A stretch of 64,000 nt of DNA from a virus (IMGVR_UViG_3300049926_000042:23316-87315); one strand, 5' to 3'. Positions 1-64,000 are shown, counted from the first letter of the stretch. A program made the numbers and translations. Notes: generated by a model not told the origin, from the sequence alone.

Positions 1-2
1 AG

Positions 3-197
3 CCACCGGCAGACGCCAAGCGAATAGCGTCGAACGCACTCTTGCAGCGATCCGGACTGTGGACACTGCCGAGTGAGATAGGAAGGAAGGACGCCAACGA
101 CGTCAACGACGCCATGAGACATGCCGTCCTGGCCATGTCCCGCTATCACGCGAGCCAGTTCGATTCGCTGCTCGCGTACGCGGCGAGCAGGTACTAG
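3..197 (+). CDS. C-terminal fragment of a probable RuvC-like Holliday junction resolvase (5' end outside window)
   Basis: Frame 3 is open from the window edge to TAG at 195-197 and reads PPADAKRIASNALLQRSGLW...DANDVNDAMRHAVLAM, resembling the phage RuvC C-terminal D-A-x-R-H-A region. Confidence 0.45.
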   Translation, partial: PPADAKRIASNALLQRSGLWTLPSEIGRKDANDVNDAMRHAVLAMSRYHASQFDSLLAYAASRY

Positions 198-298
198 ATC
201 TTCGGATCGATGGTAAGATAGAGACCCGCGCGGGGCTGACCACGGAAAGTGCGATACCCAGCCCGACCTCGTCGGTCCCGCGCCTATTCGAGGAGGAC

Positions 299-574
299 AT
301 GATGGGCCCGAACTTCCGCAAGTCGACCTATTCGGACGCGAACGGCACATGCCTCGAAACCGCGTTCAAGAAGTCCTCGTACTCCAACACCAGCGGCACC
401 TGCCTGGAGGCTGCCTACAAGGCGTCCAGCTACTCGACCGGCGCGAACAACTGCCTCGAAGCAGCACTTCCGGCCGGGACCGTCCTGGTCCGCGACAGCA
501 AGGACATCACCATCCCAGGACTGGCGTTCACTCCGGACGCCTGGGTGACGTTCCTCGCGACGATCAAGGTCTGA
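299..574 (+). CDS. DUF397 family protein with three tandem KSSYS-x3/4-CLE(T/A)A repeats
   Basis: Repeats FRKSTYSDANGTCLETA, FKKSSYSNTSGTCLEAA and YKASSYSTGANNCLEAA are followed by the VLVRDSKD...LAFTPDAWVTFL DUF397 core; GAGGAGG RBS upstream. Confidence 0.8.
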   Translation: MMGPNFRKSTYSDANGTCLETAFKKSSYSNTSGTCLEAAYKASSYSTGANNCLEAALPAGTVLVRDSKDITIPGLAFTPDAWVTFLATIKV

Positions 575-612
575 CCCAACCCACTTCGGAAGATCGAACG
601 AGGATCGAAACC

Positions 613-3600
613 ATGGCATACGCAGACGTCGAGGCCGGGCAGATCAAGATCACAGCATCATGGAACGAGAAGCCGATCATGGAGCCGTTGCCCGGTTCCG
701 GGTTCCGTCGTGGGTCATGGTGGATGCCTCTGTCCTGGGGATCTTGCCAGGTGCTGCGGGGAGCGTTCGGCAAGTCCCTGGGGATCAGTCCGGAACTACT
801 TGCATGGTCCAAGCAAGAGCATTCCGAGCGAATTGCTCCGGCCATTGCTTTGCGCGAGCAAATAGAACCAGTGGAAATTCATCCGGCCCTGAATTCCGAT
901 CTCAGGCCTTATCAGGCCTCCGGAGTGGCGTGGATGCTGGCCTCCAGCTCCGGTCTGCTGGGCGACGAGATGGGCGTCGGCAAGACTGTCCAGGCGTTGC
1001 AGTTCATCGAGGTGATGGACAAGAAGTCGACGCTCCCGGCCCTGGTGATCGTTCCCAACTCGACCAAATATCACTGGGAGAGGCTTGCCCGCCGGTGGGC
1101 TCCGAGCGCGACGACGTACGTCGTCGCCGGGACGGCCGGTCAGCGCAGGAAGCTACTCGACATCGCGGCGGCAGACCCCACCGCTCTGGTGATCGTCTCG
1201 CTGGAGACGACCCGCTCGATGTCCCGGCTGGCCCCGTACGGGTCCGTCAAGCTGAAGAGATGCCGGGAGTGTGACCCCAAGCGCGGTGACGAGATCAAGC
1301 CCGCGCAGTGCCAGGTCCACCCCAAGGAACTCAACGCGATCAGGTTCGCCACGGTCGTACTCGACGAGGCGCACCGGATCAAGGACCCTTCGAGTCAGCA
1401 GACTCGCGCCGTCTGGTACCTGATGCACTCCGAAGGCGTCTGCTTCCGGTGGGCGCTGACCGGCACGATGATTTCGAAGAGCCCTGGGGATCTCTGGCCG
1501 ATCATGCACTCTGTGGCCCCCGAGGAATGGCCGGTCAGAACGAAGTTCGTCGATCGCTACTGCCTGATGGACTGGAACCCCTTCGGTGGGATGGACATCG
1601 TCGGGCTGAGGCCTGACACCAAAGAGGAGTTCTTCCGGATCTTCGATCCGAGATTCCGCCGGATGCTGAAGTCAGTCGTCCTCCCCCAGCTCCCGGAGAT
1701 CGTGCGGGAGATCAGGACGTGTGACCTGACGCCCGCCATGCGACGGGTGTACGACGAGATCTACACGGGACTGGCCAGCAAACTCCCTGACGGCACACTG
1801 ATGGTCGCCTGGAACGACATGGTCAAGCAGGGCAGACTGCAACAGCTCGCGTCGTCGGCCATCGAGATCGAGAAGCCCGACGAGGACGACATCCTGACGT
1901 GGAAGATCACCATGAAGGATCCGTCGACCAAGCTCGACGTCATGGAAGAGACCCTGAAGGATCTCGGGTACGACGGGGGCATGGGACCGGCCGTAGTGAT
2001 CGCGGCGGAGTCCAAGCAGCTGATCGGTATGGCGGCCGCCAGGCTGACCAAGCGCGGCATCCCGTACGCACTGATCACCGGCGACGTCGAGCCCTACGAG
2101 CGCGAGAACGCCCTCGACGCTCTGCGGCAGGGTGACATCAGGATCTTGCTATTCACGATCAAGGCCGGTGGCGTCGGCCTCGACATGAGCGCCGCCGACA
2201 CCCTGATCTTCCTTCAGCAGCCGTGGAGCATGATCGAGCGTCTCCAGACCGAGGGTCGAGTGCACCGCATCGGCTCCGAGATCCACGACAGTGTCAAGAT
2301 CATCGACATCGTGACCCGCGACACCATGGAGGAGGAGCAGATCGAGCGCGTCCACGACAAGCTCCGCCGACTGGAGGAGATCACCCGGGACGGAGACGCC
2401 CGCGAGCGTGCGGCGATCGAGAGCAGCAACGTGCTCGACCCCATGTGGCCGGGCGACGACGGCGACGATGCTCCGCCGGTCGTGGTAGCCGGATACCTCG
2501 AAGATCTCAAGCGTGAGAGGCATCTGTTCGACGATCAGCACGGTGGCGTATGGGAACACGAGGGTCATCCGGATGCCTGCGATGCACCTGAATGCAATAC
2601 CCCGCCGATCGGCGCAGTTTCAGTGATCGACTCGGCCGGTCAAGATCAAACTGTTGATCTGCCCTACCCGATCAGCGCGTCCAAGATGAAGGACTTCGAT
2701 CGATGCCGCCGCAAGTGGTGGCTTACCTGGTACCTGAATCTTCAACTCGACGAGGACCAGATGGGCGTGAGAGCCACCGGCACACGAGTGCACAAGGCAC
2801 TGGCCGGTTGGTACGTGCCGGAAGCAGACGGCCCCATAGACCCTCGCGATGGCATCGAGACCGCCATCACCGAGGACTGGAAGCTCATGCTCGACCGGCT
2901 CAAGATCGACGAAGAGCACCCGCAGTTCGAGGAGATCCACGCCAAGTGGATGAGCAGCAATGTTCTCGAACGAGCAATGGTCGAGGGCTACATGGAATGG
3001 CTGGAGGAGACCGGTGAGGACGCCGGGCTGACCTTCGTTGCCTCCGAGACCGAGCTTCACGCCGACATCGAGACCTACGATCATCACGGCAGGCTGCTGA
3101 TCGTGAGAGCCATGGGGAAGCTGGACGCCCGCGCGATCCGAGACGTCGATGGTGCCAGGCTGTTCGTCGACCACAAGACCGTGGGTGACTTCACCCGTCC
3201 CATGAAGATGATCCAGATGGATCCACAGATGCTCATGTATCACCTGCTGGAGTTTCTGAACACCGAGGAGGGCGAGGCTCGTTGCGACGGAGCCCTCTAC
3301 AACATGATCCGTCGTGTAAAGCGGACGGCAGCAGCCAAGCCCCCGTTCTTCGCCCGTGAGCCTGTGCGGATGAACCCGATTCAGATCGAGAGCTTCAAAC
3401 GCAACATGCTGGGAGCAGCCCGCGACATGGTCGCCGTCGAGGAAGCTCTGGAGTCCGGGGCGGATCCGATGGACGTGGTCCGGCCGACCAGGGACGATGA
3501 CTGTTCGTGGAAGTGCGATTTCTACCCGGTCTGTCCGCTGTTCAACGACGGCAGTCGTGCCGAGGACATGATCTCGGCTCTCTACCACCAGGGTGATCCC

Positions 3601-3663
3601 TGGGGAAGGTACGACCACATGAAGGATGAGAAGGGAGGCCAGGATGCGGACGGAACCCGTTGA
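613..3663 (+). CDS. SNF2-family helicase fused to a C-terminal Cas4/AddB-like PD-(D/E)XK nuclease
   Basis: Helicase motifs LGDEMGVGKT, VLDEAH, ALTGT and TIKAGGVGLDM...QTEGRVHRIG; nuclease part ISASKMKDFDRCRRKW, GKLDAR, VDHKT, QMLMY and DCSWKCDFYPVC. Start moved from 349 to ATG 613 because the upstream part overlaps the DUF397 gene. Confidence 0.85.
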   Translation: MAYADVEAGQIKITASWNEKPIMEPLPGSGFRRGSWWMPLSWGSCQVLRGAFGKSLGISPELLAWSKQEHSERIAPAIALREQIEPVEIHPALNSDLRPYQASGVAWMLASSSGLLGDEMGVGKTVQALQFIEVMDKKSTLPALVIVPNSTKYHWERLARRWAPSATTYVVAGTAGQRRKLLDIAAADPTALVIVSLETTRSMSRLAPYGSVKLKRCRECDPKRGDEIKPAQCQVHPKELNAIRFATVVLDEAHRIKDPSSQQTRAVWYLMHSEGVCFRWALTGTMISKSPGDLWPIMHSVAPEEWPVRTKFVDRYCLMDWNPFGGMDIVGLRPDTKEEFFRIFDPRFRRMLKSVVLPQLPEIVREIRTCDLTPAMRRVYDEIYTGLASKLPDGTLMVAWNDMVKQGRLQQLASSAIEIEKPDEDDILTWKITMKDPSTKLDVMEETLKDLGYDGGMGPAVVIAAESKQLIGMAAARLTKRGIPYALITGDVEPYERENALDALRQGDIRILLFTIKAGGVGLDMSAADTLIFLQQPWSMIERLQTEGRVHRIGSEIHDSVKIIDIVTRDTMEEEQIERVHDKLRRLEEITRDGDARERAAIESSNVLDPMWPGDDGDDAPPVVVAGYLEDLKRERHLFDDQHGGVWEHEGHPDACDAPECNTPPIGAVSVIDSAGQDQTVDLPYPISASKMKDFDRCRRKWWLTWYLNLQLDEDQMGVRATGTRVHKALAGWYVPEADGPIDPRDGIETAITEDWKLMLDRLKIDEEHPQFEEIHAKWMSSNVLERAMVEGYMEWLEETGEDAGLTFVASETELHADIETYDHHGRLLIVRAMGKLDARAIRDVDGARLFVDHKTVGDFTRPMKMIQMDPQMLMYHLLEFLNTEEGEARCDGALYNMIRRVKRTAAAKPPFFAREPVRMNPIQIESFKRNMLGAARDMVAVEEALESGADPMDVVRPTRDDDCSWKCDFYPVCPLFNDGSRAEDMISALYHQGDPWGRYDHMKDEKGGQDADGTR

Positions 3664-4426
3664 GTTCGGTACTCACGAGCGACTGTCAGTGCTGATCCAC
3701 GGTGACACCAAGCTCGGCAAGTCGACGCTCTCGGGAACGGTGCCCACGCCGGTCATCGTGCTCGACGCGGAGGGTTCCTGGAGGTTCACCTCCGGCCGAA
3801 AAATTTATTGGGATCCCAACGAGGAGGAGCTGCCGGTCAACGACGGCACCTGGGACATCTGCATCGTCCACGTCAGGGACTGGAACACAGTCAAGATCGT
3901 GTTCGACTACATCACCACCGGCCAGACCGAGTTCGTCTCGGTCGTCCTCGACTCGATCACCGAACTTCAGCGGAGGCTGAAGCGAAGCATGAAACCGAAC
4001 CTCGACCCGTTCAAGATCCAGGACTGGGGGGAACTGCTGGCCAAGATGGATGGCGCGATCCGAGACTTCCGCGACCTGGCCATGATCGCCGACATCACCG
4101 TCCGGTGCGTCGTCTTCATCGCGGAGACCACCGAGAAGGGCGGGAAGTGGAGGCCTCATATGCAGGGTCAGATCGCCAACTCACTGCCGTATGCCGTCGA
4201 TCTGTGCGGCTACATGTACCGGTATGAGGAGCTGGACGACGAGGGAGCTGTCTCGCGGGACACCCGGCAACTGTGGATCGCCCCTCACAACGACTTCATC
4301 GCCGGATCGAGGGTCCAGGAAATCCTGGGCGACGCGATGGAGATCCCCGCACCCAAGCCCGGCAACCCGGGCACGGTCATCCAGGACTGGATGATCAAGA
4401 TCTTCAAAGACCCCAAGGGAGAATGA
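3644..4426 (+). CDS. AAA_24 / Sak4-like phage recombination ATPase
   Basis: Walker A IHGDTKLGKST, VVLDSITELQ and DWGELL; AAGGGAGG RBS before ATG 3644; lies between a nuclease and an SSB. Confidence 0.75.
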   Translation: MRTEPVEFGTHERLSVLIHGDTKLGKSTLSGTVPTPVIVLDAEGSWRFTSGRKIYWDPNEEELPVNDGTWDICIVHVRDWNTVKIVFDYITTGQTEFVSVVLDSITELQRRLKRSMKPNLDPFKIQDWGELLAKMDGAIRDFRDLAMIADITVRCVVFIAETTEKGGKWRPHMQGQIANSLPYAVDLCGYMYRYEELDDEGAVSRDTRQLWIAPHNDFIAGSRVQEILGDAMEIPAPKPGNPGTVIQDWMIKIFKDPKGE

Positions 4427-4428
4427 TC

Positions 4429-4968
4429 ATGGGAAGCATCGACTGGAAGGCCGCAAGGCAGGACGCGAAGGCGGTCAGCGCCCTCATCCCGGACGGCGAC
4501 TACCCGTTCGAGTGCATCAAGGCGGAGGCACGTCTGTCCAACGGCGGGAGCCCGCAGGTGGTCGCTGACTTCCTGTGCCTGAACGACCGCTACAGCAAGC
4601 GGACCGTGCGGAACTGGTTCACCGTCTCGATCGACTCGCCGATCGCCCTCGACATCCTGTTCCGGCACCTGAAGGTGTTCGGGATGGACGAGGCATACTT
4701 CGCCAAGGGCGACGGCCCGGAGATGGAGGACATCGCCGACCGGCTGCTCGGCCAGAAGGTGAACTGCGTCGTTCGTACCTCCCCGTACAACGGCGAGGAC
4801 CGGAATAAGATCGTCGCCTTCAAAAAGTTCTCGGGCATCGCGGCCGGGAGCAAGAGTCCGGCCGGAACAGCGTCCAAGAAGGCAGCACCGGCCCCTGCGC
4901 CGCGTCCGGCCGCGAAGCGTGCAGCTCCCACCGTCGCCCCCGAGGGAGACGACGAGCCGCCGTTCTGA
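4429..4968 (+). CDS. DUF669-type single-stranded DNA-binding protein
   Basis: LIPDGDYPF...V..DF...YNGEDRNKIVAF core, Ala/Pro/Lys linker and acidic DDEPPF C-terminal tail. Confidence 0.7.
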   Translation: MGSIDWKAARQDAKAVSALIPDGDYPFECIKAEARLSNGGSPQVVADFLCLNDRYSKRTVRNWFTVSIDSPIALDILFRHLKVFGMDEAYFAKGDGPEMEDIADRLLGQKVNCVVRTSPYNGEDRNKIVAFKKFSGIAAGSKSPAGTASKKAAPAPAPRPAAKRAAPTVAPEGDDEPPF

Positions 4969-4981
4969 CGGCTCCTGAACC

Positions 4982-5019
4982 GAGGCCCCTGCCGACCGCC
5001 ATCCGGCAGGGGCCTCTTC
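4982..5019 (+). terminator. Intrinsic terminator-like hairpin after the recombination module
   Basis: 13-bp inverted repeat GAGGCCCCTGCCG / CGGCAGGGGCCTC followed by TTC. Confidence 0.6.
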
Positions 5020-5039
5020 ATGATCTCGATCTTTATGAT

Positions 5040-5069
5040 TTGGCACTTCCGCCCATCATCGGGTATGCT
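5040..5069 (+). promoter_or_regulatory. Possible sigma70-type promoter for a leaderless transcript
   Basis: TTGGCA-18 bp-TATGCT; ATG at 5076 follows 6 nt after the -10 box and has no RBS. Confidence 0.4.
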
Positions 5070-5075
5070 TACATC

Positions 5076-5252
5076 ATGCCGAACCAAGGAAAGAACAACC
5101 CGGAAGAGGAGCGCCTGTCCGAGCTGGTGAACTTCGTGGTCACACCGACCATGCTGGCCAGGATGAAGCTCGCTGCGAAGAAGGCCGGGGTGCCCCGGTC
5201 ATACATCATCCGCTGGGGGCTCGATCTGATCCTGAAGGAGTATGAGGTCTGA
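5076..5252 (+). CDS. Small ribbon-helix-helix (CopG-like) DNA-binding protein
   Basis: VNFVVTPTMLARMKLAAKKAGVPRSYIIRWGLDLIL fits a strand-helix-helix pattern; TGATG coupling to the next gene. Confidence 0.55.
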   Translation: MPNQGKNNPEEERLSELVNFVVTPTMLARMKLAAKKAGVPRSYIIRWGLDLILKEYEV

Positions 5253-6127
5253 TGCCGAAGTTCCACGCACTGGCCGACGCCTTTCCGCTGATCGAGGGAT
5301 CCGATTTCGATGAGCTGGTCAAGGACATCGAGGCCAACGGCCTGCTCCAGCCGATCATCATGTTCGAGGGCCAGATCCTCGACGGACGTAACCGGTGGCT
5401 GGCCTGCCAGAAGCTTGGCATCCCCCACACCGAGATCAAGTTCAGGGGCGACGACCCGGTCTCCTTCGTGTGGTCGACCAACGCCGTCCGCCGTCAGCTC
5501 ACCGCGAGCCAGAAGTCTGTCGCCGCCGCCAAGTTGGCCACCGCGTCCAGCGGACGGCCCCAGAGAACCGGACCGGGCGGACCGATTTTCGGAGACGAGT
5601 TGACCAACACAGAGGTCGCCAAGAAGACAGGGGTGAGCGAGTCATCCATCAAGAGGGCGAAGCGTGTGCTGGCCCTCGGGCTGCCGTCCGTCGTGACCGC
5701 AGTCGAGGACGGCAAGCTCGCCGTCACCGCAGCCGAACGACTGGCACAGAAGCCGCAGGCCGAACAGGCTCACATCATGGCGACCGTCCCGGTCGCCGAC
5801 ATCCCGAGTGTCGTCCCCGACCCCCGCTGGGATCACAACCTGCGGAGCCCCGACGATGAGCCCAAGGCACCGGCCAAGACGATCAAGCCCAAGGGCGTCG
5901 GCCGGGGACATGTCGCCCCGAAGTTCCAGATGACCGAGCAGCTGAAGCGATCTTCGGCGGCCGGGGAGAAGAGCCGGGTCAAGTTCTGGACCGAGCACAA
6001 GGACCAGATCAAGGATCTCGACCCTGAACTACTGGTCACCTTCGTCGCCGACATGGAAGCGAACCGACGCTACATCAGCCAACTCCTCAACCTGATCAAG
6101 AACGAAACGGAGAACAACGGATCATGA
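5252..6127 (+). CDS. ParB/Srx N-terminal domain protein with central HTH
   Basis: FDELVKDIEANGLLQPIIMFEGQILDGRNRWLAC (ParB box II); NAVRRQLT; HTH-like TNTEVAKKTGVSESSIKRAKR. Confidence 0.75.
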   Translation: MPKFHALADAFPLIEGSDFDELVKDIEANGLLQPIIMFEGQILDGRNRWLACQKLGIPHTEIKFRGDDPVSFVWSTNAVRRQLTASQKSVAAAKLATASSGRPQRTGPGGPIFGDELTNTEVAKKTGVSESSIKRAKRVLALGLPSVVTAVEDGKLAVTAAERLAQKPQAEQAHIMATVPVADIPSVVPDPRWDHNLRSPDDEPKAPAKTIKPKGVGRGHVAPKFQMTEQLKRSSAAGEKSRVKFWTEHKDQIKDLDPELLVTFVADMEANRRYISQLLNLIKNETENNGS

Positions 6128-6912
6128 ACTCTTCCGCAGTCCGGGAAATCCCGGCCAACGAGCTGTCGATTGACCTCCGGGTCCAGCGGGAACTCGACTA
6201 CCGCAGGGTCTCCAAGGTGGCCGCCAACTGGAATGATCTGATGGTCGGAGTTCTCACCGTCAGCGAGCGCGCCGACGGCACGAAGGTCGTGCTCGACGGA
6301 CAGACCCGCCTGATGGCCCTTCGTCTGGTGTGCGGAGACCCGGAGACCAACTCCCCCGTGCTGGTCCAGGTCCACACCGGCCTCACTCTCCAGGAAGAGG
6401 CCGCGATCTTCCTGGAGCACAACGACCGCAAGTCGGTCACTCCGCTCGACCGGTTCCGGATCGCGCTGGTGGCGCAGGAGCAGTGGGCTCTCGACATCGC
6501 CGACATCGCCGCCGTCCACGGCTGGTACGTCCAGGGGGCCCCGGTGCCCGAGGAAGTGTTCGGCAAGGCACGGAGGTTCAGCGCCATCACGGCCGCCGAA
6601 AAGATCTACAAGCTGGACGAGGGAGAGTCCCTCAACCGGGTGTTCGACACGATCGTCAATGCCTGGCCGAAGGAGAGCGGTACCGTCGGCACCGAGACCC
6701 TGAACGGCTTCGGCCTGATGTACTTTCGGCACCCCACTCTCGACCACTACGGGCTGACCCAGAAGCTCGGCAAGCTGGGGTTCAACCGGTTCGTCTCCGG
6801 GGTCCACGATCACCGCCGGGGCAACGTCGGTACGTCGATCGCGCAGGCCGCGTACACCCACACGCTCGACATCTACAACCTCGGCCGCCGGACCCGGCGG
6901 ATCGACTCCTGA
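6124..6912 (+). CDS. Second ParB-like protein (DUF6551-like)
   Basis: LSIDLRVQRELD...VGVLTVSER...VLDGQTRLMAL...LTLQEEAAIF. Confidence 0.7.
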   Translation: MNSSAVREIPANELSIDLRVQRELDYRRVSKVAANWNDLMVGVLTVSERADGTKVVLDGQTRLMALRLVCGDPETNSPVLVQVHTGLTLQEEAAIFLEHNDRKSVTPLDRFRIALVAQEQWALDIADIAAVHGWYVQGAPVPEEVFGKARRFSAITAAEKIYKLDEGESLNRVFDTIVNAWPKESGTVGTETLNGFGLMYFRHPTLDHYGLTQKLGKLGFNRFVSGVHDHRRGNVGTSIAQAAYTHTLDIYNLGRRTRRIDS

Positions 6913-7112
6913 TGGCCGGTCAGCACGCAGGGAAGGGCTCCCGTAAAACGGAGCCCTTCCCGGGCTGGGTGGCACCGGTCGACATCCCATCCCCGCCAGT
7001 CCGCCGACGACGTCGGGCGATGTCCACCGGTAGATTCATCGTCGCCTGGATAGGCTCGATCATCCTGGCAATGTTCTTCATGGCGACCATCCTCGCTCTC
7101 GCAGGGAAGTGA
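6912..7112 (+). CDS. Small membrane protein
   Basis: ATG overlaps the previous stop; basic patch followed by one hydrophobic helix. Confidence 0.45.
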   Translation: MAGQHAGKGSRKTEPFPGWVAPVDIPSPPVRRRRRAMSTGRFIVAWIGSIILAMFFMATILALAGK

Positions 7113-7867
7113 CCCCCGTGGCCCAAGCCGTGGCTCAGTACCGCCGGTCAGGACTCGCCCGAAGGACAACCGTGCTCGCGCTCGGTGCCTTCGCGGCGGC
7201 CCCGCTGGCGGCCATGACTCCCGAGATCGTGACCGGGAACTTCGAGGCTCTCAACATCTCGAACGCCGATGTCTTGGGCAGCGGGACCTTCCTGATCTTT
7301 CTCTCGATGCTGGCGGTCACCCCGTTGATCACGATCACCGGGGCCCGCTGGTTCGCGCCGCTGCGGTGGTGGTTCGGGATCATGTTCTTCGCCACCGCCG
7401 TCATCGATCTGATCATTGCCTCAATCGTGACCGGCGACGACTTCAAAGGTGGCTTCCTCGGCCGGATCGCCGGTCACATTTTCCTGCTGATCGGCACGAC
7501 CACCGTCCTGTTGTCGATCGTGCTGGTGATCACCGCGAGCCATCGGGCCCAGAAGAGACTCGGGAAATACTGGAAGCCAATCCAGAAGATCACCTACGTG
7601 GTCTGGGCTTTGATCTTGATTCATCTCCTGTTGCTCTTCGGCATCGGAGAAGATCGGTTCCAGCAGGCGGTCGCGGCCAGCTATCCGTTGTTCGTTCTCC
7701 GGCTGCCGTCGATCAAGAACTGGGTGATCGCCTACCGACGATCATGGATCGTCTGGGTGCTCTTGATCCCTTTGCTCTCGGTCTTCGTCTTCGGCTACGG
7801 CAACTTGATCAATGAGTTCGTCGACAAGGGAGTCCAGGCGGCGAGTCTCAACCCAGTGGACGACTGA
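7109..7867 (+). CDS. Ferric-reductase-like transmembrane protein (MsrQ/YedZ-like)
   Basis: About six TM helices; LAVTPL, LRWWFGI and AQKRLGKYWKPIQKITYVVWALILIHLL match MsrQ-type segments. Confidence 0.65.
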   Translation: MTPVAQAVAQYRRSGLARRTTVLALGAFAAAPLAAMTPEIVTGNFEALNISNADVLGSGTFLIFLSMLAVTPLITITGARWFAPLRWWFGIMFFATAVIDLIIASIVTGDDFKGGFLGRIAGHIFLLIGTTTVLLSIVLVITASHRAQKRLGKYWKPIQKITYVVWALILIHLLLLFGIGEDRFQQAVAASYPLFVLRLPSIKNWVIAYRRSWIVWVLLIPLLSVFVFGYGNLINEFVDKGVQAASLNPVDD

Positions 7868-7869
7868 TC

Positions 7870-8061
7870 ATGACCGGCCGACACCGCAGGGCGATCCGAC
7901 GTCAGAAGATCGCTAAGAAAAGAGCGATCACGCTGGTGACGATCATGGTGATGATCGCTCTTTCGGCCGGTGGCTTCGAGCTTGCTGATCATGGATGGTC
8001 GTTTTTCGTAGATCGTCCACCGGGTGTCGGTGCCACTGTCGACGTCCAGACCGGTGACTGA
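7870..8061 (+). CDS. Small membrane protein
   Basis: TGATCATG stop-start coupling; basic N-terminus plus a hydrophobic helix. Confidence 0.4.
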   Translation: MTGRHRRAIRRQKIAKKRAITLVTIMVMIALSAGGFELADHGWSFFVDRPPGVGATVDVQTGD

Positions 8062-8115
8062 CTATGCGGCCAGTCCGAGAACTATGCAGTCACTCTAAGA
8101 CATAATAACAGAATC

Positions 8116-8230
8116 TACTGATGCGTAGGGTAGCAAAAGCCACCAGCGCTCGCCTAATGAGATCGTTTAGGTGTCCGTGTATGGTTGCATCACCTCTGGC
8201 TGCGGGGAGTTTTCGCAGCTCAGAGCATGT
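8116..8230 (+). repeat. Copy 1 of a 115-bp dispersed intergenic repeat
   Basis: Ungapped match to 46146-46260 (88/115 identical by hand count) with an identical 18-bp core CGCCTAATGAGATCGTTT. Confidence 0.9.
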
Positions 8231-8275
8231 ATCAGCATATGAGACCGATCTTGGACAACGAGGAGATGTATAAAA

Positions 8276-8494
8276 ATGGCGACCATGAAGGCGATCTTTC
8301 TCTGGTGCGATGGCTGCGGAGATCAGTTTTCGACTGCCACCATCCCGCCGTACATGACTGTGGCCGACGCAAGGACCGCCGCGCACCGGAGGGGCTGGCG
8401 ACACGACAAGATCAATCGCGACTGGTGCCCGAGTTGCTACCGGCGGCCGACGACTCCCCCCGCCTTGCCGCACCCGAGGAATGGTCATGCTTGA
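8276..8494 (+). CDS. Small zinc-finger protein
   Basis: CDGC and CPSC pairs; GAGGAG RBS. Confidence 0.6.
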   Translation: MATMKAIFLWCDGCGDQFSTATIPPYMTVADARTAAHRRGWRHDKINRDWCPSCYRRPTTPPALPHPRNGHA

Positions 8495-8777
8495 CAGCCG
8501 ATACGCAGAGCACAAGCCCGGCACGAAGCCGATCGTCATGGACCCCTGTGACTGCAAAGAGTGTGTCTTCGGCTCCGGCATCAACTTCGATCTCAAGCAC
8601 CGACGATCAAGGGCACTGTCCGAGATCTTCAGCGCGGCCGGGATCGAGGACAAGCAAAGAAGGTTCTGCCACAAGTGCCTGACCGTGGTGTGGGTGATCA
8701 GCATCGACGCCGGGGATCACTGGGCACATACCTGCGTCCCGAAGGGTCACGTGTGGTCGAGCGCGGGTAAGTTCTGA
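8487..8777 (+). CDS. Cys-rich hypothetical protein
   Basis: CDCKEC, CHKC and HTC motifs; overlaps the previous stop. Confidence 0.5.
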   Translation: MLDSRYAEHKPGTKPIVMDPCDCKECVFGSGINFDLKHRRSRALSEIFSAAGIEDKQRRFCHKCLTVVWVISIDAGDHWAHTCVPKGHVWSSAGKF

Positions 8778-8804
8778 TCGAGTCAATGAAACGAGGAACG
8801 GATC

Positions 8805-9059
8805 ATGAGTGCAGAAAATTTTGGCGGATTTCATCAGGCCGACTGGACTGCTGAGGAGGAGCAGAAGATAGCCGCCCTGAAGGCTGAGATGCAGAACGAG
8901 GACGACGTCCGAATCCGGATGACGGCACTCGCGGCTGCGGCAGAGGTGGCGCGGGGGACTCTGTCGGTGGATGGCCCGCCGGTGGGCTATGTAGCGACCG
9001 GTGTCGTCCAGATGGCCGACGTGTTCGATCAGTGGATTCGGACCGGGCAAGTAATCTGA
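8805..9059 (+). CDS. Hypothetical protein
   Basis: GAGGAA RBS and GATCATG start context. Confidence 0.55.
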   Translation: MSAENFGGFHQADWTAEEEQKIAALKAEMQNEDDVRIRMTALAAAAEVARGTLSVDGPPVGYVATGVVQMADVFDQWIRTGQVI

Positions 9060-9081
9060 CGGTCAGGCAGGGCAGAATGGG

Positions 9082-9111
9082 ACGCCGGGAGCCAACAGGC
9101 CCCGGCGTTTT
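9082..9111 (+). terminator. Terminator-like hairpin
   Basis: ACGCCGGG / CCCGGCGT followed by TTT. Confidence 0.4.
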
Positions 9112-9132
9112 CCGTTCCCCGAGAGGTGACCC

Positions 9133-10068
9133 ATGACCGGTAAGCATGCGCGGCGCAGGCCGCGATGGATGTACCTGGTGATGGGGGTGATCACTGCCCT
9201 GACCATGTCGATGGCGTTGTTTCTGGCTCCCGGGGGAGCCGTCGCCGCCACCCCAAGCCAGGATGCGTGCCACACCGTTGGCAACGCCACCCCTCTCGGT
9301 GATTGCGGAGCCTTCAAACAGATCTTCCGCGACACCTTCAACGGCCGTACCGTCGCCGTCGGCAAGTTCAGCGACTGCGACCACAACGCCGACACCCCTT
9401 CGGCCTTCTGCTCCGGTCTCACCGGCAGTGACCGGACCAACTGGTGGGCCTACCCAACCGGCTGGGAAGACACCGCGACCTCCGGCAACGACGACAACGG
9501 AGGCAGAACCCTCGGTGGTATCTACCACCCCGAAAACACCATCAGCATCGGCCAGCAGTCCAGTACCAATACCGACGGAGTCCTCCGGGTCAGGATGTAT
9601 CGTCCTCTGGCCGGGGGGCCCGTGCATTCATCTGCACCGGTTCCCAAGAAGTGCATGGCCCTTCGCTACGGGAAGTTCACCGAGCGCGTCATCGTCCGAA
9701 CCCGAACCAACGGCTACAAGCTAGCCCACCTGCACTACTCGCCGGACGAGATCGACTATCCCGAGGCCGGGGGCAACTTCGCCACTGACACGATCAGTGC
9801 CTTCACCCACAAGTTCACCGAGACCAACACCACCGTGGCCCCGAACAGCGCGTGGACGAGCTGGCACACCTACAGTCAGGAGATCACGCCTGGGAAGGTG
9901 AAGATCTTCTACGACGGCAAGCTCGTACGGACGATCAGTGGTGATTACCCTCGCGCCACCGCATGGGTGCTCCAGAACGAGAGTGCTTTGGGTGGAGGTT
10001 ACGCAGCTAAGGGATCATCCGTGATCATCGACACAACGGGTGTCACCTGCTACCGCTACTCGCCCTGA
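9133..10068 (+). CDS. Secreted glycoside hydrolase family 16-like protein
   Basis: Signal peptide (HARRR, hydrophobic stretch, AVAA); FRDTFNG; YGKFTER; catalytic-type EIDYPE (E-x-D-x-x-E); WHTYSQEITPGKVKIFYDG. Confidence 0.75.
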   Translation: MTGKHARRRPRWMYLVMGVITALTMSMALFLAPGGAVAATPSQDACHTVGNATPLGDCGAFKQIFRDTFNGRTVAVGKFSDCDHNADTPSAFCSGLTGSDRTNWWAYPTGWEDTATSGNDDNGGRTLGGIYHPENTISIGQQSSTNTDGVLRVRMYRPLAGGPVHSSAPVPKKCMALRYGKFTERVIVRTRTNGYKLAHLHYSPDEIDYPEAGGNFATDTISAFTHKFTETNTTVAPNSAWTSWHTYSQEITPGKVKIFYDGKLVRTISGDYPRATAWVLQNESALGGGYAAKGSSVIIDTTGVTCYRYSP

Positions 10069-10185
10069 TCCCCTATGCTCGAACCACACCGATCAAAGGC
10101 CCGCGCTGGGGTGCTCACAACGCCTCCGGTCGCGGGCCTTGCCATGTCGGTTATGATCGAACCAAGCCAAAGGAAGGAAGCGCCG

Positions 10186-10428
10186 ATGTGTGCCTGGAAG
10201 GGAACCCGGCCCAAGCCGGTCACCGATCGAGACAAGAGAGTGCTCAAGCTTCTCCAGAAGCAGGGAGCGATGACCCGCAACGACATCGCCGAACAGCTCA
10301 AGCTGTCGCGGTCGCTGACCTATCTGTCCCTCGACCGGCTGCGGACCGCCGGTCAGGCTAAGCGATGCTTCTCGGAGGAGTCCAAATACACCCTGTGGAC
10401 GGCGGAGGTGGATGTTCCTTGCCCGTGA
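10186..10428 (+). CDS. Winged-helix DNA-binding protein
   Basis: RVLKLLQKQGAMTRNDIAEQLKLSRSLTYLSLDRL. Confidence 0.6.
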   Translation: MCAWKGTRPKPVTDRDKRVLKLLQKQGAMTRNDIAEQLKLSRSLTYLSLDRLRTAGQAKRCFSEESKYTLWTAEVDVPCP

Positions 10429-10667
10429 TCGAGTTCGACACGTATCCGCCCTTCAGCGGAGACGATCCGGTCTGCCCGAAGTGCCTCAAGATCGGCGCGT
10501 CTGTCGAGTACATGGCATACGGCGAGTGCTATCACGACTCGGGTGGTGTCTCGGGCACCATCTTCGGTTTCCAGCCGAACGAGCGTCTGCATCGTGTGTG
10601 CATCCGATGCTCTTACGCCTGGGATGAGAATCTCGCCACCGCAACAACTCCGAGGGCACACCCATGA
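10425..10667 (+). CDS. Small zinc-ribbon protein
   Basis: CPKC and CIRC pairs; coupled to both neighbours. Confidence 0.5.
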   Translation: MIEFDTYPPFSGDDPVCPKCLKIGASVEYMAYGECYHDSGGVSGTIFGFQPNERLHRVCIRCSYAWDENLATATTPRAHP

Positions 10668-11215
10668 CGACCCGTGCCAGCTGGTACGCCGAAAACGGTG
10701 GGACGCTCGGGCCTCCCGTCGTCCCCCTAGGCTCGATCGGTCTCACCCAGATCCATGGAGGCGTCGGCCGGGCCATCCGGGCCGGGCAGTGGATGCTCGG
10801 TGACGGCTTCAAGGACTACGAACACGCCTTCGTGTACGTCGGTGGATACCGGATCATCGAAGCAGAGCCCGGCGGAGCCCTCCGCTCCAGTCTCGGCCGG
10901 TACAACCCGGAGAAGATTCTCTGGCTGCGGTGCCCACCCGAGTTCGGAGAGGCAGTAGCCGCTGCCGCCGTTGCCTTGATCGGCACCCCGTACAGCTTCG
11001 CCGACTACGGAGCGATCAGTGCCCACCGTCTGCACATCCCGATGCCTCATCTAGATCATTTCATTGAGACGTCGGGGCATCTCATCTGCTCGCAGCTCGC
11101 CGACCGCGCCGCAGACAAGGGTGGCTGGCACCTCTTCAACGATGGTCGTTGGGTGGGCGATGTCTCCCCCGGCGACATCACCAAGTTGGCACTTGCACAG
11201 GAGCTGGCCGCATGA
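10664..11215 (+). CDS. Permuted papain-like (YiiX/NlpC-P60) amidase
   Basis: HAFVYVGG..IIEAEPGG (His first), LIGTPYSF and LICSQL (Cys last). Confidence 0.7.
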   Translation: MTTRASWYAENGGTLGPPVVPLGSIGLTQIHGGVGRAIRAGQWMLGDGFKDYEHAFVYVGGYRIIEAEPGGALRSSLGRYNPEKILWLRCPPEFGEAVAAAAVALIGTPYSFADYGAISAHRLHIPMPHLDHFIETSGHLICSQLADRAADKGGWHLFNDGRWVGDVSPGDITKLALAQELAA

Positions 11216-11907
11216 TCTCTGTTCTGGTCCCCACCCGGGGACGCCCGCACAACATGCGCCGGATGGTCGATTCCGGCCGGGAGACCTCGACCGGCCAAGT
11301 CGAGTACGTGTTCTACATCGACGACGATGACCCGGCGTCGGTCGAGATGGCCTCGACTCTGCATCACGAGAAGGCAGACGTCTTCTGGATCACCGGCCCC
11401 CGGATCCTGATGTCGTCGATGTGGAACGAGTGCCAGAAGTGCGCGCGGTATGACGTCTACCAGCACTCGTGCGACGAGACGATCTATCGCACCGTGGGCT
11501 GGGACACCGCAGTGCTGGCCGCGATGGACGAATGGCCGGACAAGATCGGTCTCGTGTACGGCCGCGACGGCATCCACGATCAAGCACTGGCCACCCACGG
11601 CTTCATCACCCGTAACTGGGTCGAGGCCGTCGGCTACTTCGTACCGCCCTACTTCAGCTCCGACTACAACGATCTCTGGCTGCATCAGGTGGCAGAGGCC
11701 GTCGGCCGGTTGCACTTCCTGCCTGAGGTCTACACGGAGCACATGCATCCGGCCGTCAACAAGGGTCCGCTCGATCTCACCCACCAGGAACGTCTGACGC
11801 GTCACGGGCAAGACGGCGTGGACGCTCTGTACGCCTCTCTGGCGGGCAAACGGAACGAGGACGTGGAGAAGCTCACGGAGGCAATCCAGAAGGCACAGGT
11901 GGCATGA
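11212..11907 (+). CDS. Glycosyltransferase, GT2-like
   Basis: ISVLVPTRGRP, YIDDDD, and FITRNWVEAVG...YNDLWL. Confidence 0.75.
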   Translation: MISVLVPTRGRPHNMRRMVDSGRETSTGQVEYVFYIDDDDPASVEMASTLHHEKADVFWITGPRILMSSMWNECQKCARYDVYQHSCDETIYRTVGWDTAVLAAMDEWPDKIGLVYGRDGIHDQALATHGFITRNWVEAVGYFVPPYFSSDYNDLWLHQVAEAVGRLHFLPEVYTEHMHPAVNKGPLDLTHQERLTRHGQDGVDALYASLAGKRNEDVEKLTEAIQKAQVA

Positions 11908-12818
11908 TGCGCGTTCTCGTAACGGGTGCCCAGGGGTTCGTCGGCGGCTATCTCGCCGACGCCCTGCGGCGTGACGATCACGAGGTCTGGGGGTTCGACA
12001 CCCGGGGTGCCTTCAGACACGACATCAGGGATTACGAGGCCGTCCACTCAATGATCTCCCGAGCGGAGCCTGATCTGATCTTTCATCTCGCGGCCGTGGC
12101 TTGGCCGGGGGAATCACTACGTGACCCCCGCCGGGTGATGGACGTCAATCTCGGGGGAACCGCCAACCTGCTGGACGCGGTCAGGGTCACCGGCTCACAC
12201 GCCAAGATCTTGTTGGCCGGTACCTCGGAAGAGTACGGCTACGAAGGTCACCCGGAAGGCACCGTTCTCGACGAGGAGACGACGTGCCGACCGATGACCC
12301 CTTACGGGGTGAGCAAGCTCGCAGCGACGACTCTGGGCATGGTGTACGCCCGCCGGTACGGCTTGCACGTCGTGGCCACACGAGCGTTCAACCACACGGG
12401 ATGGGGCCGCCAGGCAGTCAATGCCGAGTCCTCGTTCGCCCGCCGGATCGTCGCCTTCGAGCGCGGGGAGACCACCAGCGTCAGCCACGGCGATCTCTCC
12501 GCCATGCGGAACTTCACTGACGTCCGCGATGTCGTCCGGGCATACAAGGCAGTGATCCTCGCGGATCCCGGCATCTACAACGTGTGCTCGGGCAACACAG
12601 TGACTATGCAGCAGGTCATGGACACGCTGGTCGAGATCGCCTCGGAGGACAGCCGGACCCCCGTGATCCTGAAGGAGGATCCCGCTCTGGTTCACAAGGA
12701 CGCGGGGATCTTCCCGATCCCGACGTTCGACAAGCTTCATCAGGCGACCGCATGGATCCCGGAGATCTCCCTGGAGGAGACCCTGAAGACTGTTCTTGAG
12801 TACTGGAGGGGCCGATGA
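11904..12818 (+). CDS. GDP-mannose 4,6-dehydratase-like NAD-dependent epimerase/dehydratase
   Basis: VLVTGAQGFVG Rossmann motif, SEEYG, PYGVSK (YxxxK), RAFNHTG and RNFTDVRDVV. Confidence 0.85.
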   Translation: MMRVLVTGAQGFVGGYLADALRRDDHEVWGFDTRGAFRHDIRDYEAVHSMISRAEPDLIFHLAAVAWPGESLRDPRRVMDVNLGGTANLLDAVRVTGSHAKILLAGTSEEYGYEGHPEGTVLDEETTCRPMTPYGVSKLAATTLGMVYARRYGLHVVATRAFNHTGWGRQAVNAESSFARRIVAFERGETTSVSHGDLSAMRNFTDVRDVVRAYKAVILADPGIYNVCSGNTVTMQQVMDTLVEIASEDSRTPVILKEDPALVHKDAGIFPIPTFDKLHQATAWIPEISLEETLKTVLEYWRGR

Positions 12819-14023
12819 CCATCTGCCGGAGCTGCAACGGGACGTGCACCGAAGTACTCAATCTCGGTGATCACCGGCTGTCGGATTTCGTCGAGCCTGT
12901 CCAGATGGGAGGGATCACTGCCTTCCCACTGCGGATGGTGATCTGCAATGACTGCTCGTTGCTCCAGCTCGCCGACACGACTCCCCGGAACCTGCTCTAT
13001 CACGATCGCTACGGCTTCCGATCCGGCACCAACGAGGCCATCCGCGCCGATCTGGCGGACGTCGTCCAGTACGCGCTGGCCGAGTCAACCGGCACAGTCG
13101 GCAACTGGCTCGACATCGCCTGCAACGACGGCACCCTGCTCTCGTTCGTCCCGAAGGACGTCCAGACATGGTGCATCGATCCGGTGATGGCGATCGTCCG
13201 CGATGCCGTCAAACACGCCGACGTCACGATCGGCGATTACTTCCGGCCGTCGTACTTCGATCACGAGAGATTCAACGTGATCACCTCGGTCTCGATGTTC
13301 TACGATCTCGACGACCCGAACGAGTTCGTGGCTGGGGTCGCCGGTGTGCTGGCATCCGACGGCATCTGGGTGATCCAACAGAACTACGCGGCGGACATGC
13401 TGGCCCGCAACGCGGTCGACAACATCTGCCATGAGCACGTGACTTACTTCAGCGTGGAGTCTCTGCTGCCTCTGCTGGAGCGTCACGGGCTGGAGATCAA
13501 TGACGTCACCTACTCGGACGTCAACGGCGGGTGCTTCCGGGTGCTGGTCACCCATCACGGCAACCGGGCCATCAACAGCTCGGTCGGAGAGGCATTGGCC
13601 AACGAGGGCAAACGCAAGCTGGCCCGGCCGGAGACCTGGCAGGCCTGGGGGCGTGCGGTGGTCGATGAGCTGAGTCTCACCCGGAAGGCTCTGCTCAGAG
13701 CCAAGGAGCGCGGCGAGCGTGTCTTTCTGTACGGCGCGAGCACTCGGGGAGGAACCTTCCTCCAGATGATCGACGCCGGGCCGGACCTGCTTCCGTACGC
13801 GGTCGAGCGCAACCCCGACAAGTTCGGGAAGATCATGGCCAGTACAGGCATCCCGATCATCTCCGAGCAATCCATGCGCGATGATCCTCCGGACGCTCTG
13901 CTCGTGAGCCCGTGGTTCTTCCGCGAGGTCTTCCTGAATCGCGAGGCCACCTACCTCGACGGTGGCGGCGTGATGATCTTCCCCCTCCCGCACTTCGAGA
14001 TCGTCGGAGGCGATCATGATTAA
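12815..14023 (+). CDS. NDP-hexose C-methyltransferase (Zn domain, SAM domain and C-terminal domain)
   Basis: CRSC...CNDCSLLQL, LDIACNDGTLL, SMFYDLDDP, ICHEHVTYFS and YGASTRG. Confidence 0.85.
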   Translation: MTICRSCNGTCTEVLNLGDHRLSDFVEPVQMGGITAFPLRMVICNDCSLLQLADTTPRNLLYHDRYGFRSGTNEAIRADLADVVQYALAESTGTVGNWLDIACNDGTLLSFVPKDVQTWCIDPVMAIVRDAVKHADVTIGDYFRPSYFDHERFNVITSVSMFYDLDDPNEFVAGVAGVLASDGIWVIQQNYAADMLARNAVDNICHEHVTYFSVESLLPLLERHGLEINDVTYSDVNGGCFRVLVTHHGNRAINSSVGEALANEGKRKLARPETWQAWGRAVVDELSLTRKALLRAKERGERVFLYGASTRGGTFLQMIDAGPDLLPYAVERNPDKFGKIMASTGIPIISEQSMRDDPPDALLVSPWFFREVFLNREATYLDGGGVMIFPLPHFEIVGGDHD

Positions 14024-14831
14024 CCGAGGACAGGCCAACTCTTCGGAGTTCAACCGGTCAGGGCTCAACTGGAACGATCAAGTTCAGGCGTGGTCACATC
14101 CGCCGGTCGACGACGTCGGCTACATCTCCTCCGAGGTCATGCTGAGCTGGAGTGACACCAAGCTCCGCGAGACGATCGAAGCCATGCGCCGTGTCCGATA
14201 CGAAGGGTGGCGCAATCACGACGGCTTGTGGCGCGAGCTGATGGGTCTGGACGACGTCCGTGGCAAAGACGTCCTGGACTTCGGGTGCGGGACCGGCATC
14301 GAAGCAGCCGAGTTCGTCCGTGGCCACAACCGGGTCAGTGTCGCTGATCTGTCCCCGGTGAATCTCCGGCTGGCCACCAGGGTCATGAAGCTGACGGCAC
14401 CGGCCGAGTCGATCATCCCGGCCTATCTGGTCGGGTGTCTGCCGCCGTACTTCGAGACCAACAGTGCCAGGTTCGACGTCGTCCACTGCTCCGGAGTGTT
14501 GCACCACATCCCGTGGGCGCACGCGATCATGAAGAGGTTCTGGGAGATCCTCCGGCCCGGCGGACAGGTCAGGCTGATGCTGTATTCCGACGTCGGGTGG
14601 ACGATCGCGACCGGCAGCAACCCACCGGCGGGACGTCCGTCCGAACACCCGGACTTCATGAAGTTCGTCCGGTACTTCGATGCAGTCGGCGAGTACGCCG
14701 ACTGGTACAGCCTGGCGAAGATCAATAACACCTTCGGGGACATGTTCTCCCTCGATCAGTTCGCCTATCTCACGGTCGATCAGCGCTACTGCGCGGCCGT
14801 CCTCACCAGGAAAGGAAACGTGGGGATGTGA
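14016..14831 (+). CDS. Class I SAM-dependent methyltransferase
   Basis: VLDFGCGTG, FDVVHCSGVLHHI and LRPGG. Confidence 0.8.
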   Translation: MINRGQANSSEFNRSGLNWNDQVQAWSHPPVDDVGYISSEVMLSWSDTKLRETIEAMRRVRYEGWRNHDGLWRELMGLDDVRGKDVLDFGCGTGIEAAEFVRGHNRVSVADLSPVNLRLATRVMKLTAPAESIIPAYLVGCLPPYFETNSARFDVVHCSGVLHHIPWAHAIMKRFWEILRPGGQVRLMLYSDVGWTIATGSNPPAGRPSEHPDFMKFVRYFDAVGEYADWYSLAKINNTFGDMFSLDQFAYLTVDQRYCAAVLTRKGNVGM

Positions 14832-16102
14832 CCACAGTCGGAGTCGTTGGACTCGGCAAGCTCGGGCTCATGCTCGCGATGGTGCTGGACAAGCACGGCA
14901 AGTATGACGTCGTCGGCTATGACCCGACCACCAACCCCAACGGGATCCTGTCCGGCCGAGTCCCCCCTCCGCAAGAGGAGGGGATCGCGGGACTGATCGA
15001 GGACTCCAAGATTCAGCTCGCGCCGGTGCCGAGCGCCGTCGTACGAGCCACGGATGACGTGATCTTCGTCGTGGTGCAGACCCCTCATCTGCCGGATTAT
15101 GACGGCACCACACCGTTGACCGGACCACCGGCCGACTTCGAGTACGGGTTCCTGGTTCAGGCCGTCCGGGACATCTCGAAGGCAGCACGCGAGCAGGGGA
15201 AGCCGGTCACCATCGTGATCGTCTCCACCGTCCTGCCGGGCACGATCAACCGCCTGATCCGGCCGTTGCTCAATGACATGACCACCCGGCTGGTCTACAG
15301 TCCTTCGCTGATCGCGCTGGGGCAGGTGAGAGCAGACCTCCTCGACCCGGAGTTCGTCATTATCGGCACCGACGATCACGCCGACGCTCGCTCGGTGATG
15401 GAGATATATGCGACCCTGCATGACCGGCCGTTCCAGATCATGAGCATCGAGTCAGCAGAGCTGACCAAGATGGCGTACAACACCTTCACCAGCCTGAAGA
15501 TCGTGTTCGCCAACACGATCATGGAACTGGCCCACAAGACAGGGGCAGACTGCGACGCGGTCACAGATGCCCTCTCGCTCGCGACCCGCAACCTACTCTC
15601 CCCGGCCTATCTCCGTGGCGGCATGGGTGGTGGCGGCTACTGTCATCCGCGTGATGTCGTGGCGATGTGGCATCTGTCGTCTCAGCTGAATCTGTCCGGT
15701 GATCTGTTCGGGTTCCTGCACGGCGCACGCGAAGATCAGTCGTCCTGGCTGGCCGACGTCACCGAGCACTGGGCCATGCTGACCGGACTACCGATCGCGA
15801 TCTTCGGCACCTCCTATCGGCCGGAATCATCACTGACCGGCGGGAGCGCATCCCTGCTGCTTCACAATCAGCTGATCGAACGTGGACTGGACGTCCAGTC
15901 CTGGGATCCAATCGCGGACGGCGGCCGGTCGATCAAGGTGTCGTCGAACACCGTCGCCAACGTCCCCCGGGTCTACGTGATCGCGACCAACCACCGGGAT
16001 TTCCGGACGGTCGCCTTCGCCCCCGGATCAGTGGTGATCGATCCGCACGGCAACATCCCGGATGCCCCCGGCGTGACCGTGGTCAAGATCGGGAGAAAAT
16101 GA
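14828..16102 (+). CDS. UDP-glucose/GDP-mannose dehydrogenase family protein
   Basis: VGVVGLGKLG, FVVVQTP, STVLPGT, AELTKMAYNTF and GGGYCHPRD. Confidence 0.85.
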   Translation: MTTVGVVGLGKLGLMLAMVLDKHGKYDVVGYDPTTNPNGILSGRVPPPQEEGIAGLIEDSKIQLAPVPSAVVRATDDVIFVVVQTPHLPDYDGTTPLTGPPADFEYGFLVQAVRDISKAAREQGKPVTIVIVSTVLPGTINRLIRPLLNDMTTRLVYSPSLIALGQVRADLLDPEFVIIGTDDHADARSVMEIYATLHDRPFQIMSIESAELTKMAYNTFTSLKIVFANTIMELAHKTGADCDAVTDALSLATRNLLSPAYLRGGMGGGGYCHPRDVVAMWHLSSQLNLSGDLFGFLHGAREDQSSWLADVTEHWAMLTGLPIAIFGTSYRPESSLTGGSASLLLHNQLIERGLDVQSWDPIADGGRSIKVSSNTVANVPRVYVIATNHRDFRTVAFAPGSVVIDPHGNIPDAPGVTVVKIGRK

Positions 16103-16680
16103 TGATCTCTGGTGTGACCGCCGTCGTTCCCGTGCATCTGCCACGGCTGCGCAGTGGGATCTTCGATCGGGCCATCGAGTCGATCGAGTGGCAGACTCGG
16201 CCGGTGGACGCCATCAGCATCTCCGTCGACACGACACATGCCGGAGCAGCCAAGACGCGCAACCGGGCCTTGGCCGGGGTCACCACACAGTGGTCGGCCT
16301 TCCTCGACTCGGACGATCAGTGGAGGCCGAACCACATCGCCGCCCTGATGGATCACGCGGAGAAGACCGGAGCCGATCTGGTCTATCCGTGGTTCACGGT
16401 CCCCGAGGGCTGGGATCCCTTCCCGCAGTTCGAGGGCCAGCCTTTCAGCGCGAAGGCTCTGGAGACCCAGAACTACATCCCGGTCACCGTGCTGGTCCGC
16501 ACCGATCTGATCCGAGAAGTCGGAGGATTCCAGCCGAAGGGACCGCCGGAGAACCCTTGCGACGATTATGGGGCCTGGGACGCTCTGCTCCGGGCCGGAG
16601 CGAAGTTCTCCCATCTGAACATGCGCACGTGGTACTGGCACTGGGGCGACAACACCAACGGACGAGGAGACGTGTGGTGA
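16099..16680 (+). CDS. Glycosyltransferase, GT2-like
   Basis: GAAKTRNRAL, AFLDSDDQWRPNHI and CDDYG. Confidence 0.8.
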   Translation: MMISGVTAVVPVHLPRLRSGIFDRAIESIEWQTRPVDAISISVDTTHAGAAKTRNRALAGVTTQWSAFLDSDDQWRPNHIAALMDHAEKTGADLVYPWFTVPEGWDPFPQFEGQPFSAKALETQNYIPVTVLVRTDLIREVGGFQPKGPPENPCDDYGAWDALLRAGAKFSHLNMRTWYWHWGDNTNGRGDVW

Positions 16681-16835
16681 AGAAAAAATCAAGGCTCGCC
16701 CGATGGTGGTGCGGAGTGTGGACTGGACACAACTTCCTTCCGGAAGGCCACCAGTGGAAGTGTCAGTACTGCGGAGAGCAGCCGGAGCCATTCACCCTGC
16801 CAGCACCGCCACCGCCAGGGAGTGAGAGGCGATGA
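16674..16835 (+). CDS. Small Cys/His protein
   Basis: WWCGVWTGH...CQYC; coupled within the operon. Confidence 0.35.
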   Translation: MVKKKSRLARWWCGVWTGHNFLPEGHQWKCQYCGEQPEPFTLPAPPPPGSERR

Positions 16836-16956
16836 TCTACCGAGCACTGATCCAAACGTTCTGGGTTTTCGTGCCGCATCCGTTCGTCATGGAAAGCCAG
16901 TTCGCATCAGCCGTCTGCCGACGCTGCGGCTTCGTTCACTGGGGAAAGTGGTTCTG

Positions 16957-17613
16957 ATGGGCCAGCACAAATACAACAAGGGACAGCGGCACCTCACCGT
17001 GGCCGTCTGCATCCCGACCATCCCTGATCGTGAACTTCAGCTCGTGCGCGCAGAGCTGAGTGTCATGACGCAGCGGCGGCAGCCGGACCAGCTGCTGATC
17101 GAAATGGACTCCGAGCGCACTGGCGCGGCGGCCACCAGAAACCGGCTGCTCCGCCAGGTCACGACCGACGTGATCGCCTGGCTGGACGATGACGACGCCA
17201 TGAAAGACAACCACCTCATGGCGTGCATGCGGGTTCTGGAGCAGAACCCATCGGTGGATCTCGTCTACCCTCGGCCGGTCATGATCGGTGGCACCGACCC
17301 GACGGCCACCACCCGGGGAGGGATCTTCCCCGTCAGCCCGTGGGGGCTCCGCTTCGGACCCGAGCAGGCGGCCCACATCAGGCACGTCGGGAGTTTCATC
17401 CCGATGACCCATCTGGTCCGCACGGAAGCAGTCGACCGGATCAACGGATTCCCCGAGGGCAGAACGCTGCCGAACGGCCGGTACCAGGGCGAGGACGAAC
17501 GCTACCTGATCAATCTCCTCGACGACGGAGCGACCTTCGAACATCTGGACCGCCCGACCTGGTACTGGCACGTGAACCAGAGGTCGACGGCCGGGAAGGG
17601 GCTACCGAGATGA
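16957..17613 (+). CDS. Glycosyltransferase, GT2-like
   Basis: VAVCIPTIPDR, GAAATRNRLL, AWLDDDD and GEDERY; paralogous to 16099-16680. Confidence 0.8.
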   Translation: MGQHKYNKGQRHLTVAVCIPTIPDRELQLVRAELSVMTQRRQPDQLLIEMDSERTGAAATRNRLLRQVTTDVIAWLDDDDAMKDNHLMACMRVLEQNPSVDLVYPRPVMIGGTDPTATTRGGIFPVSPWGLRFGPEQAAHIRHVGSFIPMTHLVRTEAVDRINGFPEGRTLPNGRYQGEDERYLINLLDDGATFEHLDRPTWYWHVNQRSTAGKGLPR

Positions 17614-17837
17614 TCAGCCTGGAGTTCAAGGACGGCAATCTCTATCACGAGGACGGTCGCCTCTACACCGGCCCGAGGGTCTTCAGCTCAGGTGACTATC
17701 TGCCTGACGTCAGGGCGGAGCTGGTGACCGGCCTAAGGGCTTTGCCCGGCGTGGCCAACGATCCCCACACAGTGCCGGACATCATGTCTCTGGTGGACAC
17801 CTACGTCCGCCGGGCGAGGGGACACCATGACGAATAG
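17610..17837 (+). CDS. Hypothetical protein
   Basis: ATGA overlap with the upstream glycosyltransferase. Confidence 0.45.
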   Translation: MISLEFKDGNLYHEDGRLYTGPRVFSSGDYLPDVRAELVTGLRALPGVANDPHTVPDIMSLVDTYVRRARGHHDE

Positions 17838-19200
17838 CACCAACGAGAGCGGACAGGTGATCATCCGCCGCATCGTGGATGAGGACACACTCCGGGAAGC
17901 TCTCGACGCGATGGCGGAGCTGAGGACAGTTGTCCGCCGTCTGTCCTCCGCCTTCAGTGAAGCTGTCCGTGTCCTTGACGAAGGGGACACGGGACAGGAC
18001 ACCGAGGACACCGACCCGCCGTCTCTGTCCTTCGTCCTGTGTCCTGTCCCGATCCACGCATGGGGAGGGACACACCCGCATCAGTGGACAGGACCGGCCG
18101 GACAGCTATGGATGTGTCCTGGCGCATAACTGTCCCTGTCCCGTCCTTGTCCCCTCTGTCCGCTGGACAGGGGGGACACTCTTATGGCCTACTGGACGGA
18201 TCGAACCAATCGAATCATTGGCTGTCCGGAAGGTGGGGGACATGAGGCGTCCCGAATGGACGAAGCGTCACGTTGTCCCGGCAGGGACAGGACGTGTCCC
18301 CTGGTGGGTCAGGAAGGCCGTGGACATCGGGACACCGGTGGCCGTCGTCATGATGATGGTGCTGTGTGCGCCCGGTGAGCAGCACCTAGCTCACCTCGCT
18401 GGCTGGACGACTCACATGGCCTGGCTTTTGTCCGGCCTCGTGGTCGCCTACGCGGGCATCGCGGCCGTGGAAGCCACTTCCCGGCCCCCCGGTGCCAAGG
18501 GCAAATTCTCGGCCGTCCTGGGTGCCGTTGTGGCCCTCGGACTGGCCATGGCCGCACAGCCCATCAGTCACCTGTTCGTCACCGACTGGCTGTCGGCCAG
18601 TCCGCGTGCCCCTGTCTGGTTGATCGTGTCCGTGTCCTGTGTCCCGCCCTTGATCGTCGGACACCTGCTCCACCTGTCCGCGTCCCGTCCCGGTGTCTCC
18701 GTCCCGTCTGTGTCCGATCACGTAGGCCATGTCCTGTCCCTCATGGAGGAGGGACACGTCCGTGTGTCCGAGGACTCCGGGATAGAGAGGCCCGTCAGTA
18801 CGTCCGACCTGATGTCCGCGTTCGGGATCAGTGACAGGACAGAGGGACGGGACATGACGGCTGCTGAGTTCGACGGCGAGGGACAGAACGTCTCGGACGT
18901 CCCGGTCGTCCCGGATCCGGACTGGAGTGGCGGACGTCCCGTCCCGTCCCGGGACGAGGACAGCACCGGGACACAGTCGGACAGCTGGTACGAGGATGAC
19001 GGACAGCTCCGGCTGGCCGAGTCCAGTCCTGTCCCGCCCCGGACATGGGGGGCCGGTGTCCAGGACAGTGCCTCGGTTCGTGTTCGCCGGACAGCGGACG
19101 GATCCATGACGTCAGTCGTCAAGAGCGAGTTGTCCCGGGACGAGAACATTTCGGATGACGAACTTCGGGACATCCTGCGGGACAGGTTCGGACAGGACAC
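17790..19200. repeat. Region saturated with GGACA/TGTCC pentamers
   Basis: Dozens of copies in both orientations, e.g. GGGACACGGGACAGGACACCGAGGACA (about 17984-18010) and CTGTCCCTGTCCCGTCCTTGTCCCCTCTGTCC (about 18130-18161). Confidence 0.85.
17827..18129 (+). CDS. Hypothetical protein, possibly an Spd accessory protein
   Basis: ORF lying in the GGACA-rich block directly upstream of the SpdB-like gene. Confidence 0.4.
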   Translation: MTNSTNESGQVIIRRIVDEDTLREALDAMAELRTVVRRLSSAFSEAVRVLDEGDTGQDTEDTDPPSLSFVLCPVPIHAWGGTHPHQWTGPAGQLWMCPGA

Positions 19201-19258
19201 GAAGACCAATTCGATCAGCAAGGCGATCAAGAGGGCACGGGAGGCGATGAGCGCATGA
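18242..19258 (+). CDS. SpdB-like plasmid spread membrane protein
   Basis: Four TM helices with CAPGEQHLAHLAGW...AYAGIAA...SAVLGA..AL.LA..AQ.ISHL, followed by a low-complexity tail; immediately upstream of TraB. Confidence 0.65.
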   Translation: MRRPEWTKRHVVPAGTGRVPWWVRKAVDIGTPVAVVMMMVLCAPGEQHLAHLAGWTTHMAWLLSGLVVAYAGIAAVEATSRPPGAKGKFSAVLGAVVALGLAMAAQPISHLFVTDWLSASPRAPVWLIVSVSCVPPLIVGHLLHLSASRPGVSVPSVSDHVGHVLSLMEEGHVRVSEDSGIERPVSTSDLMSAFGISDRTEGRDMTAAEFDGEGQNVSDVPVVPDPDWSGGRPVPSRDEDSTGTQSDSWYEDDGQLRLAESSPVPPRTWGAGVQDSASVRVRRTADGSMTSVVKSELSRDENISDDELRDILRDRFGQDTKTNSISKAIKRAREAMSA

Positions 19259-21183
19259 GCCGGAGTCGGACCAACAACATGACCGACGAGTCGATCAAGA
19301 TTCAGCGGAGGGGGTACATGCCGATGCGTTACCGCATCGGTCCCTTCGTCACTCCGTGGCTGCTGATCGCCGGGGTCTTCATCACCTCCGCGATCACTCA
19401 CGCGTTCTGCTCCGGGCCACTGGCCTTGATGTTCCTGGCATTCACGATCGCCGGTCTGGTCTGGGTCACCTGGACCACCTGGGACCGCAGGCACAAGCAC
19501 GCGCGCAACGCAGCAACCGCCTTCGCGGCCGTCATGGGCGTCTGGCTGGCCACAGCCACGGCCACCTCCCCGATCTGGCCGCCGATGCTGTACGCGTTCG
19601 CCATGGGCGGTGGCTTCATGGCCCTGACCTGGGACATCAGGTACGCGGGGATCACCCCGAGCAACAAGCACGACCGGATGGCCGGAGACATGGCCAACCC
19701 CTACGAGGCGATCAAGCGCCTGAAGGACGCCGTCCCGGTCAAGGTCAAAGAAGGCAACGGCAAGGTTCAGATCATCCTTCAGCACCACAAGGGCAAGTCG
19801 ACGACGGCAGACGTCCAGGCGGCCCGCGAGAACATCGCGGGCATCCACGCCGTGGACGGAAACTCTGTGTCTGTGGCCAAGGTCAAGGGCAGGGGCGACC
19901 AGACCGGGATCACAGTGCGGATCGACGACCCGACCGAGCAGGTGGTCAGGTGGCCGGGAGTCTCCGCCCCGGGCAAGAGCATCGCCGACGCGCCGCTCCG
20001 CATCGGTGTCCGCGAGGACGGACAGCCCATGTCCTTCTGGGTGACAGGTGACGATCTGCTGTCCCGCGCCGCCCCTCACACCCTCTGGACTGGGATGACA
20101 GGGTCCGGCAAGACTGCGGCGTTCATCCTGGGCACGCTGGAGATGATCTCCCGCATCGACTGTGCCCCGGTGGTCGCCGACCCCGAGAAGTTCATGCTGT
20201 CCTTCGGCGGTGTGATGGACGCGTTCGCCATCGCCGCCGATGGCCCGGAGCAGACCGAGCAGTTGATCGCCAACCTGCCCCCGGCACTCCGCTATCGGGC
20301 CAGCCTGCTGGGGTCTCTGGGGTACGAGCAGTGGGAACCGGAGTGCTGGACGAAGTACGGCATCCCGGTGGTGCCGGTTCACATCGAGGAGGCGGCCGGA
20401 TATCTGGCCACGAACAAGGACTTCAACAAGGCGATCATCCTGGCGCGTGCACTCGGCATGCCGATCAGCGCGTCACTCCAGGTCGCAGTGTTCCGCAACC
20501 TCCAGCGTGAGGCCCGGAGCCAGTTCGGCAACTCGATCGCGTTCGGTGTGAAGGAGAAGCAAGACGCTCAGTTCGCCCTCACTGACGGCACCCTGAATGC
20601 CGGTGCGGACCCCACTCGGTGGGGCAACAACGAACCCGGCCGTTGCTACGCGGAGACCGTCGGTGTGCCTTCCGAGGAATGGGCGGTCAAGGCCCGTACC
20701 TTCAAGATCACACCGGCTGAGCGCAGGGCTTCGATCGAGATGGCCGACGAGGCAGGCCGGGCACGTATAGATGAAGGCACGTTCGACCTGCTCAGCAGGG
20801 GTATCCACCGGCCGGTGCGGATGGTCGGAGTTCCCCAGATTCCGGATCTCTCGCAGGCTCCGACGGTTGAGCTTCCGACCGTCGCTGACCGGCCGACCTT
20901 GACCATGGTCAAGAACGAGGAGGTCCCGGGGGAGCGTCCCCCGCCGGACGTCGCCCGGGAAATGATGATGGACCGGCTGAGCGAGCTGGAGGACGCGGGC
21001 AAGACGATCGTGGTTGTGGCCGATTTCGCCCCGGTGGCCGATCTGCTGGAGCGTCACCGGACCTGGCCCTACACCGAACTCCGCCGGATTGAGAGGACGG
21101 GCCGGGTGGAGAAGGTCAAGGAAGTGGCAGGTCAGTGGCGTATCGTGCCCAAGGCCATGATCAAAGATCAAGAAAAAATGTAG
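19255..21183 (+). CDS. traB: TraB-like FtsK/SpoIIIE conjugal DNA translocase of Streptomyces plasmid type
   Basis: N-terminal TM helices after IGPFVTPWL; Walker A HTLWTGMTGSGKT; Walker B-like VHIEEAA; C-terminal wHTH-like segment. Confidence 0.8.
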   Translation: MSRSRTNNMTDESIKIQRRGYMPMRYRIGPFVTPWLLIAGVFITSAITHAFCSGPLALMFLAFTIAGLVWVTWTTWDRRHKHARNAATAFAAVMGVWLATATATSPIWPPMLYAFAMGGGFMALTWDIRYAGITPSNKHDRMAGDMANPYEAIKRLKDAVPVKVKEGNGKVQIILQHHKGKSTTADVQAARENIAGIHAVDGNSVSVAKVKGRGDQTGITVRIDDPTEQVVRWPGVSAPGKSIADAPLRIGVREDGQPMSFWVTGDDLLSRAAPHTLWTGMTGSGKTAAFILGTLEMISRIDCAPVVADPEKFMLSFGGVMDAFAIAADGPEQTEQLIANLPPALRYRASLLGSLGYEQWEPECWTKYGIPVVPVHIEEAAGYLATNKDFNKAIILARALGMPISASLQVAVFRNLQREARSQFGNSIAFGVKEKQDAQFALTDGTLNAGADPTRWGNNEPGRCYAETVGVPSEEWAVKARTFKITPAERRASIEMADEAGRARIDEGTFDLLSRGIHRPVRMVGVPQIPDLSQAPTVELPTVADRPTLTMVKNEEVPGERPPPDVAREMMMDRLSELEDAGKTIVVVADFAPVADLLERHRTWPYTELRRIERTGRVEKVKEVAGQWRIVPKAMIKDQEKM

Positions 21184-21204
21184 ATGTATGTAGAAGGTGC
21201 ATCG

Positions 21205-21281
21205 GTGTAAGGGGCTGTGAACCGGTCCGTGAACCAGGGTGTGATCATCCTGTGATCGGACCGGTGAATTGATGAGTGATC
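21205..21281 (+). repeat. Phased GTGA(A/T)(C/T) repeat array, candidate clt (TraB-recognition) locus
   Basis: Hexamers start at 21217, 21229, 21241, 21252, 21264 and 21276, with a degenerate GTGTAA at 21205; 11-12 bp period just 3' of traB. Confidence 0.6.
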
Positions 21282-21329
21282 GACTCCCAAGCTGGGGGTC
21301 CACGCGAAGTAAACGAGGAGGATCACAGG

Positions 21330-21725
21330 ATGCCCACCGAGGAAGATCGAGTACGCCTCGCGGAGATCGTGGAGTACACCCGCCATGATCTTGCGCGCCG
21401 GGATGCGGCTGCCGATGTCGTCCCGGGCGGAGCGCAGCACGTGCACATCCATCACCACTACGCGCCGCCCCCGGCCCCCGTGCCGGTGCCCGAGATGGAC
21501 ATCGCGAGCAGGTACGCCGGGCACTTCGTCCTCGCGGTGTGGGCCATGATCGCCATGGCCGGGGTCGCAGTCGTCTTCGTCATGATCGCGCAGGCGCTCA
21601 TGATCGCGATGATCTCCCTGGCGATCTGCGCTCTGGCCTTCGCGGCGATGATCAAGTCTCTGCGCTACAGCAAGATCGACAAGCAGCTGGCGGACCAGCG
21701 CTCTCGCGGGCGCACGCGTAAGTGA
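21330..21725 (+). CDS. Small two-TM protein, Spd-like
   Basis: HVHIHHHYAPPPAP followed by a long hydrophobic hairpin; GAGGAGG RBS. Confidence 0.55.
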   Translation: MPTEEDRVRLAEIVEYTRHDLARRDAAADVVPGGAQHVHIHHHYAPPPAPVPVPEMDIASRYAGHFVLAVWAMIAMAGVAVVFVMIAQALMIAMISLAICALAFAAMIKSLRYSKIDKQLADQRSRGRTRK

Positions 21726-21740
21726 GAGAGCGAGCACATG

Positions 21741-21773
21741 GATGCCCCCGGCCTACCGGCTGGGGGCATCTTT
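21741..21773 (+). terminator. Intrinsic terminator closing the tra/spd block
   Basis: GATGCCCCC-GGCC / GGCT-GGGGGCATC followed by TTT. Confidence 0.7.
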
Positions 21774-21840
21774 GGTCTAAAGAATCTTGAACTATTTTCT
21801 GGCACCCCCTCTGAGCTGCGACGATGCACCATAAGATCAT

Positions 21841-21869
21841 TTGACATGGGGAATGGCCCGCTGTATGTT
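21841..21869 (+). promoter_or_regulatory. Strong sigma70/HrdB-type promoter
   Basis: TTGACA (21841-21846), 17-bp spacer, TATGTT (21864-21869). Confidence 0.75.
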
Positions 21870-21876
21870 TGTGTTG

Positions 21877-22330
21877 TACCGAAAGAACAACAACAGAACA
21901 GCGGGAGCGGCACCGGGAGACCAGAAGATCATCTAGGAATGATCGAATCGCCCGGCCACCGCAGAAAGATCGAAAGATCCCCGCCAACTGATCCATAAGG
22001 TATCGGCCCTAGATGACCGAAGCGCTCGGAGATAAGGCCCCCGAAAAGGCTAAGACCGCAGCAGAGACCATCGACAGAGTCTCGAAACGAAAAGCCGAAA
22101 GGCGAGCAAGATGATCGAATCCCCCGGTCGATCCCGGGGGCGATCATGCTTCACCGGCCGCCGCCGTGATCACCGGGTTCGCTCGTACCCCTAAACGATG
22201 CTAGATCGAGTCGGCGGCCAGCATGCTTCGAGGGCAGACAGTATGAGCCGGTTCGAATCCGGCCCGAAGCACTAGATCAGCGCGACGACGAGAGGCATCG
22301 TTCCTCAATCGCAAGTCGCGCTGATCTTCA
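21877..22330 (+). ncRNA. Candidate structured leader or ncRNA
   Basis: No convincing ORF; multiple hairpins including GNRA loops GATC-GAAA-GATC (21968-21979) and GCC-GAAA-GGC (22094-22103), and stems 22111-22147 and 22274-22327. Confidence 0.45.
22225..22271 (+). ncRNA. tRNA minihelix-like element (acceptor stem and T arm only)
   Basis: GCTTCG pairs with CGAAGC-A; T arm GCCGG-TTCGAAT-CCGGC; only about 15 nt where the D and anticodon arms should be. Confidence 0.5.
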
Positions 22331-22352
22331 CCTACGGACCAAGGAGCCGATC

Positions 22353-22553
22353 ATGTCGAACACTTCTTCCGCTCGCTCGTTCCAGGAAGCACAAGCTGCG
22401 CTTGCTTCCATCGACGCTTTCGGCCTCGACGCCGAGATCGTCCGCTACATCTACACCGGCCGCGACCGGGACAACGAGATCTTGAACGAGCAGGAAGCAC
22501 CTCTTCCGACCTGGTACCCCACCGGCCGCACCTACCGTGGGCTCGCGTACTGA
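22353..22553 (+). CDS. Hypothetical early-region protein
   Basis: Start-associated motif with RBS. Confidence 0.6.
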   Translation: MSNTSSARSFQEAQAALASIDAFGLDAEIVRYIYTGRDRDNEILNEQEAPLPTWYPTGRTYRGLAY

Positions 22554-22634
22554 TCACCGCCCGGGTGCACGATCTTCGGATCGTGCACCCCACGAGGTAG
22601 ATCAGCCTCTCACCACACGGACTCAGGAGCCGAC

Positions 22635-23012
22635 ATGCTGAACATCACGACGAACGACGGTCAGGCCGTACAGCTTCACCGCACCCACCTCGTAGCTCAG
22701 CACGGGCCGCACGCCGGTCGTACCTTCCGGATTGACGACATCGTCCACGAGGGTGGCAAGCACTTGATCGTGGCCACCCGCAAGCACAACAGCCGGATCC
22801 GTCACACGGTCAAGGTTCTCCCGGAGATCTTCGGAATCGTGATCAACGAGGTCGAGGAGATCGGCCGCCAGGTGTGGACCGCGATCAAGTGGGTGTGGCT
22901 GAAGGTAGATGAGGGTCTGTACATGGGCACCGCCGCCTTGATCCCGCTCGCGTACTTCGAGCACTACGACCTGGCGACCAAGATCGTTGAGTTCTTCAAC
23001 ACGATCGTCTGA
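22635..23012 (+). CDS. Hypothetical early-region protein
   Basis: Start-associated motif with RBS. Confidence 0.65.
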   Translation: MLNITTNDGQAVQLHRTHLVAQHGPHAGRTFRIDDIVHEGGKHLIVATRKHNSRIRHTVKVLPEIFGIVINEVEEIGRQVWTAIKWVWLKVDEGLYMGTAALIPLAYFEHYDLATKIVEFFNTIV

Positions 23013-23220
23013 CTGGACACGCTTCGAGCGTCCGGCCGCCACCACGGGGCCGGACGTTCGCGGGACTGCCCAGTCCACAGCACGTCAAAGGGAAGTGACC
23101 GACATGGCGATTGGAGCAGGCATCCTGATCGCTTACGTGACGATCTCCGCGATCGTCAGAACGATCATCAAGATCCGCAAGGCCAGAAGCAGTAGCAGGT
23201 AACGGACCGAGGAGCCGATC

Positions 23221-23592
23221 ATGACGAACAACCTGATCTCGAACATCATGGCGACCAGCACGACCGTGCCCGAGGTGGGCATGGGAGCAACCGTCTTGAT
23301 GTGGTCGGACCGCGCACCGGTCACCATCGTCAAGGTGATCAAGTTCGCGTCTGGTGCCCGCAAGGGCCAGGTTCGAGAGATCCACGTCACCCCCGACACG
23401 TACGAGATCGTTTCTGGGTCCTCGCATGACGGATCCGCTCAGTACGAGATCACCCCGACCGACCCCAAGACCTACGACCGCAAATTGCTGAGGGTCGCGA
23501 TCTACCGGCCGACCGCGAAGGGCTGGAAGTCGCCTTCCGGGAACTCGCTCTCGATCGGCGTGCGTGACGTCTACTACGACCCGTCGTTCTGA
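23221..23592 (+). CDS. Hypothetical phage protein
   Basis: Start-associated motif; PEVGMGAT...WSDRAPVTI...YYDPSF resembles a recurring small phage protein type. Confidence 0.65.
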   Translation: MTNNLISNIMATSTTVPEVGMGATVLMWSDRAPVTIVKVIKFASGARKGQVREIHVTPDTYEIVSGSSHDGSAQYEITPTDPKTYDRKLLRVAIYRPTAKGWKSPSGNSLSIGVRDVYYDPSF

Positions 23593-23682
23593 TCACCGCC
23601 CGGACACACGGACCCGCAAGGGCCCGTGTGTCCTGCGAGGACGATCAGCCCTCAACGATCATCACGGACAAAGGAGCCGATC

Positions 23683-23910
23683 ATGTCGATGACCCGCAAG
23701 CACTACGTGGAGTTCGCAGCGATGATCTCTGCCCATCTCGACTCGATCGAGGGGTACAGCGACCGCGCGATCGTCGAGTACGAGATCAACAAGCTCGCCA
23801 CCGACATGAGTCGGATGTTCAAGCGCGACAACCCGCACTTCGACGTCAGCCGGTTCCGCGAGGCTGCCGGACTGAACAAGGACGGCCGCAACACCCCCGC
23901 CCCGTTCTAG
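23683..23910 (+). CDS. Hypothetical phage protein
   Basis: Start-associated motif; MTRKHY..FA...DNPHFD..RF..A pattern. Confidence 0.65.
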   Translation: MSMTRKHYVEFAAMISAHLDSIEGYSDRAIVEYEINKLATDMSRMFKRDNPHFDVSRFREAAGLNKDGRNTPAPF

Positions 23911-24010
23911 TCCCCCCAAGATCCGCCCGGCCGGAAATGCCCCCTCAACATCGACGGGCTTCCGGCCGGGTGCACCATCTCTCAAGACCACACGGACCAA
24001 GGAGCCGACC

Positions 24011-24604
24011 ATGATCCCCACTCGCGCCACCGATGAGCAGTTCTCGCGCTACGTCAGCAACATCATGGACGTGTACGCACGAGCCACCGTCGACCAGGAG
24101 GCCCGTGGGCGTGCCTGGTACCGCACCGCCCATCAGCTCGCAGATCTGCTGAGCGAGGGCAATGTCCAGGCCGGTGCCGGAGTGCTCGCAGCACTGAGCG
24201 CGAACAAGTCATGGAACCTGAATGTCAGGCTCGCGACGAACGCGTTCGAGACCGGCATGCCCAACGGACACGTCAAGGACGCGCTCGTGAAGGTCGCGAA
24301 GATCATGGCCGGTGCCGACCCTGCTGACGTCCTGCCGATGTCGAGCAAGACCGGCAACTTTTACCGGGCGATTTTGGACCCGTCAGATCCTGACGCAGTC
24401 GTGATCGACCGGCACGCACACGATGTAGCAGTCGGCGAGGTCTTCGGGAACGAAGATCGCGGACTGTCCAACAAGAACAGGTACGCCACGTTGGCGCACG
24501 CATACCGCGAGGCCGCTCGACAGCTCGGAGTGCTTCCGTCCACTGTTCAGGCAGTCACGTGGGTCGTACAGACCGAAGCCCGGTCACGCAGAAAGCACGT
24601 CTAA
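24011..24604 (+). CDS. Phage protein with a possible HhH-glycosylase-like fold
   Basis: GRAWY, VLAALS...SW..N, KTGNFY and VVIDRHA; family assignment tentative. Confidence 0.45.
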   Translation: MIPTRATDEQFSRYVSNIMDVYARATVDQEARGRAWYRTAHQLADLLSEGNVQAGAGVLAALSANKSWNLNVRLATNAFETGMPNGHVKDALVKVAKIMAGADPADVLPMSSKTGNFYRAILDPSDPDAVVIDRHAHDVAVGEVFGNEDRGLSNKNRYATLAHAYREAARQLGVLPSTVQAVTWVVQTEARSRRKHV

Positions 24605-24613
24605 GGAACGATC

Positions 24614-24943
24614 ATGGCCACAGGGCGAGAGTTCGAAGAAATGATGTACGCGATGACCGGTCTACCGGCCGACGCTGTCCAGTACGCCACCCCGGGCAAG
24701 GCACCGGCCGTGCATCTCGACTTCACCGAGCCTGACTCGGAAGTTGGGGACACCGTGATCTTCCGGGAGTCGCTCGACTGGGGCGACGAATGGGAGTTCG
24801 GCCACGTGGCCGTCACTGCCCCCGGGCCCGACAACGACATGATCGTCTTGTGGGACGACGGCACGACAACCGTCGAGATCGTCGCGACAACTCACACGGT
24901 CGCCCCGGCGTTCCGGATCCTGCGAGACGAAGCGACCGTTTGA
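24614..24943 (+). CDS. Hypothetical protein
   Basis: AAGGAA RBS and GATCATG start. Confidence 0.55.
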   Translation: MATGREFEEMMYAMTGLPADAVQYATPGKAPAVHLDFTEPDSEVGDTVIFRESLDWGDEWEFGHVAVTAPGPDNDMIVLWDDGTTTVEIVATTHTVAPAFRILRDEATV

Positions 24944-25021
24944 TTCCCTGCGCGCGGCGGGTGCCGGTCACGTACCGGCACCCTCCGGGCATCAGGGCCC
25001 AAAGGATCAAGGGAGTACCCC

Positions 25022-26197
25022 ATGAAGCTCAACCTCCGCAACGGCAGCCTGATGGAGCTGGACGCCGAACTCCGCGAGCAGAAGGAGCGGCAGGCCGATC
25101 TGATCGTTCCCGCTCGCGATCTGTGGTCGCGAAACGGTTCCGTACTGGTCCGTGATGCCGGAGTGCCTGTCTTCTCTGACACCGGGATGACCACCCAGCA
25201 CCTGAACCTGTCGCCGTCTCCCGTGTTCGACGAGGGTCTGTCCGGCAAGCTGTCCTTGCCGCGTGCCTACGTGCGCACACTGCGCGAGAGCGGCCGGACC
25301 GACATCCTCGACAACATGATCAACCGGACGCTCCACGGCAATGAGGACATCCCGAGCGCCGTCGCCGATGACCGGAAGTTCATGGTCCGCACCTTCACCG
25401 CCGCGAAAGAGAACGGCGTGGGGTACGCTCGCGCGCTGCTCTCGAACAGCTACAAGCCGATCGACAACTGGGACGTCTTGAACGCGGTGATCATGGGAAT
25501 GACCGCCGCCGGTCTGGACGCCCACGTCGTCCGACAGGCCGATCTGACGGACCGTCGGATGTACGTCAAGATCGTCGTTCCCGAGGTTCAGGCACTCGCG
25601 CCCAACCTCCTCCGCAACTACGTCTCCCCCTACAGCCGGAACCGTGGGGCCGACAACCCGACCGTGTTCGCGGGCCTCGTGATCAAGAACAGTGAGACCG
25701 GCGGATCCGCCTTCACGATCACGCCGGAACTGACCGTCGAGATCTGCACCAACGGCATGACGATCACCCAGGACGCGATCCGGAAGACCCACCTCGGGTC
25801 CAAGCTCGAAGAGGACGGACTGATCAAGGTCTCGAACGAGACCCAGCAGGCCAACCTCGCGCTGATCACCGCTCAGACGAAGGACGCGGTGAACACCTTC
25901 CTGGACGTCGACTACATGAAGAACGTCATCGACCGCATCGAGCGTCAGGCGGGCACCGAACTGGTCGCCCCGCAGGACGTCGTGCAGTCGATCGTCAAGC
26001 GGGCAGCGTTCACCGCTGCCGACGCGGACGGGATCATGGACGCCTTCATCAAGGGTGCTGACGTCACCCGTGGCGGGATGTTCAACGCGATCACTGCTTA
26101 CTCGCAGCGCGTCGAGGACGCCGATCACGCCTACGAAATGGACGCTGACGCCCTCGCGGCCGTCGGTATGGTCGGAGTGTCCGGCCGTTCCGCCTGA
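25022..26197 (+). CDS. DUF932-like phage/plasmid protein
   Basis: LLSNSYKPIDNWDVL, GLVIKNSETGGSAF and ICTNGM. Confidence 0.7.
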   Translation: MKLNLRNGSLMELDAELREQKERQADLIVPARDLWSRNGSVLVRDAGVPVFSDTGMTTQHLNLSPSPVFDEGLSGKLSLPRAYVRTLRESGRTDILDNMINRTLHGNEDIPSAVADDRKFMVRTFTAAKENGVGYARALLSNSYKPIDNWDVLNAVIMGMTAAGLDAHVVRQADLTDRRMYVKIVVPEVQALAPNLLRNYVSPYSRNRGADNPTVFAGLVIKNSETGGSAFTITPELTVEICTNGMTITQDAIRKTHLGSKLEEDGLIKVSNETQQANLALITAQTKDAVNTFLDVDYMKNVIDRIERQAGTELVAPQDVVQSIVKRAAFTAADADGIMDAFIKGADVTRGGMFNAITAYSQRVEDADHAYEMDADALAAVGMVGVSGRSA

Positions 26198-26312
26198 ACC
26201 CTGCCCAACGCCCGGGAATCGCTGCTGTGGCGGTCCCTAGGCCCGAAGTGATGGGATTGCATCACCGACCGGCCGTGCGCCTCACAGAGAGGCGTACAGC
26301 CGGTCCACACAT

Positions 26313-26415
26313 GACCCCGCAGGTGCATGCTCGGAGATAGCTACCGGGCCCCTCATCCCCGACGTGCGCACGGTAGGGAGGCGGGTTAAGACCGGTTCGA
26401 TTCCGGTCGGGGTCA
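26313..26415 (+). ncRNA. Enlarged tRNA-like RNA (103 nt)
   Basis: Acceptor GACCCCG/CGGGGTC-A and T arm ACCGG-TTCGATT-CCGGT, but 71 nt between them and no canonical anticodon arm. Confidence 0.55.
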
Positions 26416-26484
26416 CTCATTTGTATGAATGGATACATCCAGTTTTCCCAAGATCAGATGATCTTCCCCGGATAGGAAACGATC

Positions 26485-26835
26485 ATGCGCTCGGCAACTT
26501 CATCCAGATTCCTCAGCGATCTTCGCAACGCGATCTTCGATGAGCGACCCGTCACCATCTCCTATGTCACAGAGTCCGGCGATCACGTCGTCCGGACCAT
26601 CGAGCCCTACTCGATCATGAAGGTCGAGAGTAGCGGGCATCACCTGATCAAGGCCATGGACCGTGAGCGTCTCGCTCACCGGTCCTTCCGGCTGGACCGG
26701 ATCACCGCCTACACCGTGGCCGGTCACCGAAGCAGGTTTCTGATCAACCGACCCAAGCCGGTTGCCGCGCACGAGATTGAGCGCGGCGATTGGTCCGAAG
26801 CAACGTACGACCCGGACGGAGCCTACGGATCATGA
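26485..26835 (+). CDS. Stand-alone WYL-domain protein
   Basis: AI...PVTISY......RTIEPY.......L.A.D..R...RSFRLDRI. Confidence 0.75.
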   Translation: MRSATSSRFLSDLRNAIFDERPVTISYVTESGDHVVRTIEPYSIMKVESSGHHLIKAMDRERLAHRSFRLDRITAYTVAGHRSRFLINRPKPVAAHEIERGDWSEATYDPDGAYGS

Positions 26836-27004
26836 CGACCGTCTCGACCACGAAGCCCGCCCGCCGGAACCTCCGGCGGGCCACGGCAACGAAGAGCTTG
26901 CACGCGATGAGCGATCACCGCTTCTACGCGTATCTGATCTATCGGCTGATCATGGCCGCGTTGATCGCCGCCGTCCTGCTACCGATCACCTGGAAGGCGT
27001 GATC

Positions 27005-27391
27005 ATGAGGAACTTCGATGGACCGTCTCCACTCACACAACTCCAGCAGGAGACGGCCGACCAGTTCGGGTACGGGAGCGCGAGGCTCAGTGCCTCACGC
27101 CGGACCCTAGACGGGGCCTTGGTCAAGGCTTTTGACCTCGGGGTCGAGGCCATGGGCGCCAGGCCGAGGGTTGTCCCCGACCGCCCGGCCAAATACGTCG
27201 TGTCACTGGAGCGCGATTCGATCCAGCTGTACGACGAAGACGATCTTATCCAGTACGACACCAAGGAAGAAGCCGGAGAAGCCATCAGGAACGGCGTCCA
27301 CGGCGAGGCCGGTACGCGATACGTCCTCCGGGTCGAACTGTCCGTGAACGCCACGTACGACCGAGCATGGATCGCGATCCGCAATGACTGA
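27005..27391 (+). CDS. Hypothetical protein
   Basis: TGATCATG coupling to an upstream small ORF. Confidence 0.5.
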   Translation: MRNFDGPSPLTQLQQETADQFGYGSARLSASRRTLDGALVKAFDLGVEAMGARPRVVPDRPAKYVVSLERDSIQLYDEDDLIQYDTKEEAGEAIRNGVHGEAGTRYVLRVELSVNATYDRAWIAIRND

Positions 27392-27685
27392 TCACGAACA
27401 CGTCATCGAGACGACGGCCGCCGATCTCCGGGAGATCATAGAGTCCACCCTCCGGTCTTTCGTGACGTCCGGAGGGGACGGAGACTCAACCGGCGGCGGT
27501 CAGTATCCTCTCGGGTCAGCGATCGAAGAGTCCGGAGGAGAGAAATGAAGATGGAGAGAATCCAGATCCGCAAGACTGCCCGGCCGACCACTACTCGACC
27601 CGAGGACCACCGGACACCTTCCGGCCGTCCGATGCGCTACTGAGACCGGCGTCCCGCCACCCTCTCCGGGCGGGACGCCACCCAA

Positions 27686-27757
27686 GCGTCTGTATCCCAG
27701 TCGGCAGAGGAACAGCCTCAAAAGCTGAAAGCGCGGGTTCGATCCCCGCCAGGCGCA
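27686..27757 (+). tRNA. tRNA-Leu(CAA)-like, atypical (4-bp anticodon stem, short variable region, no encoded CCA)
   Basis: GCGTCTG/CAGGCGC-A acceptor; TCC-CAGTCGGCAGA-GGA D arm; CAGC-CTCAAAA-GCTG anticodon arm; GCGGG-TTCGATC-CCCGC T arm. Confidence 0.6.
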
Positions 27758-27802
27758 CTCAATCCGGGCCGGGCGGCCCGGTTCTCGTGAGGAGACGAGA
27801 TC

Positions 27803-28150
27803 ATGACCCACAACGATGACGTGATCCGGGCACTGGCCACCCTCCGCACCTTCACCGGCGCGCACGGGCACATGCTCCCCGGGCAGATCGTCCAGGCAAT
27901 CAACGTGCTCGACAACGCAGGCGTCTTCGCCGCTCTGGATGAACAGACCGACTACGTCACGGCAGCCGAGATGGCAGCTGAATCCGCCGCGATATCGGCG
28001 ACTGATCCCTGGACGAACATCGCCCCAGACGAAGCACTTCAGGTGATGCACAACACCTGGAACCGGCGCGATGATCACGGCCACCGGGTGACAGTCAAGA
28101 GCGCGGCCGAACGCAAGATGACCGGGGACGACAATCTCCGGTACTCATAA
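27803..28150 (+). CDS. Hypothetical protein
   Basis: GAGGAG RBS and GATCATG start. Confidence 0.55.
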   Translation: MTHNDDVIRALATLRTFTGAHGHMLPGQIVQAINVLDNAGVFAALDEQTDYVTAAEMAAESAAISATDPWTNIAPDEALQVMHNTWNRRDDHGHRVTVKSAAERKMTGDDNLRYS

Positions 28151-28273
28151 CGATCTCCGACACAGCCCCCGCCCGTTGCCCCGTCAGGGAGCACGGTGAC
28201 CAATCCGGAAGGGCGACCTGAAACAGAGAGATCACATCACCCGGATAGGAACCTCAGGAGAGAGGGATCAATC

Positions 28274-28675
28274 ATGATGACTCGCGAGCGTGCGATGAGG
28301 ATCATCAACAACGAGATCACGTTCCACCCTATGTGGAAGATCAGTGCGGAACTTCGTCTCTACGACGCGCTGTTCGGAGGGAACACCTTCGGTCTCAGGT
28401 TCGCGTACGGGTCGGTGGAGACCAACTTCCTCCCGGACTCGGTCGAGCCGGTGGACATCGACATGACGGCCACGTTCGAGTTCGATCCGTATTGGTCGGA
28501 GCAGGATCTTCTGCGCGCCGTCCTCAACACTGCCCTACTCATTCAGGAGCACGAGGCCCGCGAGATGTTCAAGGTCAACGGTGTGGGGGTGTTCAACCCG
28601 CACCGGTTGGACGGGAACGAGGCCTGGGACAACACGGCGAAGGTCACCCAGACCCTTGTCACGTCCTCCGCCTGA
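28274..28675 (+). CDS. Hypothetical phage protein
   Basis: RBS present; HEAREMFKVNG...FNPH pattern; followed by a hairpin at 28685-28717. Confidence 0.6.
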   Translation: MMTRERAMRIINNEITFHPMWKISAELRLYDALFGGNTFGLRFAYGSVETNFLPDSVEPVDIDMTATFEFDPYWSEQDLLRAVLNTALLIQEHEAREMFKVNGVGVFNPHRLDGNEAWDNTAKVTQTLVTSSA

Positions 28676-28775
28676 CGGATCACTTGCCCCCGGCCGTCTC
28701 TTGTGCGGCCGGGGGCACTGCTGAACCTTCGTAGTACATCCATAAATTTTCCCTTGATCGGGAAGGGTCCGGATC

Positions 28776-29045
28776 ATGAACACCGAAGAGCTGTCCCTGT
28801 ACGCCATCGACAGCCACCGCCCTATCGTCGTCAGTCCGGAGATCGTCTGCGCCGTGGCGTTCGCCGCCCGGCTGGGATGGAGCGAGAGGACCACCTACCG
28901 GTTCGTCACCGCCGTGGTGCTGACCGACAATCTTCGCGATCGAGCCCTGTGGCCGGAGATCATGCGCAAGGTCAAGAACCTTCAGGTAAACGCCGACCTG
29001 GCAGCTCTGGAGATCGGCCAAGACGTACGAGGAGACATCGAGTAG
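28776..29045 (+). CDS. Hypothetical protein
   Basis: GGGAAGGG RBS and GATCATG start. Confidence 0.5.
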   Translation: MNTEELSLYAIDSHRPIVVSPEIVCAVAFAARLGWSERTTYRFVTAVVLTDNLRDRALWPEIMRKVKNLQVNADLAALEIGQDVRGDIE

Positions 29046-29047
29046 TC

Positions 29048-29524
29048 ATGAGGGACGTCCTCGAAACCCAGCTCCGGATGTTCGCCGACCCGATGGCGAT
29101 CGTCGTCAAGACGGAACGCAAGGCCGGATGGTCGGACGAGAGGCTCCAGAAGGAGCACACCACGGCCGTCAAGAAAGCGATCACCGATCAACGGCTGAAG
29201 CTGGTCGAGTGGCGCGAACAGGACGATCTCAAGACGATCGAGGCCGGGAAGTGGAAGGACCCCGAATGGGCGGAGGTCGGCAACTGGGCGTACGGACAAG
29301 GCGCGGCAAGGAAGGCTGCCGCCCTGGCCGAACACGCCGAACGGTTCGCCAACATGCGCAAGATCGAAGGGACCCTGAGGGACCCCACCTACTTCAGCAG
29401 AGTGACACCGGCCAAAGCCCGCGAGGGATTCGCCAAGGTCGGGTACGCCAAGGACCCGGCAGCGGCCGGTGCCAAAATCATGAGCAAGTACGGCGATCAC
29501 GCCGTCACGTTCGAGGAGATCTGA
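29048..29524 (+). CDS. Hypothetical protein
   Basis: ATG 2 nt after the previous stop; GC3-biased codons. Confidence 0.55.
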   Translation: MRDVLETQLRMFADPMAIVVKTERKAGWSDERLQKEHTTAVKKAITDQRLKLVEWREQDDLKTIEAGKWKDPEWAEVGNWAYGQGAARKAAALAEHAERFANMRKIEGTLRDPTYFSRVTPAKAREGFAKVGYAKDPAAAGAKIMSKYGDHAVTFEEI

Positions 29525-29526
29525 TC

Positions 29527-29889
29527 ATGGTGTTTCTTGAGAACGCCGACCCGCCCAAGCACACCGGCGGCGAGAGGTTCACCCGGTCATTCGCCCTGCG
29601 CGAGCAAGGCAGTGACTACGACATCCGGGGTGAGTACGTCCAGTTCGAGTTCCGCCCCGAGATGGTGTACGTCGTCTGGGAGCGCGCGTTGGGCGGTACC
29701 TGGCAGCGCGCGAACTATTTCAAACGAGGCAGCAGGATCGAGGGCCACCGCGTGCTGAAGTCGGGTGAGCTGGGAGATCAGACGGCAATGGCTCAGGTCT
29801 TCACCCGTCAGGAGTTCACCGACTACGCCCATAGCATCCCCGGTCTCGTCGAGGCCGTGAAAGAGGCCGAGAAAGGCCTCCCCGAGTAA
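29527..29889 (+). CDS. Hypothetical protein
   Basis: TGATCATG coupling. Confidence 0.55.
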   Translation: MVFLENADPPKHTGGERFTRSFALREQGSDYDIRGEYVQFEFRPEMVYVVWERALGGTWQRANYFKRGSRIEGHRVLKSGELGDQTAMAQVFTRQEFTDYAHSIPGLVEAVKEAEKGLPE

Positions 29890-30071
29890 TCATCGGCCGG
29901 ACAGGCACAGAGAGGCTTGATCATGGCAATCGTGACGATCTTCATAGAGATCGACACCGACACCCCTGTCGAGGCGATCACCTCCGCCTACAACGACATC
30001 CCCCGTGAGTTCAACATCGTCGGACAGACGATCGACGACGTACCCGTGGACGAGGAAGGAGACCCGATCTG

Positions 30072-30389
30072 ATGGCGAACGCCGCGTCCGTGAGTAGGTT
30101 CCTCGGGGAGCTGATGAACACCCGGAGCATGACCTATACGACCCGGGTCAAGGGCTGGAATCACTTCACCGCCGGGTATCAGGTCACCAGGTACAACGAC
30201 AAGGGGATCGTCAAGGTCGAGCACACCATGGGGGACGGACGCTCGACGATGGCGTTCCCCGAACGCCGGGCCGGGGTCGCAGCGAAGATCGAGGAATATC
30301 GCAAGGAACTGTCTGAGCGATACGACGTCGAGGTCTGCAACGCCGACAACCCGAGCGGGGTGCCCTATCTGCTGGTCCGCTCGTACTGA
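30072..30389 (+). CDS. Hypothetical protein
   Basis: TGATG coupling to a small upstream ORF (29923-30072). Confidence 0.55.
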   Translation: MANAASVSRFLGELMNTRSMTYTTRVKGWNHFTAGYQVTRYNDKGIVKVEHTMGDGRSTMAFPERRAGVAAKIEEYRKELSERYDVEVCNADNPSGVPYLLVRSY

Positions 30390-30431
30390 CGTAAGACGGC
30401 TGACGGCGGGAGCCGACAATCCCGCCACCCC

Positions 30432-30500
30432 GGGCCCGTAGCTCAACGGCAGTAGCAAGCCTCGTTGCAGACGACTCCGGTTCGACTCCGGACGGGTCCA
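30432..30500 (+). tRNA. Degenerate tRNA-like element (possible GCA loop, defective anticodon arm)
   Basis: GGGCCCG/CGGGTCC-A acceptor; TAGCTCAACGGCAGTAGC D region; TCCGG-TTCGACT-CCGGA T arm; only a TCG/CGA stem around TTGCAGA. Confidence 0.55.
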
Positions 30501-30541
30501 CGCATCACCTCATCACCCCTAAGGATCAAGGGAGTCGGATC

Positions 30542-30772
30542 ATGTCGGAAGCATACCGACGCGCACGACGGGACAAGGACGGCACCGCCGCCGGGCAGGC
30601 GATCATGGACGCCGTCTCGGGGAACTACAGCTCGGACGCGGTGCAGAGCTTGCATCACGTAGCCCGGATGAATCAGACGGAGATCAACGCTCCGGATATC
30701 GAGGAGGAGGAGGCCCAGACCGCCAACGTCCAGGTGAACAACTTCTTCGGCCGGGGGAGGCGGAAGGCATGA
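30542..30772 (+). CDS. Hypothetical protein
   Basis: GGGAG RBS and GATCATG start. Confidence 0.5.
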   Translation: MSEAYRRARRDKDGTAAGQAIMDAVSGNYSSDAVQSLHHVARMNQTEINAPDIEEEEAQTANVQVNNFFGRGRRKA

Positions 30773-31017
30773 GGGCTGTCAAGACCAACGCCTTCATCTG
30801 GGCAGCCGTGATCGTGGTCATCGGGCTTAACGAGAGCCTGGCACTGCCTGCCGCAATCGTCGGCTTTCTGTTCGCGGTCATTCCGGCGTTCACCGCTCCC
30901 AAGGTGGTCCCGGTCAGCAACCACGAGAACGGCCACCACGCCGGAACGCTGTACCGGCTGGAGCATCCCGGCCAGCATCAGATGCCCCGCAATCCGTTGC
31001 CGGGCGACTACAAGTAG
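30769..31017 (+). CDS. Small membrane protein
   Basis: Two hydrophobic segments; ATGA overlap. Confidence 0.5.
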   Translation: MRAVKTNAFIWAAVIVVIGLNESLALPAAIVGFLFAVIPAFTAPKVVPVSNHENGHHAGTLYRLEHPGQHQMPRNPLPGDYK

Positions 31018-31054
31018 ATAGCATCGGCCGGACGGGAGCCGTAATCCCGTCACC

Positions 31055-31125
31055 GCCCCTGTAGCTCAATGGCAGAGCCGCTGTTTCGTAATCAGCAGAC
31101 GTCGGTTCGACACCGGCCGGGGGCT
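31055..31125 (+). tRNA. tRNA-Thr(CGT), no encoded CCA
   Basis: GCCCCTG/CGGGGGC acceptor; GCTC-AATGGCA-GAGC D arm; GCTGT-TTCGTAA-TCAGC anticodon arm; GTCGG-TTCGACA-CCGGC T arm. Confidence 0.8.
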
Positions 31126-31155
31126 CTTGTGTTGCCCGGAGAGGGAGAAAGGATC

Positions 31156-31401
31156 ATGAGCAGACACGACTACATCTATCAGGGCGTGATCGTCGATACG
31201 GTCGACCACAAACGTGGAAGTCTGTGGGGTCATGCCCGGGATGACGATGAAGAGATCCACCCCAAGGATCTGATCGACACCGCGATTCGGAAGTTCACCG
31301 AGGACCCTCAGCTGATCGCGAAGGGCTGGGACAAAGACAAGATCAAAGTCACCTGGTTCGTCTGGACCGAAGACCCGATACACGAGATCGAAGAGGACTG
31401 A
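31156..31401 (+). CDS. Hypothetical protein
   Basis: Start placed at ATG 31156 (GGAGAAAGG RBS), downstream of the tRNA. Confidence 0.55.
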   Translation: MSRHDYIYQGVIVDTVDHKRGSLWGHARDDDEEIHPKDLIDTAIRKFTEDPQLIAKGWDKDKIKVTWFVWTEDPIHEIEED

Positions 31402-31403
31402 TC

Positions 31404-31622
31404 ATGGAGCGCGGTTTCGAGATCTTGACGCTGCCCTACATGCCCGCGTATCACACCTGGCAGGAACACCTCGACGGATGCGCGCAGTGTCTCAAGGTCG
31501 AATTGCGTGCGACGCAGGGGGAGATGGTTCCGGACAGCGAACTCTGCTCGATCGGTGAGCCCCTGGTTCACGAGCTGGAGGACGCGATCTTTCAGCAGCA
31601 CATCCTGTCCGTACAGAACTGA
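31404..31622 (+). CDS. Small Cys/His protein
   Basis: HL.GCAQC...C motif; TGATCATG coupling. Confidence 0.5.
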   Translation: MERGFEILTLPYMPAYHTWQEHLDGCAQCLKVELRATQGEMVPDSELCSIGEPLVHELEDAIFQQHILSVQN

Positions 31623-31989
31623 GGAGAGTTCATGTGGGTCTGGGTGATCGACGCGGCTCTGGGGATGGCCGGTTACGGGGGCGTCAAGGCGACGCTCAAG
31701 TACCTCGCCACCGGCCAGAAGCCGGGTGACGGAAAGTCCAAGAAGGGCGGAAAGTGATCATGGCGTGGTTCAGGAAGAACGACACCGAGGACAGTGCGCG
31801 GGACATGGTCGGCCGGAACCCGACCGGACGTGAGCGCAGGCCTTCGGCCGGTCAGCGTCGCAAGGCGGCGCGTCGACTCGAACAGGATCTGAAGGGATCC
31901 AAGTACGAACGATGATCCGGCTACTGGGCATGGTGGGCGTCTCCGGACGTCCACCGTGCCAGGCAACCGGCCTGAGTAGGAGGAACATC

Positions 31990-32184
31990 ATGGGTCTCAG
32001 ATTCCGGAAGAGGTTCAAGCTCTTCCCCGGTGTCTTCATCAACGTGAGCAAGTCAGGGCTGTCGACCACCCTCAAGGCGGGGCCGGTCAGTCACACCACC
32101 GGCCACGGCCGGAAGACCACCTCCGTCAACCTGCCCGGCCCGTTCGGCTGGACGAAGACGACCAGGAAGGGGCGCCAGTCATGA
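31990..32184 (+). CDS. DUF4236 domain protein
   Basis: MGLRFRKRFKLFPGVFINVSKSGLS...GRKTTSVNLPGPFGW. Confidence 0.75.
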   Translation: MGLRFRKRFKLFPGVFINVSKSGLSTTLKAGPVSHTTGHGRKTTSVNLPGPFGWTKTTRKGRQS

Positions 32185-32630
32185 CACAGTCAGGAGTCCA
32201 CAAGGCACCGGCCCGGGTGTACCCGACCGACCCCAAGAAGGTGGCCGCAGAGACCCTGCGGCTGATCCGGCTCAACTGGGAACGGTTCGACATGCATACC
32301 TGGGCGGACCTGGAGGAAGACGCCGTGGTCTTTCCGGACGGGGACTACTGCGGCACATCCATGTGCGCGGCCGGGTGGGCAGTCCACGCTGCCGGATGGG
32401 TGATCAAGTTCATTTTCAGCGAGCGTGGTGAATGGATGGTCAGGACCACGGACCCGGAGAGCGGGGAAGAGCTGAGCATCCCCTTCGCCGCTGCCAAGAT
32501 CCTTAATCTGACCTACGACCAGACGTTCTGGTTCGCCTCGGAAGAGGCGGCCCTCAACCGTCTGCAAGCCATCGCCGACGGACACCCCGTCAGCAACTTC
32601 GAAAGCGGGAGGCGGGACGAGCAGTCATGA
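32181..32630 (+). CDS. Hypothetical phage protein
   Basis: FDMHTW...CGTSMCAAGWAV...AAKIL.L pattern. Confidence 0.6.
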   Translation: MTQSGVHKAPARVYPTDPKKVAAETLRLIRLNWERFDMHTWADLEEDAVVFPDGDYCGTSMCAAGWAVHAAGWVIKFIFSERGEWMVRTTDPESGEELSIPFAAAKILNLTYDQTFWFASEEAALNRLQAIADGHPVSNFESGRRDEQS

Positions 32631-33058
32631 ACAACACCGAGCGCCTACTCTCCGACGCACTGATCAAGGGGCTCGGGTACACCCGCGAAGCGGCCGATCA
32701 CACCGTGATCGAATACCGGATCGATGTCCTGGAGGACAGTGATCACGAGGCGTACCGGATCCTGGCCGACAACATCAGGTCAGCGATCCGGGAGGACGGC
32801 ACAGACCCCTGCGTCTGGACGGCCGGTCGGTCGGAGTTGTCGGCGATCACGCTATATGTGCTCTGGCTGCCAGACATGATCAAGCATCAGACGGCCGGAA
32901 ACATCTACAGGGAGTGGATCAACTCTCGGACACCCGGTCAGTGGGAAATGGCGTCAAAGATCGCCGACTCCATAGACCCCTTCGAACGAAGTAGCGGAGG
33001 CCAGTGGATCCGCAAGAGCGACGGTCTGCCGGTCCCCTGGCCGATCGTCCGAGACTGA
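32627..33058 (+). CDS. Hypothetical protein
   Basis: ATGA overlap with the upstream gene. Confidence 0.5.
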   Translation: MNNTERLLSDALIKGLGYTREAADHTVIEYRIDVLEDSDHEAYRILADNIRSAIREDGTDPCVWTAGRSELSAITLYVLWLPDMIKHQTAGNIYREWINSRTPGQWEMASKIADSIDPFERSSGGQWIRKSDGLPVPWPIVRD

Positions 33059-33076
33059 AGAACGAGGAGAAAGATC

Positions 33077-33328
33077 ATGACCACAACCGCAGGCCTGAAC
33101 CTCGGGGATCTCGTGCATGAGGATCTCAACATGGGGGACGGCGAATACACCCGCCGGACCGTCGAGGTGACCACGATCGAGGACGGCGAGGTCTTCTACC
33201 GGGCCTTCCCCCGTCAGGTCTACTTCGTGACCGGCGTGGACGTCCTGACCCGTAAGAAGGTCAAGTGGACGAAGACCCCCTACGACCAGATGAGTGTCAC
33301 CCGGGCGGTGGATCTGCCCAAGATCTGA
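33077..33328 (+). CDS. Hypothetical protein
   Basis: GAGGAG RBS and GATCATG start. Confidence 0.55.
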   Translation: MTTTAGLNLGDLVHEDLNMGDGEYTRRTVEVTTIEDGEVFYRAFPRQVYFVTGVDVLTRKKVKWTKTPYDQMSVTRAVDLPKI

Positions 33329-33384
33329 GACACTGCGGCCGGGAGCCGCTGCGGCGAGAGCACCCGCAGTGTCTCCCGGATCGT

Positions 33385-33464
33385 TCCTGGATAGCTCAAC
33401 ATGGCAGAGCGCCGCTGGGGCCGCACCCTGGGGGACGAAGCGGGTTCGAGACCTGCTCCAGGAG
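33385..33464 (+). ncRNA. tRNA-like RNA with intact acceptor, D and T arms but no canonical anticodon arm
   Basis: TCCTGGA/TCCAGGA acceptor; GCTC-AACATGGCA-GAGC D arm; GCGGG-TTCGAGA-CCTGC T arm; G/C-rich middle GCCGCTGGGGCCGCACCCTGGGGGACGAA. Confidence 0.6.
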
Positions 33465-33516
33465 CTTCGGCCGGTCAAGATCGTCTTGGCCGGTCAACAT
33501 CAAACTAAGGAAGATC

Positions 33517-34008
33517 ATGAGCAGGACCAAAGACCAGGCCAGCCGGATAGCGCTCGCCTCCATAGCAGCCGTCGCGGTCCTGCTGTGCATCTTCGTGTTC
33601 GCCGCATGCGGAACCACCACTACTCCGGGGTCTTCATCGGTCAGCGGGAGTCCGAGTACGTCGGCACCGGCCGAAACGATCAGTTCCCCCAAGAAGGATG
33701 TCGCCGACTGGTACGCCACCGTCGGGCCCGACGTCGACACCTTCATCGCCGATCTGGAGGCCGGAGACTACAGCCACGCCGGTCTCACCCAGATGATCGC
33801 TGATGTCCACGCCCTGCAAGTCGATCCGCCGTTCCCCGCGAGCGCTCCGTTCTCCGTCCAACAGTCCTGGAGCAATGCCCTAGACGACTTCAAAACCGGA
33901 CTGGTGGCCGCACAGAACGGCGATCAGGAGACCGGGGCATCCAAGCTCATGGACGGCACCAGCGAGCTATCGGCGGTGACCGACTACGTCAACAGCCTGA
34001 ACACCTGA
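33517..34008 (+). CDS. Putative lipoprotein
   Basis: Lipobox-like FAAC after a hydrophobic stretch; Ser/Thr linker; helical domain. Confidence 0.65.
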   Translation: MSRTKDQASRIALASIAAVAVLLCIFVFAACGTTTTPGSSSVSGSPSTSAPAETISSPKKDVADWYATVGPDVDTFIADLEAGDYSHAGLTQMIADVHALQVDPPFPASAPFSVQQSWSNALDDFKTGLVAAQNGDQETGASKLMDGTSELSAVTDYVNSLNT

Positions 34009-34017
34009 GCAAGAAAG

Positions 34018-34063
34018 AGCCGCTGTCCCTGGCCTGAGCCGGGGACAGCGGCTTTTTCTTTTT
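34018..34063 (+). terminator. Intrinsic terminator
   Basis: AGCCGCTGTCCC / GGGACAGCGGCT stem followed by a long T tract. Confidence 0.85.
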
Positions 34064-34115
34064 GTCAAGAGGGAGGATGGTTGTACAAAACTACGAGCGC
34101 TGAAAGGGGGCCTGT

Positions 34116-34544
34116 ATGGACAGCCTCTGGTCAGCGATCCGAACAGACTGGCACGAAAATGCCGCTTGCTTCGGGACATTCAACCCGATCTTCATGCCAG
34201 CAGTGGAGACGGATGCCCTCCTGGAGACCGTCCGCAGCCTGTTCTGCGATCACTGCCCGGTCAGAGCCAAATGCCTCAACTCAGCATTGATCAACAACGA
34301 CACCGGATTCTGGGGTGGCACATCCACCGAGATCCGGCAGGCGATGAAGCGCAAGCGTCACAGAGCCAAGTGCCCGGCCTGCCTGAGCATCCGGCTCGTG
34401 ATCATCGATGAGGACGAGACCGACAACGTCTCGCCCTATGAGGTCTGTCTCGCCTGTGGCGCGTCCTGGAAGGGCGAGTCACACCCGGCACCGGCCACGG
34501 TTCAAGAGCCACCTACCGTGGAGGCCGAACTCTCATGTGCATGA
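34116..34544 (+). CDS. whiB: WhiB-family Fe-S regulator with an extra C-terminal zinc ribbon
   Basis: WHENAAC...CDHCPVRAKC...GFWGGT, then CPAC...CLAC. Confidence 0.8.
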   Translation: MDSLWSAIRTDWHENAACFGTFNPIFMPAVETDALLETVRSLFCDHCPVRAKCLNSALINNDTGFWGGTSTEIRQAMKRKRHRAKCPACLSIRLVIIDEDETDNVSPYEVCLACGASWKGESHPAPATVQEPPTVEAELSCA

Positions 34545-34735
34545 CCCTCGAAGAACTGTCCGATCACACCGCCAACGTCCGAGCCTGCCTCGACGCCAAG
34601 CGTCACCAGCTGGCCGATCTCGACCCGGCCACGGCAGCCGTCGTGACTTCTCAGATCAAAGCTCTGACTCCCCGGGTAGCAGAGCTGGAAGCCGCCTGCG
34701 ATGCTCTCAGGCGGCTTCCCGTTGTGGCTGCTTAG
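34541..34735 (+). CDS. Small coiled-coil protein
   Basis: ATGA overlap with whiB; last + strand gene before the convergence point. Confidence 0.45.
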   Translation: MTLEELSDHTANVRACLDAKRHQLADLDPATAAVVTSQIKALTPRVAELEAACDALRRLPVVAA

Positions 34736-35835
34736 ACCACTATGCGTGACTTCTCCCGGCCGTGCTGGAGCGCGTATGCGTACTCCCAAGCATCAAGCCA
34801 GCGCCAGGCATTCGGTTCCAGCCGGAGACCGTCGGCCACGACACGCCCTCGCTGCGCCAAGTCCTCGCGCAGCTCCGGGCTTTCCTTCAGTCTCTTGATC
34901 GCCTGATACCAGCGACGGGGAGTGTCGGCCAGGATGCCGCACCCGCGCCGGTGCATCCGTTCGTACTCTGCTCGCGGGCTGCCGATCCATGGCACACCGA
35001 GTGCGCTCAGCTCCAGTGGCTTGAGCCATGACTTGGCCGCGTTGAACTTCGTATCAGCCAGTGGGCACAGTCCGATGCCCAGCTCAGCCACCGCACCCGG
35101 CCACTGGTCGACACCGACCGGATCATGGCCCATTGGGTCTGTGGCGAGCCCGAAGGCTGCTCCGCATCCGGTTGCATCACCTATGACCTGAAAGCCGCCA
35201 GGGCCCCCGCCAAACCGCGCCACGGCCCCGCCAAGCACGGAGGGGTCGTCCGGGTGTGAGCCCAGATTGGCAGGCCAGCCCACCAGATCGCTGTCGGTGT
35301 GTGGTACGCCGTAGTAGTGCTTCGGCAGATGGTTGTAGATCACTCGCCCACGGCCGTGTCTGGCATAGACGTCGAGCAGAGCAGGCGTCGAGACCGTGAC
35401 GAGAGTTGCCTCTCGGCAGGACGCGGACAGATTCAGCCAGCTGTTGCGGCTGTAGCTTCCGGTCTGCCGGTTGCGCCTCCATTCATTCTTCGGGTGATAG
35501 CCGTCGTACGCCGGGTTCCGGGGGTTGATCCGGGTGAGGTCGTCGTCGATGTCGACGACAACCGCGATCCCCTTCGCCCTCATGATCGGGATGGCCTCGG
35601 TCATCCACCGGTGGGTGATCCGCTGGAACACGACCACGTCGGCATCCATATCCAGGACGTCCTCGACATAGGCAGCCTTGTCGTTCTGGCTACCGGCGAT
35701 CTTCAGCTTGATGTCACGCCGGTCAGGGGTGCGAAGCTCGACCTTGTGGCCCTGCTCGATCAGTGCCTCGCTCGGCCAGATCATGCGGAAGCTGCCACAT
35801 CCGGTACTGTCGGCCGGATAGACCGTGATCTTCAC
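34732..35835 (-). CDS. Glycosyltransferase, GT-B-like
   Basis: YPADSTGCGSFRMIWP, VVVFQR, VVDIDDDL, and FNAAKSWLKPLELSALGVPWIGSP. Confidence 0.8.
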   Translation of the reverse strand: MKITVYPADSTGCGSFRMIWPSEALIEQGHKVELRTPDRRDIKLKIAGSQNDKAAYVEDVLDMDADVVVFQRITHRWMTEAIPIMRAKGIAVVVDIDDDLTRINPRNPAYDGYHPKNEWRRNRQTGSYSRNSWLNLSASCREATLVTVSTPALLDVYARHGRGRVIYNHLPKHYYGVPHTDSDLVGWPANLGSHPDDPSVLGGAVARFGGGPGGFQVIGDATGCGAAFGLATDPMGHDPVGVDQWPGAVAELGIGLCPLADTKFNAAKSWLKPLELSALGVPWIGSPRAEYERMHRRGCGILADTPRRWYQAIKRLKESPELREDLAQRGRVVADGLRLEPNAWRWLDAWEYAYALQHGREKSRIVV

Positions 35836-36062
35836 TTGCCGGACGTCCCGGCCTTGCCGGTAGCGGAGCCTGCGCGAGCGGTCGTCGACTGCCCACGGGG
35901 AGTAGCGGCAACTGCCGGTGCCTGTGCCTTCTCCAGCGCGCCGACGCGGATGGCGAGATCGTCGACCTTCTTCTCCAGTGCCTTGATCCGGCCGTTGATC
36001 CGGTCGTCCAGGACGGCGAGACCGGCCGCCAGGGCTTGCTCGAACTGCGCGTACAGGGACAT
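35832..36062 (-). CDS. Small coiled-coil protein
   Basis: MSLYAQFEQ...IKALEKKVDDL; lies between the lysin and the glycosyltransferase. Confidence 0.5.
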   Translation of the reverse strand: MSLYAQFEQALAAGLAVLDDRINGRIKALEKKVDDLAIRVGALEKAQAPAVAATPRGQSTTARAGSATGKAGTSGK

Positions 36063-36064
36063 GA

Positions 36065-36985
36065 TCAGGGGCCTTCCGTGACGGTGATGTTGAGCTTGAG
36101 GGTCTCCAGCTTGGCGGCGATCTCCGCCGGAAGCTGGGAGAGATCGATGGCCGCGAGCGTCGCCTTGATCTCGGTGAGCGAAGATCCGTTCATGGCGGCT
36201 TGCGCGAGAGTGTCCCTGGCGGCCTGCTCGGCTGCACTGGCCAGGTCGTACGCACCTCGCAGAACGTTGCGCGGGAGTTGGTTGGCGTTGGTCAGCTTGT
36301 CCGGAGCAGTGTCCGGAGCGGGCATCCTGTCCTGATCCCAGACCTGGCTGTAGACCAGTGCCTTGATCTTCGCGTCCACGATCTTGTTGACCTCTGCGGA
36401 AAACCACGTCTTGTCCGCCGGTGTGAGCGCCACGTCGTCTATCCCTCCAGCCCATGCGAGCATGCTGGCCCGCGAGTCGAATTGTGCCACGTCGTGATCG
36501 ATGCCACCGGCTGTCGAGTACTGGTGGAGCAGCCACGCCGAAGTGATGTTGGGTGATCCGGCCGGATATCCGGCGGTCGCGATCCACAGGCCGTCACCGG
36601 CGAAACTGCTCCGGTCGAGGCTCTTCCAGAAGTAGCCGTTGCAGTAGAGCACGACTCGATGGCCGGTGCGCCCCTGTACGTAGGAGATCCACGCGTCCTT
36701 TTCGGCACTGGACACGCCGGTGTCTTCCCAGTCCAGACAGAGGACGTCTCCCGGGGAGAGAGCCACCTGCGACAGCATGTGATCAGCCTGACTGATCATG
36801 TTGCCGGGCCGGACGAAGTGATAGAAGCCGATCACCAGTCCTGCGTCACGGCCGGTCTGCCGTTGCTGAACCCACTTCGGGTTGACGTACGACGTACCCT
36901 CGGTCAGCTTGATGAACACGAAGTCGATGCCGGATTCCCAGCCGGACGCCGCCTGATAGTTGGAGACATCCACTCCCTTGATCAT
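36065..36985 (-). CDS. Endolysin, GH25 muramidase
   Basis: GVDVSNYQ, FIKLTEG, GFYHF, LDWED, LWIA and HQYS...DHD. Confidence 0.9.
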   Translation of the reverse strand: MIKGVDVSNYQAASGWESGIDFVFIKLTEGTSYVNPKWVQQRQTGRDAGLVIGFYHFVRPGNMISQADHMLSQVALSPGDVLCLDWEDTGVSSAEKDAWISYVQGRTGHRVVLYCNGYFWKSLDRSSFAGDGLWIATAGYPAGSPNITSAWLLHQYSTAGGIDHDVAQFDSRASMLAWAGGIDDVALTPADKTWFSAEVNKIVDAKIKALVYSQVWDQDRMPAPDTAPDKLTNANQLPRNVLRGAYDLASAAEQAARDTLAQAAMNGSSLTEIKATLAAIDLSQLPAEIAAKLETLKLNITVTEGP

Positions 36986-36994
36986 GACCTCTCC

Positions 36995-37540
36995 TCAGAA
37001 CGGGATGACGTGGATCGAGCGGAAGGTGTAGGTGGCCGTTCCCGAGCTGGCCGCGTACTTCGCCTTGAAGGTGTTGTTCCCCGGAGTGAGAGAAGTGGTC
37101 CGGAACCAGCGGGACGTATAGATCGCGAACGTCGTGGTTCCAGGGTTGACCATACCGGCCGCCCACGTGTCCGATGCCGCAATCGTCGTCGCTCCGGACA
37201 CCTCCCAAGACATCTTCGTACTTGGGGTGGCCACTGTGTTCGGGCCAATACGCCCTCCCACAATCACCAGGGCAATGGTGCCGGTGGCGCACGTCACCGA
37301 TGGGCCGGGAGTGGCAGGATCGGCGTAGGTGGCTGACGTCACGGTCTCGCCGGTGGCGACGGTGGCCGTGGCCGGGAGACGCTCCACTACCGCGTTGGCA
37401 GCTGAGGTGACTGGGAAGCTACCCGGCGTCAAGCAGGCAGCAGCCTCCGACACGAGCAGATTGTCCCGGATGTACTGGTTGAACTGAGCTGCCGAGACCA
37501 TGCTTCCGGAGATCGCCGTGTACGGAGATGTCCAGGCCAT
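36995..37540 (-). CDS. Minor tail / fibre-like protein, paralog 3
   Basis: MAWTSP...AAQFNQYIRDNL N-terminus shared with two paralogs. Confidence 0.7.
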   Translation of the reverse strand: MAWTSPYTAISGSMVSAAQFNQYIRDNLLVSEAAACLTPGSFPVTSAANAVVERLPATATVATGETVTSATYADPATPGPSVTCATGTIALVIVGGRIGPNTVATPSTKMSWEVSGATTIAASDTWAAGMVNPGTTTFAIYTSRWFRTTSLTPGNNTFKAKYAASSGTATYTFRSIHVIPF

Positions 37541-37552
37541 GTGATCACCCCC

Positions 37553-38104
37553 TCAGAACGGCAAGACGTTGATGTTACGGACGCTGTAGGTGCCGGTGCC
37601 GGAACTGACCGAGTACTTGGCGGTGAAGGTGTTCAGGCCAGGAGTCAGACCGGTGGCCAGGTACGTCCGGCAGGTGTACACGACCATGGTTGTCGTGCCG
37701 GAGTTGACTTGTCCGGCCGCCCAGTCGTCGGCCGCCGTGATGGACGATGCCCCGCTGATCTCCCAGCTCATCTTCGTGCTCGGAGTGGCGACAGTGTTCG
37801 GGCCGATGCGGCCTCCGACGGTGACCAGAGCAGTGCTGCCGGTAGACAGAGTGACGGTCGGTCCGGCGATCCCATCGTCCAGGTCGGTGTAACTGGTGGA
37901 CGAGGTGACGGAAGACGCGTTGAGAGTCTGCTGACCGATCAGCCGTTCCACGATCTGATTGGTCCCGGCCGTGACGAAGTATCCACCGATATTGGCCGCG
38001 TGCGCCACGGCTGTCTCGTTCAGGTTGTCCCTGACGTAGGTGTTGTACTGAGCGGCCGTGAAGACGCTACCGGCCACCGCCGTCATGGGAGCAGTCCATG
38101 CCAT
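37553..38104 (-). CDS. Minor tail / fibre-like protein, paralog 2
   Basis: MAWTAP...AAQYNTYVRDNL. Confidence 0.7.
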   Translation of the reverse strand: MAWTAPMTAVAGSVFTAAQYNTYVRDNLNETAVAHAANIGGYFVTAGTNQIVERLIGQQTLNASSVTSSTSYTDLDDGIAGPTVTLSTGSTALVTVGGRIGPNTVATPSTKMSWEISGASSITAADDWAAGQVNSGTTTMVVYTCRTYLATGLTPGLNTFTAKYSVSSGTGTYSVRNINVLPF

Positions 38105-38110
38105 GATCAG

Positions 38111-38407
38111 TCACCCCAGATCCGGCTGTTGGGTGACACCCTCGTCGTTGTCCCCGGGAGCAGGGACGAAGCCAGGCTGCCGCTTGTAGATCGCATTCCG
38201 GGTGGCGGTCATGGTCGCCTGGAGAGCCACGTCAGTGGTGACTCCGGCGTCCACCAGAGTCTTGAGGATCACAGCCGTGGTCAGATCGATGGACAGGACA
38301 ATCGCCCGCTGTTCAAGCGGACCCCGGGCGAGGTCGGACCCGAGCTGTCTGGCGATGAACTGCTGAGCGTCCCAGAGCTGATTGACATAGGCGCGAATGG
38401 TGGCCAT
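38111..38407 (-). CDS. Hypothetical tail-region protein
   Basis: GAGGGTGG RBS; lies within the tail module. Confidence 0.55.
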   Translation of the reverse strand: MATIRAYVNQLWDAQQFIARQLGSDLARGPLEQRAIVLSIDLTTAVILKTLVDAGVTTDVALQATMTATRNAIYKRQPGFVPAPGDNDEGVTQQPDLG

Positions 38408-38417
38408 GTTCCACCCT

Positions 38418-38696
38418 CTACGAGATGTAAGAGCCCTCTACGAAAGTGGCTCGGACGGTGTAGTCGGACGGATCATGAGTGCTGGCTGAAACGACGAACG
38501 TAACGGAGGACGGATCCACCGATACGGTCAATAGCTGCGCTCCCCCACTTACGAAGGGGACGCTCGTACTCACCAAATTCCCACTCACCGGGACATACCC
38601 TGCGGGTGCGTTGATCGTCACGGTCCCTGTTGAGGACACCAGATATCCCGGAAGCGTCTCTGTCGCATCGAGACTGGTCACACGGGCGAGCTTCAT
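38418..38696 (-). CDS. Hypothetical beta-rich protein
   Basis: Fills the gap between tail genes; more A/T-ending codons than its neighbours. Confidence 0.45.
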   Translation of the reverse strand: MKLARVTSLDATETLPGYLVSSTGTVTINAPAGYVPVSGNLVSTSVPFVSGGAQLLTVSVDPSSVTFVVSASTHDPSDYTVRATFVEGSYIS

Positions 38697-38706
38697 TGCG
38701 ATCTCC

Positions 38707-39246
38707 TTACAGAGGGATGACGTTGATCTCTCGGAGCTGGAATCCGGCTGTGTTGGATCCGGCCCGGTACTTCATGGTGAAGGTGTTGGACCCGGCGGTC
38801 AGTCCGGTGAAGGTGTGCAAGGTCCCGACCCGGATGTACTGACTGATGGGCAGGCCGTCCACGGACGCCTGCCAGTTGTTGCTGGCCGCGACGGAGGACA
38901 CCCCCGACACGGCGACCGAGCAGGCCGCCTCGCTGTTGGCGGTGGTGTTGGACATGCTCGCGGCGATGGACACGATGGCGATGGTGCCGGTGTTCACCGT
39001 GAACGACGGCCCGACCGTGGTCAGGTCTGTGTACGTGGTGGACGCCGTTGTCTGGAGGGTGACCACACTCGCACTGCCCGGAGCCCTGGCGACGATAGCG
39101 TTCGCCGCTGTACTGATGAACATCTGTGATGCCGCCGTGGCCTTGGCCGTCGGGCACTCGTTGAGGTTGTCCCGGACGTACTGATTGAACTGGGCGGCCG
39201 TGAATGTCGCCCCGGCTACTGCCGTCATCGGACTGGACCATGCCAT
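38707..39246 (-). CDS. Minor tail / fibre-like protein, paralog 1
   Basis: MAWSSP...AAQFNQYVRDNL. Confidence 0.7.
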   Translation of the reverse strand: MAWSSPMTAVAGATFTAAQFNQYVRDNLNECPTAKATAASQMFISTAANAIVARAPGSASVVTLQTTASTTYTDLTTVGPSFTVNTGTIAIVSIAASMSNTTANSEAACSVAVSGVSSVAASNNWQASVDGLPISQYIRVGTLHTFTGLTAGSNTFTMKYRAGSNTAGFQLREINVIPL

Positions 39247-39250
39247 GTCG

Positions 39251-39613
39251 TCACACCTCCAGTCCGTGTGCTTCGTTTTCGGCCTTCAGGTCATCGATTG
39301 TCTGACCGTGGGGGATGCGGAACCGGGTGGCAACATCGTGGTCGGCCGGATACCAGTTGCGGTTGTCAGGCACCGGCCGCTTCATGAGGACGTCCAGGGC
39401 CCGGACCATGAAGTCCTGCGGAGGCCACTCGATCGTTCCCTGCATCCCGCAGTAGGAGCACATATAGAAAGGCCTGGGCTGGATTCGGGGCCCGTTGGGG
39501 ACGACCGGCATCCACAAGAACTCGACGTTGGCGCAGCCCTCGCGGGGGCAGTCGCCGACCCACTCACCGCAGTAGATGTAGGCCTGCGTCCTCGGTGTCA
39601 GTATCTCGGTCAT
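39251..39613 (-). CDS. Cys-rich tail-region protein
   Basis: CPREGCAN...CSYCG...WYP...Q...L..EN..HG; ATG at 39613. Confidence 0.6.
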   Translation of the reverse strand: MTEILTPRTQAYIYCGEWVGDCPREGCANVEFLWMPVVPNGPRIQPRPFYMCSYCGMQGTIEWPPQDFMVRALDVLMKRPVPDNRNWYPADHDVATRFRIPHGQTIDDLKAENEAHGLEV

Positions 39614-39620
39614 GACTCCC

Positions 39621-41990
39621 TCACGTCCCGTATAGGCCGTAGTCGAAACGGCCCTGGTTGGGGTCGTCAAAGATGAAGACGGTTCCCGGCCCGTCAGAGG
39701 TGATCGGGTCGAACACACCTTGATCGAACCCGGACCCCTTGACGTCGAACCGGAAGGGATTCGCGTTGATCACGAGTTCCTTCTCACAGCCGAAGACCAC
39801 GGAATGGATCGGTGGCTTCCCCGTCTGATTGAGCCGATCGATTCTGTGGGTGATCTGCTCGATGAAAAAGTCGTCATTGATCAACATCTCATCGTTGCGG
39901 ATGTGGATCCGGTCGGAGATCATCCGGTTGACGATATGGGCGAAATGCTCCGGGTCGTTAGCTGTCAGTCTGAGCTGGACGGTAGGCCGTCGTTGTGCGT
40001 AATGAAGAATGATCATTCCAGCGATGGCGTAAGCATCCTGAGCGTTGGCCCATGGGGCAGTGTTCGGGTAGGAACGCTCGCCGTGATCAGTGATGGACCC
40101 AGCGTCGGTCCGAGTGACCTTCGTTGTCCGCCTGACCGGAATGGCTTGCGCCCGGAGCTGAAGGTTGGAAACCGTCACTGCTCCGCCGATGGCCAGGAGA
40201 GTCAACGTCACCGACTGTCCGGACGTCCGGGACATGATGATGTTGAGTGTTCCAGCTCCAGTGATCGTGTAGTCGGTGTTCAGTACTGGGGTCACGGCAT
40301 TGATGAACGGGTCAGAGCCGGAGGCGTCGAGGACCCTGGACTCTCCGATGGCCAAGGCGATCGTGTCGTCCGACGTCCAGACGGAGGACAAGAACGCGTC
40401 GGGGGATCGCTCGGCCACGTCGAAACTGACGGAGTTGACGATGTCTCTCCACCCGTGCTGATAGTCGAACGGAGGGGTGAAGCTCAGGCCGGTGGGAGCA
40501 GCAGACGTGCAGTCCCCGAGAGCCTTGGACGAGAACGATCCCTGAGAGTTGATCGAGGGGGTCCGCAGGATTCGATGGTGCCTGTCTCGGAAGACGAATG
40601 TGTTGTCCGGCGAGACATAGGCGATCGATGGCGGTCCCTCGGACAGGACGAGATCCTGTATCGCGCTGAAGGCGCTCGTACCCTCGACCCACCAGAAGGG
40701 AACGATGGTCGCTCCGGGATCGATGTCGCGGCCACCGGCCCAGTTGATCTCATCCAGGATGAACTCGATCAGATCACCGGTGCGCATGGTCATCAGTACT
40801 TCGGTCGAGAGGGTCGACCCGTCGATCAGCTTGAGGCCATCAGAGAAGGTGAAGTCAACGGTCCTGTTCTCGAAATCTGCGTGGATGTTGTAGTCATCCA
40901 CTCGCATCCTGGCGAGGGGGTAGGTGGTCCCCCCGAACACGACCTGGCCTCTCATCTCCCGGGCCGGATCCAAGTCCCCGTACAGCACGCTGGTCGTGTT
41001 CTCAGGGCTGTACTTCCGAGACAGATTCAAGAGGGAAAAGGTGCCGGATCCCACCTTCGTCGGGCTGAGCTGCCTGCTTTGGTCCCGGCCGTACTCGATG
41101 GTCACCCCACCGGACAGGATGTCGGTGGTGACGTCCTCGCCGGTGTCCGACCAGTCGCCGTCACCGTTCCAGTCGATCGCGAACGTGTAGGCGGGCATGC
41201 CGACGCCACAGGCATCCCAGTTGTTGTTGATCTGCGCCGTGGCCGTCGGGTTGAAAGCGTTACCCGTGGACGTCGCAGTCGAGGGGAAGGCGGTGACGGC
41301 GGTCGCGATGGCGGCCGGTCGGATCGCGATCGACCACGCCACGCTGCCTTTCTGAGCGAGGCCGGATGCCGTCGTGGTCCTGATCGTCTGGACCCCGGCC
41401 ACCAAGGCGGCGTTGGAGTCGTACAGGGCCATGGAGAGTTCGCCGAAACCGTCGGTGTCGTCGAACCTCTCGGCATCGGCCCCGGAGCAGGTGAAGGTCC
41501 GGGCGGCGTACGCGGACACGGCCCGCACAGATACGAGCCAGTCGTTAGCGTCAGCCGTCGTGAGCTGAGGATGATCGGCAGCCGCGTTGTCGCCGGTGGT
41601 GAGATAGGTCCCCTTCTCGCCGATCGGGTTAGTGGCGTGGGTGCCGGACCATGCGGTGATGCAGGCGAGAACGTACGGGTCTCCGGTCGGGTAACTGGAG
41701 GTGTCGAACGTCATGCTGACGTTCGCAGGCTCTGCCCCGTTGTCGACCTTCCAGTACACCGAGAGATCCGGATAGGGGTTGGCCCCTGTCTGGTCCCCGA
41801 CGTCACCGCGACCGAGGAAGTTCCATCCGGCCGTGGCCACACCTTCGTGGCTCTGCGAGTCGATCACACAGGTGAGCAGAAGCAAGTCTCCGGAGGCGTG
41901 ACCGGCGGGCATCCCCACGTTCTGCGGGGATCCACCGGCCGACACATCGACCTTCAGGCGTGCGCCGACGGCGCGGAATGCGATGGCCAC
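39621..41990 (-). CDS. Minor tail protein (distal tail / hub)
   Basis: Large beta-rich protein directly after the tape measure; IDWNGDG...EDVT..I...I.YGRD motif. Confidence 0.75.
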   Translation of the reverse strand: MAIAFRAVGARLKVDVSAGGSPQNVGMPAGHASGDLLLLTCVIDSQSHEGVATAGWNFLGRGDVGDQTGANPYPDLSVYWKVDNGAEPANVSMTFDTSSYPTGDPYVLACITAWSGTHATNPIGEKGTYLTTGDNAAADHPQLTTADANDWLVSVRAVSAYAARTFTCSGADAERFDDTDGFGELSMALYDSNAALVAGVQTIRTTTASGLAQKGSVAWSIAIRPAAIATAVTAFPSTATSTGNAFNPTATAQINNNWDACGVGMPAYTFAIDWNGDGDWSDTGEDVTTDILSGGVTIEYGRDQSRQLSPTKVGSGTFSLLNLSRKYSPENTTSVLYGDLDPAREMRGQVVFGGTTYPLARMRVDDYNIHADFENRTVDFTFSDGLKLIDGSTLSTEVLMTMRTGDLIEFILDEINWAGGRDIDPGATIVPFWWVEGTSAFSAIQDLVLSEGPPSIAYVSPDNTFVFRDRHHRILRTPSINSQGSFSSKALGDCTSAAPTGLSFTPPFDYQHGWRDIVNSVSFDVAERSPDAFLSSVWTSDDTIALAIGESRVLDASGSDPFINAVTPVLNTDYTITGAGTLNIIMSRTSGQSVTLTLLAIGGAVTVSNLQLRAQAIPVRRTTKVTRTDAGSITDHGERSYPNTAPWANAQDAYAIAGMIILHYAQRRPTVQLRLTANDPEHFAHIVNRMISDRIHIRNDEMLINDDFFIEQITHRIDRLNQTGKPPIHSVVFGCEKELVINANPFRFDVKGSGFDQGVFDPITSDGPGTVFIFDDPNQGRFDYGLYGT

Positions 41991-41994
41991 CGGA

Positions 41995-44900
41995 TCACCC
42001 CGTTATCGACTTTGGCAGACGGTGGGCATGTGCCAGATCGTCCAAGGCCTTGACGAGCCAGTTCTTGACTTCGGCCTGAGAGCCGATCACTCCGTGATTC
42101 TCCAGAACGATGGTGATCGATCCACCCCCGCCAAGCGCGGATTCCTGAGCAGCGGTGCGAACTGTCTCCGGTCGGCCGGTGCCGTTCCATGCCGCTGTCC
42201 AGCCGGGCATGAGCTTGCCTCCCCGGTCATAGCCACCGGCCCGGTTGAAGGCGTTGGATAGCGACCCGTACCGACTGAGCGCGTAGCGGAAGGACGCGTA
42301 GATGTTGGCGGCCGGGTTGACCGAGACTCCGTAGCTGAAGGGACCGGTGTTGCGATATTTTCCGGCGTATGCCCGGAAGGTACCGGCGATGACCTGCATC
42401 AGGCCGACCGAGGGATGCCCGGCCTTCCAGTTGCTGTCCCACTTGTTGACGATGTTCGGGTTACCACCCGACTCCTGCTGCATCCTGCGGAGCACTGTGT
42501 TGACCAGGCCGGTGGACTGACCGACCATCTGAAGCATGGTGATGACCAGGCTGCGCCAGTGGTTCGCGCCACCCTTGGGAGCACTGCCGCCACCGGCCAC
42601 GCCGGACGCCACCATCGCCATGGGCAGTGAGTTGAACAGAGCCTTCTTATGGAGGTCGATCTCCGCTCGGACCGCCTTGGCCATCGCTCCCTTGATCCGG
42701 TTGTAGCTCGGGATCCCAGTGAAGCGAGCACCCAGTGTGCCGCCGTTGGCGAAGGCCGGGAGATTGCCACTCTTCGCTGCTGCTCGCATGTCGGAGACAG
42801 CACTGTGGCCGCCTGCCCCCTGGACCTCCTTGGCGGACCAGACGTGCTCACCCTTCGACATCAGAACGACGTTGGAGTCTGAGGTCGATGTTCCGGTGGC
42901 ACCCTTCTCGATCGCACCGCCACCGGCCCGGGTGAATATCTTCGTGCCACCCACCGTGCGGAAGCTGACCGGCACGTTGACCGTCTTGCCGCTCACCCCG
43001 CCCAAGGCCTTGTTGACACTGTCGCGGAAGTTCTGGAACGCCCTAACGGCGCTCTTCAGCTTCCCGCCGACACCGGGCACCCATCCGAAGATCTTCGCAG
43101 CACCCTTGAGGATGTTGCCGAACACGTCGAGGACGAAGATCAAAGTGGACCGGAAAGCACGAACCATGCCGTTCTTCATGGCGTTGGCCGCACCGGGGAT
43201 CGTGCTAGTAAAGAAGTGGATGATCGGCTGCACGACGTTCCGGTAGATCGAGTTCCACGCGTCGATGATGAAGCTCTTGGCCTGTCCCCAGTGCTTGATG
43301 ATGTAGACGACGGCGATGCCGAACGGACCACCAAGCATGCCGATCAGGTACGGCCAGTTGACCTTTATCCAGCGCCAGACTGCCTTACCGGCGTCGAGGA
43401 CGGCGTGATAGCCGATCACGAGACCGTCCCAGACAGCTTGCATGGCGTGCCAGACGGCGAACGCGGCGACCTTGATCGCGTTCCACGTGTACTTCCATGC
43501 AGTCTCGAACCAGGTGGTTCGGCCAGCTATGTAGAGGATGGCACCGACCAGGAGACCGACAGCCATGATCACAAGGCCGATCGGGTTGGCCTCCATGGCG
43601 ATGTTCCACGCCCACTGCGCAGCCGTGGCAATGCCCGTCCCGATCGCCTGGATACGCTGCCAGACGACAAGGGCCGCGAGCTGAACCCGAGTCGCGATCA
43701 GTGCTGCGGAGGTGGATCCGATCGAGAGATTCCACACCCACTGAGCGGCAGCCGCGACACCGGCAACGGCCACCATCGCCTTTTCCTGAGCCCACAGGGC
43801 GGCCATCTGGATACGGAGCCCGAGCATCTGCGCTCTGCTCGCGCCGTTGGCTGTGGAGAACGCCCATGTGGCAGCAGCAGCGATGCCGGTATAGACGGCG
43901 TACAACTTCATGCCGATGTAAACCGCCGCGAAGATCCCGAGCAGACCGGCGAACGTACCGATCAAGCCCACCACTACGCCCTGATTGTCGGCAAAGAACC
44001 CCATGAGGGCACCGACCACCGGCAGAAGCTTGGTCCCTATTTGGATCATCAAGACATCGAGAGTCTGCTTCAGCCGCTGCATCCGGGTGTTGAAGAGGTT
44101 CTGAGTGATCGCCCAGCCCTCGACGTCCTTGCTTCCGTTGTGGAAGGACTCGCCGGTCTTCTTGACCCTCTCCTTGAATCCGGCCATGGACTCGCCGGTC
44201 AACTGGAGGATCGTGTTGAGGCCGATGGCACCACCGGACATCTTGCGGAGGGCGTCGGTGTACGTCTTGGCGTCCGGGCCACCGGACTTGAGTTCCCTGC
44301 TGAAGCCATGGGACCGGTCCACCAGAGTCTTGAAGTTGCGGAGCATCGGCGCCTGCCGAACGTCCACGTCCTTCATGTTCTGGTTCCAGTCCTCCAAACT
44401 GATCTTGCCCTCCAGATAGCCCTTCGCTACCTTCTTCAGTTCCGGAGGCATCTTGCCGAGTTCGATCTGAGCGTTCTTGGCGGACTGCTTCGTACCCTCG
44501 AAGGCGGACAAGAGGATCTTGCCACTCGGGCCCATCTTGCTCAGGATGGTGGACGTCAAAAGATCAAAGGTTCCGGTGAGCCCTCGCTTGCCGAGATTCA
44601 TGCTGACGTCATTGGCGGAGAGACCGAAGCGTTGCATCTCTCGCATGGCGACGTTGTTCGGAGCAGCCAGCTGCCGGATCGTCGCGGCGAGTTCCTGAGT
44701 CGCCTCGCGCGCCGACGTACCATGCTGGGTCAGAGTCGCGATGGCACCGCCAACCTCCTCGAAGGAGATCTTGTTGGCGCTGGCGATTGGCAGGACGGTG
44801 GAGAGAGCACTGGAGAACTCCTCCATGGTGATCTTGCCCTCACCGGCCGAGGTCTTCAGGGCGTTCATGACCCGGACGCTGTCGGTCACCTTCAGGTGGT

Positions 44901-45399
44901 AGCTCGCCATGACGCTGGTCATGGCGTTGGTGACGTCCGCCAGGTTCGCGTTCTCCTCCTTCGCGCCCTGTGCCGCAGCCTTCAGCACCTTCAGGCCACC
45001 GGCCCCCCGGAACCCGGCCTTCTCGATGGTGTACATACCATCGGTCAAGTTCTTGATCCCCGTACCGGTGCCCTTTGAGATGTCGAGGATGCCTGACCGT
45101 ACGACCTTCAGACCCTTGGCAGACTCACCGGCCGCCGTCTGGAGAACAGCAGTCTCAGCTTGGAAATCACCGGCCATTTTGACAGCGGCCACGGCCACAC
45201 CAGCGCCGACGAGAGTGACGCCCTTGCCGATCTTGGCCATGGACGGAAGGACGGTAGCGGCGGCAGCCTTCAGGCCACGGGTGGACCCGTCCAACTGAGA
45301 CCGGGCCGTCCGCATGGACGTCATGAGCTGAGGACCGAACTTTTTGAAATCCGGGAGGATCTCTACGAGACCCCGGCCGACGATCTCAGTTGCCGCCAT
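41995..45399 (-). CDS. Tape measure protein with C-terminal lytic transglycosylase
   Basis: TP901-type N-terminal region, TM/aromatic repeats, and SLT motifs MQQESGGNP...GLMQVI..TF. Confidence 0.9.
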   Translation of the reverse strand: MAATEIVGRGLVEILPDFKKFGPQLMTSMRTARSQLDGSTRGLKAAAATVLPSMAKIGKGVTLVGAGVAVAAVKMAGDFQAETAVLQTAAGESAKGLKVVRSGILDISKGTGTGIKNLTDGMYTIEKAGFRGAGGLKVLKAAAQGAKEENANLADVTNAMTSVMASYHLKVTDSVRVMNALKTSAGEGKITMEEFSSALSTVLPIASANKISFEEVGGAIATLTQHGTSAREATQELAATIRQLAAPNNVAMREMQRFGLSANDVSMNLGKRGLTGTFDLLTSTILSKMGPSGKILLSAFEGTKQSAKNAQIELGKMPPELKKVAKGYLEGKISLEDWNQNMKDVDVRQAPMLRNFKTLVDRSHGFSRELKSGGPDAKTYTDALRKMSGGAIGLNTILQLTGESMAGFKERVKKTGESFHNGSKDVEGWAITQNLFNTRMQRLKQTLDVLMIQIGTKLLPVVGALMGFFADNQGVVVGLIGTFAGLLGIFAAVYIGMKLYAVYTGIAAAATWAFSTANGASRAQMLGLRIQMAALWAQEKAMVAVAGVAAAAQWVWNLSIGSTSAALIATRVQLAALVVWQRIQAIGTGIATAAQWAWNIAMEANPIGLVIMAVGLLVGAILYIAGRTTWFETAWKYTWNAIKVAAFAVWHAMQAVWDGLVIGYHAVLDAGKAVWRWIKVNWPYLIGMLGGPFGIAVVYIIKHWGQAKSFIIDAWNSIYRNVVQPIIHFFTSTIPGAANAMKNGMVRAFRSTLIFVLDVFGNILKGAAKIFGWVPGVGGKLKSAVRAFQNFRDSVNKALGGVSGKTVNVPVSFRTVGGTKIFTRAGGGAIEKGATGTSTSDSNVVLMSKGEHVWSAKEVQGAGGHSAVSDMRAAAKSGNLPAFANGGTLGARFTGIPSYNRIKGAMAKAVRAEIDLHKKALFNSLPMAMVASGVAGGGSAPKGGANHWRSLVITMLQMVGQSTGLVNTVLRRMQQESGGNPNIVNKWDSNWKAGHPSVGLMQVIAGTFRAYAGKYRNTGPFSYGVSVNPAANIYASFRYALSRYGSLSNAFNRAGGYDRGGKLMPGWTAAWNGTGRPETVRTAAQESALGGGGSITIVLENHGVIGSQAEVKNWLVKALDDLAHAHRLPKSITG

Positions 45400-45747
45400 C
45401 GAGAGTCACCCCCTGCATATCCAGGAAGGACTGAGACGCGTCTTCATCTCCGGACCACCACCACGGGGCTCCGGCATCTACTTCCGCAATCTCACGCTCA
45501 GGGGCACCAGGCAGACGCCAAGAGGCCACGCCGATCTGACCGTCGAACGCTGCGCGTGCGGCTTCCATCGTCTGACCCTCTTCGGTGACCAAGCTGTTCA
45601 CCATCGCGTTATAGATCACATTCAGGAACTGATCGAGGGGAAGATCTAGGAGGTCGACTCCTCGCCCGGCATGTTCACCGTCGAGCTGATGCCAGTTACC
45701 GGGTCGGGCGGCCCAGTTGCAGAGCTGACCGACGGTTCCATAGGGCG
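45386..45747 (-). CDS. Tail assembly chaperone, post-frameshift segment
   Basis: The -1 frame is open from CGC-CCT (45747-45742) through ...HQLDGE...GVDLLDLPLDQFLNVIY... to 45386. Confidence 0.65.
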
Positions 45748-46056
45748 CAGGCCGTACTCACCCATGACCCACTCGATGACCGCATTCACCTGATTGAGGT
45801 CGATCGGCTGATCAGAATCAGCCATGCGGATCTCGAACCTCTTGTATGACTCGGGCTTGAGAGCAGCCTCCAAGATCGACATCATGGCGGCCATCTGATC
45901 TTCGCCAGTGCTCTTCTCGGTGATCGCGTCGAACTTCACGGCGAAGTTCATCAGCACCCGAGCGGGCAACGCGGGCGCGCAATGGAACACATCATCGTCG
46001 ATCTTGAAGCTGATCGACGGCCTGTCCTGGGTGAAATCTCTCATGATCGGCACCAT
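45646..46056 (-). CDS. Tail assembly chaperone
   Basis: Directly upstream of the tape measure; IEWVMGEYGLRP ending typical of actinophage chaperones. Confidence 0.75.
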   Translation of the reverse strand: MVPIMRDFTQDRPSISFKIDDDVFHCAPALPARVLMNFAVKFDAITEKSTGEDQMAAMMSILEAALKPESYKRFEIRMADSDQPIDLNQVNAVIEWVMGEYGLRPMEPSVSSATGPPDPVTGISSTVNMPGEESTS

Positions 46057-46145
46057 ACCGGCGCAGAAACCATGATCTTTCCGGACGCGTAGCTATGCAC
46101 CGCACAGGCATATATACGATCACGACGGGTGAGAATAAAAGAAGT

Positions 46146-46260
46146 TACTACTTCGTAGAGTAGTAAAAGCCACAGGTGCCCGCCTAATGAGATCGTTTGG
46201 GTACCCGTGTGGGATTGCATCACCTTCGGTTTTGGGGGATTTCCGCAGGTCAGAGCTTTA
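46146..46260 (+). repeat. Copy 2 of the 115-bp dispersed intergenic repeat
   Basis: Collinear with 8116-8230 at a constant offset of 38,030 bp. Confidence 0.9.
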
Positions 46261-46316
46261 TCAATACCAGCGGGTAGCTTCGAAGCTCTGTGTTGATGGC
46301 TCCGGCTGCATACTTC

Positions 46317-46691
46317 TCAAAGCGTCCTGGAGGCCAACATCGCCTTCATCAGAAAGTTGTTTGCCTTGGTGCCCGGGTGATGAACCATACGGGCGTACAC
46401 AACCTTGCCGCTGACCACGAATCTCAACATCTTTTTGTTCCTGGCAACGATCACGTGGGGCTTCGTGCCGTGGAGAACGAAGTGAGTCGCCGGGTGATCG
46501 GAGATCACGATGCCGAGTCCACCGGCCATCGGTGAGACCGTGACCCTGATGTGTTGCTTCATGGTTCCGGGCGCAGTGATCTTCGCGATGGCTGCCGTCT
46601 TGTAGGTGATCTTCGCGACCATCTCACGGCTCGCCTTCTCGCGGAGACGACGGACAGCGGCCGGATTGATCGTTACGAAGTCACCGGCCAT
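46317..46691 (-). CDS. Neck / tail-completion protein (HK97 gp10-like)
   Basis: HGTKPHVI...VHHPGTKANNFLMKAM. Confidence 0.65.
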   Translation of the reverse strand: MAGDFVTINPAAVRRLREKASREMVAKITYKTAAIAKITAPGTMKQHIRVTVSPMAGGLGIVISDHPATHFVLHGTKPHVIVARNKKMLRFVVSGKVVYARMVHHPGTKANNFLMKAMLASRTL

Positions 46692-47197
46692 CACCCCACC
46701 GCCAGTCCGGCGTACAGCCGGAGTTCGGATCCGGCGCATGCGCCTTCGGGCCCGAGGAACAACTGATCACGAATGAAGTAGTCGAGACGCTGCGGGATGT
46801 CTTCCTTCAGCGAGCACAACGCCTTCGTGACCGACCGGCGTACCTGATTGGCGTCGATCAAGGTCTGTTTCGCGGCGTCCGACAGAGCAGTCACCGTAGG
46901 GGCCTGCTGACCATTCAACGCCTGCGGCGCGCATCGGACGATCTGGACGGAGATCTCTGCCAGCTCGTAGGCCGGAGAACAGCTGCCCATCAGAACCAGC
47001 GTGACCTGTTCGGTGGGGAAAGCCTCGGTCGGCGCGACCCGAGTCACCGACACCGCGAGCTGTCCATCACAGCAGTCGTCCCAGGCGATCTGGCCGGTGG
47101 TGATCAACGCACGGTTCACGGCCTTGGTGATGGCACCGTTGGCGGCTGCCAAGATCGCCGTTGCCACGGTGTACCACTTGTCGTCACCACTGATCAC
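46691..47197 (-). CDS. Probable tail terminator / completion protein
   Basis: IAWDDCCDGQL...VRC...QLFLGPEGACAG pattern; position in the neck module. Confidence 0.5.
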   Translation of the reverse strand: MISGDDKWYTVATAILAAANGAITKAVNRALITTGQIAWDDCCDGQLAVSVTRVAPTEAFPTEQVTLVLMGSCSPAYELAEISVQIVRCAPQALNGQQAPTVTALSDAAKQTLIDANQVRRSVTKALCSLKEDIPQRLDYFIRDQLFLGPEGACAGSELRLYAGLAVG

Positions 47198-47340
47198 AGC
47201 GGATACCTTTCCCAGACCTTCGCCAGGGTGTTCAGATCACGGACTCGCTGCCACTTCCCGATGGGCCCGAAGTTGAACACATAGACCTCGAAGTTCCTCA
47301 TGTCCCGGGCCCACTTCCACTGCTTCCACCAGCGCTTCAT
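47194..47340 (-). CDS. Small Trp-rich protein
   Basis: Coupled on both sides within the structural operon. Confidence 0.35.
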   Translation of the reverse strand: MKRWWKQWKWARDMRNFEVYVFNFGPIGKWQRVRDLNTLAKVWERYPL

Positions 47341-48125
47341 GACGGCCGCCGGTGCGCGACTCTGTCGACGCTGTAGACCCTGGACCTGTTCATCAGCCGG
47401 TTGGGATTGGCCCATGCCAGGAACATGTCGGTGAGATAGAGACCTGTCCGGCCGTCCTTGAACAGCTCTCCGAAATCAGGGATGGAGACCGTCACGCCCT
47501 GCCTGGTCAACTGAGTCACGCCGGGAGGCAGACGGCAATCTTCACCGGCCATCGCCCTGAGCAACTCGCAGGTGAGTTCGCCCATGGCCAGCTGCCCGAT
47601 CTCCGGGACGTCCTCGCCGTACAGAGCGGTCACCGACCAGGTCCCGACCTGGCTGTCGTCCTTGTTCAGGTCGTTGCACCGGGGCCACTTCTGGCCGTCT
47701 GTCCGGATCAGAAGCCGGTTGTTGTCGACTCGGTAGATGCCGGTCACAGCCACGCCGTCAAGCTTGACGTTGACGATCGAACTGACCGGGCTGGGGAGAA
47801 TCACCTCGGAGATCTCAGCACACGAGCATGTGCCCGAGCACCCGCCACAGCCCATCGAAAACCACGGCCAGCCGTTCATCGATCCCGCGTAGCTCCAACT
47901 CGTGGTCCACGGAGGGCCGTACGTCAGCCACCAGGGGGAGTCATAGCACTCCTTCCGGCACGGCCGGAGAGTCACCTGACAGGTTCCGAAGCGTCGGCCG
48001 GACAACCCCCAGAGCACCTGAGTGGCGGCGGTTGCCGCGATGCCGGTGGCTGTCGGCGATGCGGTCGAGACATCGCATGTCCAACGGGGGGTCCAGTTCG
48101 AGCACGGGCCGAAATCAGCAGTCAT
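47337..48125 (-). CDS. Head-to-tail adaptor
   Basis: LWGLSGRRFG.C...RPC...CELLRA..G.DCRLP...TRQGVT...TGL...D. Confidence 0.7.
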   Translation of the reverse strand: MTADFGPCSNWTPRWTCDVSTASPTATGIAATAATQVLWGLSGRRFGTCQVTLRPCRKECYDSPWWLTYGPPWTTSWSYAGSMNGWPWFSMGCGGCSGTCSCAEISEVILPSPVSSIVNVKLDGVAVTGIYRVDNNRLLIRTDGQKWPRCNDLNKDDSQVGTWSVTALYGEDVPEIGQLAMGELTCELLRAMAGEDCRLPPGVTQLTRQGVTVSIPDFGELFKDGRTGLYLTDMFLAWANPNRLMNRSRVYSVDRVAHRRPS

Positions 48126-48132
48126 GATCCCC

Positions 48133-48471
48133 TCAGATCGCCGGGACCGGGCCGACGGCCGCACGGACGTCGAACTTGATCAGGATGGAGTCATACCGGA
48201 GTGCGCCATTGCCGACCCACATCTCGGCCTGATAGCTACCAGCCGTAGCGAACTCAGTGCCTACCCACGTGTAGGTGATGATGCCGCTGGCCGGGGTGGA
48301 GACAGTCGCGTTGTAGGTCGTCGCCGTCCCGTACTTCTCCTTGACGACGAACTTGGCGGTATAGCCGGTGAGGTTGATCGCCACCCCGGCGGAGTCGAGA
48401 AACTGATAGGTCAAGGGCGGAGGCTTCTCGCCGACCACGTAGGGTCCGGCGACCACACTTGGGGACGTCAT
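48133..48471 (-). CDS. BppU N-terminal-like small structural protein
   Basis: INLTGYTAKF...GIITYTW...AG.YQAEMWV. Confidence 0.55.
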   Translation of the reverse strand: MTSPSVVAGPYVVGEKPPPLTYQFLDSAGVAINLTGYTAKFVVKEKYGTATTYNATVSTPASGIITYTWVGTEFATAGSYQAEMWVGNGALRYDSILIKFDVRAAVGPVPAI

Positions 48472-50246
48472 GCGTGGCCCACCTCCTGTCCTGACACGTC
48501 TTGATCAGGCTCTGCGCCCGACACAGACGATACCGGCTCCCGGCCCGATGATCCGCCGGGCTCTCGGCTGGACACAGAGATCGCGGCAGGCTCACGTCCA
48601 GATACCCCGGCACTGTCTTGGCCGGTCAAGATCGTTCCGACTTCTCGGCCGGACAGAGCAGAGGACTCTCGGCCGGTGAAGATCATATTGGCCGGTTCGC
48701 GCCCGTAGGCTCCGCCAGGCTCTGCACTCGCCATCGCGTACGCGGGCTCTCGGCCGGTCAAGATCGTATTTGGCTCTCGGCCGGACACGTCCTCATGGCT
48801 GACCGGCGGCAGGCTGACGTCGAATGCACTGCCGGTGCCGGAAGCGAATCCGGCATTGATCATGATGGCGGTGAAGTCGTCCAGAGCAGAGCCGGTAGCG
48901 GTTGCCACGTCAGCGAAAGCAGTGACCCCGGAAGTTGTCGACACCGTTGCGTCGAGGGCGTTGCCTGTACCCTGACCGACGTCGGCTGACACAGCCATGG
49001 CGGTCATAGGGTCGGACGCGATACCGGCCGCCGTGGCGAAGCCACCAGCGCCCGCCAGAGCGGTCGTAGGGTCGAGGGCTGTACTGGTGCTCGCGGAGAC
49101 CCCAGGGAGCGCGGTGGTGCCCCCGGCAGTGTCGCTGGCGGTACCGGCACCGCTCGCGACTCCGTCTGTCGCGGTCAGTGCAGATGTCACGTCCGAGGCA
49201 GATCCGGCCGCTGAAGCCAGACCGGCCAGAACGATCACAGACGCCTGAGTATCCGAAGCGCTGCCGGTGCCGGATGCGAAATCGGACAGAGCACCCAGGG
49301 CGGCAGTGACGTCGAGAGCACTGCCGGTGGATGTCGCCACATCAGCGTTCGCGGTGGTCGCACCCGAGACGTTGGCGGTGGCGTCAAAGGCGTTGGCGGT
49401 GGCCGTGGCGACGTCGGGTAGCGCGGTGATACTGGGCGTCGAGTCGAGAGCTGAACCAGCGCCAGACGCGATGTCAGCCGTTCCAGTGAGGCTGATCGCC
49501 ATATCGCTCGCGGTGCCGGTCGAGCTGGCAGCTCCGGGCAGTGCAGCGAGTGCGGCAGTCGTGTCGAGTCCTGCGCCGGTGCCGGACGCGATACCGACAG
49601 TGACTACCAGGTCAATGGATCCGGAGTCACTTGCAGTGCCAGTGCCTGATCCCACGCCGGGCAGAGCACCGAGGGCAGCCGTGACGTCACTCGCGTTGCC
49701 GGTGCCGGATGCGATGTCGGCCACAGCAGTGATCCCCGGCTGGCCGGTGGCATCGAAAGCTGTGCCAGTGCTGGTGGCTACGTCCGGCAGTGCGACCAGT
49801 TGCGACGAGACATCGAATGCTGTACCAGCCGACCCGTTCGCAGCACTGGGAAGTGCGATGAGTTGCGACGAGACATCGAATGCCGAACCAGTGCCGGATG
49901 CGATATCCGCCGTGGAGGAGATCGACACAGCGACGTCAAATGCGGTACCGGCACCGCTCGACATACCCGGGAAGATCGACAGCGAGATCGTGACGTCAGA
50001 AGCAGTCGCCGTCGCCGTCGCGATGTCAGGCAGACCAGAGATCGCCACGACAGCGTCAAAGGCGGTACCGGCCGAACCGGTGGTGACCTCAGGCAAAGCA
50101 CCGATCGCAGCGGTGGCGTCGGATGCTGATCCGGAAGCAGTCGCGATTCCAGCCGTGGCAACGACGTCATTGGCTGTTGCGAACTGGAACGGCTGGATGA
50201 TCGTGATGTACGAACCGGCGGGCTTTACCCGCCCCAGCCTGGCCAT
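48468..50246 (-). CDS. Ala/Ser/Thr-rich repeat protein, probable virion fibre
   Basis: Many roughly 19-aa (A/P)D(I/V)A(S/T)xxGxAxD repeats, then about a dozen (S/T)GRE(P)-like repeats at the C-terminus. Confidence 0.65.
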   Translation of the reverse strand: MARLGRVKPAGSYITIIQPFQFATANDVVATAGIATASGSASDATAAIGALPEVTTGSAGTAFDAVVAISGLPDIATATATASDVTISLSIFPGMSSGAGTAFDVAVSISSTADIASGTGSAFDVSSQLIALPSAANGSAGTAFDVSSQLVALPDVATSTGTAFDATGQPGITAVADIASGTGNASDVTAALGALPGVGSGTGTASDSGSIDLVVTVGIASGTGAGLDTTAALAALPGAASSTGTASDMAISLTGTADIASGAGSALDSTPSITALPDVATATANAFDATANVSGATTANADVATSTGSALDVTAALGALSDFASGTGSASDTQASVIVLAGLASAAGSASDVTSALTATDGVASGAGTASDTAGGTTALPGVSASTSTALDPTTALAGAGGFATAAGIASDPMTAMAVSADVGQGTGNALDATVSTTSGVTAFADVATATGSALDDFTAIMINAGFASGTGSAFDVSLPPVSHEDVSGREPNTILTGREPAYAMASAEPGGAYGREPANMIFTGRESSALSGREVGTILTGQDSAGVSGREPAAISVSSREPGGSSGREPVSSVSGAEPDQDVSGQEVGHA

Positions 50247-50743
50247 TACGCCTCGAAGAGGATGTACGCGATAGCCGTCACAGAGGCTGCTGTGTTGATC
50301 CGGAGTTGGCAGAACTTGGACGGCAGGACGATGCAGTCACGTCCAAGTGGCCACTGTTGAGCAAACTGGGTAGTTGGCGAGACAAAGGCACCCCAGTACT
50401 GACGCTCTGTGGTGTTGGTAGTGATCGCTCCGTTGCCGAAGCCTGAAGATCCAGTGCCCATGGTCAGGTTGGACACCACTGAACTGTCACTGATGGGCAT
50501 GATCGTACTTGTACTGTGCGCCGTGGTCATCGTGGACGCGGCCGACGCCTGCGCGAGCGTGCAGATGGCAGAGGCGGCGGCTGCGAACGCGTTGAAACTG
50601 ATCCCTACCTCGACCAGCCGGAGGTCGTCACCGGCCGGGGTGGCGAGCTGGATAGCAACCTTGGCACCGGCCGCGTAGATGGTGCCGCCCATCTGTCCGG
50701 TGGTGGCGTCGATCGCGCAGTTGAAGGCGGAATACAGAGTCAT
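50246..50743 (-). CDS. Hypothetical structural protein
   Basis: Beta-rich; located in the virion operon. Confidence 0.55.
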   Translation of the reverse strand: MTLYSAFNCAIDATTGQMGGTIYAAGAKVAIQLATPAGDDLRLVEVGISFNAFAAAASAICTLAQASAASTMTTAHSTSTIMPISDSSVVSNLTMGTGSSGFGNGAITTNTTERQYWGAFVSPTTQFAQQWPLGRDCIVLPSKFCQLRINTAASVTAIAYILFEA

Positions 50744-50749
50744 GGCCGG

Positions 50750-51331
50750 TCACCTCACCGCTGCTCGGTTGACGCTCTGGAGGACGGACACGGGAGCAGG
50801 GACGGAGAGCTGCCGGGCCAAAAGAATCGTGTCCAGGAAGACGGTGTCACCCGTCGCCATCCCCGAGACGTACTCGAAGTTGAACCGGGCGAAAGCGGCG
50901 GTGGCAGGAGAGGCCGCGAGGATTGAGGGAACGGAGTACGTCCACTGGTTCTGCACTGCTGCCGTGTTAGCCCACACTGGGGAGAAGTCGGAGATGTAGA
51001 CCTGGCCGCTCGTGTACCACTCACCTTTGACGTGGAAGACTCCGGCCGCCACTGCCGTGAACACGGAGTAGCTCGCTACGTACAAGGTGTTGGCAACGAC
51101 AGGGATCTCTGTGTTGCCGTTGACCGACATCGACCCGGTACCGGTGCCGCGCACATGCTTGCAGGAGAACGTCCCTTGATTGGCCGGATCAGTGGTCCCG
51201 TTGCTCTGGCCGACCGCCGACGCCTGACCGCCGGAGAGCTGCCACACCCCCGGAAACCCCGCTTCGAAGCTCTGCGCGTTGGCGCTGACAACGTTTGGAC
51301 CCCATTGCGCGGCCGACTTGATGACCGTCAT
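50750..51331 (-). CDS. Structural protein with a carbohydrate-binding-module-like fold
   Basis: NAQSFEAG...W...GTFSCK...YVASYSV...EWY...TVFLDTI pattern. Confidence 0.5.
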   Translation of the reverse strand: MTVIKSAAQWGPNVVSANAQSFEAGFPGVWQLSGGQASAVGQSNGTTDPANQGTFSCKHVRGTGTGSMSVNGNTEIPVVANTLYVASYSVFTAVAAGVFHVKGEWYTSGQVYISDFSPVWANTAAVQNQWTYSVPSILAASPATAAFARFNFEYVSGMATGDTVFLDTILLARQLSVPAPVSVLQSVNRAAVR

Positions 51332-51343
51332 GAAGTACCTCCC

Positions 51344-51610
51344 TCAGGCGGCGACACCGAACGCGAGGAGGTAACCGGCATCAGCTGATACACCGGCCGG
51401 GATGGTGATGATCGTGTTGGCAGACGCAACAGCGGCGACGGCACCGGCCACGGTGGTTCCGAGCAAGACAGCTCGCTTGACCACGGTGAAGTCTTGCGCA
51501 AGGTCAACAGTGTCGCCGGTGGTGATGTTGCGCAGGGCGTACAGCGCGGTGCGCTCGGCCAAGCCGTCTTGCCACTGCTTCGGGTACCGGGGCGGATCGA
51601 GGGCAGCCAT
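51344..51610 (-). CDS. Hypothetical structural protein
   Basis: ATG at 51610 overlaps the upstream stop. Confidence 0.5.
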   Translation of the reverse strand: MAALDPPRYPKQWQDGLAERTALYALRNITTGDTVDLAQDFTVVKRAVLLGTTVAGAVAAVASANTIITIPAGVSADAGYLLAFGVAA

Positions 51611-52107
51611 CAGACCACCACGTTCATGATTCCCGAGGCGTTGAAGACCACGGAGAAGGTTCCAGCCGTGACCGACTGGGGGCCACCGAACCAGTTGAAG
51701 CACAGTCCCTGATCGGCGATCGTGCCGCCAGTGATCGTGTCGTCGTAGATCAGGCAGCCTTCCACGGATGCCATGGTGGCTGTTGCCACCGACGTCAGGT
51801 CGGCAGCGTCCAGGGTGATGGTTCCCGCGCTGGCCGCATTCGTCTTGGAGGCCAAGGCCCGGCCACCGGCGACCCAGTCAGTGCCACCGGTCTTCTCGTT
51901 CGCCACTACCCACTGCGAGGCAGCGGAGTTGTATCCGCTGGTGGCGAGGGAGGCGTTCCGGTCAGGAGTAATACCGGCGGCAAACAGCGCGCACTTGATC
52001 GTGTCGGTCAGGAAGCCGGTGTAGAGAGTGGGGGGAGTGCCACCGGATCCGTTGAAGAGAGGGTTCTTGACCCACTCCTGGAAGATCTTGCTGTTGGCCC
52101 ATGCCAT
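51610..52107 (-). CDS. Hypothetical structural protein
   Basis: DTIKCALF...GGRAL...TLDAAD...IYDDT...FGGPQSVTAGTFSV. Confidence 0.6.
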   Translation of the reverse strand: MAWANSKIFQEWVKNPLFNGSGGTPPTLYTGFLTDTIKCALFAAGITPDRNASLATSGYNSAASQWVVANEKTGGTDWVAGGRALASKTNAASAGTITLDAADLTSVATATMASVEGCLIYDDTITGGTIADQGLCFNWFGGPQSVTAGTFSVVFNASGIMNVVV

Positions 52108-52110
52108 CGG

Positions 52111-52425
52111 TCAGCCCACCTTCATCTGCGCCGTAGGCGCGAACACGATCACGTCATTGGAGCCATCATCCCGCTCCGTTACGACGTTCATGACCGGGCG
52201 GCCGTCGGCGTCCAGATGGACCAGTTCGTCTCCGATGTAGTCCTCACGCTCGTGCGCGATGACCCGGCACCGCACTCCGGCCGGAACCATGGGGGCGGTG
52301 ATTCCGGCCAGAGCGCGGCAACTGTGGAATCTGTTCTGCATGTCCCAGGTCGTGACGTCCTCCGCCAAGCAGTTGGGACAGACCCAACGCTTGGGCGGAG
52401 GCGACAGAAGGACAGCAGCCATCAC
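52111..52425 (-). CDS. Small Cys-containing protein
   Basis: CPNC...HSC...EREDYIG pattern. Confidence 0.55.
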   Translation of the reverse strand: MMAAVLLSPPPKRWVCPNCLAEDVTTWDMQNRFHSCRALAGITAPMVPAGVRCRVIAHEREDYIGDELVHLDADGRPVMNVVTERDDGSNDVIVFAPTAQMKVG

Positions 52426-53105
52426 AGAGCCGCCAGCGGGTCACAGGCCGCCGTCGGGGGTGCGGTGGTCGTGATGTTCCAGAGCCAGTGTTCGGTACCG
52501 GTCACGGTGAATCCGGCCGGGAGCCAGGAAGCACTTCCGTTCTTGGCCAGCCATCCGGTGGTGGCCGACGTCGATACAGCACGGGTCTCCGACATGATCT
52601 GAAGGGTGGACCTGGCCAGCTCGATCGTGTAGCCACCGAGCTTAGAGGCTCCACAGTTCGGCCATGCGTTGTAGATGTACTGCTGAAGGCCGGAGGCGTT
52701 GCACGCTCCGGATCCGGCGACTTCCTGCCAGACCTCCAGCGAGTAGCGGTTGACCGGCGATCCCTCGGAGACCGCGAAACCGTAGCCGGTCGTCGCGCCC
52801 ACGGTGAGCGCTCGTGCGCTCGCCATATAGGCGGCACCGAGCACGTTGACCTGACAGAAGTCGATCGTCAGGTTCATGCGCTTGAGAACCGGGTCATCCT
52901 TCTGGTTGACACAGACGCCGCCGGACGCAGTGCGCTCGAAGAACTCAACGCCGTCTTCGTACTGCGGGTCCTGCGCCACCTGAGTGAAGGCGGCGTTCAC
53001 GATCTGCATACCGGACGTGCCGGTGACAGGGTTGCCACAGACGTCCAGTTGGGTCATGCGATAGACGCGCCCCTTAATCGGAGCTGCACAGTTAGACGTG
53101 GCCAC
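52422..53105 (-). CDS. Major tail (tube) protein
   Basis: GRVYRMTQLDVCG...YEDG.EF..R.A.G..CVN...LKR..L.I.FC pattern of actinophage tail tubes. Confidence 0.7.
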   Translation of the reverse strand: MATSNCAAPIKGRVYRMTQLDVCGNPVTGTSGMQIVNAAFTQVAQDPQYEDGVEFFERTASGGVCVNQKDDPVLKRMNLTIDFCQVNVLGAAYMASARALTVGATTGYGFAVSEGSPVNRYSLEVWQEVAGSGACNASGLQQYIYNAWPNCGASKLGGYTIELARSTLQIMSETRAVSTSATTGWLAKNGSASWLPAGFTVTGTEHWLWNITTTAPPTAACDPLAAL

Positions 53106-53116
53106 GGTTCAACTCC

Positions 53117-54037
53117 TTAGGTAGGCACGCCGAGTTGTATCTGAGTGGCGAACAGGCAGCACTCAAATCCGAGGACGTATACCTGTTCCGCGATCATGTG
53201 GTACGTGTTCTCGGTCCGGTCGAACAGCTCAACCAGAGAGCCGATGTTGACCGACGCCTGATAGCCGAAGACTGCTCCGGTGCCGTAGATCCACGTCGAG
53301 CCAGCGGCCGGTGTCGACCCCCATGGAGACGTTCCGGCGTATCCCTGACCGACAACCACCCGGTTGCCAGTAACGGTGTAGAGACCGCCGTCCCTCTCCT
53401 CGACGAGATCCCAGGCGACGAACGTCGGGAGGGCGACCGTCGGGATGTGGATCACACCTACGCCGTGGTAGCAGGCGGCGAGTGCACCCTGAAGCTGACC
53501 GAGGCCATCGGCCACGTCGGTGGTCGCGCTGCCGGTAACGGACGTGTTAGCGGCAGGCTGGAGGGTGATGGTCGAGTTGTTCGGATCGACGATCGCGGCG
53601 TTGGCCGCGAGGTGCGGGAAGACCGTGGTCTGAGCCACACCGCCCGAAGTCGTCTTACCGGCCACGCCGGTCCAGAACGCCTTTTCGAGCTGGTAGGCGG
53701 ACACCTTGTTCAGCGCCGTTTCGGCGATGGTGGCAGCGTCCTGAAGACCGACCGGGGAACAGTCGAACTCCGCATAACAGACGAACGACGTAGCGCCCCG
53801 GTTGGTCTGAGTGATGTTCTGCGACAGAGCAGCCTGACCACTGGCCGGTGCGCCACCAGTGCCGGTGACAGCGATGCACTCCTCGTAGAGGGTGTCGCCG
53901 TTGCCACAACGCTCGACCCAGGTGATTCCGTTCTGCCAGTGATTCGTGGCTGCCGTCGGCTTCTGGATCGCGTCCCACAGGCCGTACGGCAGCGTGGTGA
54001 AGGACGGGCCTTCGACAACCAATCGGGGTCCGGCCAT
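53117..54037 (-). CDS. Minor capsid / capsid-associated protein
   Basis: Directly after the capsid gene; HWQNGITW, LEKAFW and G..VVVG.GY. Confidence 0.6.
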   Translation of the reverse strand: MAGPRLVVEGPSFTTLPYGLWDAIQKPTAATNHWQNGITWVERCGNGDTLYEECIAVTGTGGAPASGQAALSQNITQTNRGATSFVCYAEFDCSPVGLQDAATIAETALNKVSAYQLEKAFWTGVAGKTTSGGVAQTTVFPHLAANAAIVDPNNSTITLQPAANTSVTGSATTDVADGLGQLQGALAACYHGVGVIHIPTVALPTFVAWDLVEERDGGLYTVTGNRVVVGQGYAGTSPWGSTPAAGSTWIYGTGAVFGYQASVNIGSLVELFDRTENTYHMIAEQVYVLGFECCLFATQIQLGVPT

Positions 54038-54096
54038 GAGTCACCACCCTTCCATGTGGCCCAGCCGCCCCCTTCCGGGGGCGACTGGGGAGCAGA

Positions 54097-55890
54097 TCAG
54101 ACCTTGGCTGCCGCGACTCCGGCACCAACATCACCGGAGACCTGGAAGGTGCAGAGGTACTTGCGGGACTCGTGACCGACCTTGGCGATCATGTGGGTCT
54201 CTTCGGCCCATGCCGCCGTGAAGTCGTTCTCCGCGTTGAGGACCGAGTCACGGACCACACCGAGGTCGAGGCTCATGCCCTGACCGTGGAGGAAGGTCCC
54301 GGCCGCGTAGACCAGGAAGTTGACCGTCACCGGCCAGGTCACCAGCGGGGTGGCCGAACCGGGCATGAGCGCGGCGCGTACCTGGTAGTCGCTGACCCAC
54401 TGGACACGGACACTCTCGTCGGTGAACAGACTGTCGATCTGCGCGTCCGAGACGGACAGAAGATCGAAGTTGTTGACACCGGGCTTCCACGCCAGGTCGG
54501 CGCGGATCGCGGAACGCACCCAGTACGGCATGACGACTTCGAGGACAGCGTCCTCGTCCATCGCGAACCGGTTGCGGTAGTCGGCCGCTGCCAGCGCGAC
54601 CGCATTCGGGATGCGAGAGGCTGCCGAGTTGGCGGTACCAGCGGTGACGGTGACACCGACCGTGGACCCAGCGTCCACCAGACCGATGAGACGTGCGTTG
54701 ATCGCGTGGGCGTAGGCCGCGCGCAGAAGACGCAGGAAGTTCTGCGTCTGCTCCGGGTAGGCGGAGTCCGTGAGGTTTCCGGCCGTCAGGGTGAGGCCGT
54801 ATGCCTCAAGACGCCCGGAGGTGAAGGTCGCACAGGGGACGCGCAGAGTCGGCTTGTTGACGGAGCCGGTCACGGTCGCCTGATCGTCGGCGTCCGACCA
54901 CAGCCACGGGTCGGAGGTGTTCGCGAAGCTGAATGCGAAGCCACCGAAACCAGAAGCCGGGTTGGAGCCACCGGCCTGGAAGAACACGTCACCGATGGCC
55001 GGGCTGACCGGCCACTGGAGGCCACCGCGAGTGACGCCGACGGTGGGGAGGTCGAGCGTGTGGGGAGCGTTTCCGGCGATGTTGAAGAAGTCGTACCGGA
55101 TCTCGTTCGGCGCACACCAGCCGCCACCTGCGGTCAGGGCCGGGAGGGCTTCCTCCCGCATCGCTTCGAGCATTTCGGCGATCACGAAATGGCCGGTGCG
55201 GTCGTCCGCCGTGTGGGCGAACTCGTTCTTGATGCTCGCGACCTTGTGACGCGGGGCCTCGCGCCCGAGGGCGGTGGCCGGGATGTTGTTCGCCTTGTCC
55301 ATGAACGCCTGAGCCAGCGCCTCCATGGAAGTCAGCGGCTGACCGTTGCCGGAGGCGGTGATCGTCTCCTTGGACACGGCGGGGACGTCGGGCTTAGGAG
55401 CGATCTTGGCCGTCGCTCCGAGGGAGGCGACCATACGCTGCGTAGCGTCGTTGACATCGAGGCCTGAACCCCTGCGGTCCCCGAGCACCTTGACCAGAGC
55501 GGTCATCGTGCCTCGGGCTGCGGCGGCGGCCAGCGCCTCGTCACGGTCCAGCTCGGTACGAGTCGCGGCAGCAGCTGCCTCGGGGGATCCTTCGGCCGGA
55601 CCGTTGATGGACTCGTTGATCTCGTTCATCACCCGCTCGGCCTTGAGCTTTGCGGAAGCGGCTTCGGTCGTGGCGCGGACCTCACGGGCCGACAGCTCGG
55701 CCTTGATCCGGTTCAGGTGATCGCGCAGCTCGAAGCTGTACGCGAGATCCTGCTCGGTGTAGTTCCCCGGACCCTTGTCGCGGATCTCGTTGAACGATTC
55801 GAGCACGCGGGTGTGCAGCTCGGACAGTTCGAGGTCACCGACGTTGATCAGGTCACCCGGGACGGTAAGACGGTCAGACGGCTCGGGCAC
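54097..55890 (-). CDS. Major capsid protein with N-terminal scaffold-like domain
   Basis: GTG at 55890 with GGAGGT RBS; helical N-terminus, then LTAGGGWCAPNEIRYDF...RGGLQWP. Confidence 0.85.
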   Translation of the reverse strand: MPEPSDRLTVPGDLINVGDLELSELHTRVLESFNEIRDKGPGNYTEQDLAYSFELRDHLNRIKAELSAREVRATTEAASAKLKAERVMNEINESINGPAEGSPEAAAAATRTELDRDEALAAAAARGTMTALVKVLGDRRGSGLDVNDATQRMVASLGATAKIAPKPDVPAVSKETITASGNGQPLTSMEALAQAFMDKANNIPATALGREAPRHKVASIKNEFAHTADDRTGHFVIAEMLEAMREEALPALTAGGGWCAPNEIRYDFFNIAGNAPHTLDLPTVGVTRGGLQWPVSPAIGDVFFQAGGSNPASGFGGFAFSFANTSDPWLWSDADDQATVTGSVNKPTLRVPCATFTSGRLEAYGLTLTAGNLTDSAYPEQTQNFLRLLRAAYAHAINARLIGLVDAGSTVGVTVTAGTANSAASRIPNAVALAAADYRNRFAMDEDAVLEVVMPYWVRSAIRADLAWKPGVNNFDLLSVSDAQIDSLFTDESVRVQWVSDYQVRAALMPGSATPLVTWPVTVNFLVYAAGTFLHGQGMSLDLGVVRDSVLNAENDFTAAWAEETHMIAKVGHESRKYLCTFQVSGDVGAGVAAAKV

Positions 55891-55949
55891 GGTAACCTCC
55901 GACGGATGAGCCGGTACGAGCAGAGCAATGGACGTAGATCTTCGGGCGC

Positions 55950-55978
55950 AAGGTAGCACCGAAATTCCAGAACTCCAA
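55950..55978 (-). promoter_or_regulatory. Possible capsid promoter
   Basis: TTGGAG-17 bp-TACCTT on the - strand, downstream of a hairpin at about 56041-56080. Confidence 0.35.
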
Positions 55979-56127
55979 AGATCGTTGATCTTCGATTCGG
56001 CCCGATTAAATCACTGGTCAGAGCCATGCGGACAGCACCGCGCCCCGTCTGGCGAACGAGGAGGAACACCAGACGGGGCGCGGACAGGGCCCCGGACTGC
56101 GGCAACGGAACCCCGGTCAGAGAGGGA

Positions 56128-56226
56128 CTACTCGGCCGCTTCCGGGCCGCCGATCGGGGCCGGAGGAGGCGGGGGCGGGGGAGCGGGCTGGTTGCATCCA
56201 CAACCCAGCTCGATGACTACTCGCAT
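56128..56226 (-). CDS. Tiny CGC/Pro-rich peptide
   Basis: MRVVIELGCGCNQPAPPPPPPP...; 32 aa, starts just after the protease stop. Confidence 0.35.
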   Translation of the reverse strand: MRVVIELGCGCNQPAPPPPPPPAPIGGPEAAE

Positions 56227-56228
56227 GA

Positions 56229-59200
56229 TCATTCACTCCCTTCGGTGATCTGCCGGAAAAGATCGTCCATGACGATCTTATACGCCTGTGCCCGGACCTC
56301 GTCCTCGGACAGTCCGTGGGAGACCGTGAGCTGACCAGCGGCGATGAGAGACTGAAGCTCGCCGGAGGCCACACGTGCCTGCATTTTCGGCACCGGGAAT
56401 CCGGGCACGTTGACCCCGAGCAGACCGACCAGCCGGAGCTTCCCACCGATCCTGCGCCAGTCGCCGGACACCTGGCCGGACGCCCTCAGCTCGTGAACCA
56501 GCAGAGGGTCGGCGTTCGCCCGGATGGCACCGGCCACCCAGATACCGTGCGAGTCGTTGCCGACAGTGACGTCGGCCACCGCATAGCCGGTGTTGTCGTA
56601 GTGTTCGGCAGCGGGCTGTGCCTTCATGCTCGTGGACGGGTGACCGGTGTGCACGGTGATCTGGCCGACCGCGACCGGAGTGCCGTCGTTCGTCGACATC
56701 TCGCCGGTCATGAAGTACGGGTGTTCGTCCTCGCGCGGAGGCTGGACGCATGTCCCCGTCTGACCGATGTGACAGGACCCCCACTGCGCGGCGTGTCCGT
56801 AGACTCGCCCCTCGTCGGTGATCTGGATACCGACCGGCATGCTGAGCTGAGGATTGGCGAACCACTCGGCCGGGGGCTTCCACGTCGGGCCACCGTGAGC
56901 GGTCAGGGAAACCGTCAGGCCATCGAGTGTGCGCTTGCGATCCCCCTGATCCTGGACCAGTTCAGGGTGAGTCTGGCCAGCCGCCACAACAGCACCCTCA
57001 TCGTCTGTGAGCGCGATGTAGGCCTCGACGAACGCCGGAATATCGCACAGTGTGGCCGCTCGGATCCGGCCCCCGTGGTAGACCACCTTCTCGGGCTGCG
57101 CGAACAGCATCTCGAAGATGTCTCCCTCATCGGTGCCGTCGCTCGCGTTCTCCGGCCAGACGAACTCGATGTCAGCGTTGCTGATGTCATCGGCGTCGAT
57201 CGAGATGCCGCGCAGGAAGCCCTCTCCCACGCGCCGGTGAGCCTCGACTCCGTCGGGGTGCCCGAGATCGAAGACTCCCGAGGCCATGATCAGGCCGTTC
57301 TCGCGCCAGACCTTGTCGATCCGGCCGACGTTGACCGCCACCGTGTGGGGCTCCCCGCCGTGGCTGTCTTCCTTGTTCCAGCGGAGTGCCATCTCACCGG
57401 GGGCGATGTCTTCCGGCCAGTCGAGAGCACCGGGGGCGAACTCCCGGCCGTCGCCGGTCGCCTTCCCCTCAGGGAGTAGGGGGCCGTTCCATCCGGCAGT
57501 CTTGGCTGACGCATTGGGCGACTTGATCGCGCCGCACTCGCCGGTGGCCGGATCAAGCTCCATGTTCGGAGGGCAGTCCTGCGCGGCCATAGCCGCACCC
57601 CAGGTGATCGTGTCGTACCCGTCCTCCAGCGCGAACGCTGCCACTTCGTCGTCCGTGGCCTTCAGGTTGTCGGGCACCGGCTTACCGGTCGACCGGTAGT
57701 GACCACGAAGATGGGACTTTGCGCGAGCGACAGCTGCCGGATCACGTCCAGAGAGCTGGTTGGACCGTCCGGCCGCCGCTGCGAGTCCGTCCTCGTTGAG
57801 AGCGCCGCCGGGGTCGTGATGCGGCAGGAAGCACCTGGTCTTGACCGGCTCCGGACCAGCGTCGCACGCTGCGGTGGCCCTCTTGTATTCGTCGTCGGTG
57901 AACTTCGACGTCGAACCGTCCCAGGCTGCCGTGACGGTCTCGCCGAACAGGAAGTGTTCGGTGGTGTCCGAGCAATTCTCGCAGCCGTCGTACGCGTACT
58001 GGTTGACCTTCTTGCGCTTGTCCTTCTTGGTGCCCGGGTTCGGCTTGCCACCCAGGTCTTCAGTCACTGTGCTCATGCCTTCCTCCTGTACGGCAGCACT
58101 GGCGGATTGCCCGCCTCCCCAGACGGCGATCATCGTACCCCGGCATCTCGGACCGCCTGCACAACCGGCGTATCCGCCGGACGGGTAGGCGTCTTTCGCG
58201 TCGGTCAGGGTGGTGAACTCCGTACCGTCGATGTCGGTACAGGGCTTGCAGGTGTTCTTGTCCAGGGCTTCGCTCGCGTAGTACGAGGCTGACGGGGCCA
58301 CGGTGAGCACAGCCATCCGGCCAGCGTTCTGAGCGGCCGACATGGCGGCCCCGATAGCTTCTCTCGGACCGGCGTCCGAGAGAGCCTTCAGGCTGTCATC
58401 GACGGTACCGGCCACTTCCCGGCCAGACTTGTTCAGCCCGATCAAAGACATGACCTTGCTGGTCGCCGACCGGACCATGCCGAGTCCGAGATTCTTGGCG
58501 GTGAGCTTGGACACCGACGTCAGGACATCGAGAGCAGACGACGCGAGGACAGTGTCCAGATCCCAAGCAGGGACCTTCACACCTTGATGCTCGGCCTCAC
58601 GCTGCATCTCCTTACCGGCCAGATCAGCCAGCCGACGCATGTGTTTGATCAACAGACGTTCGGTGTCGTCGGTGCTCACGGCCAGCTCTGTGAGATACCC
58701 GGGATGATCAGCGTCCATGGCTTCCGTGATCTGCTGCCTAAGCTCAGATCGCTGATCAGCCTCGATCCGGACGTAATCGCCCATCATGCCGGTCACAGCG
58801 GACTTCCACTGCTTGTCGACCATGGCGAAGTCGATCCGGCTGCTGGTCTCGATGTCGGTCGGGAGCCGATGCATGACGCCACCGGCCGTGAGTGACGCAC
58901 TCTCCGGGCCCAGCGGGATGTCGTGATCTTCGTCACCGAAGCTCACTCGGATCCGGTCGAACGTCACCGGTCCAAGACGCTTCTCCAGCTCTTTGGACAG
59001 CGTTAGATCATCGGTGTACGCTGCACAAATATAGGCTGCCCACGGAGTGTGCTGCTGCGGAACGTCCGGGTGATAGTGCGTACTCTCCAACGCCTCAACC
59101 GCGATCGACTTGGCCCGGATGAGGGGATCACTGCTGCCGTCGGGCTTGTCGCCGACGTTCCACACCCAGCTCGCGCTGTCACCGCCACCGTTCCAGTGAG

Positions 59201-59552
59201 CGATGCCGAAGACGTTGGCGGTGATCGGTCCGTCGATCTGAAGAGCGGCCAGCGCGGTGAGAATGCCGATCATCTCTCCCCGGGAGTTGTCGTCCCAGCC
59301 GGAGACATCATCGCCAATGAAGAACAGCGTCAGGTGAAGATCAGCTGCCTTCTCACCGCCGCGCATCGCGAGACGCTTGGCGTCCTCGACCGTCGGCATG
59401 AGAGCAATCATCCCGCCGGACAGATGGGATCCGCTCGCGTCGAATACCGCCGATCGGCGGCCGTGGGCATGCTGGACGTGCCTGCCACGCTGGTGCAGCT
59501 CGGCAATATGGGGTCGGGCGGTCCGGTTTTCAGACTCGAACTCGGGAGCCAT
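56229..59552 (-). CDS. Fusion of a 2H phosphoesterase-like domain, a MuF-like head protein and a capsid maturation protease/scaffold
   Basis: GGMIALMP...LHLTLFFIG (2H); TCKPC..IDG...YP.GGY..C.GG.RCRG (MuF-like); TGDGREF, GISIDAD and HGIWVAG (protease-like region). Confidence 0.7.
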   Translation of the reverse strand: MAPEFESENRTARPHIAELHQRGRHVQHAHGRRSAVFDASGSHLSGGMIALMPTVEDAKRLAMRGGEKAADLHLTLFFIGDDVSGWDDNSRGEMIGILTALAALQIDGPITANVFGIAHWNGGGDSASWVWNVGDKPDGSSDPLIRAKSIAVEALESTHYHPDVPQQHTPWAAYICAAYTDDLTLSKELEKRLGPVTFDRIRVSFGDEDHDIPLGPESASLTAGGVMHRLPTDIETSSRIDFAMVDKQWKSAVTGMMGDYVRIEADQRSELRQQITEAMDADHPGYLTELAVSTDDTERLLIKHMRRLADLAGKEMQREAEHQGVKVPAWDLDTVLASSALDVLTSVSKLTAKNLGLGMVRSATSKVMSLIGLNKSGREVAGTVDDSLKALSDAGPREAIGAAMSAAQNAGRMAVLTVAPSASYYASEALDKNTCKPCTDIDGTEFTTLTDAKDAYPSGGYAGCAGGPRCRGTMIAVWGGGQSASAAVQEEGMSTVTEDLGGKPNPGTKKDKRKKVNQYAYDGCENCSDTTEHFLFGETVTAAWDGSTSKFTDDEYKRATAACDAGPEPVKTRCFLPHHDPGGALNEDGLAAAAGRSNQLSGRDPAAVARAKSHLRGHYRSTGKPVPDNLKATDDEVAAFALEDGYDTITWGAAMAAQDCPPNMELDPATGECGAIKSPNASAKTAGWNGPLLPEGKATGDGREFAPGALDWPEDIAPGEMALRWNKEDSHGGEPHTVAVNVGRIDKVWRENGLIMASGVFDLGHPDGVEAHRRVGEGFLRGISIDADDISNADIEFVWPENASDGTDEGDIFEMLFAQPEKVVYHGGRIRAATLCDIPAFVEAYIALTDDEGAVVAAGQTHPELVQDQGDRKRTLDGLTVSLTAHGGPTWKPPAEWFANPQLSMPVGIQITDEGRVYGHAAQWGSCHIGQTGTCVQPPREDEHPYFMTGEMSTNDGTPVAVGQITVHTGHPSTSMKAQPAAEHYDNTGYAVADVTVGNDSHGIWVAGAIRANADPLLVHELRASGQVSGDWRRIGGKLRLVGLLGVNVPGFPVPKMQARVASGELQSLIAAGQLTVSHGLSEDEVRAQAYKIVMDDLFRQITEGSE

Positions 59553-61341
59553 TCGCCCTTCCCTTCCGGCTGAGCACAGTCGTACCGGTAGGGATCCACC
59601 CGGTCGTGTCGAGATAGGGCACGGATGCCCCAACGGTGAACTGTCCGAGCGTGCCCAGTCGGCACTCGTACGTGCCGGTGGCCAATCTGGTCAGATGAGC
59701 GTCCTCGGCCGCATGGGTGAACGGGCACCCGTAGGCGTTGTTCCGGCACAGAGGAGGGTGCAGAAGTGTCGGCGGCCGGGTGCCACTGAAGCGGACCGCA
59801 TGCGGGGCACGGAGCTGATCCAGCACATGATCACTCGTCACCTTCGGCGGGCTACCGGAAGGTGGCTTCCCCGACGGAGGCGTTTGGCCGGGCGGAGCAG
59901 TGCCCGGCGGACCGGCCGTCCCGGGCGGGGGAACTGTCTCGTTCTGGGGATTGACGGGGTTGCCACCGGACGCAGGCTCACTGGCCACGGGCTGCTTGAG
60001 GACTGTCTTCCCGAGCAGGGCGTCCAGAGCAGACGACGCCAGAGCAGGCATCTTGAGAAGTGCCTTGAGGGCCATCTCCTCAAGTTCCTTGTCGTCCGGC
60101 TTGTCGTCCTCGTCGAACCCGCCCTCGCGGCGCAGTGCCTCGCCGGACAGCTCGAACTTGTCGTACGCGTCCTGCGCGTTGGTGCTCCGGTCGGGCCGAA
60201 TGGCCAGCTCGGACATGTCGTACCAGACGACCCATTGCCCAATGTCTTTCTCACCGGATGCAGCGAGACGAGGCTGAAGATACCCGCGCGTGAGGGAGTC
60301 ACAGATGAGTTCGGCCATCGGAGCGATGTGGGTCTTCAGTGCACCCTCGTCGAGCTGCCAGGCTGTCCAGTGGTTGACCTTGCCCATGCCGGTGAGTACT
60401 TCGGTCGGGATGTCCAGCTTGGTGGCGAGACGGTCGATCGCGCTGTTCCGCTTCTCGATCACCTTCTCGTCGATCTTGAGAGTGAAGTCGTGAAACTTGA
60501 TCTTGTCTGCCAGGTCGGCCGGTACCCGCATGAGAAGAGGCACGATCGCAGATGCAGTGCCCGGACGTCCGATCGCCTCTGCGGCCAGTTCGACCCATTC
60601 GGCAGACATCGGATCGGGCTCGTCGGCGAACTCTTCTCGGACCGGGAAAGAAGCCTCTTCCGGGATGACGTACACACCGGCCGACGCAAGACGAGACAGA
60701 TACTGAGCGATGATGTGCCGGTTGACCAGATCAAGCTCACGCATGATCGGGCGTGCCGACCGGGCCGGGGAGTCGGCTACGTGATAGAACCTGGCATGCG
60801 GACGCCAGACGCGAACCACGAGGGACTCTGATTCGAGATCGACCCAGGTCACATTGGGGATCCGGCCGCCGACCACCTGAAACTTACCGGACGTCGCTCG
60901 GACCTCTTCAGCAGATCTGACCATCCAACTGTATGTGTCACCGATCTGCTCGCCGATCAGATATCCCTCGCCGGGCACAGAGAGCTGCGTCACGAGACCG
61001 CGCATCATCTGTGCCTGACCTCCGACTCCACCGGCCAGATCCTTGAGAAGCTTCGCGGCCATGGCGTCCGGCGGAACGTCTGAGATCGAAGGCTCGTCCA
61101 GATCGGGGTCGAGACGTGCCGCCCGCAGGCGGACCCGGCTCATCATGTTGGACAGCCAGACGATCCCGAAGTTGAATTCTCCCAGCTCATCGTAGAAATC
61201 CCAGGCCTCGCGCTGCCAGGAATCCGGAGTCTTGAGCAGCGGGGAGCGAGGCTGCGCGACGATGGATGCGGCAGCCGTCAGTGCCGGAGGCTCGGGCGCA
61301 GAGGGCTGCTGTCCGAACCCGAGCGCGTGATACCAAGCCAC
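59530..61341 (-). CDS. Portal protein
   Basis: WQREAWDFYD..GE...W.SN..SRVRL, VPGEGY, VWRPH...DSP and LDIPTEVLTG...NHW..W. Confidence 0.85.
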   Translation of the reverse strand: MAWYHALGFGQQPSAPEPPALTAAASIVAQPRSPLLKTPDSWQREAWDFYDELGEFNFGIVWLSNMMSRVRLRAARLDPDLDEPSISDVPPDAMAAKLLKDLAGGVGGQAQMMRGLVTQLSVPGEGYLIGEQIGDTYSWMVRSAEEVRATSGKFQVVGGRIPNVTWVDLESESLVVRVWRPHARFYHVADSPARSARPIMRELDLVNRHIIAQYLSRLASAGVYVIPEEASFPVREEFADEPDPMSAEWVELAAEAIGRPGTASAIVPLLMRVPADLADKIKFHDFTLKIDEKVIEKRNSAIDRLATKLDIPTEVLTGMGKVNHWTAWQLDEGALKTHIAPMAELICDSLTRGYLQPRLAASGEKDIGQWVVWYDMSELAIRPDRSTNAQDAYDKFELSGEALRREGGFDEDDKPDDKELEEMALKALLKMPALASSALDALLGKTVLKQPVASEPASGGNPVNPQNETVPPPGTAGPPGTAPPGQTPPSGKPPSGSPPKVTSDHVLDQLRAPHAVRFSGTRPPTLLHPPLCRNNAYGCPFTHAAEDAHLTRLATGTYECRLGTLGQFTVGASVPYLDTTGWIPTGTTVLSRKGRANGSRVRV

Positions 61342-61401
61342 GATGACCTCCAGCTCTCAGCTGGGGTCAGAGTACAGGCGATCAACGAAACGCTTGAACG
61401 A

Positions 61402-61860
61402 TCACGGTGAGCCGGTGATAAAGGCGTCGCACTCCAGAGCCTTGTACCCGGCCTTGATCACCACGAAAGCATGATCGTACTTGGCCGGATCCGGGGCTGC
61501 TGCTCGTGCCTTGTCCGACTTGCTGTCCAGGAAGACCTGATACAGCGGGCAGAGAGCTTTCTGGCGTTGGACAGTTTGAGCTGTGTCCAGGCGCTGAGTG
61601 AGAGCGTCGATCCGGTGAGTGTTGGAGTTCATCCCGGCCAAGGCGAAAGCGATCACTACGGTAAGGACGACGTCCAGCAGGCCACCGGCTATGGAGATGA
61701 ACGCCAGTCTGCGGTTCGTCTTGGCCCTGTGCGTCAGAGAGACAAGCTGTTGACCGGAATCCTCGGACAGCTCTTCGACCTCGATCGCGAGGGCACCGGC
61801 CAACTCGATCAGCCGGTCAATCCGAGCCCTGTCCGTACTGGGTTCCTTCTCCTCGGACAT
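61402..61860 (-). CDS. Single-TM membrane protein
   Basis: Hydrophobic ISIAGGLLDVVLTVVIAFALAG followed by a coiled coil and LC...C. Confidence 0.55.
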   Translation of the reverse strand: MSEEKEPSTDRARIDRLIELAGALAIEVEELSEDSGQQLVSLTHRAKTNRRLAFISIAGGLLDVVLTVVIAFALAGMNSNTHRIDALTQRLDTAQTVQRQKALCPLYQVFLDSKSDKARAAAPDPAKYDHAFVVIKAGYKALECDAFITGSP

Positions 61861-62047
61861 CTTCGTCTCCCTCGACCACGAGTCGATCCTTCGTGTCCAA
61901 CTGATCCTGAGCTTCAACGCGGAGAGATCTTACTTCCGCCATCAGCTCTTCAGAGAACGTCTCCAATCTGGTGGCGGTCTTCAGCAGTTCGTCACGGAGC
62001 CTTTCGGACTCGGCGATCAGCCGGTCCACTGGGGACAGATGGGCCAT
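61817..62047 (-). CDS. Small coiled-coil protein
   Basis: Heptad pattern; lies between two membrane genes. Confidence 0.45.
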   Translation of the reverse strand: MAHLSPVDRLIAESERLRDELLKTATRLETFSEELMAEVRSLRVEAQDQLDTKDRLVVEGDEDVRGEGTQYGQGSD

Positions 62048-62052
62048 GTGGA

Positions 62053-62346
62053 TCAACTCCTGCGGATGGCCGCGAGAGCGTCGGCGACAGCTCGGTTGGC
62101 ATCCTGGATGGCATGGGCCGAGGCACCCAGAGCAGTGACGTATTCAGTTCTGATGGCCTCGTTGAGCTTGCGTAGCTCTTCTTCGAGCCGGTCTGCTCGT
62201 TCACGCTCGCGGTCCGTCTGGGCGGACACACGGTTGAACAGAATTCTGACGGCTGCGAGAGACATAAGAGCGATCACTCCTATGGCCCCGTACTGGAGCA
62301 GTACGTTGCTCACAGGGTCTGCCACTGCCATCGGCATGGGGCGCAT
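62053..62346 (-). CDS. Membrane protein, holin-like (start uncertain)
   Basis: LLQYGAIGVIAL TM helix followed by RERERADRLEEEL coiled coil. Confidence 0.5.
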   Translation of the reverse strand: MRPMPMAVADPVSNVLLQYGAIGVIALMSLAAVRILFNRVSAQTDRERERADRLEEELRKLNEAIRTEYVTALGASAHAIQDANRAVADALAAIRRS

Positions 62347-62363
62347 TGTGTCACGACATGGCA

Positions 62364-62394
62364 AGGCCCCCGGGTGGATCGGTCCCGGGGGCCT
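62364..62394 (-). terminator. Hairpin after the TROVE gene
   Basis: 11-bp inverted repeat AGGCCCCCGGG / CCCGGGGGCCT. Confidence 0.55.
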
Positions 62395-62419
62395 GCGGCC
62401 CGGATAGGCAATGCCCAGG

Positions 62420-64000
62420 TTACTTCACCCAGGGCCAAGCTGCGTCACGGCCGGACGACAGCAGATCGATCATGGTGAACAGCTTGTCGCTGAAGCCCCC
62501 GATCTCGTACCGGTTGGGCTGGCTGGTGTCGATGCCGGAGGCCGCGTAGCCAGCGACGTCGACACCGAACAGCGGCACGTTGGCCGGGACCGAGTTGGAG
62601 ATCGTCGACCAGTACGCTCGGAAAGCTCCGTACTGGCCATCGTGCAGGATGACGACTCGATCGTGGCCGTCGTAATGCTTCTGGAGTGCGTACATGGTGT
62701 TGGTGCCGTGACCAACCTCCCCGACCCGCCCGATGATGTCCTGAGTCTGACGGAGGACGGATCCGCCGCTCTGGAGCGGGTGCTCGAACGATCCGTCGGC
62801 GAACCCGACCAGGTCGACGTCTGCACCCTTGGCAGCAAGAGTGACGCCGAACAGTGCGGAGACGTCGACTCGTGTGACCTGAGACTTGTCCGACAGGGTG
62901 TCCGTCATCGACGCCGACGTGTCGACCAGGACCAGGGTCCGGCCGGTCAAGATCGGAACGTTCTTGGTGGACAGCCCGAGCGCGACGTCCAGCGCGTGAC
63001 CCCAGCGGAGCGAAGGGGCGGAGCGGTACGCCGACAGGAACCGGTACGGGAACAGCCGGGAGTTGCGGATGGTCGGTTCATCCATCAGCCTGGCGCACAC
63101 CGAGTATGCGACGTTGTCGGAGACCCCGGCCTGATCGAAGTTGCGCAGATTCCGGATCAGAGCAAAGACTCCCATGTTCGGGATGATCGCCTCCCACACC
63201 CGGGCCTTGCCGATCTTGTCACCGACGGCGGACAGTACGTCCTCCCACGTCATACCCGCAGCCTTGAGAACCTCCGGATTCAGCCATGCCGACGTGGCGT
63301 CGGGAAGTGCCCGGAGGGACCGGTTGCCTTCGATCATCCGCAGGCTCGCGGGTACCGAGTCGGTGTGACCATGACGACGGTCCAGTGCGTACTTGAACAG
63401 ATCGCCCTGCCACGGACCGGCCAAGTGCTGTGCCGACCCCTTGGCGTCTCCCGGGTGAGTCAGGTCGAGGACGTCCGCGAACCGCACCGCGTGCGAGACG
63501 GTGTCGTACTTCAGCATGGAGAACTCGGTGTACAGCCGGATCGCCGCGTCACCCACGCCTCGCATGACGGGCATGGGGAGCTTCCGGCCGAACTTGCTCA
63601 TCCAGTAGCCCAGAAATTCTCCGGGCTCATCGGCACGCTGAAGCACAGCGTTGACGATCTTGCGGTTGATGCCGAACAGATCGGCTGCCAGACGGGAGTG
63701 AACTCCCTCGGCCGCCGCGACGATCGACGCGGAGCGCATGTTGGCTTCGTCGCGCAGCCAGGTCACGAATCCCAGGAACCAGTCGCCGTCCTCGACGGCG
63801 GCAGTGCGAGCCAGGAGAGTGAAGCGATCGTCACGGGTCTGCGCGTTCTCGTAGAACGTGTCCTCGCCGACCATGTTGGTCACGGCCAGCATGACCAGCG
63901 CCGACTTGGTGTCGCGCGTCCAGGCCTGGCCACCCTCGAAGGTGGTCGTCGGACCGGTCGTGGTGACCGGGCCGGGGGGGGGGGGGGGCGGGCCGGGCGG
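62420..64000 (-). CDS. TROVE-domain (Ro60/Rsr-like) RNA-binding protein with vWA domain, 5'-truncated
   Basis: The frame stays open to the window edge (TTFEGGQAWTRD..S.L..LAV); WLRDEANMRS, MFALIRNL-like MGVFALIRNLRN, SRLFPYRF and MIDAS LVDTSASM. Confidence 0.85.
   Translation of the reverse strand, partial: PPGPPPPPPGPVTTTGPTTTFEGGQAWTRDTKSALVMLAVTNMVGEDTFYENAQTRDDRFTLLARTAAVEDGDWFLGFVTWLRDEANMRSASIVAAAEGVHSRLAADLFGINRKIVNAVLQRADEPGEFLGYWMSKFGRKLPMPVMRGVGDAAIRLYTEFSMLKYDTVSHAVRFADVLDLTHPGDAKGSAQHLAGPWQGDLFKYALDRRHGHTDSVPASLRMIEGNRSLRALPDATSAWLNPEVLKAAGMTWEDVLSAVGDKIGKARVWEAIIPNMGVFALIRNLRNFDQAGVSDNVAYSVCARLMDEPTIRNSRLFPYRFLSAYRSAPSLRWGHALDVALGLSTKNVPILTGRTLVLVDTSASMTDTLSDKSQVTRVDVSALFGVTLAAKGADVDLVGFADGSFEHPLQSGGSVLRQTQDIIGRVGEVGHGTNTMYALQKHYDGHDRVVILHDGQYGAFRAYWSTISNSVPANVPLFGVDVAGYAASGIDTSQPNRYEIGGFSDKLFTMIDLLSSGRDAAWPWVK

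What the first reader, a model, noticed from the sequence alone, without database searches (positions are those of the whole stretch)
17827..21773. A virion-encoding phage genome carrying a Streptomyces-type conjugation module (SpdB-like, TraB, clt-like array, Spd-like)
Seen: a co-oriented block of a four-TM SpdB-like gene, a full-length FtsK/SpoIIIE translocase with intact Walker A (GMTGSGKT), a phased repeat array and a small TM gene, closed by a terminator. It sits in the same contiguous sequence as portal, capsid, tail and lysin genes, and no Rep, integrase or excisionase lies inside the block. Established: Streptomyces plasmids and AICEs transfer dsDNA using TraB alone acting on a clt locus, with Spd proteins aiding intramycelial spread. 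Inference: this may be a phage or phage-plasmid that moves both as a virion and by hyphal conjugation. The two ParB-like genes at 5.2-6.9 kb would fit an extrachromosomal prophage state.
Basis: partly seen in the sequence, partly recalled or inferred. Interest (0 to 1): 0.88.

Follow-up and report, generated by a model that had tools for sequence, protein, structure and literature searches.

The report
Phage-borne TraB DNA pump with docking arrays
An 87-kb tailed phage of a filamentous actinomycete carries, as an inherited part of its genome, the one-protein DNA pump (TraB) and docking repeats that Streptomyces plasmids use for mating, plus a membrane protein that appears to read a second, very dense DNA-word array; it may therefore spread between hyphae without virions, an idea with one laboratory precedent (pZL12).

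Summary
At 18242-21771 there is a co-oriented block: a four-helix membrane protein, a full-length TraB (NCBIfam plasmid_TraB E 3e-112, FtsK-motor fold, intact Walker A/B, C-terminal winged helix), six phased GTGAWC repeats starting 34 bp after the traB stop, a small two-helix membrane gene and a strong hairpin. The same circular 87-kb assembly has portal, head, tape-measure and lysin genes.

It is not a chimera or an inserted element. About 35 other complete or large phage contigs carry the same block, as do a 98.8-kb plasmid and 92-96-kb contigs of Streptomyces isolates. Their TraBs form one clade, apart from plasmid and chromosomal TraBs.

Two additions:
- The post-traB repeat array is conserved in place and phase, exactly where pJV1, pSN22 and pWTY27 have their clt.
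- A second array of 63 GGACA words (14-fold excess) spans 17.75-19.25 kb. Its word changes between lineages together with the C-terminal three-helix domain of the membrane protein, not with TraB.

"SpdB-like" is architecture only. The ParB argument is weak, and the genome has no integrase or ParA. Transfer is untested. pZL12 is a published functional precedent, and this scan has met phage-borne TraB modules many times on other DNA. Verdict: a new variant of a known kind.

The parts
17750..19254 (.). Array A: 63 copies of GGACA (50 of them GGACA[CG]) on both strands and in all three frames. There are two lobes (17777-18334 and 18627-19199) on either side of the stretch that encodes the membrane helices.
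   Evidence: 63 copies against 4.4 expected from the rest of the genome (14-fold, Poisson P about 1e-49). It is the only such cluster in the 87-kb genome. Relatives have an array in the same place.
17827..18129 (+).
   Evidence: tblastn found no homologue in 26 related loci. GC3 is 0.69. Its Cys-Pro and Trp-Thr runs are what the GGACA/TGTCC words encode.
18242..19258 (+). 338-aa membrane protein: four transmembrane helices, a disordered acidic linker (about residues 176-284) and a C-terminal three-helix bundle (289-337), the candidate reader of array A.
   Evidence: AF2 model m24e1c518ba7e gives pLDDT 94-97 for the bundle. The membrane domain is 45-62% identical in 14 loci and the C-terminal 55 aa 47-50%. 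The sequence of the last helix changes together with the array-A word. No Pfam, PHROG or NCBIfam hit.
19255..21183 (+). traB: 642-aa membrane-anchored FtsK-like dsDNA translocase with a C-terminal winged helix.
   Evidence: NF041214 plasmid_TraB E 3e-112, 376 bits, below the equivalog cut-off of 800. phrog_24831 E 1e-57. tblastn hit 51 actinomycete plasmids. AF2 pLDDT 80. Foldseek best hit is the FtsK motor 6t8b, E 1e-14, TM 0.66. Walker A and B are invariant in alignment A1.
21217..21281 (+). Array B, clt-like: six direct GTGA[AT][CT] repeats (wider consensus sTGTGAwC) spaced 11-12 bp, starting 34 bp after the traB stop.
   Evidence: unique in the window. Phased arrays lie in the same position in most relatives. 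The clt repeats of pJV1, pSN22, pWTY27 and pSSPS4.7b lie directly after their traB stop (PMC3583192).
21330..21725 (+). 131-aa protein with a His-rich N-terminal part and two adjacent transmembrane helices; conserved partner gene.
   Evidence: AGGAGG lies 7 nt upstream. tblastn homologues follow traB in 11 loci, and 2-TM ORFs of 75-145 aa follow traB in nearly all loci. No family hit.
21740..21771 (+). Terminator-like hairpin that closes the block.
   Evidence: 14-bp stem, -35.2 kcal/mol, z -4.98, 0 of 200 shuffles as stable. The U tract is weak, so the consensus scan missed it.

Best explanation
The block is a working Streptomyces-plasmid-type double-stranded-DNA translocation module that belongs to the phage itself. 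It is neither an insertion nor an assembly artefact.

Proposed mechanism, all inferred:
1. TraB sits in the membrane through its N-terminal helices and forms an FtsK-like ring.
2. Its C-terminal winged helix docks on the six phased repeats just after its own gene (array B, the clt equivalent).
3. The motor then pumps the unprocessed phage or phage-plasmid genome across a hyphal wall or septum, into a neighbouring hypha or the next compartment.
4. The upstream four-helix membrane protein uses its cytoplasmic C-terminal three-helix domain to bind the roughly 60 GGACA words in and around its own gene (array A). This holds that stretch of the genome at the membrane beside the pump. It would be a sequence-specific counterpart of the non-specific DNA binding reported for SpdB2.
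5. The small two-helix protein is a further membrane partner.

The result would be virion-independent spread, added to ordinary infection by particles.

Shown here: homology, fold, motifs, conservation, position of the repeats, and covariation of the array-A word with the C-terminal domain. Inferred: DNA binding by either protein, complex formation, and transfer itself.
For: TraB identity:
- NF041214 E 3e-112.
- Full-length 26-33% identity to 51 actinomycete plasmid TraBs, including pJV1, pSN22 and pWTY27.
- FtsK-motor fold, four N-terminal helices and a C-terminal winged helix.
- Walker A, Walker B and many motor residues invariant in 29 relatives.

Native to the phage:
- 88 protein relatives, many on 78-89-kb contigs.
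- 26 plus about 10 further IMG/VR loci with the same order of GT2 gene, membrane protein, traB and small membrane gene.
- Four tested relatives also have this head protein and portal at 52-60% identity.
- The phage-family TraBs form one clade (SH-aLRT 100, stem length 1.08), apart from plasmid and chromosomal TraBs.

Array B:
- It is unique in the window.
- Phased arrays of 4-9 copies lie directly after traB in most relatives. Chains of 4 or more occur in 13 of 26 loci against 22 of 1379 background windows.
- The position is the same as the experimentally defined clt of pWTY27 and pJV1 (PMC3583192).
- Some relatives use GTGTCA, the reverse complement of the pWTY27 TGACAC(C) repeat.

Array A and its candidate reader:
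- 14-fold excess of the word.
- About 30 loci whose last helix reads S(I/L/V)xK(A/S)Ix(R) have GGACA arrays.
- Three loci with a GETV...IRxWKxR C-terminus (L007, L024, L079) have CGTCYC arrays, although their membrane domains are of different types.
- Two loci with GDSIRAHRxALR (L015, L022) have CGARAG.
- L016, L028 and L076 each have their own word and their own helix.
- The TraB winged helix is nearly identical between L014 (GGACA) and L022 (CGARAG).
- The three-helix bundle is predicted at pLDDT 94-97.

Precedent: pZL12, and the remark by Thoma et al. [quoted passage not shown]
Against: - No transfer, binding or expression data exist for this phage or any relative.
- The TraB score is below NCBI's equivalog cut-off (376 against 800 bits).
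- The window's clade lacks the TraA homologue that precedes traB in pSN22, pJV1, pWTY27 and the more distant phage clades. It also lacks a GntR TraR/KorA repressor beside traB.
- The membrane proteins have no detectable homology to plasmid Spd proteins.
- The three-helix domain matches no curated HTH family, and Foldseek found nothing for the whole model.
- Covariation rests on about six word switches and could reflect another, unseen partner exchanged together with that domain.
- This genome has no integrase or ParA, so a stable donor state, which classical conjugation needs, is not evident.
Confidence: 0.6

Rival explanations
1. The module serves maintenance rather than spread. TraB and the membrane anchor act like FtsK/SpoIIIE with a centromere (array A), clearing or pumping copies of an extrachromosomal prophage through closing sporulation or vegetative septa. 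Every spore or compartment then inherits the element. The module would be a partition substitute, not a transfer system.
For: TraB has the fold of a septal DNA translocase. A dense array of about 60 sites bound by a dedicated protein resembles a centromere more than the 4-9 repeats of a plasmid clt. The window genome has no ParA. Relatives occur as stand-alone replicon-sized contigs or plasmids in Streptomyces isolates.
Against: pS1D4-14.2 has the module and also a ParA, so the module does not simply replace partition. The protein groups with conjugative plasmid TraBs and keeps a clt-type array in the clt position. In plasmids, the same proteins that spread DNA between compartments also mediate transfer (PMC4447253), so the two roles are not exclusive.
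Confidence: 0.2
2. The module acts on other DNA or against competitors. It might mobilise host chromosome or co-resident elements, exclude superinfecting phages or plasmids at the membrane, or export DNA. The arrays would then be regulatory operators for a toxic gene (a kil-kor type control).
For: Array B overlaps the likely -35 region of a conserved promoter-like element (a TAAGAC/TAGGGA-type -10) in front of the small membrane genes in many relatives. Unregulated traB is toxic in plasmids (PMC4447253). No TraR-type repressor lies nearby, so an HTH-bearing membrane protein might be the regulator.
Against: About 60 sites spread over 1.5 kb, mostly inside coding sequence, is far more than an operator needs. 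Conservation across a whole phage family with co-evolving word and reader points to action in cis on the phage's own genome. There is no match to defence families, but PADLOC was not searched.
Confidence: 0.1
3. The block is foreign to the phage: an assembly chimera, or a recently inserted AICE or plasmid fragment.
For: None found. The block is a discrete unit that ends in a terminator, and its closest named relatives are plasmid genes.
Against: GC content and GC3 match the flanks. The same gene order, with the same upstream GT2 gene, occurs in more than 30 independent contigs and in isolate genomes. The TraBs form one deep clade that follows the phage family. There is no integrase, Rep or att-like flank.
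Confidence: 0.02

Closest known systems
TraB-clt transfer loci of small Streptomyces plasmids: pJV1 (NC_001759), pSN22 (NC_001425), pWTY27 (NC_013667), and pSVH1 as described in PMC4447253
   Same: The translocase is homologous over its full length (26-27% identity over 94%; NF041214). It has the same build: membrane anchor, FtsK-like motor, C-terminal winged helix. Short direct repeats begin right after the traB stop codon. Small membrane-protein genes lie downstream. Distant members of the phage family also keep a TraA-like gene in front of traB.
   Different: The carrier is an 87-kb virion-encoding phage, not a 10-15-kb plasmid. The score is below the equivalog cut-off. This clade has no TraA, no adjacent GntR repressor and no recognisable SpdB2/SpdA homologues. 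It adds a roughly 60-copy array A and a membrane protein with a C-terminal three-helix domain; neither was seen at the chromosomal TraB loci examined.
Streptomyces plasmid-phage pZL12 / phage ZL12 (GQ919031; Zhong et al. 2010, J Bacteriol 192:3747, known here only through PMC3583192, PMC4487206 and PMC7157519)
   Same: A roughly 90-kb Streptomyces element that is both a plasmid and a plaque-forming phage. [quoted passage not shown] This is the functional precedent for a phage that also mates.
   Different: Its FtsK-like gene (pZL12.71c) is not a close homologue (BLASTP E 0.07; NF041214 E 1.7e-4). tblastn of the window TraB against the phage collection, which holds pZL12, found nothing. pZL12 has ParA, ParB and an integrase; this genome has neither integrase nor ParA. 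The original paper is not held, so I could not read its details.
SpdB2 of pSVH1 (Thoma et al. 2015, PMC4447253)
   Same: [quoted passage not shown] It is reported to bind dsDNA, to interact with TraB and to be needed for spread between compartments. The paper notes homologues on some actinophages.
   Different: No sequence or profile similarity was detected. SpdB2 binds DNA non-specifically, whereas this protein appears matched to a specific word array. The language-model search gave only a weak lead to DUF2637 (0.86-0.89).
FtsK/SpoIIIE with KOPS/SRS recognition through the gamma domain
   Same: Motor fold (6t8b, 2ius) and a C-terminal winged helix that reads short repeated DNA words.
   Different: No Pfam FtsK_SpoIIIE hit even at E 10. 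The recognition sites form a local array beside the gene rather than being spread over a chromosome. The gene is encoded by a phage.

Membership tests
Streptomyces plasmid TraB (NCBIfam NF041214; pJV1/pSN22/pWTY27/pSVH1 type) | Sequence match to the curated model at or above its cut-off | tested here: not met
   376 bits, E 3e-112, covering model positions 5-480 of 639; the cut-off is 800 bits. It is a clear homologue but a divergent subfamily, not an equivalog.
Streptomyces plasmid TraB (NCBIfam NF041214; pJV1/pSN22/pWTY27/pSVH1 type) | N-terminal membrane anchor followed by an FtsK-like ATPase with intact Walker A and B | tested here: met
   AF2 helices 16-43, 47-70, 73-95 and 101-124. Motor domain matches FtsK 6t8b/2ius at E 1e-14, TM 0.6-0.66. 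GMTGSGKT and HIEEAA are conserved.
Streptomyces plasmid TraB (NCBIfam NF041214; pJV1/pSN22/pWTY27/pSVH1 type) | [quoted passage not shown] | tested here: met
   The AF2 model has an H-b-H-H-b-b-H topology at residues 556-633 with pLDDT 88-93. The motif RxRxW(V/I)Y..L is conserved across the family. Binding itself was not tested.
Streptomyces plasmid TraB (NCBIfam NF041214; pJV1/pSN22/pWTY27/pSVH1 type) | A cis-acting clt: several short direct repeats next to traB | tested here: met
   Six phased repeats at 21217-21281. Arrays lie at the same site in most relatives and in pJV1, pSN22, pWTY27 and pSSPS4.7b.
Streptomyces plasmid TraB (NCBIfam NF041214; pJV1/pSN22/pWTY27/pSVH1 type) | Mediates conjugal transfer and pock formation; TraB binds clt | not testable with these tools
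   Needs matings and EMSA in a cultivable relative.
SpdB2-type spread protein | Four transmembrane helices, encoded beside traB | tested here: met
   AF2 and hydropathy give four helices. The gene is translationally coupled to traB through an ATGA overlap.
SpdB2-type spread protein | Sequence homology to plasmid Spd proteins | tested here: not met
   tblastn against 72,556 plasmids found no match. hhalign against the 251-aa pSN22 protein encoded after clt gave probability 0.2. No Pfam hit in 22 members. pSVH1 SpdB2 itself was not available for comparison.
Phage-plasmid | A full set of virion genes | tested here: met
   Portal, MuF-like protein, major head, tape measure, endolysin and a likely large terminase.
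Phage-plasmid | Plasmid replication or partition functions and an extrachromosomal state | tested here: inconclusive
   In this genome no ParA was found and there is one sub-threshold ParB_N hit; Rep was not searched. The relative pS1D4-14.2 is listed as a circular 98,815-bp plasmid (PMC6753273) and has ParA and a tyrosine recombinase. Four Streptomyces isolates hold relatives on 54-96-kb contigs; two of these contigs have the same length as complete viral records of the family.
pZL12-type plasmid-phage | Homologous transfer genes | tested here: not met
   BLASTP of TraB against pZL12.71c gave E 0.07. The phage collection, which holds pZL12, gave no tblastn hit.
Chromosomal FtsK/SpoIIIE | Pfam FtsK_SpoIIIE (PF01580) domain | tested here: not met
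   No hit even at E 10. The likeness is at the level of fold only.

The most novel reading that the evidence does not exclude
In this clade, which shows no integrase and no ParA, the module may act as a phage 'movement' system. During infection, TraB would pump replicating phage genomes through cross-walls into neighbouring hyphal compartments or touching hyphae. A new kind of component would guide this: a membrane protein whose exchangeable C-terminal domain reads a roughly 60-copy word array and tethers the genome at the pore. That would be virion-free cell-to-cell spread of a bacterial virus, comparable to plant-virus movement proteins. It would also be the first sequence-specific membrane DNA anchor in Streptomyces-type conjugation.
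Probability: 0.3. Interest if true: 0.85.

Novelty: new variant of a known kind. Interest (0 to 1): 0.6.

Why it matters
Phage-plasmids are generally described as lacking conjugation machinery, and the only studied exception in actinomycetes is pZL12. Here a whole family of 75-99-kb tailed phages keeps the canonical small-plasmid TraB-clt system as a core, vertically inherited module. The family includes elements that already sit in culture-collection Streptomyces strains, and some members have no visible lysogeny genes.

If the module works, these viruses have two routes of spread in a mycelium. That bears on how phage infection propagates in compartmented hyphae and on gene flow in soil Streptomyces.

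The pairing of a dense word array with an exchangeable C-terminal domain of a membrane protein gives a concrete, testable candidate for how DNA is brought to the TraB pore. That step is still unclear for plasmids too.

Tried and rejected
- Megablast of the block and tblastn of TraB against the phage collection: no match.
- First related-locus scan with the single TraB protein: the patterns were too specific and found nothing.
- First genome-contig scan with A1: nothing. The second, with A3, gave 12 loci.
- The metagenome scan added only one locus.
- Pfam, PHROGs and NCBIfam on the membrane proteins: nothing.
- Foldseek on the four-helix protein model: no match at E 0.001 or better.
L014 (GGACA) and L022 (CGARAG) have near-identical TraB winged helices, and the word switches fall inside tight TraB subclades.
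- Array A as a by-product of a repeated peptide: rejected. The word occurs on both strands and in all three frames.
- The ~170-aa TraA-like gene of distant relatives fused into the window's membrane protein: rejected by BLASTP.
- Paralogues of either DNA-binding domain elsewhere in the genome: none.
- My recalled accession for pSVH1 turned out to be SLP2, so pSVH1 itself was not compared.
- The pZL12 paper (PMC2897331) and Vogelmann et al. 2011 (PMC3117642) are not held.
- The careful tree search did not finish; the quick IQ-TREE tree is reported.

Full report
WHAT THE WINDOW IS. The window is bases 23316-87315 of an 87,315-bp IMG/VR virus record that CheckV rates 96% complete. The first ~100 bases recur at 87195, just before a poly-G tail, so the assembly closes on itself. 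GC is 60-66% throughout, with no break at the block. The minus strand from 64 kb down to 34.7 kb encodes a likely large terminase, the portal (59530-61341), a MuF-like protein, the major head protein (54097-55959), the tape measure (41995-45399) and an endolysin (36065-36985). The plus strand from 0.3 to 34 kb carries an SNF2/PD-(D/E)XK protein, an AAA_24 ATPase, two ParB-like genes, a sugar-nucleotide and glycosyltransferase operon, then the block in question, then small genes and tRNAs.

OBSERVATION. The four-helix membrane gene most likely starts at ATG 18242 and overlaps traB by ATGA, which suggests translational coupling. TraB has GMTGSGKT and the Walker B HIEEAA, both conserved in 29 relatives. 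Six GTGA[AT][CT] repeats at 21217-21276 are spaced 12, 12, 11, 12, 12 bp. No other 4-mer anywhere in the 64 kb forms a phased chain of five or more. A 131-aa two-helix membrane gene follows, and a 14-bp-stem hairpin (-35.2 kcal/mol, z -4.98) closes the block.

THE TRANSLOCASE IS A PLASMID-TYPE TraB.
- Pfam finds no FtsK_SpoIIIE domain even at E 10. NCBIfam's plasmid_TraB model matches at E 3e-112, although at 376 bits it is below the equivalog cut-off of 800.
- tblastn finds 51 actinomycete plasmids (45 of them Streptomyces) at 25-33% identity, 23 of them over at least 80% of the length. They include pJV1, pSN22 and pWTY27, whose Tra proteins and clt sites have been studied (PMC3583192).
- An AlphaFold model (pLDDT 80) shows four N-terminal helices, a motor whose best PDB matches are FtsK motor domains (6t8b, 2ius; E 1e-14, TM 0.60-0.66), and a C-terminal winged helix.

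NATIVE TO A PHAGE FAMILY, NOT A CHIMERA.
- The big protein database holds 88 relatives, many on contigs of 78-89 kb.
- IMG/VR scans gave 26 and then about 10 further loci. Most share the order GT2 gene, membrane protein, traB, small membrane gene.
- Four tested relatives (84.5-98.8 kb, rated complete) also encode this window's major head and portal proteins at 52-60% identity.
- One of them is plasmid pS1D4-14.2 of Streptomyces sp. S1D4-14, listed as a circular 98,815-bp plasmid in the genome announcement (PMC6753273).
- Four further Streptomyces isolates hold close relatives on contigs of 54-96 kb. Two of these contigs (S. africanus NRRL B-24243 and Streptomyces sp. NRRL S-455) have the same length as complete viral records of the family.
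- In a quick maximum-likelihood tree, the 25 phage-family TraBs form one clade (SH-aLRT 100, stem length 1.08). It is separate from the small-plasmid TraBs and from chromosomal ones in Embleya, Yinghuangia and Streptomyces. The careful search did not finish and the root is arbitrary.

ARRAY B IS IN THE clt POSITION.
- In most relatives, 4-9 direct repeats spaced 10-13 bp start within a few dozen bases of the traB stop. The words are TGTGAG, TGTCAG, GTGTCA, CTGATCAG, CGTGATCAC or CGTCACAC, depending on lineage.
- In three or four relatives the array lies about 290 bp further on, behind an inserted hairpin and an AT-rich stretch.
- Phased 5-mer chains of four or more occur after traB in 13 of 26 loci, against 22 of 1379 background windows.
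- In pJV1, pSN22, pWTY27 and pSSPS4.7b the known clt repeats (CCGCACA, TGACACC) also begin directly after the traB stop. For pWTY27 the Tra protein was shown to bind them (PMC3583192).
- The word changes between TraB clades, but I cannot separate this from shared descent.

ARRAY A AND ITS LIKELY READER.
GGACA occurs 63 times in 17750-19254, on both strands and in all frames, against 4.4 expected (P about 1e-49). It is the only such cluster in the genome.
- It forms two lobes on either side of the segment that encodes the membrane helices, and it runs through the part that encodes the protein's disordered linker.
- Relatives have an array in the same place, often with 40-55 copies, but the word differs by lineage:
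  - GGACA in about 30 loci
  - CGTCYC in L007, L024, L025 and L079
  - CGARAG in L015 and L022
  - CGGTAC in L028
  - CCGCCA in L026
  - TCCGGA in L016
  - CTGAGC in L076
- The distant chromosomal TraB loci show no such array.
- The word does not follow TraB. L014 (GGACA) and L022 (CGARAG) have near-identical TraB winged helices, and the switches lie inside tight TraB subclades.
- The word does follow the last ~55 residues of the membrane protein, which AlphaFold predicts as a three-helix bundle at pLDDT 94-97. All GGACA loci share a final helix of the form S(I/L/V)xK(A/S)Ix(R), whichever of three membrane-domain types they carry.
- The three CGTCYC loci in which the membrane protein could be identified (L007, L024, L079) share a different C-terminus (GETV...IRxWKxR), although L007 and L024 have different membrane domains. 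Both CGARAG loci share a third type. Each singleton word comes with its own helix.
- With four helices and a basic N-terminus, the C-terminal domain should face the cytoplasm.
- I read this as a membrane-tethered, sequence-specific DNA-binding protein. That is an inference: no curated HTH family matches, and binding is untested.

LIFESTYLE. This genome has no tyrosine or serine recombinase and no ParA. One ParB-like gene has a sub-threshold ParB_N hit and the other is DUF6551. Among five relatives, three have a tyrosine recombinase, one of those also has ParA, and two have neither. The module is therefore kept whether or not lysogeny genes are visible.

MECHANISM AND RIVALS. The best-supported reading is a plasmid-type dsDNA transfer and spreading system acting in cis on the phage genome. 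TraB docks on array B and pumps, the membrane protein holds array A at the membrane, and the small membrane protein is a partner. Confidences for this reading and the rivals (septal segregation of a plasmid prophage; action on other DNA or exclusion with the arrays as operators; foreign insert or chimera) are given in their own sections. The first two readings are not exclusive, since in plasmids the same proteins serve both transfer and spread between compartments (PMC4447253).

WHAT IS KNOWN.
[quoted passage not shown] Its FtsK-like gene is only remotely related to this TraB.
- Thoma et al. [quoted passage not shown]
- Full-text searches found no paper describing a pJV1/pSN22-type TraB-clt module in phages.
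- This scan has noted phage-borne TraB modules many times on other DNA: 171 notes in at least 137 genomes. One is a ~95-kb Streptomyces phage-plasmid with about 60 TGTCCCG copies, which fits the GGGACA arrays I saw in the pS1D4-14.2 clade.
- What this report adds:
  - the separation of two arrays;
  - the monophyly of the phage TraBs;
  - the absence of integrase and ParA in this clade.

LIMITS. All function is inferred. Two key papers are not held.

Noticed in passing
window 21775-22352: A 580-bp non-coding stretch follows the terminator. It is rich in GATC-containing words (TGATC/GATCA) and has the only strong sigma-70-like match of the region (TTGACA, 17 nt, TATGTT at 21841-21869). It may be a regulatory region or an origin.
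   Followed up: no
L015/L001 (NZ_CP041606, pS1D4-14.2); L035 (S. africanus NRRL B-24243, 92,743-bp contig); L036, L037; L038 (Streptomyces sp. NRRL S-455, 95,726-bp contig): Replicon-sized contigs or plasmids of cultured Streptomyces strains are unrecognised phage-plasmids of this family. pS1D4-14.2 has the same head and portal proteins, TraB, a ParA and a tyrosine recombinase. PLSDB annotates it mostly as hypothetical and 'non-mobilizable'.
   Followed up: partly
L009 9450-9965, L013, L012, L007, L014, L018 (gene just upstream of traB): The more distant phage clades keep a ~140-290-aa soluble protein between the membrane gene and traB. It is weakly similar to plasmid TraA of pSN22 (E 2e-6 to 1e-3 in a small database). 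The window's clade has lost it or never had it.
   Followed up: partly
L035 about 1311-1775; L038 about 1322-1780 (2.2-2.7 kb upstream of traB): A ~150-aa gene ends in a copy of the TraB winged-helix motif (RPWI.GEL..LTDEGVL). This matches earlier notes of the scan on free-standing copies of TraB's DNA-reading head. No such paralogue exists in the window's genome.
   Followed up: partly
L003, L006, L008, L049: first ~290 bp after the traB stop: In the window's nearest relatives, a conserved insert separates traB from the phased repeats. It has a perfect hairpin followed by an AT-rich stretch (..GTAAGAATAAGAGAAG..). It could be a terminator plus a small RNA or a promoter. The window lacks it.
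   Followed up: no
window 11149-17613: A sugar-nucleotide and glycosyltransferase operon (GDP-mannose-dehydratase-like gene, C-methyltransferase, SAM methyltransferase, UDP-glucose dehydrogenase, GT2 genes) lies directly upstream. Its last GT2 gene (16822-17613) is the conserved left neighbour of the module in 22 related loci.
   Followed up: partly
genome 1-126 and 87195-87315 (window 63880-64000): The contig ends overlap by about 100 bases and the record ends in a poly-G run. The 'linear' record is therefore a closed or permuted genome with a sequencing artefact at its end.
   Followed up: yes
window 56229-59633 (minus strand): The 1134-aa MuF-like head protein has an N-terminal part that matches a PHROG annotated as RNA ligase (phrog_2659, E 7e-25, residues 60-242). 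This is an unusual fusion.
   Followed up: no
window 20005-20255 (inside traB): Five further GGACA words cluster 750-1000 bp into traB. Many relatives have 5-12 copies of their own array-A word in the first kilobase of traB, so array A may extend into the pump gene.
   Followed up: partly
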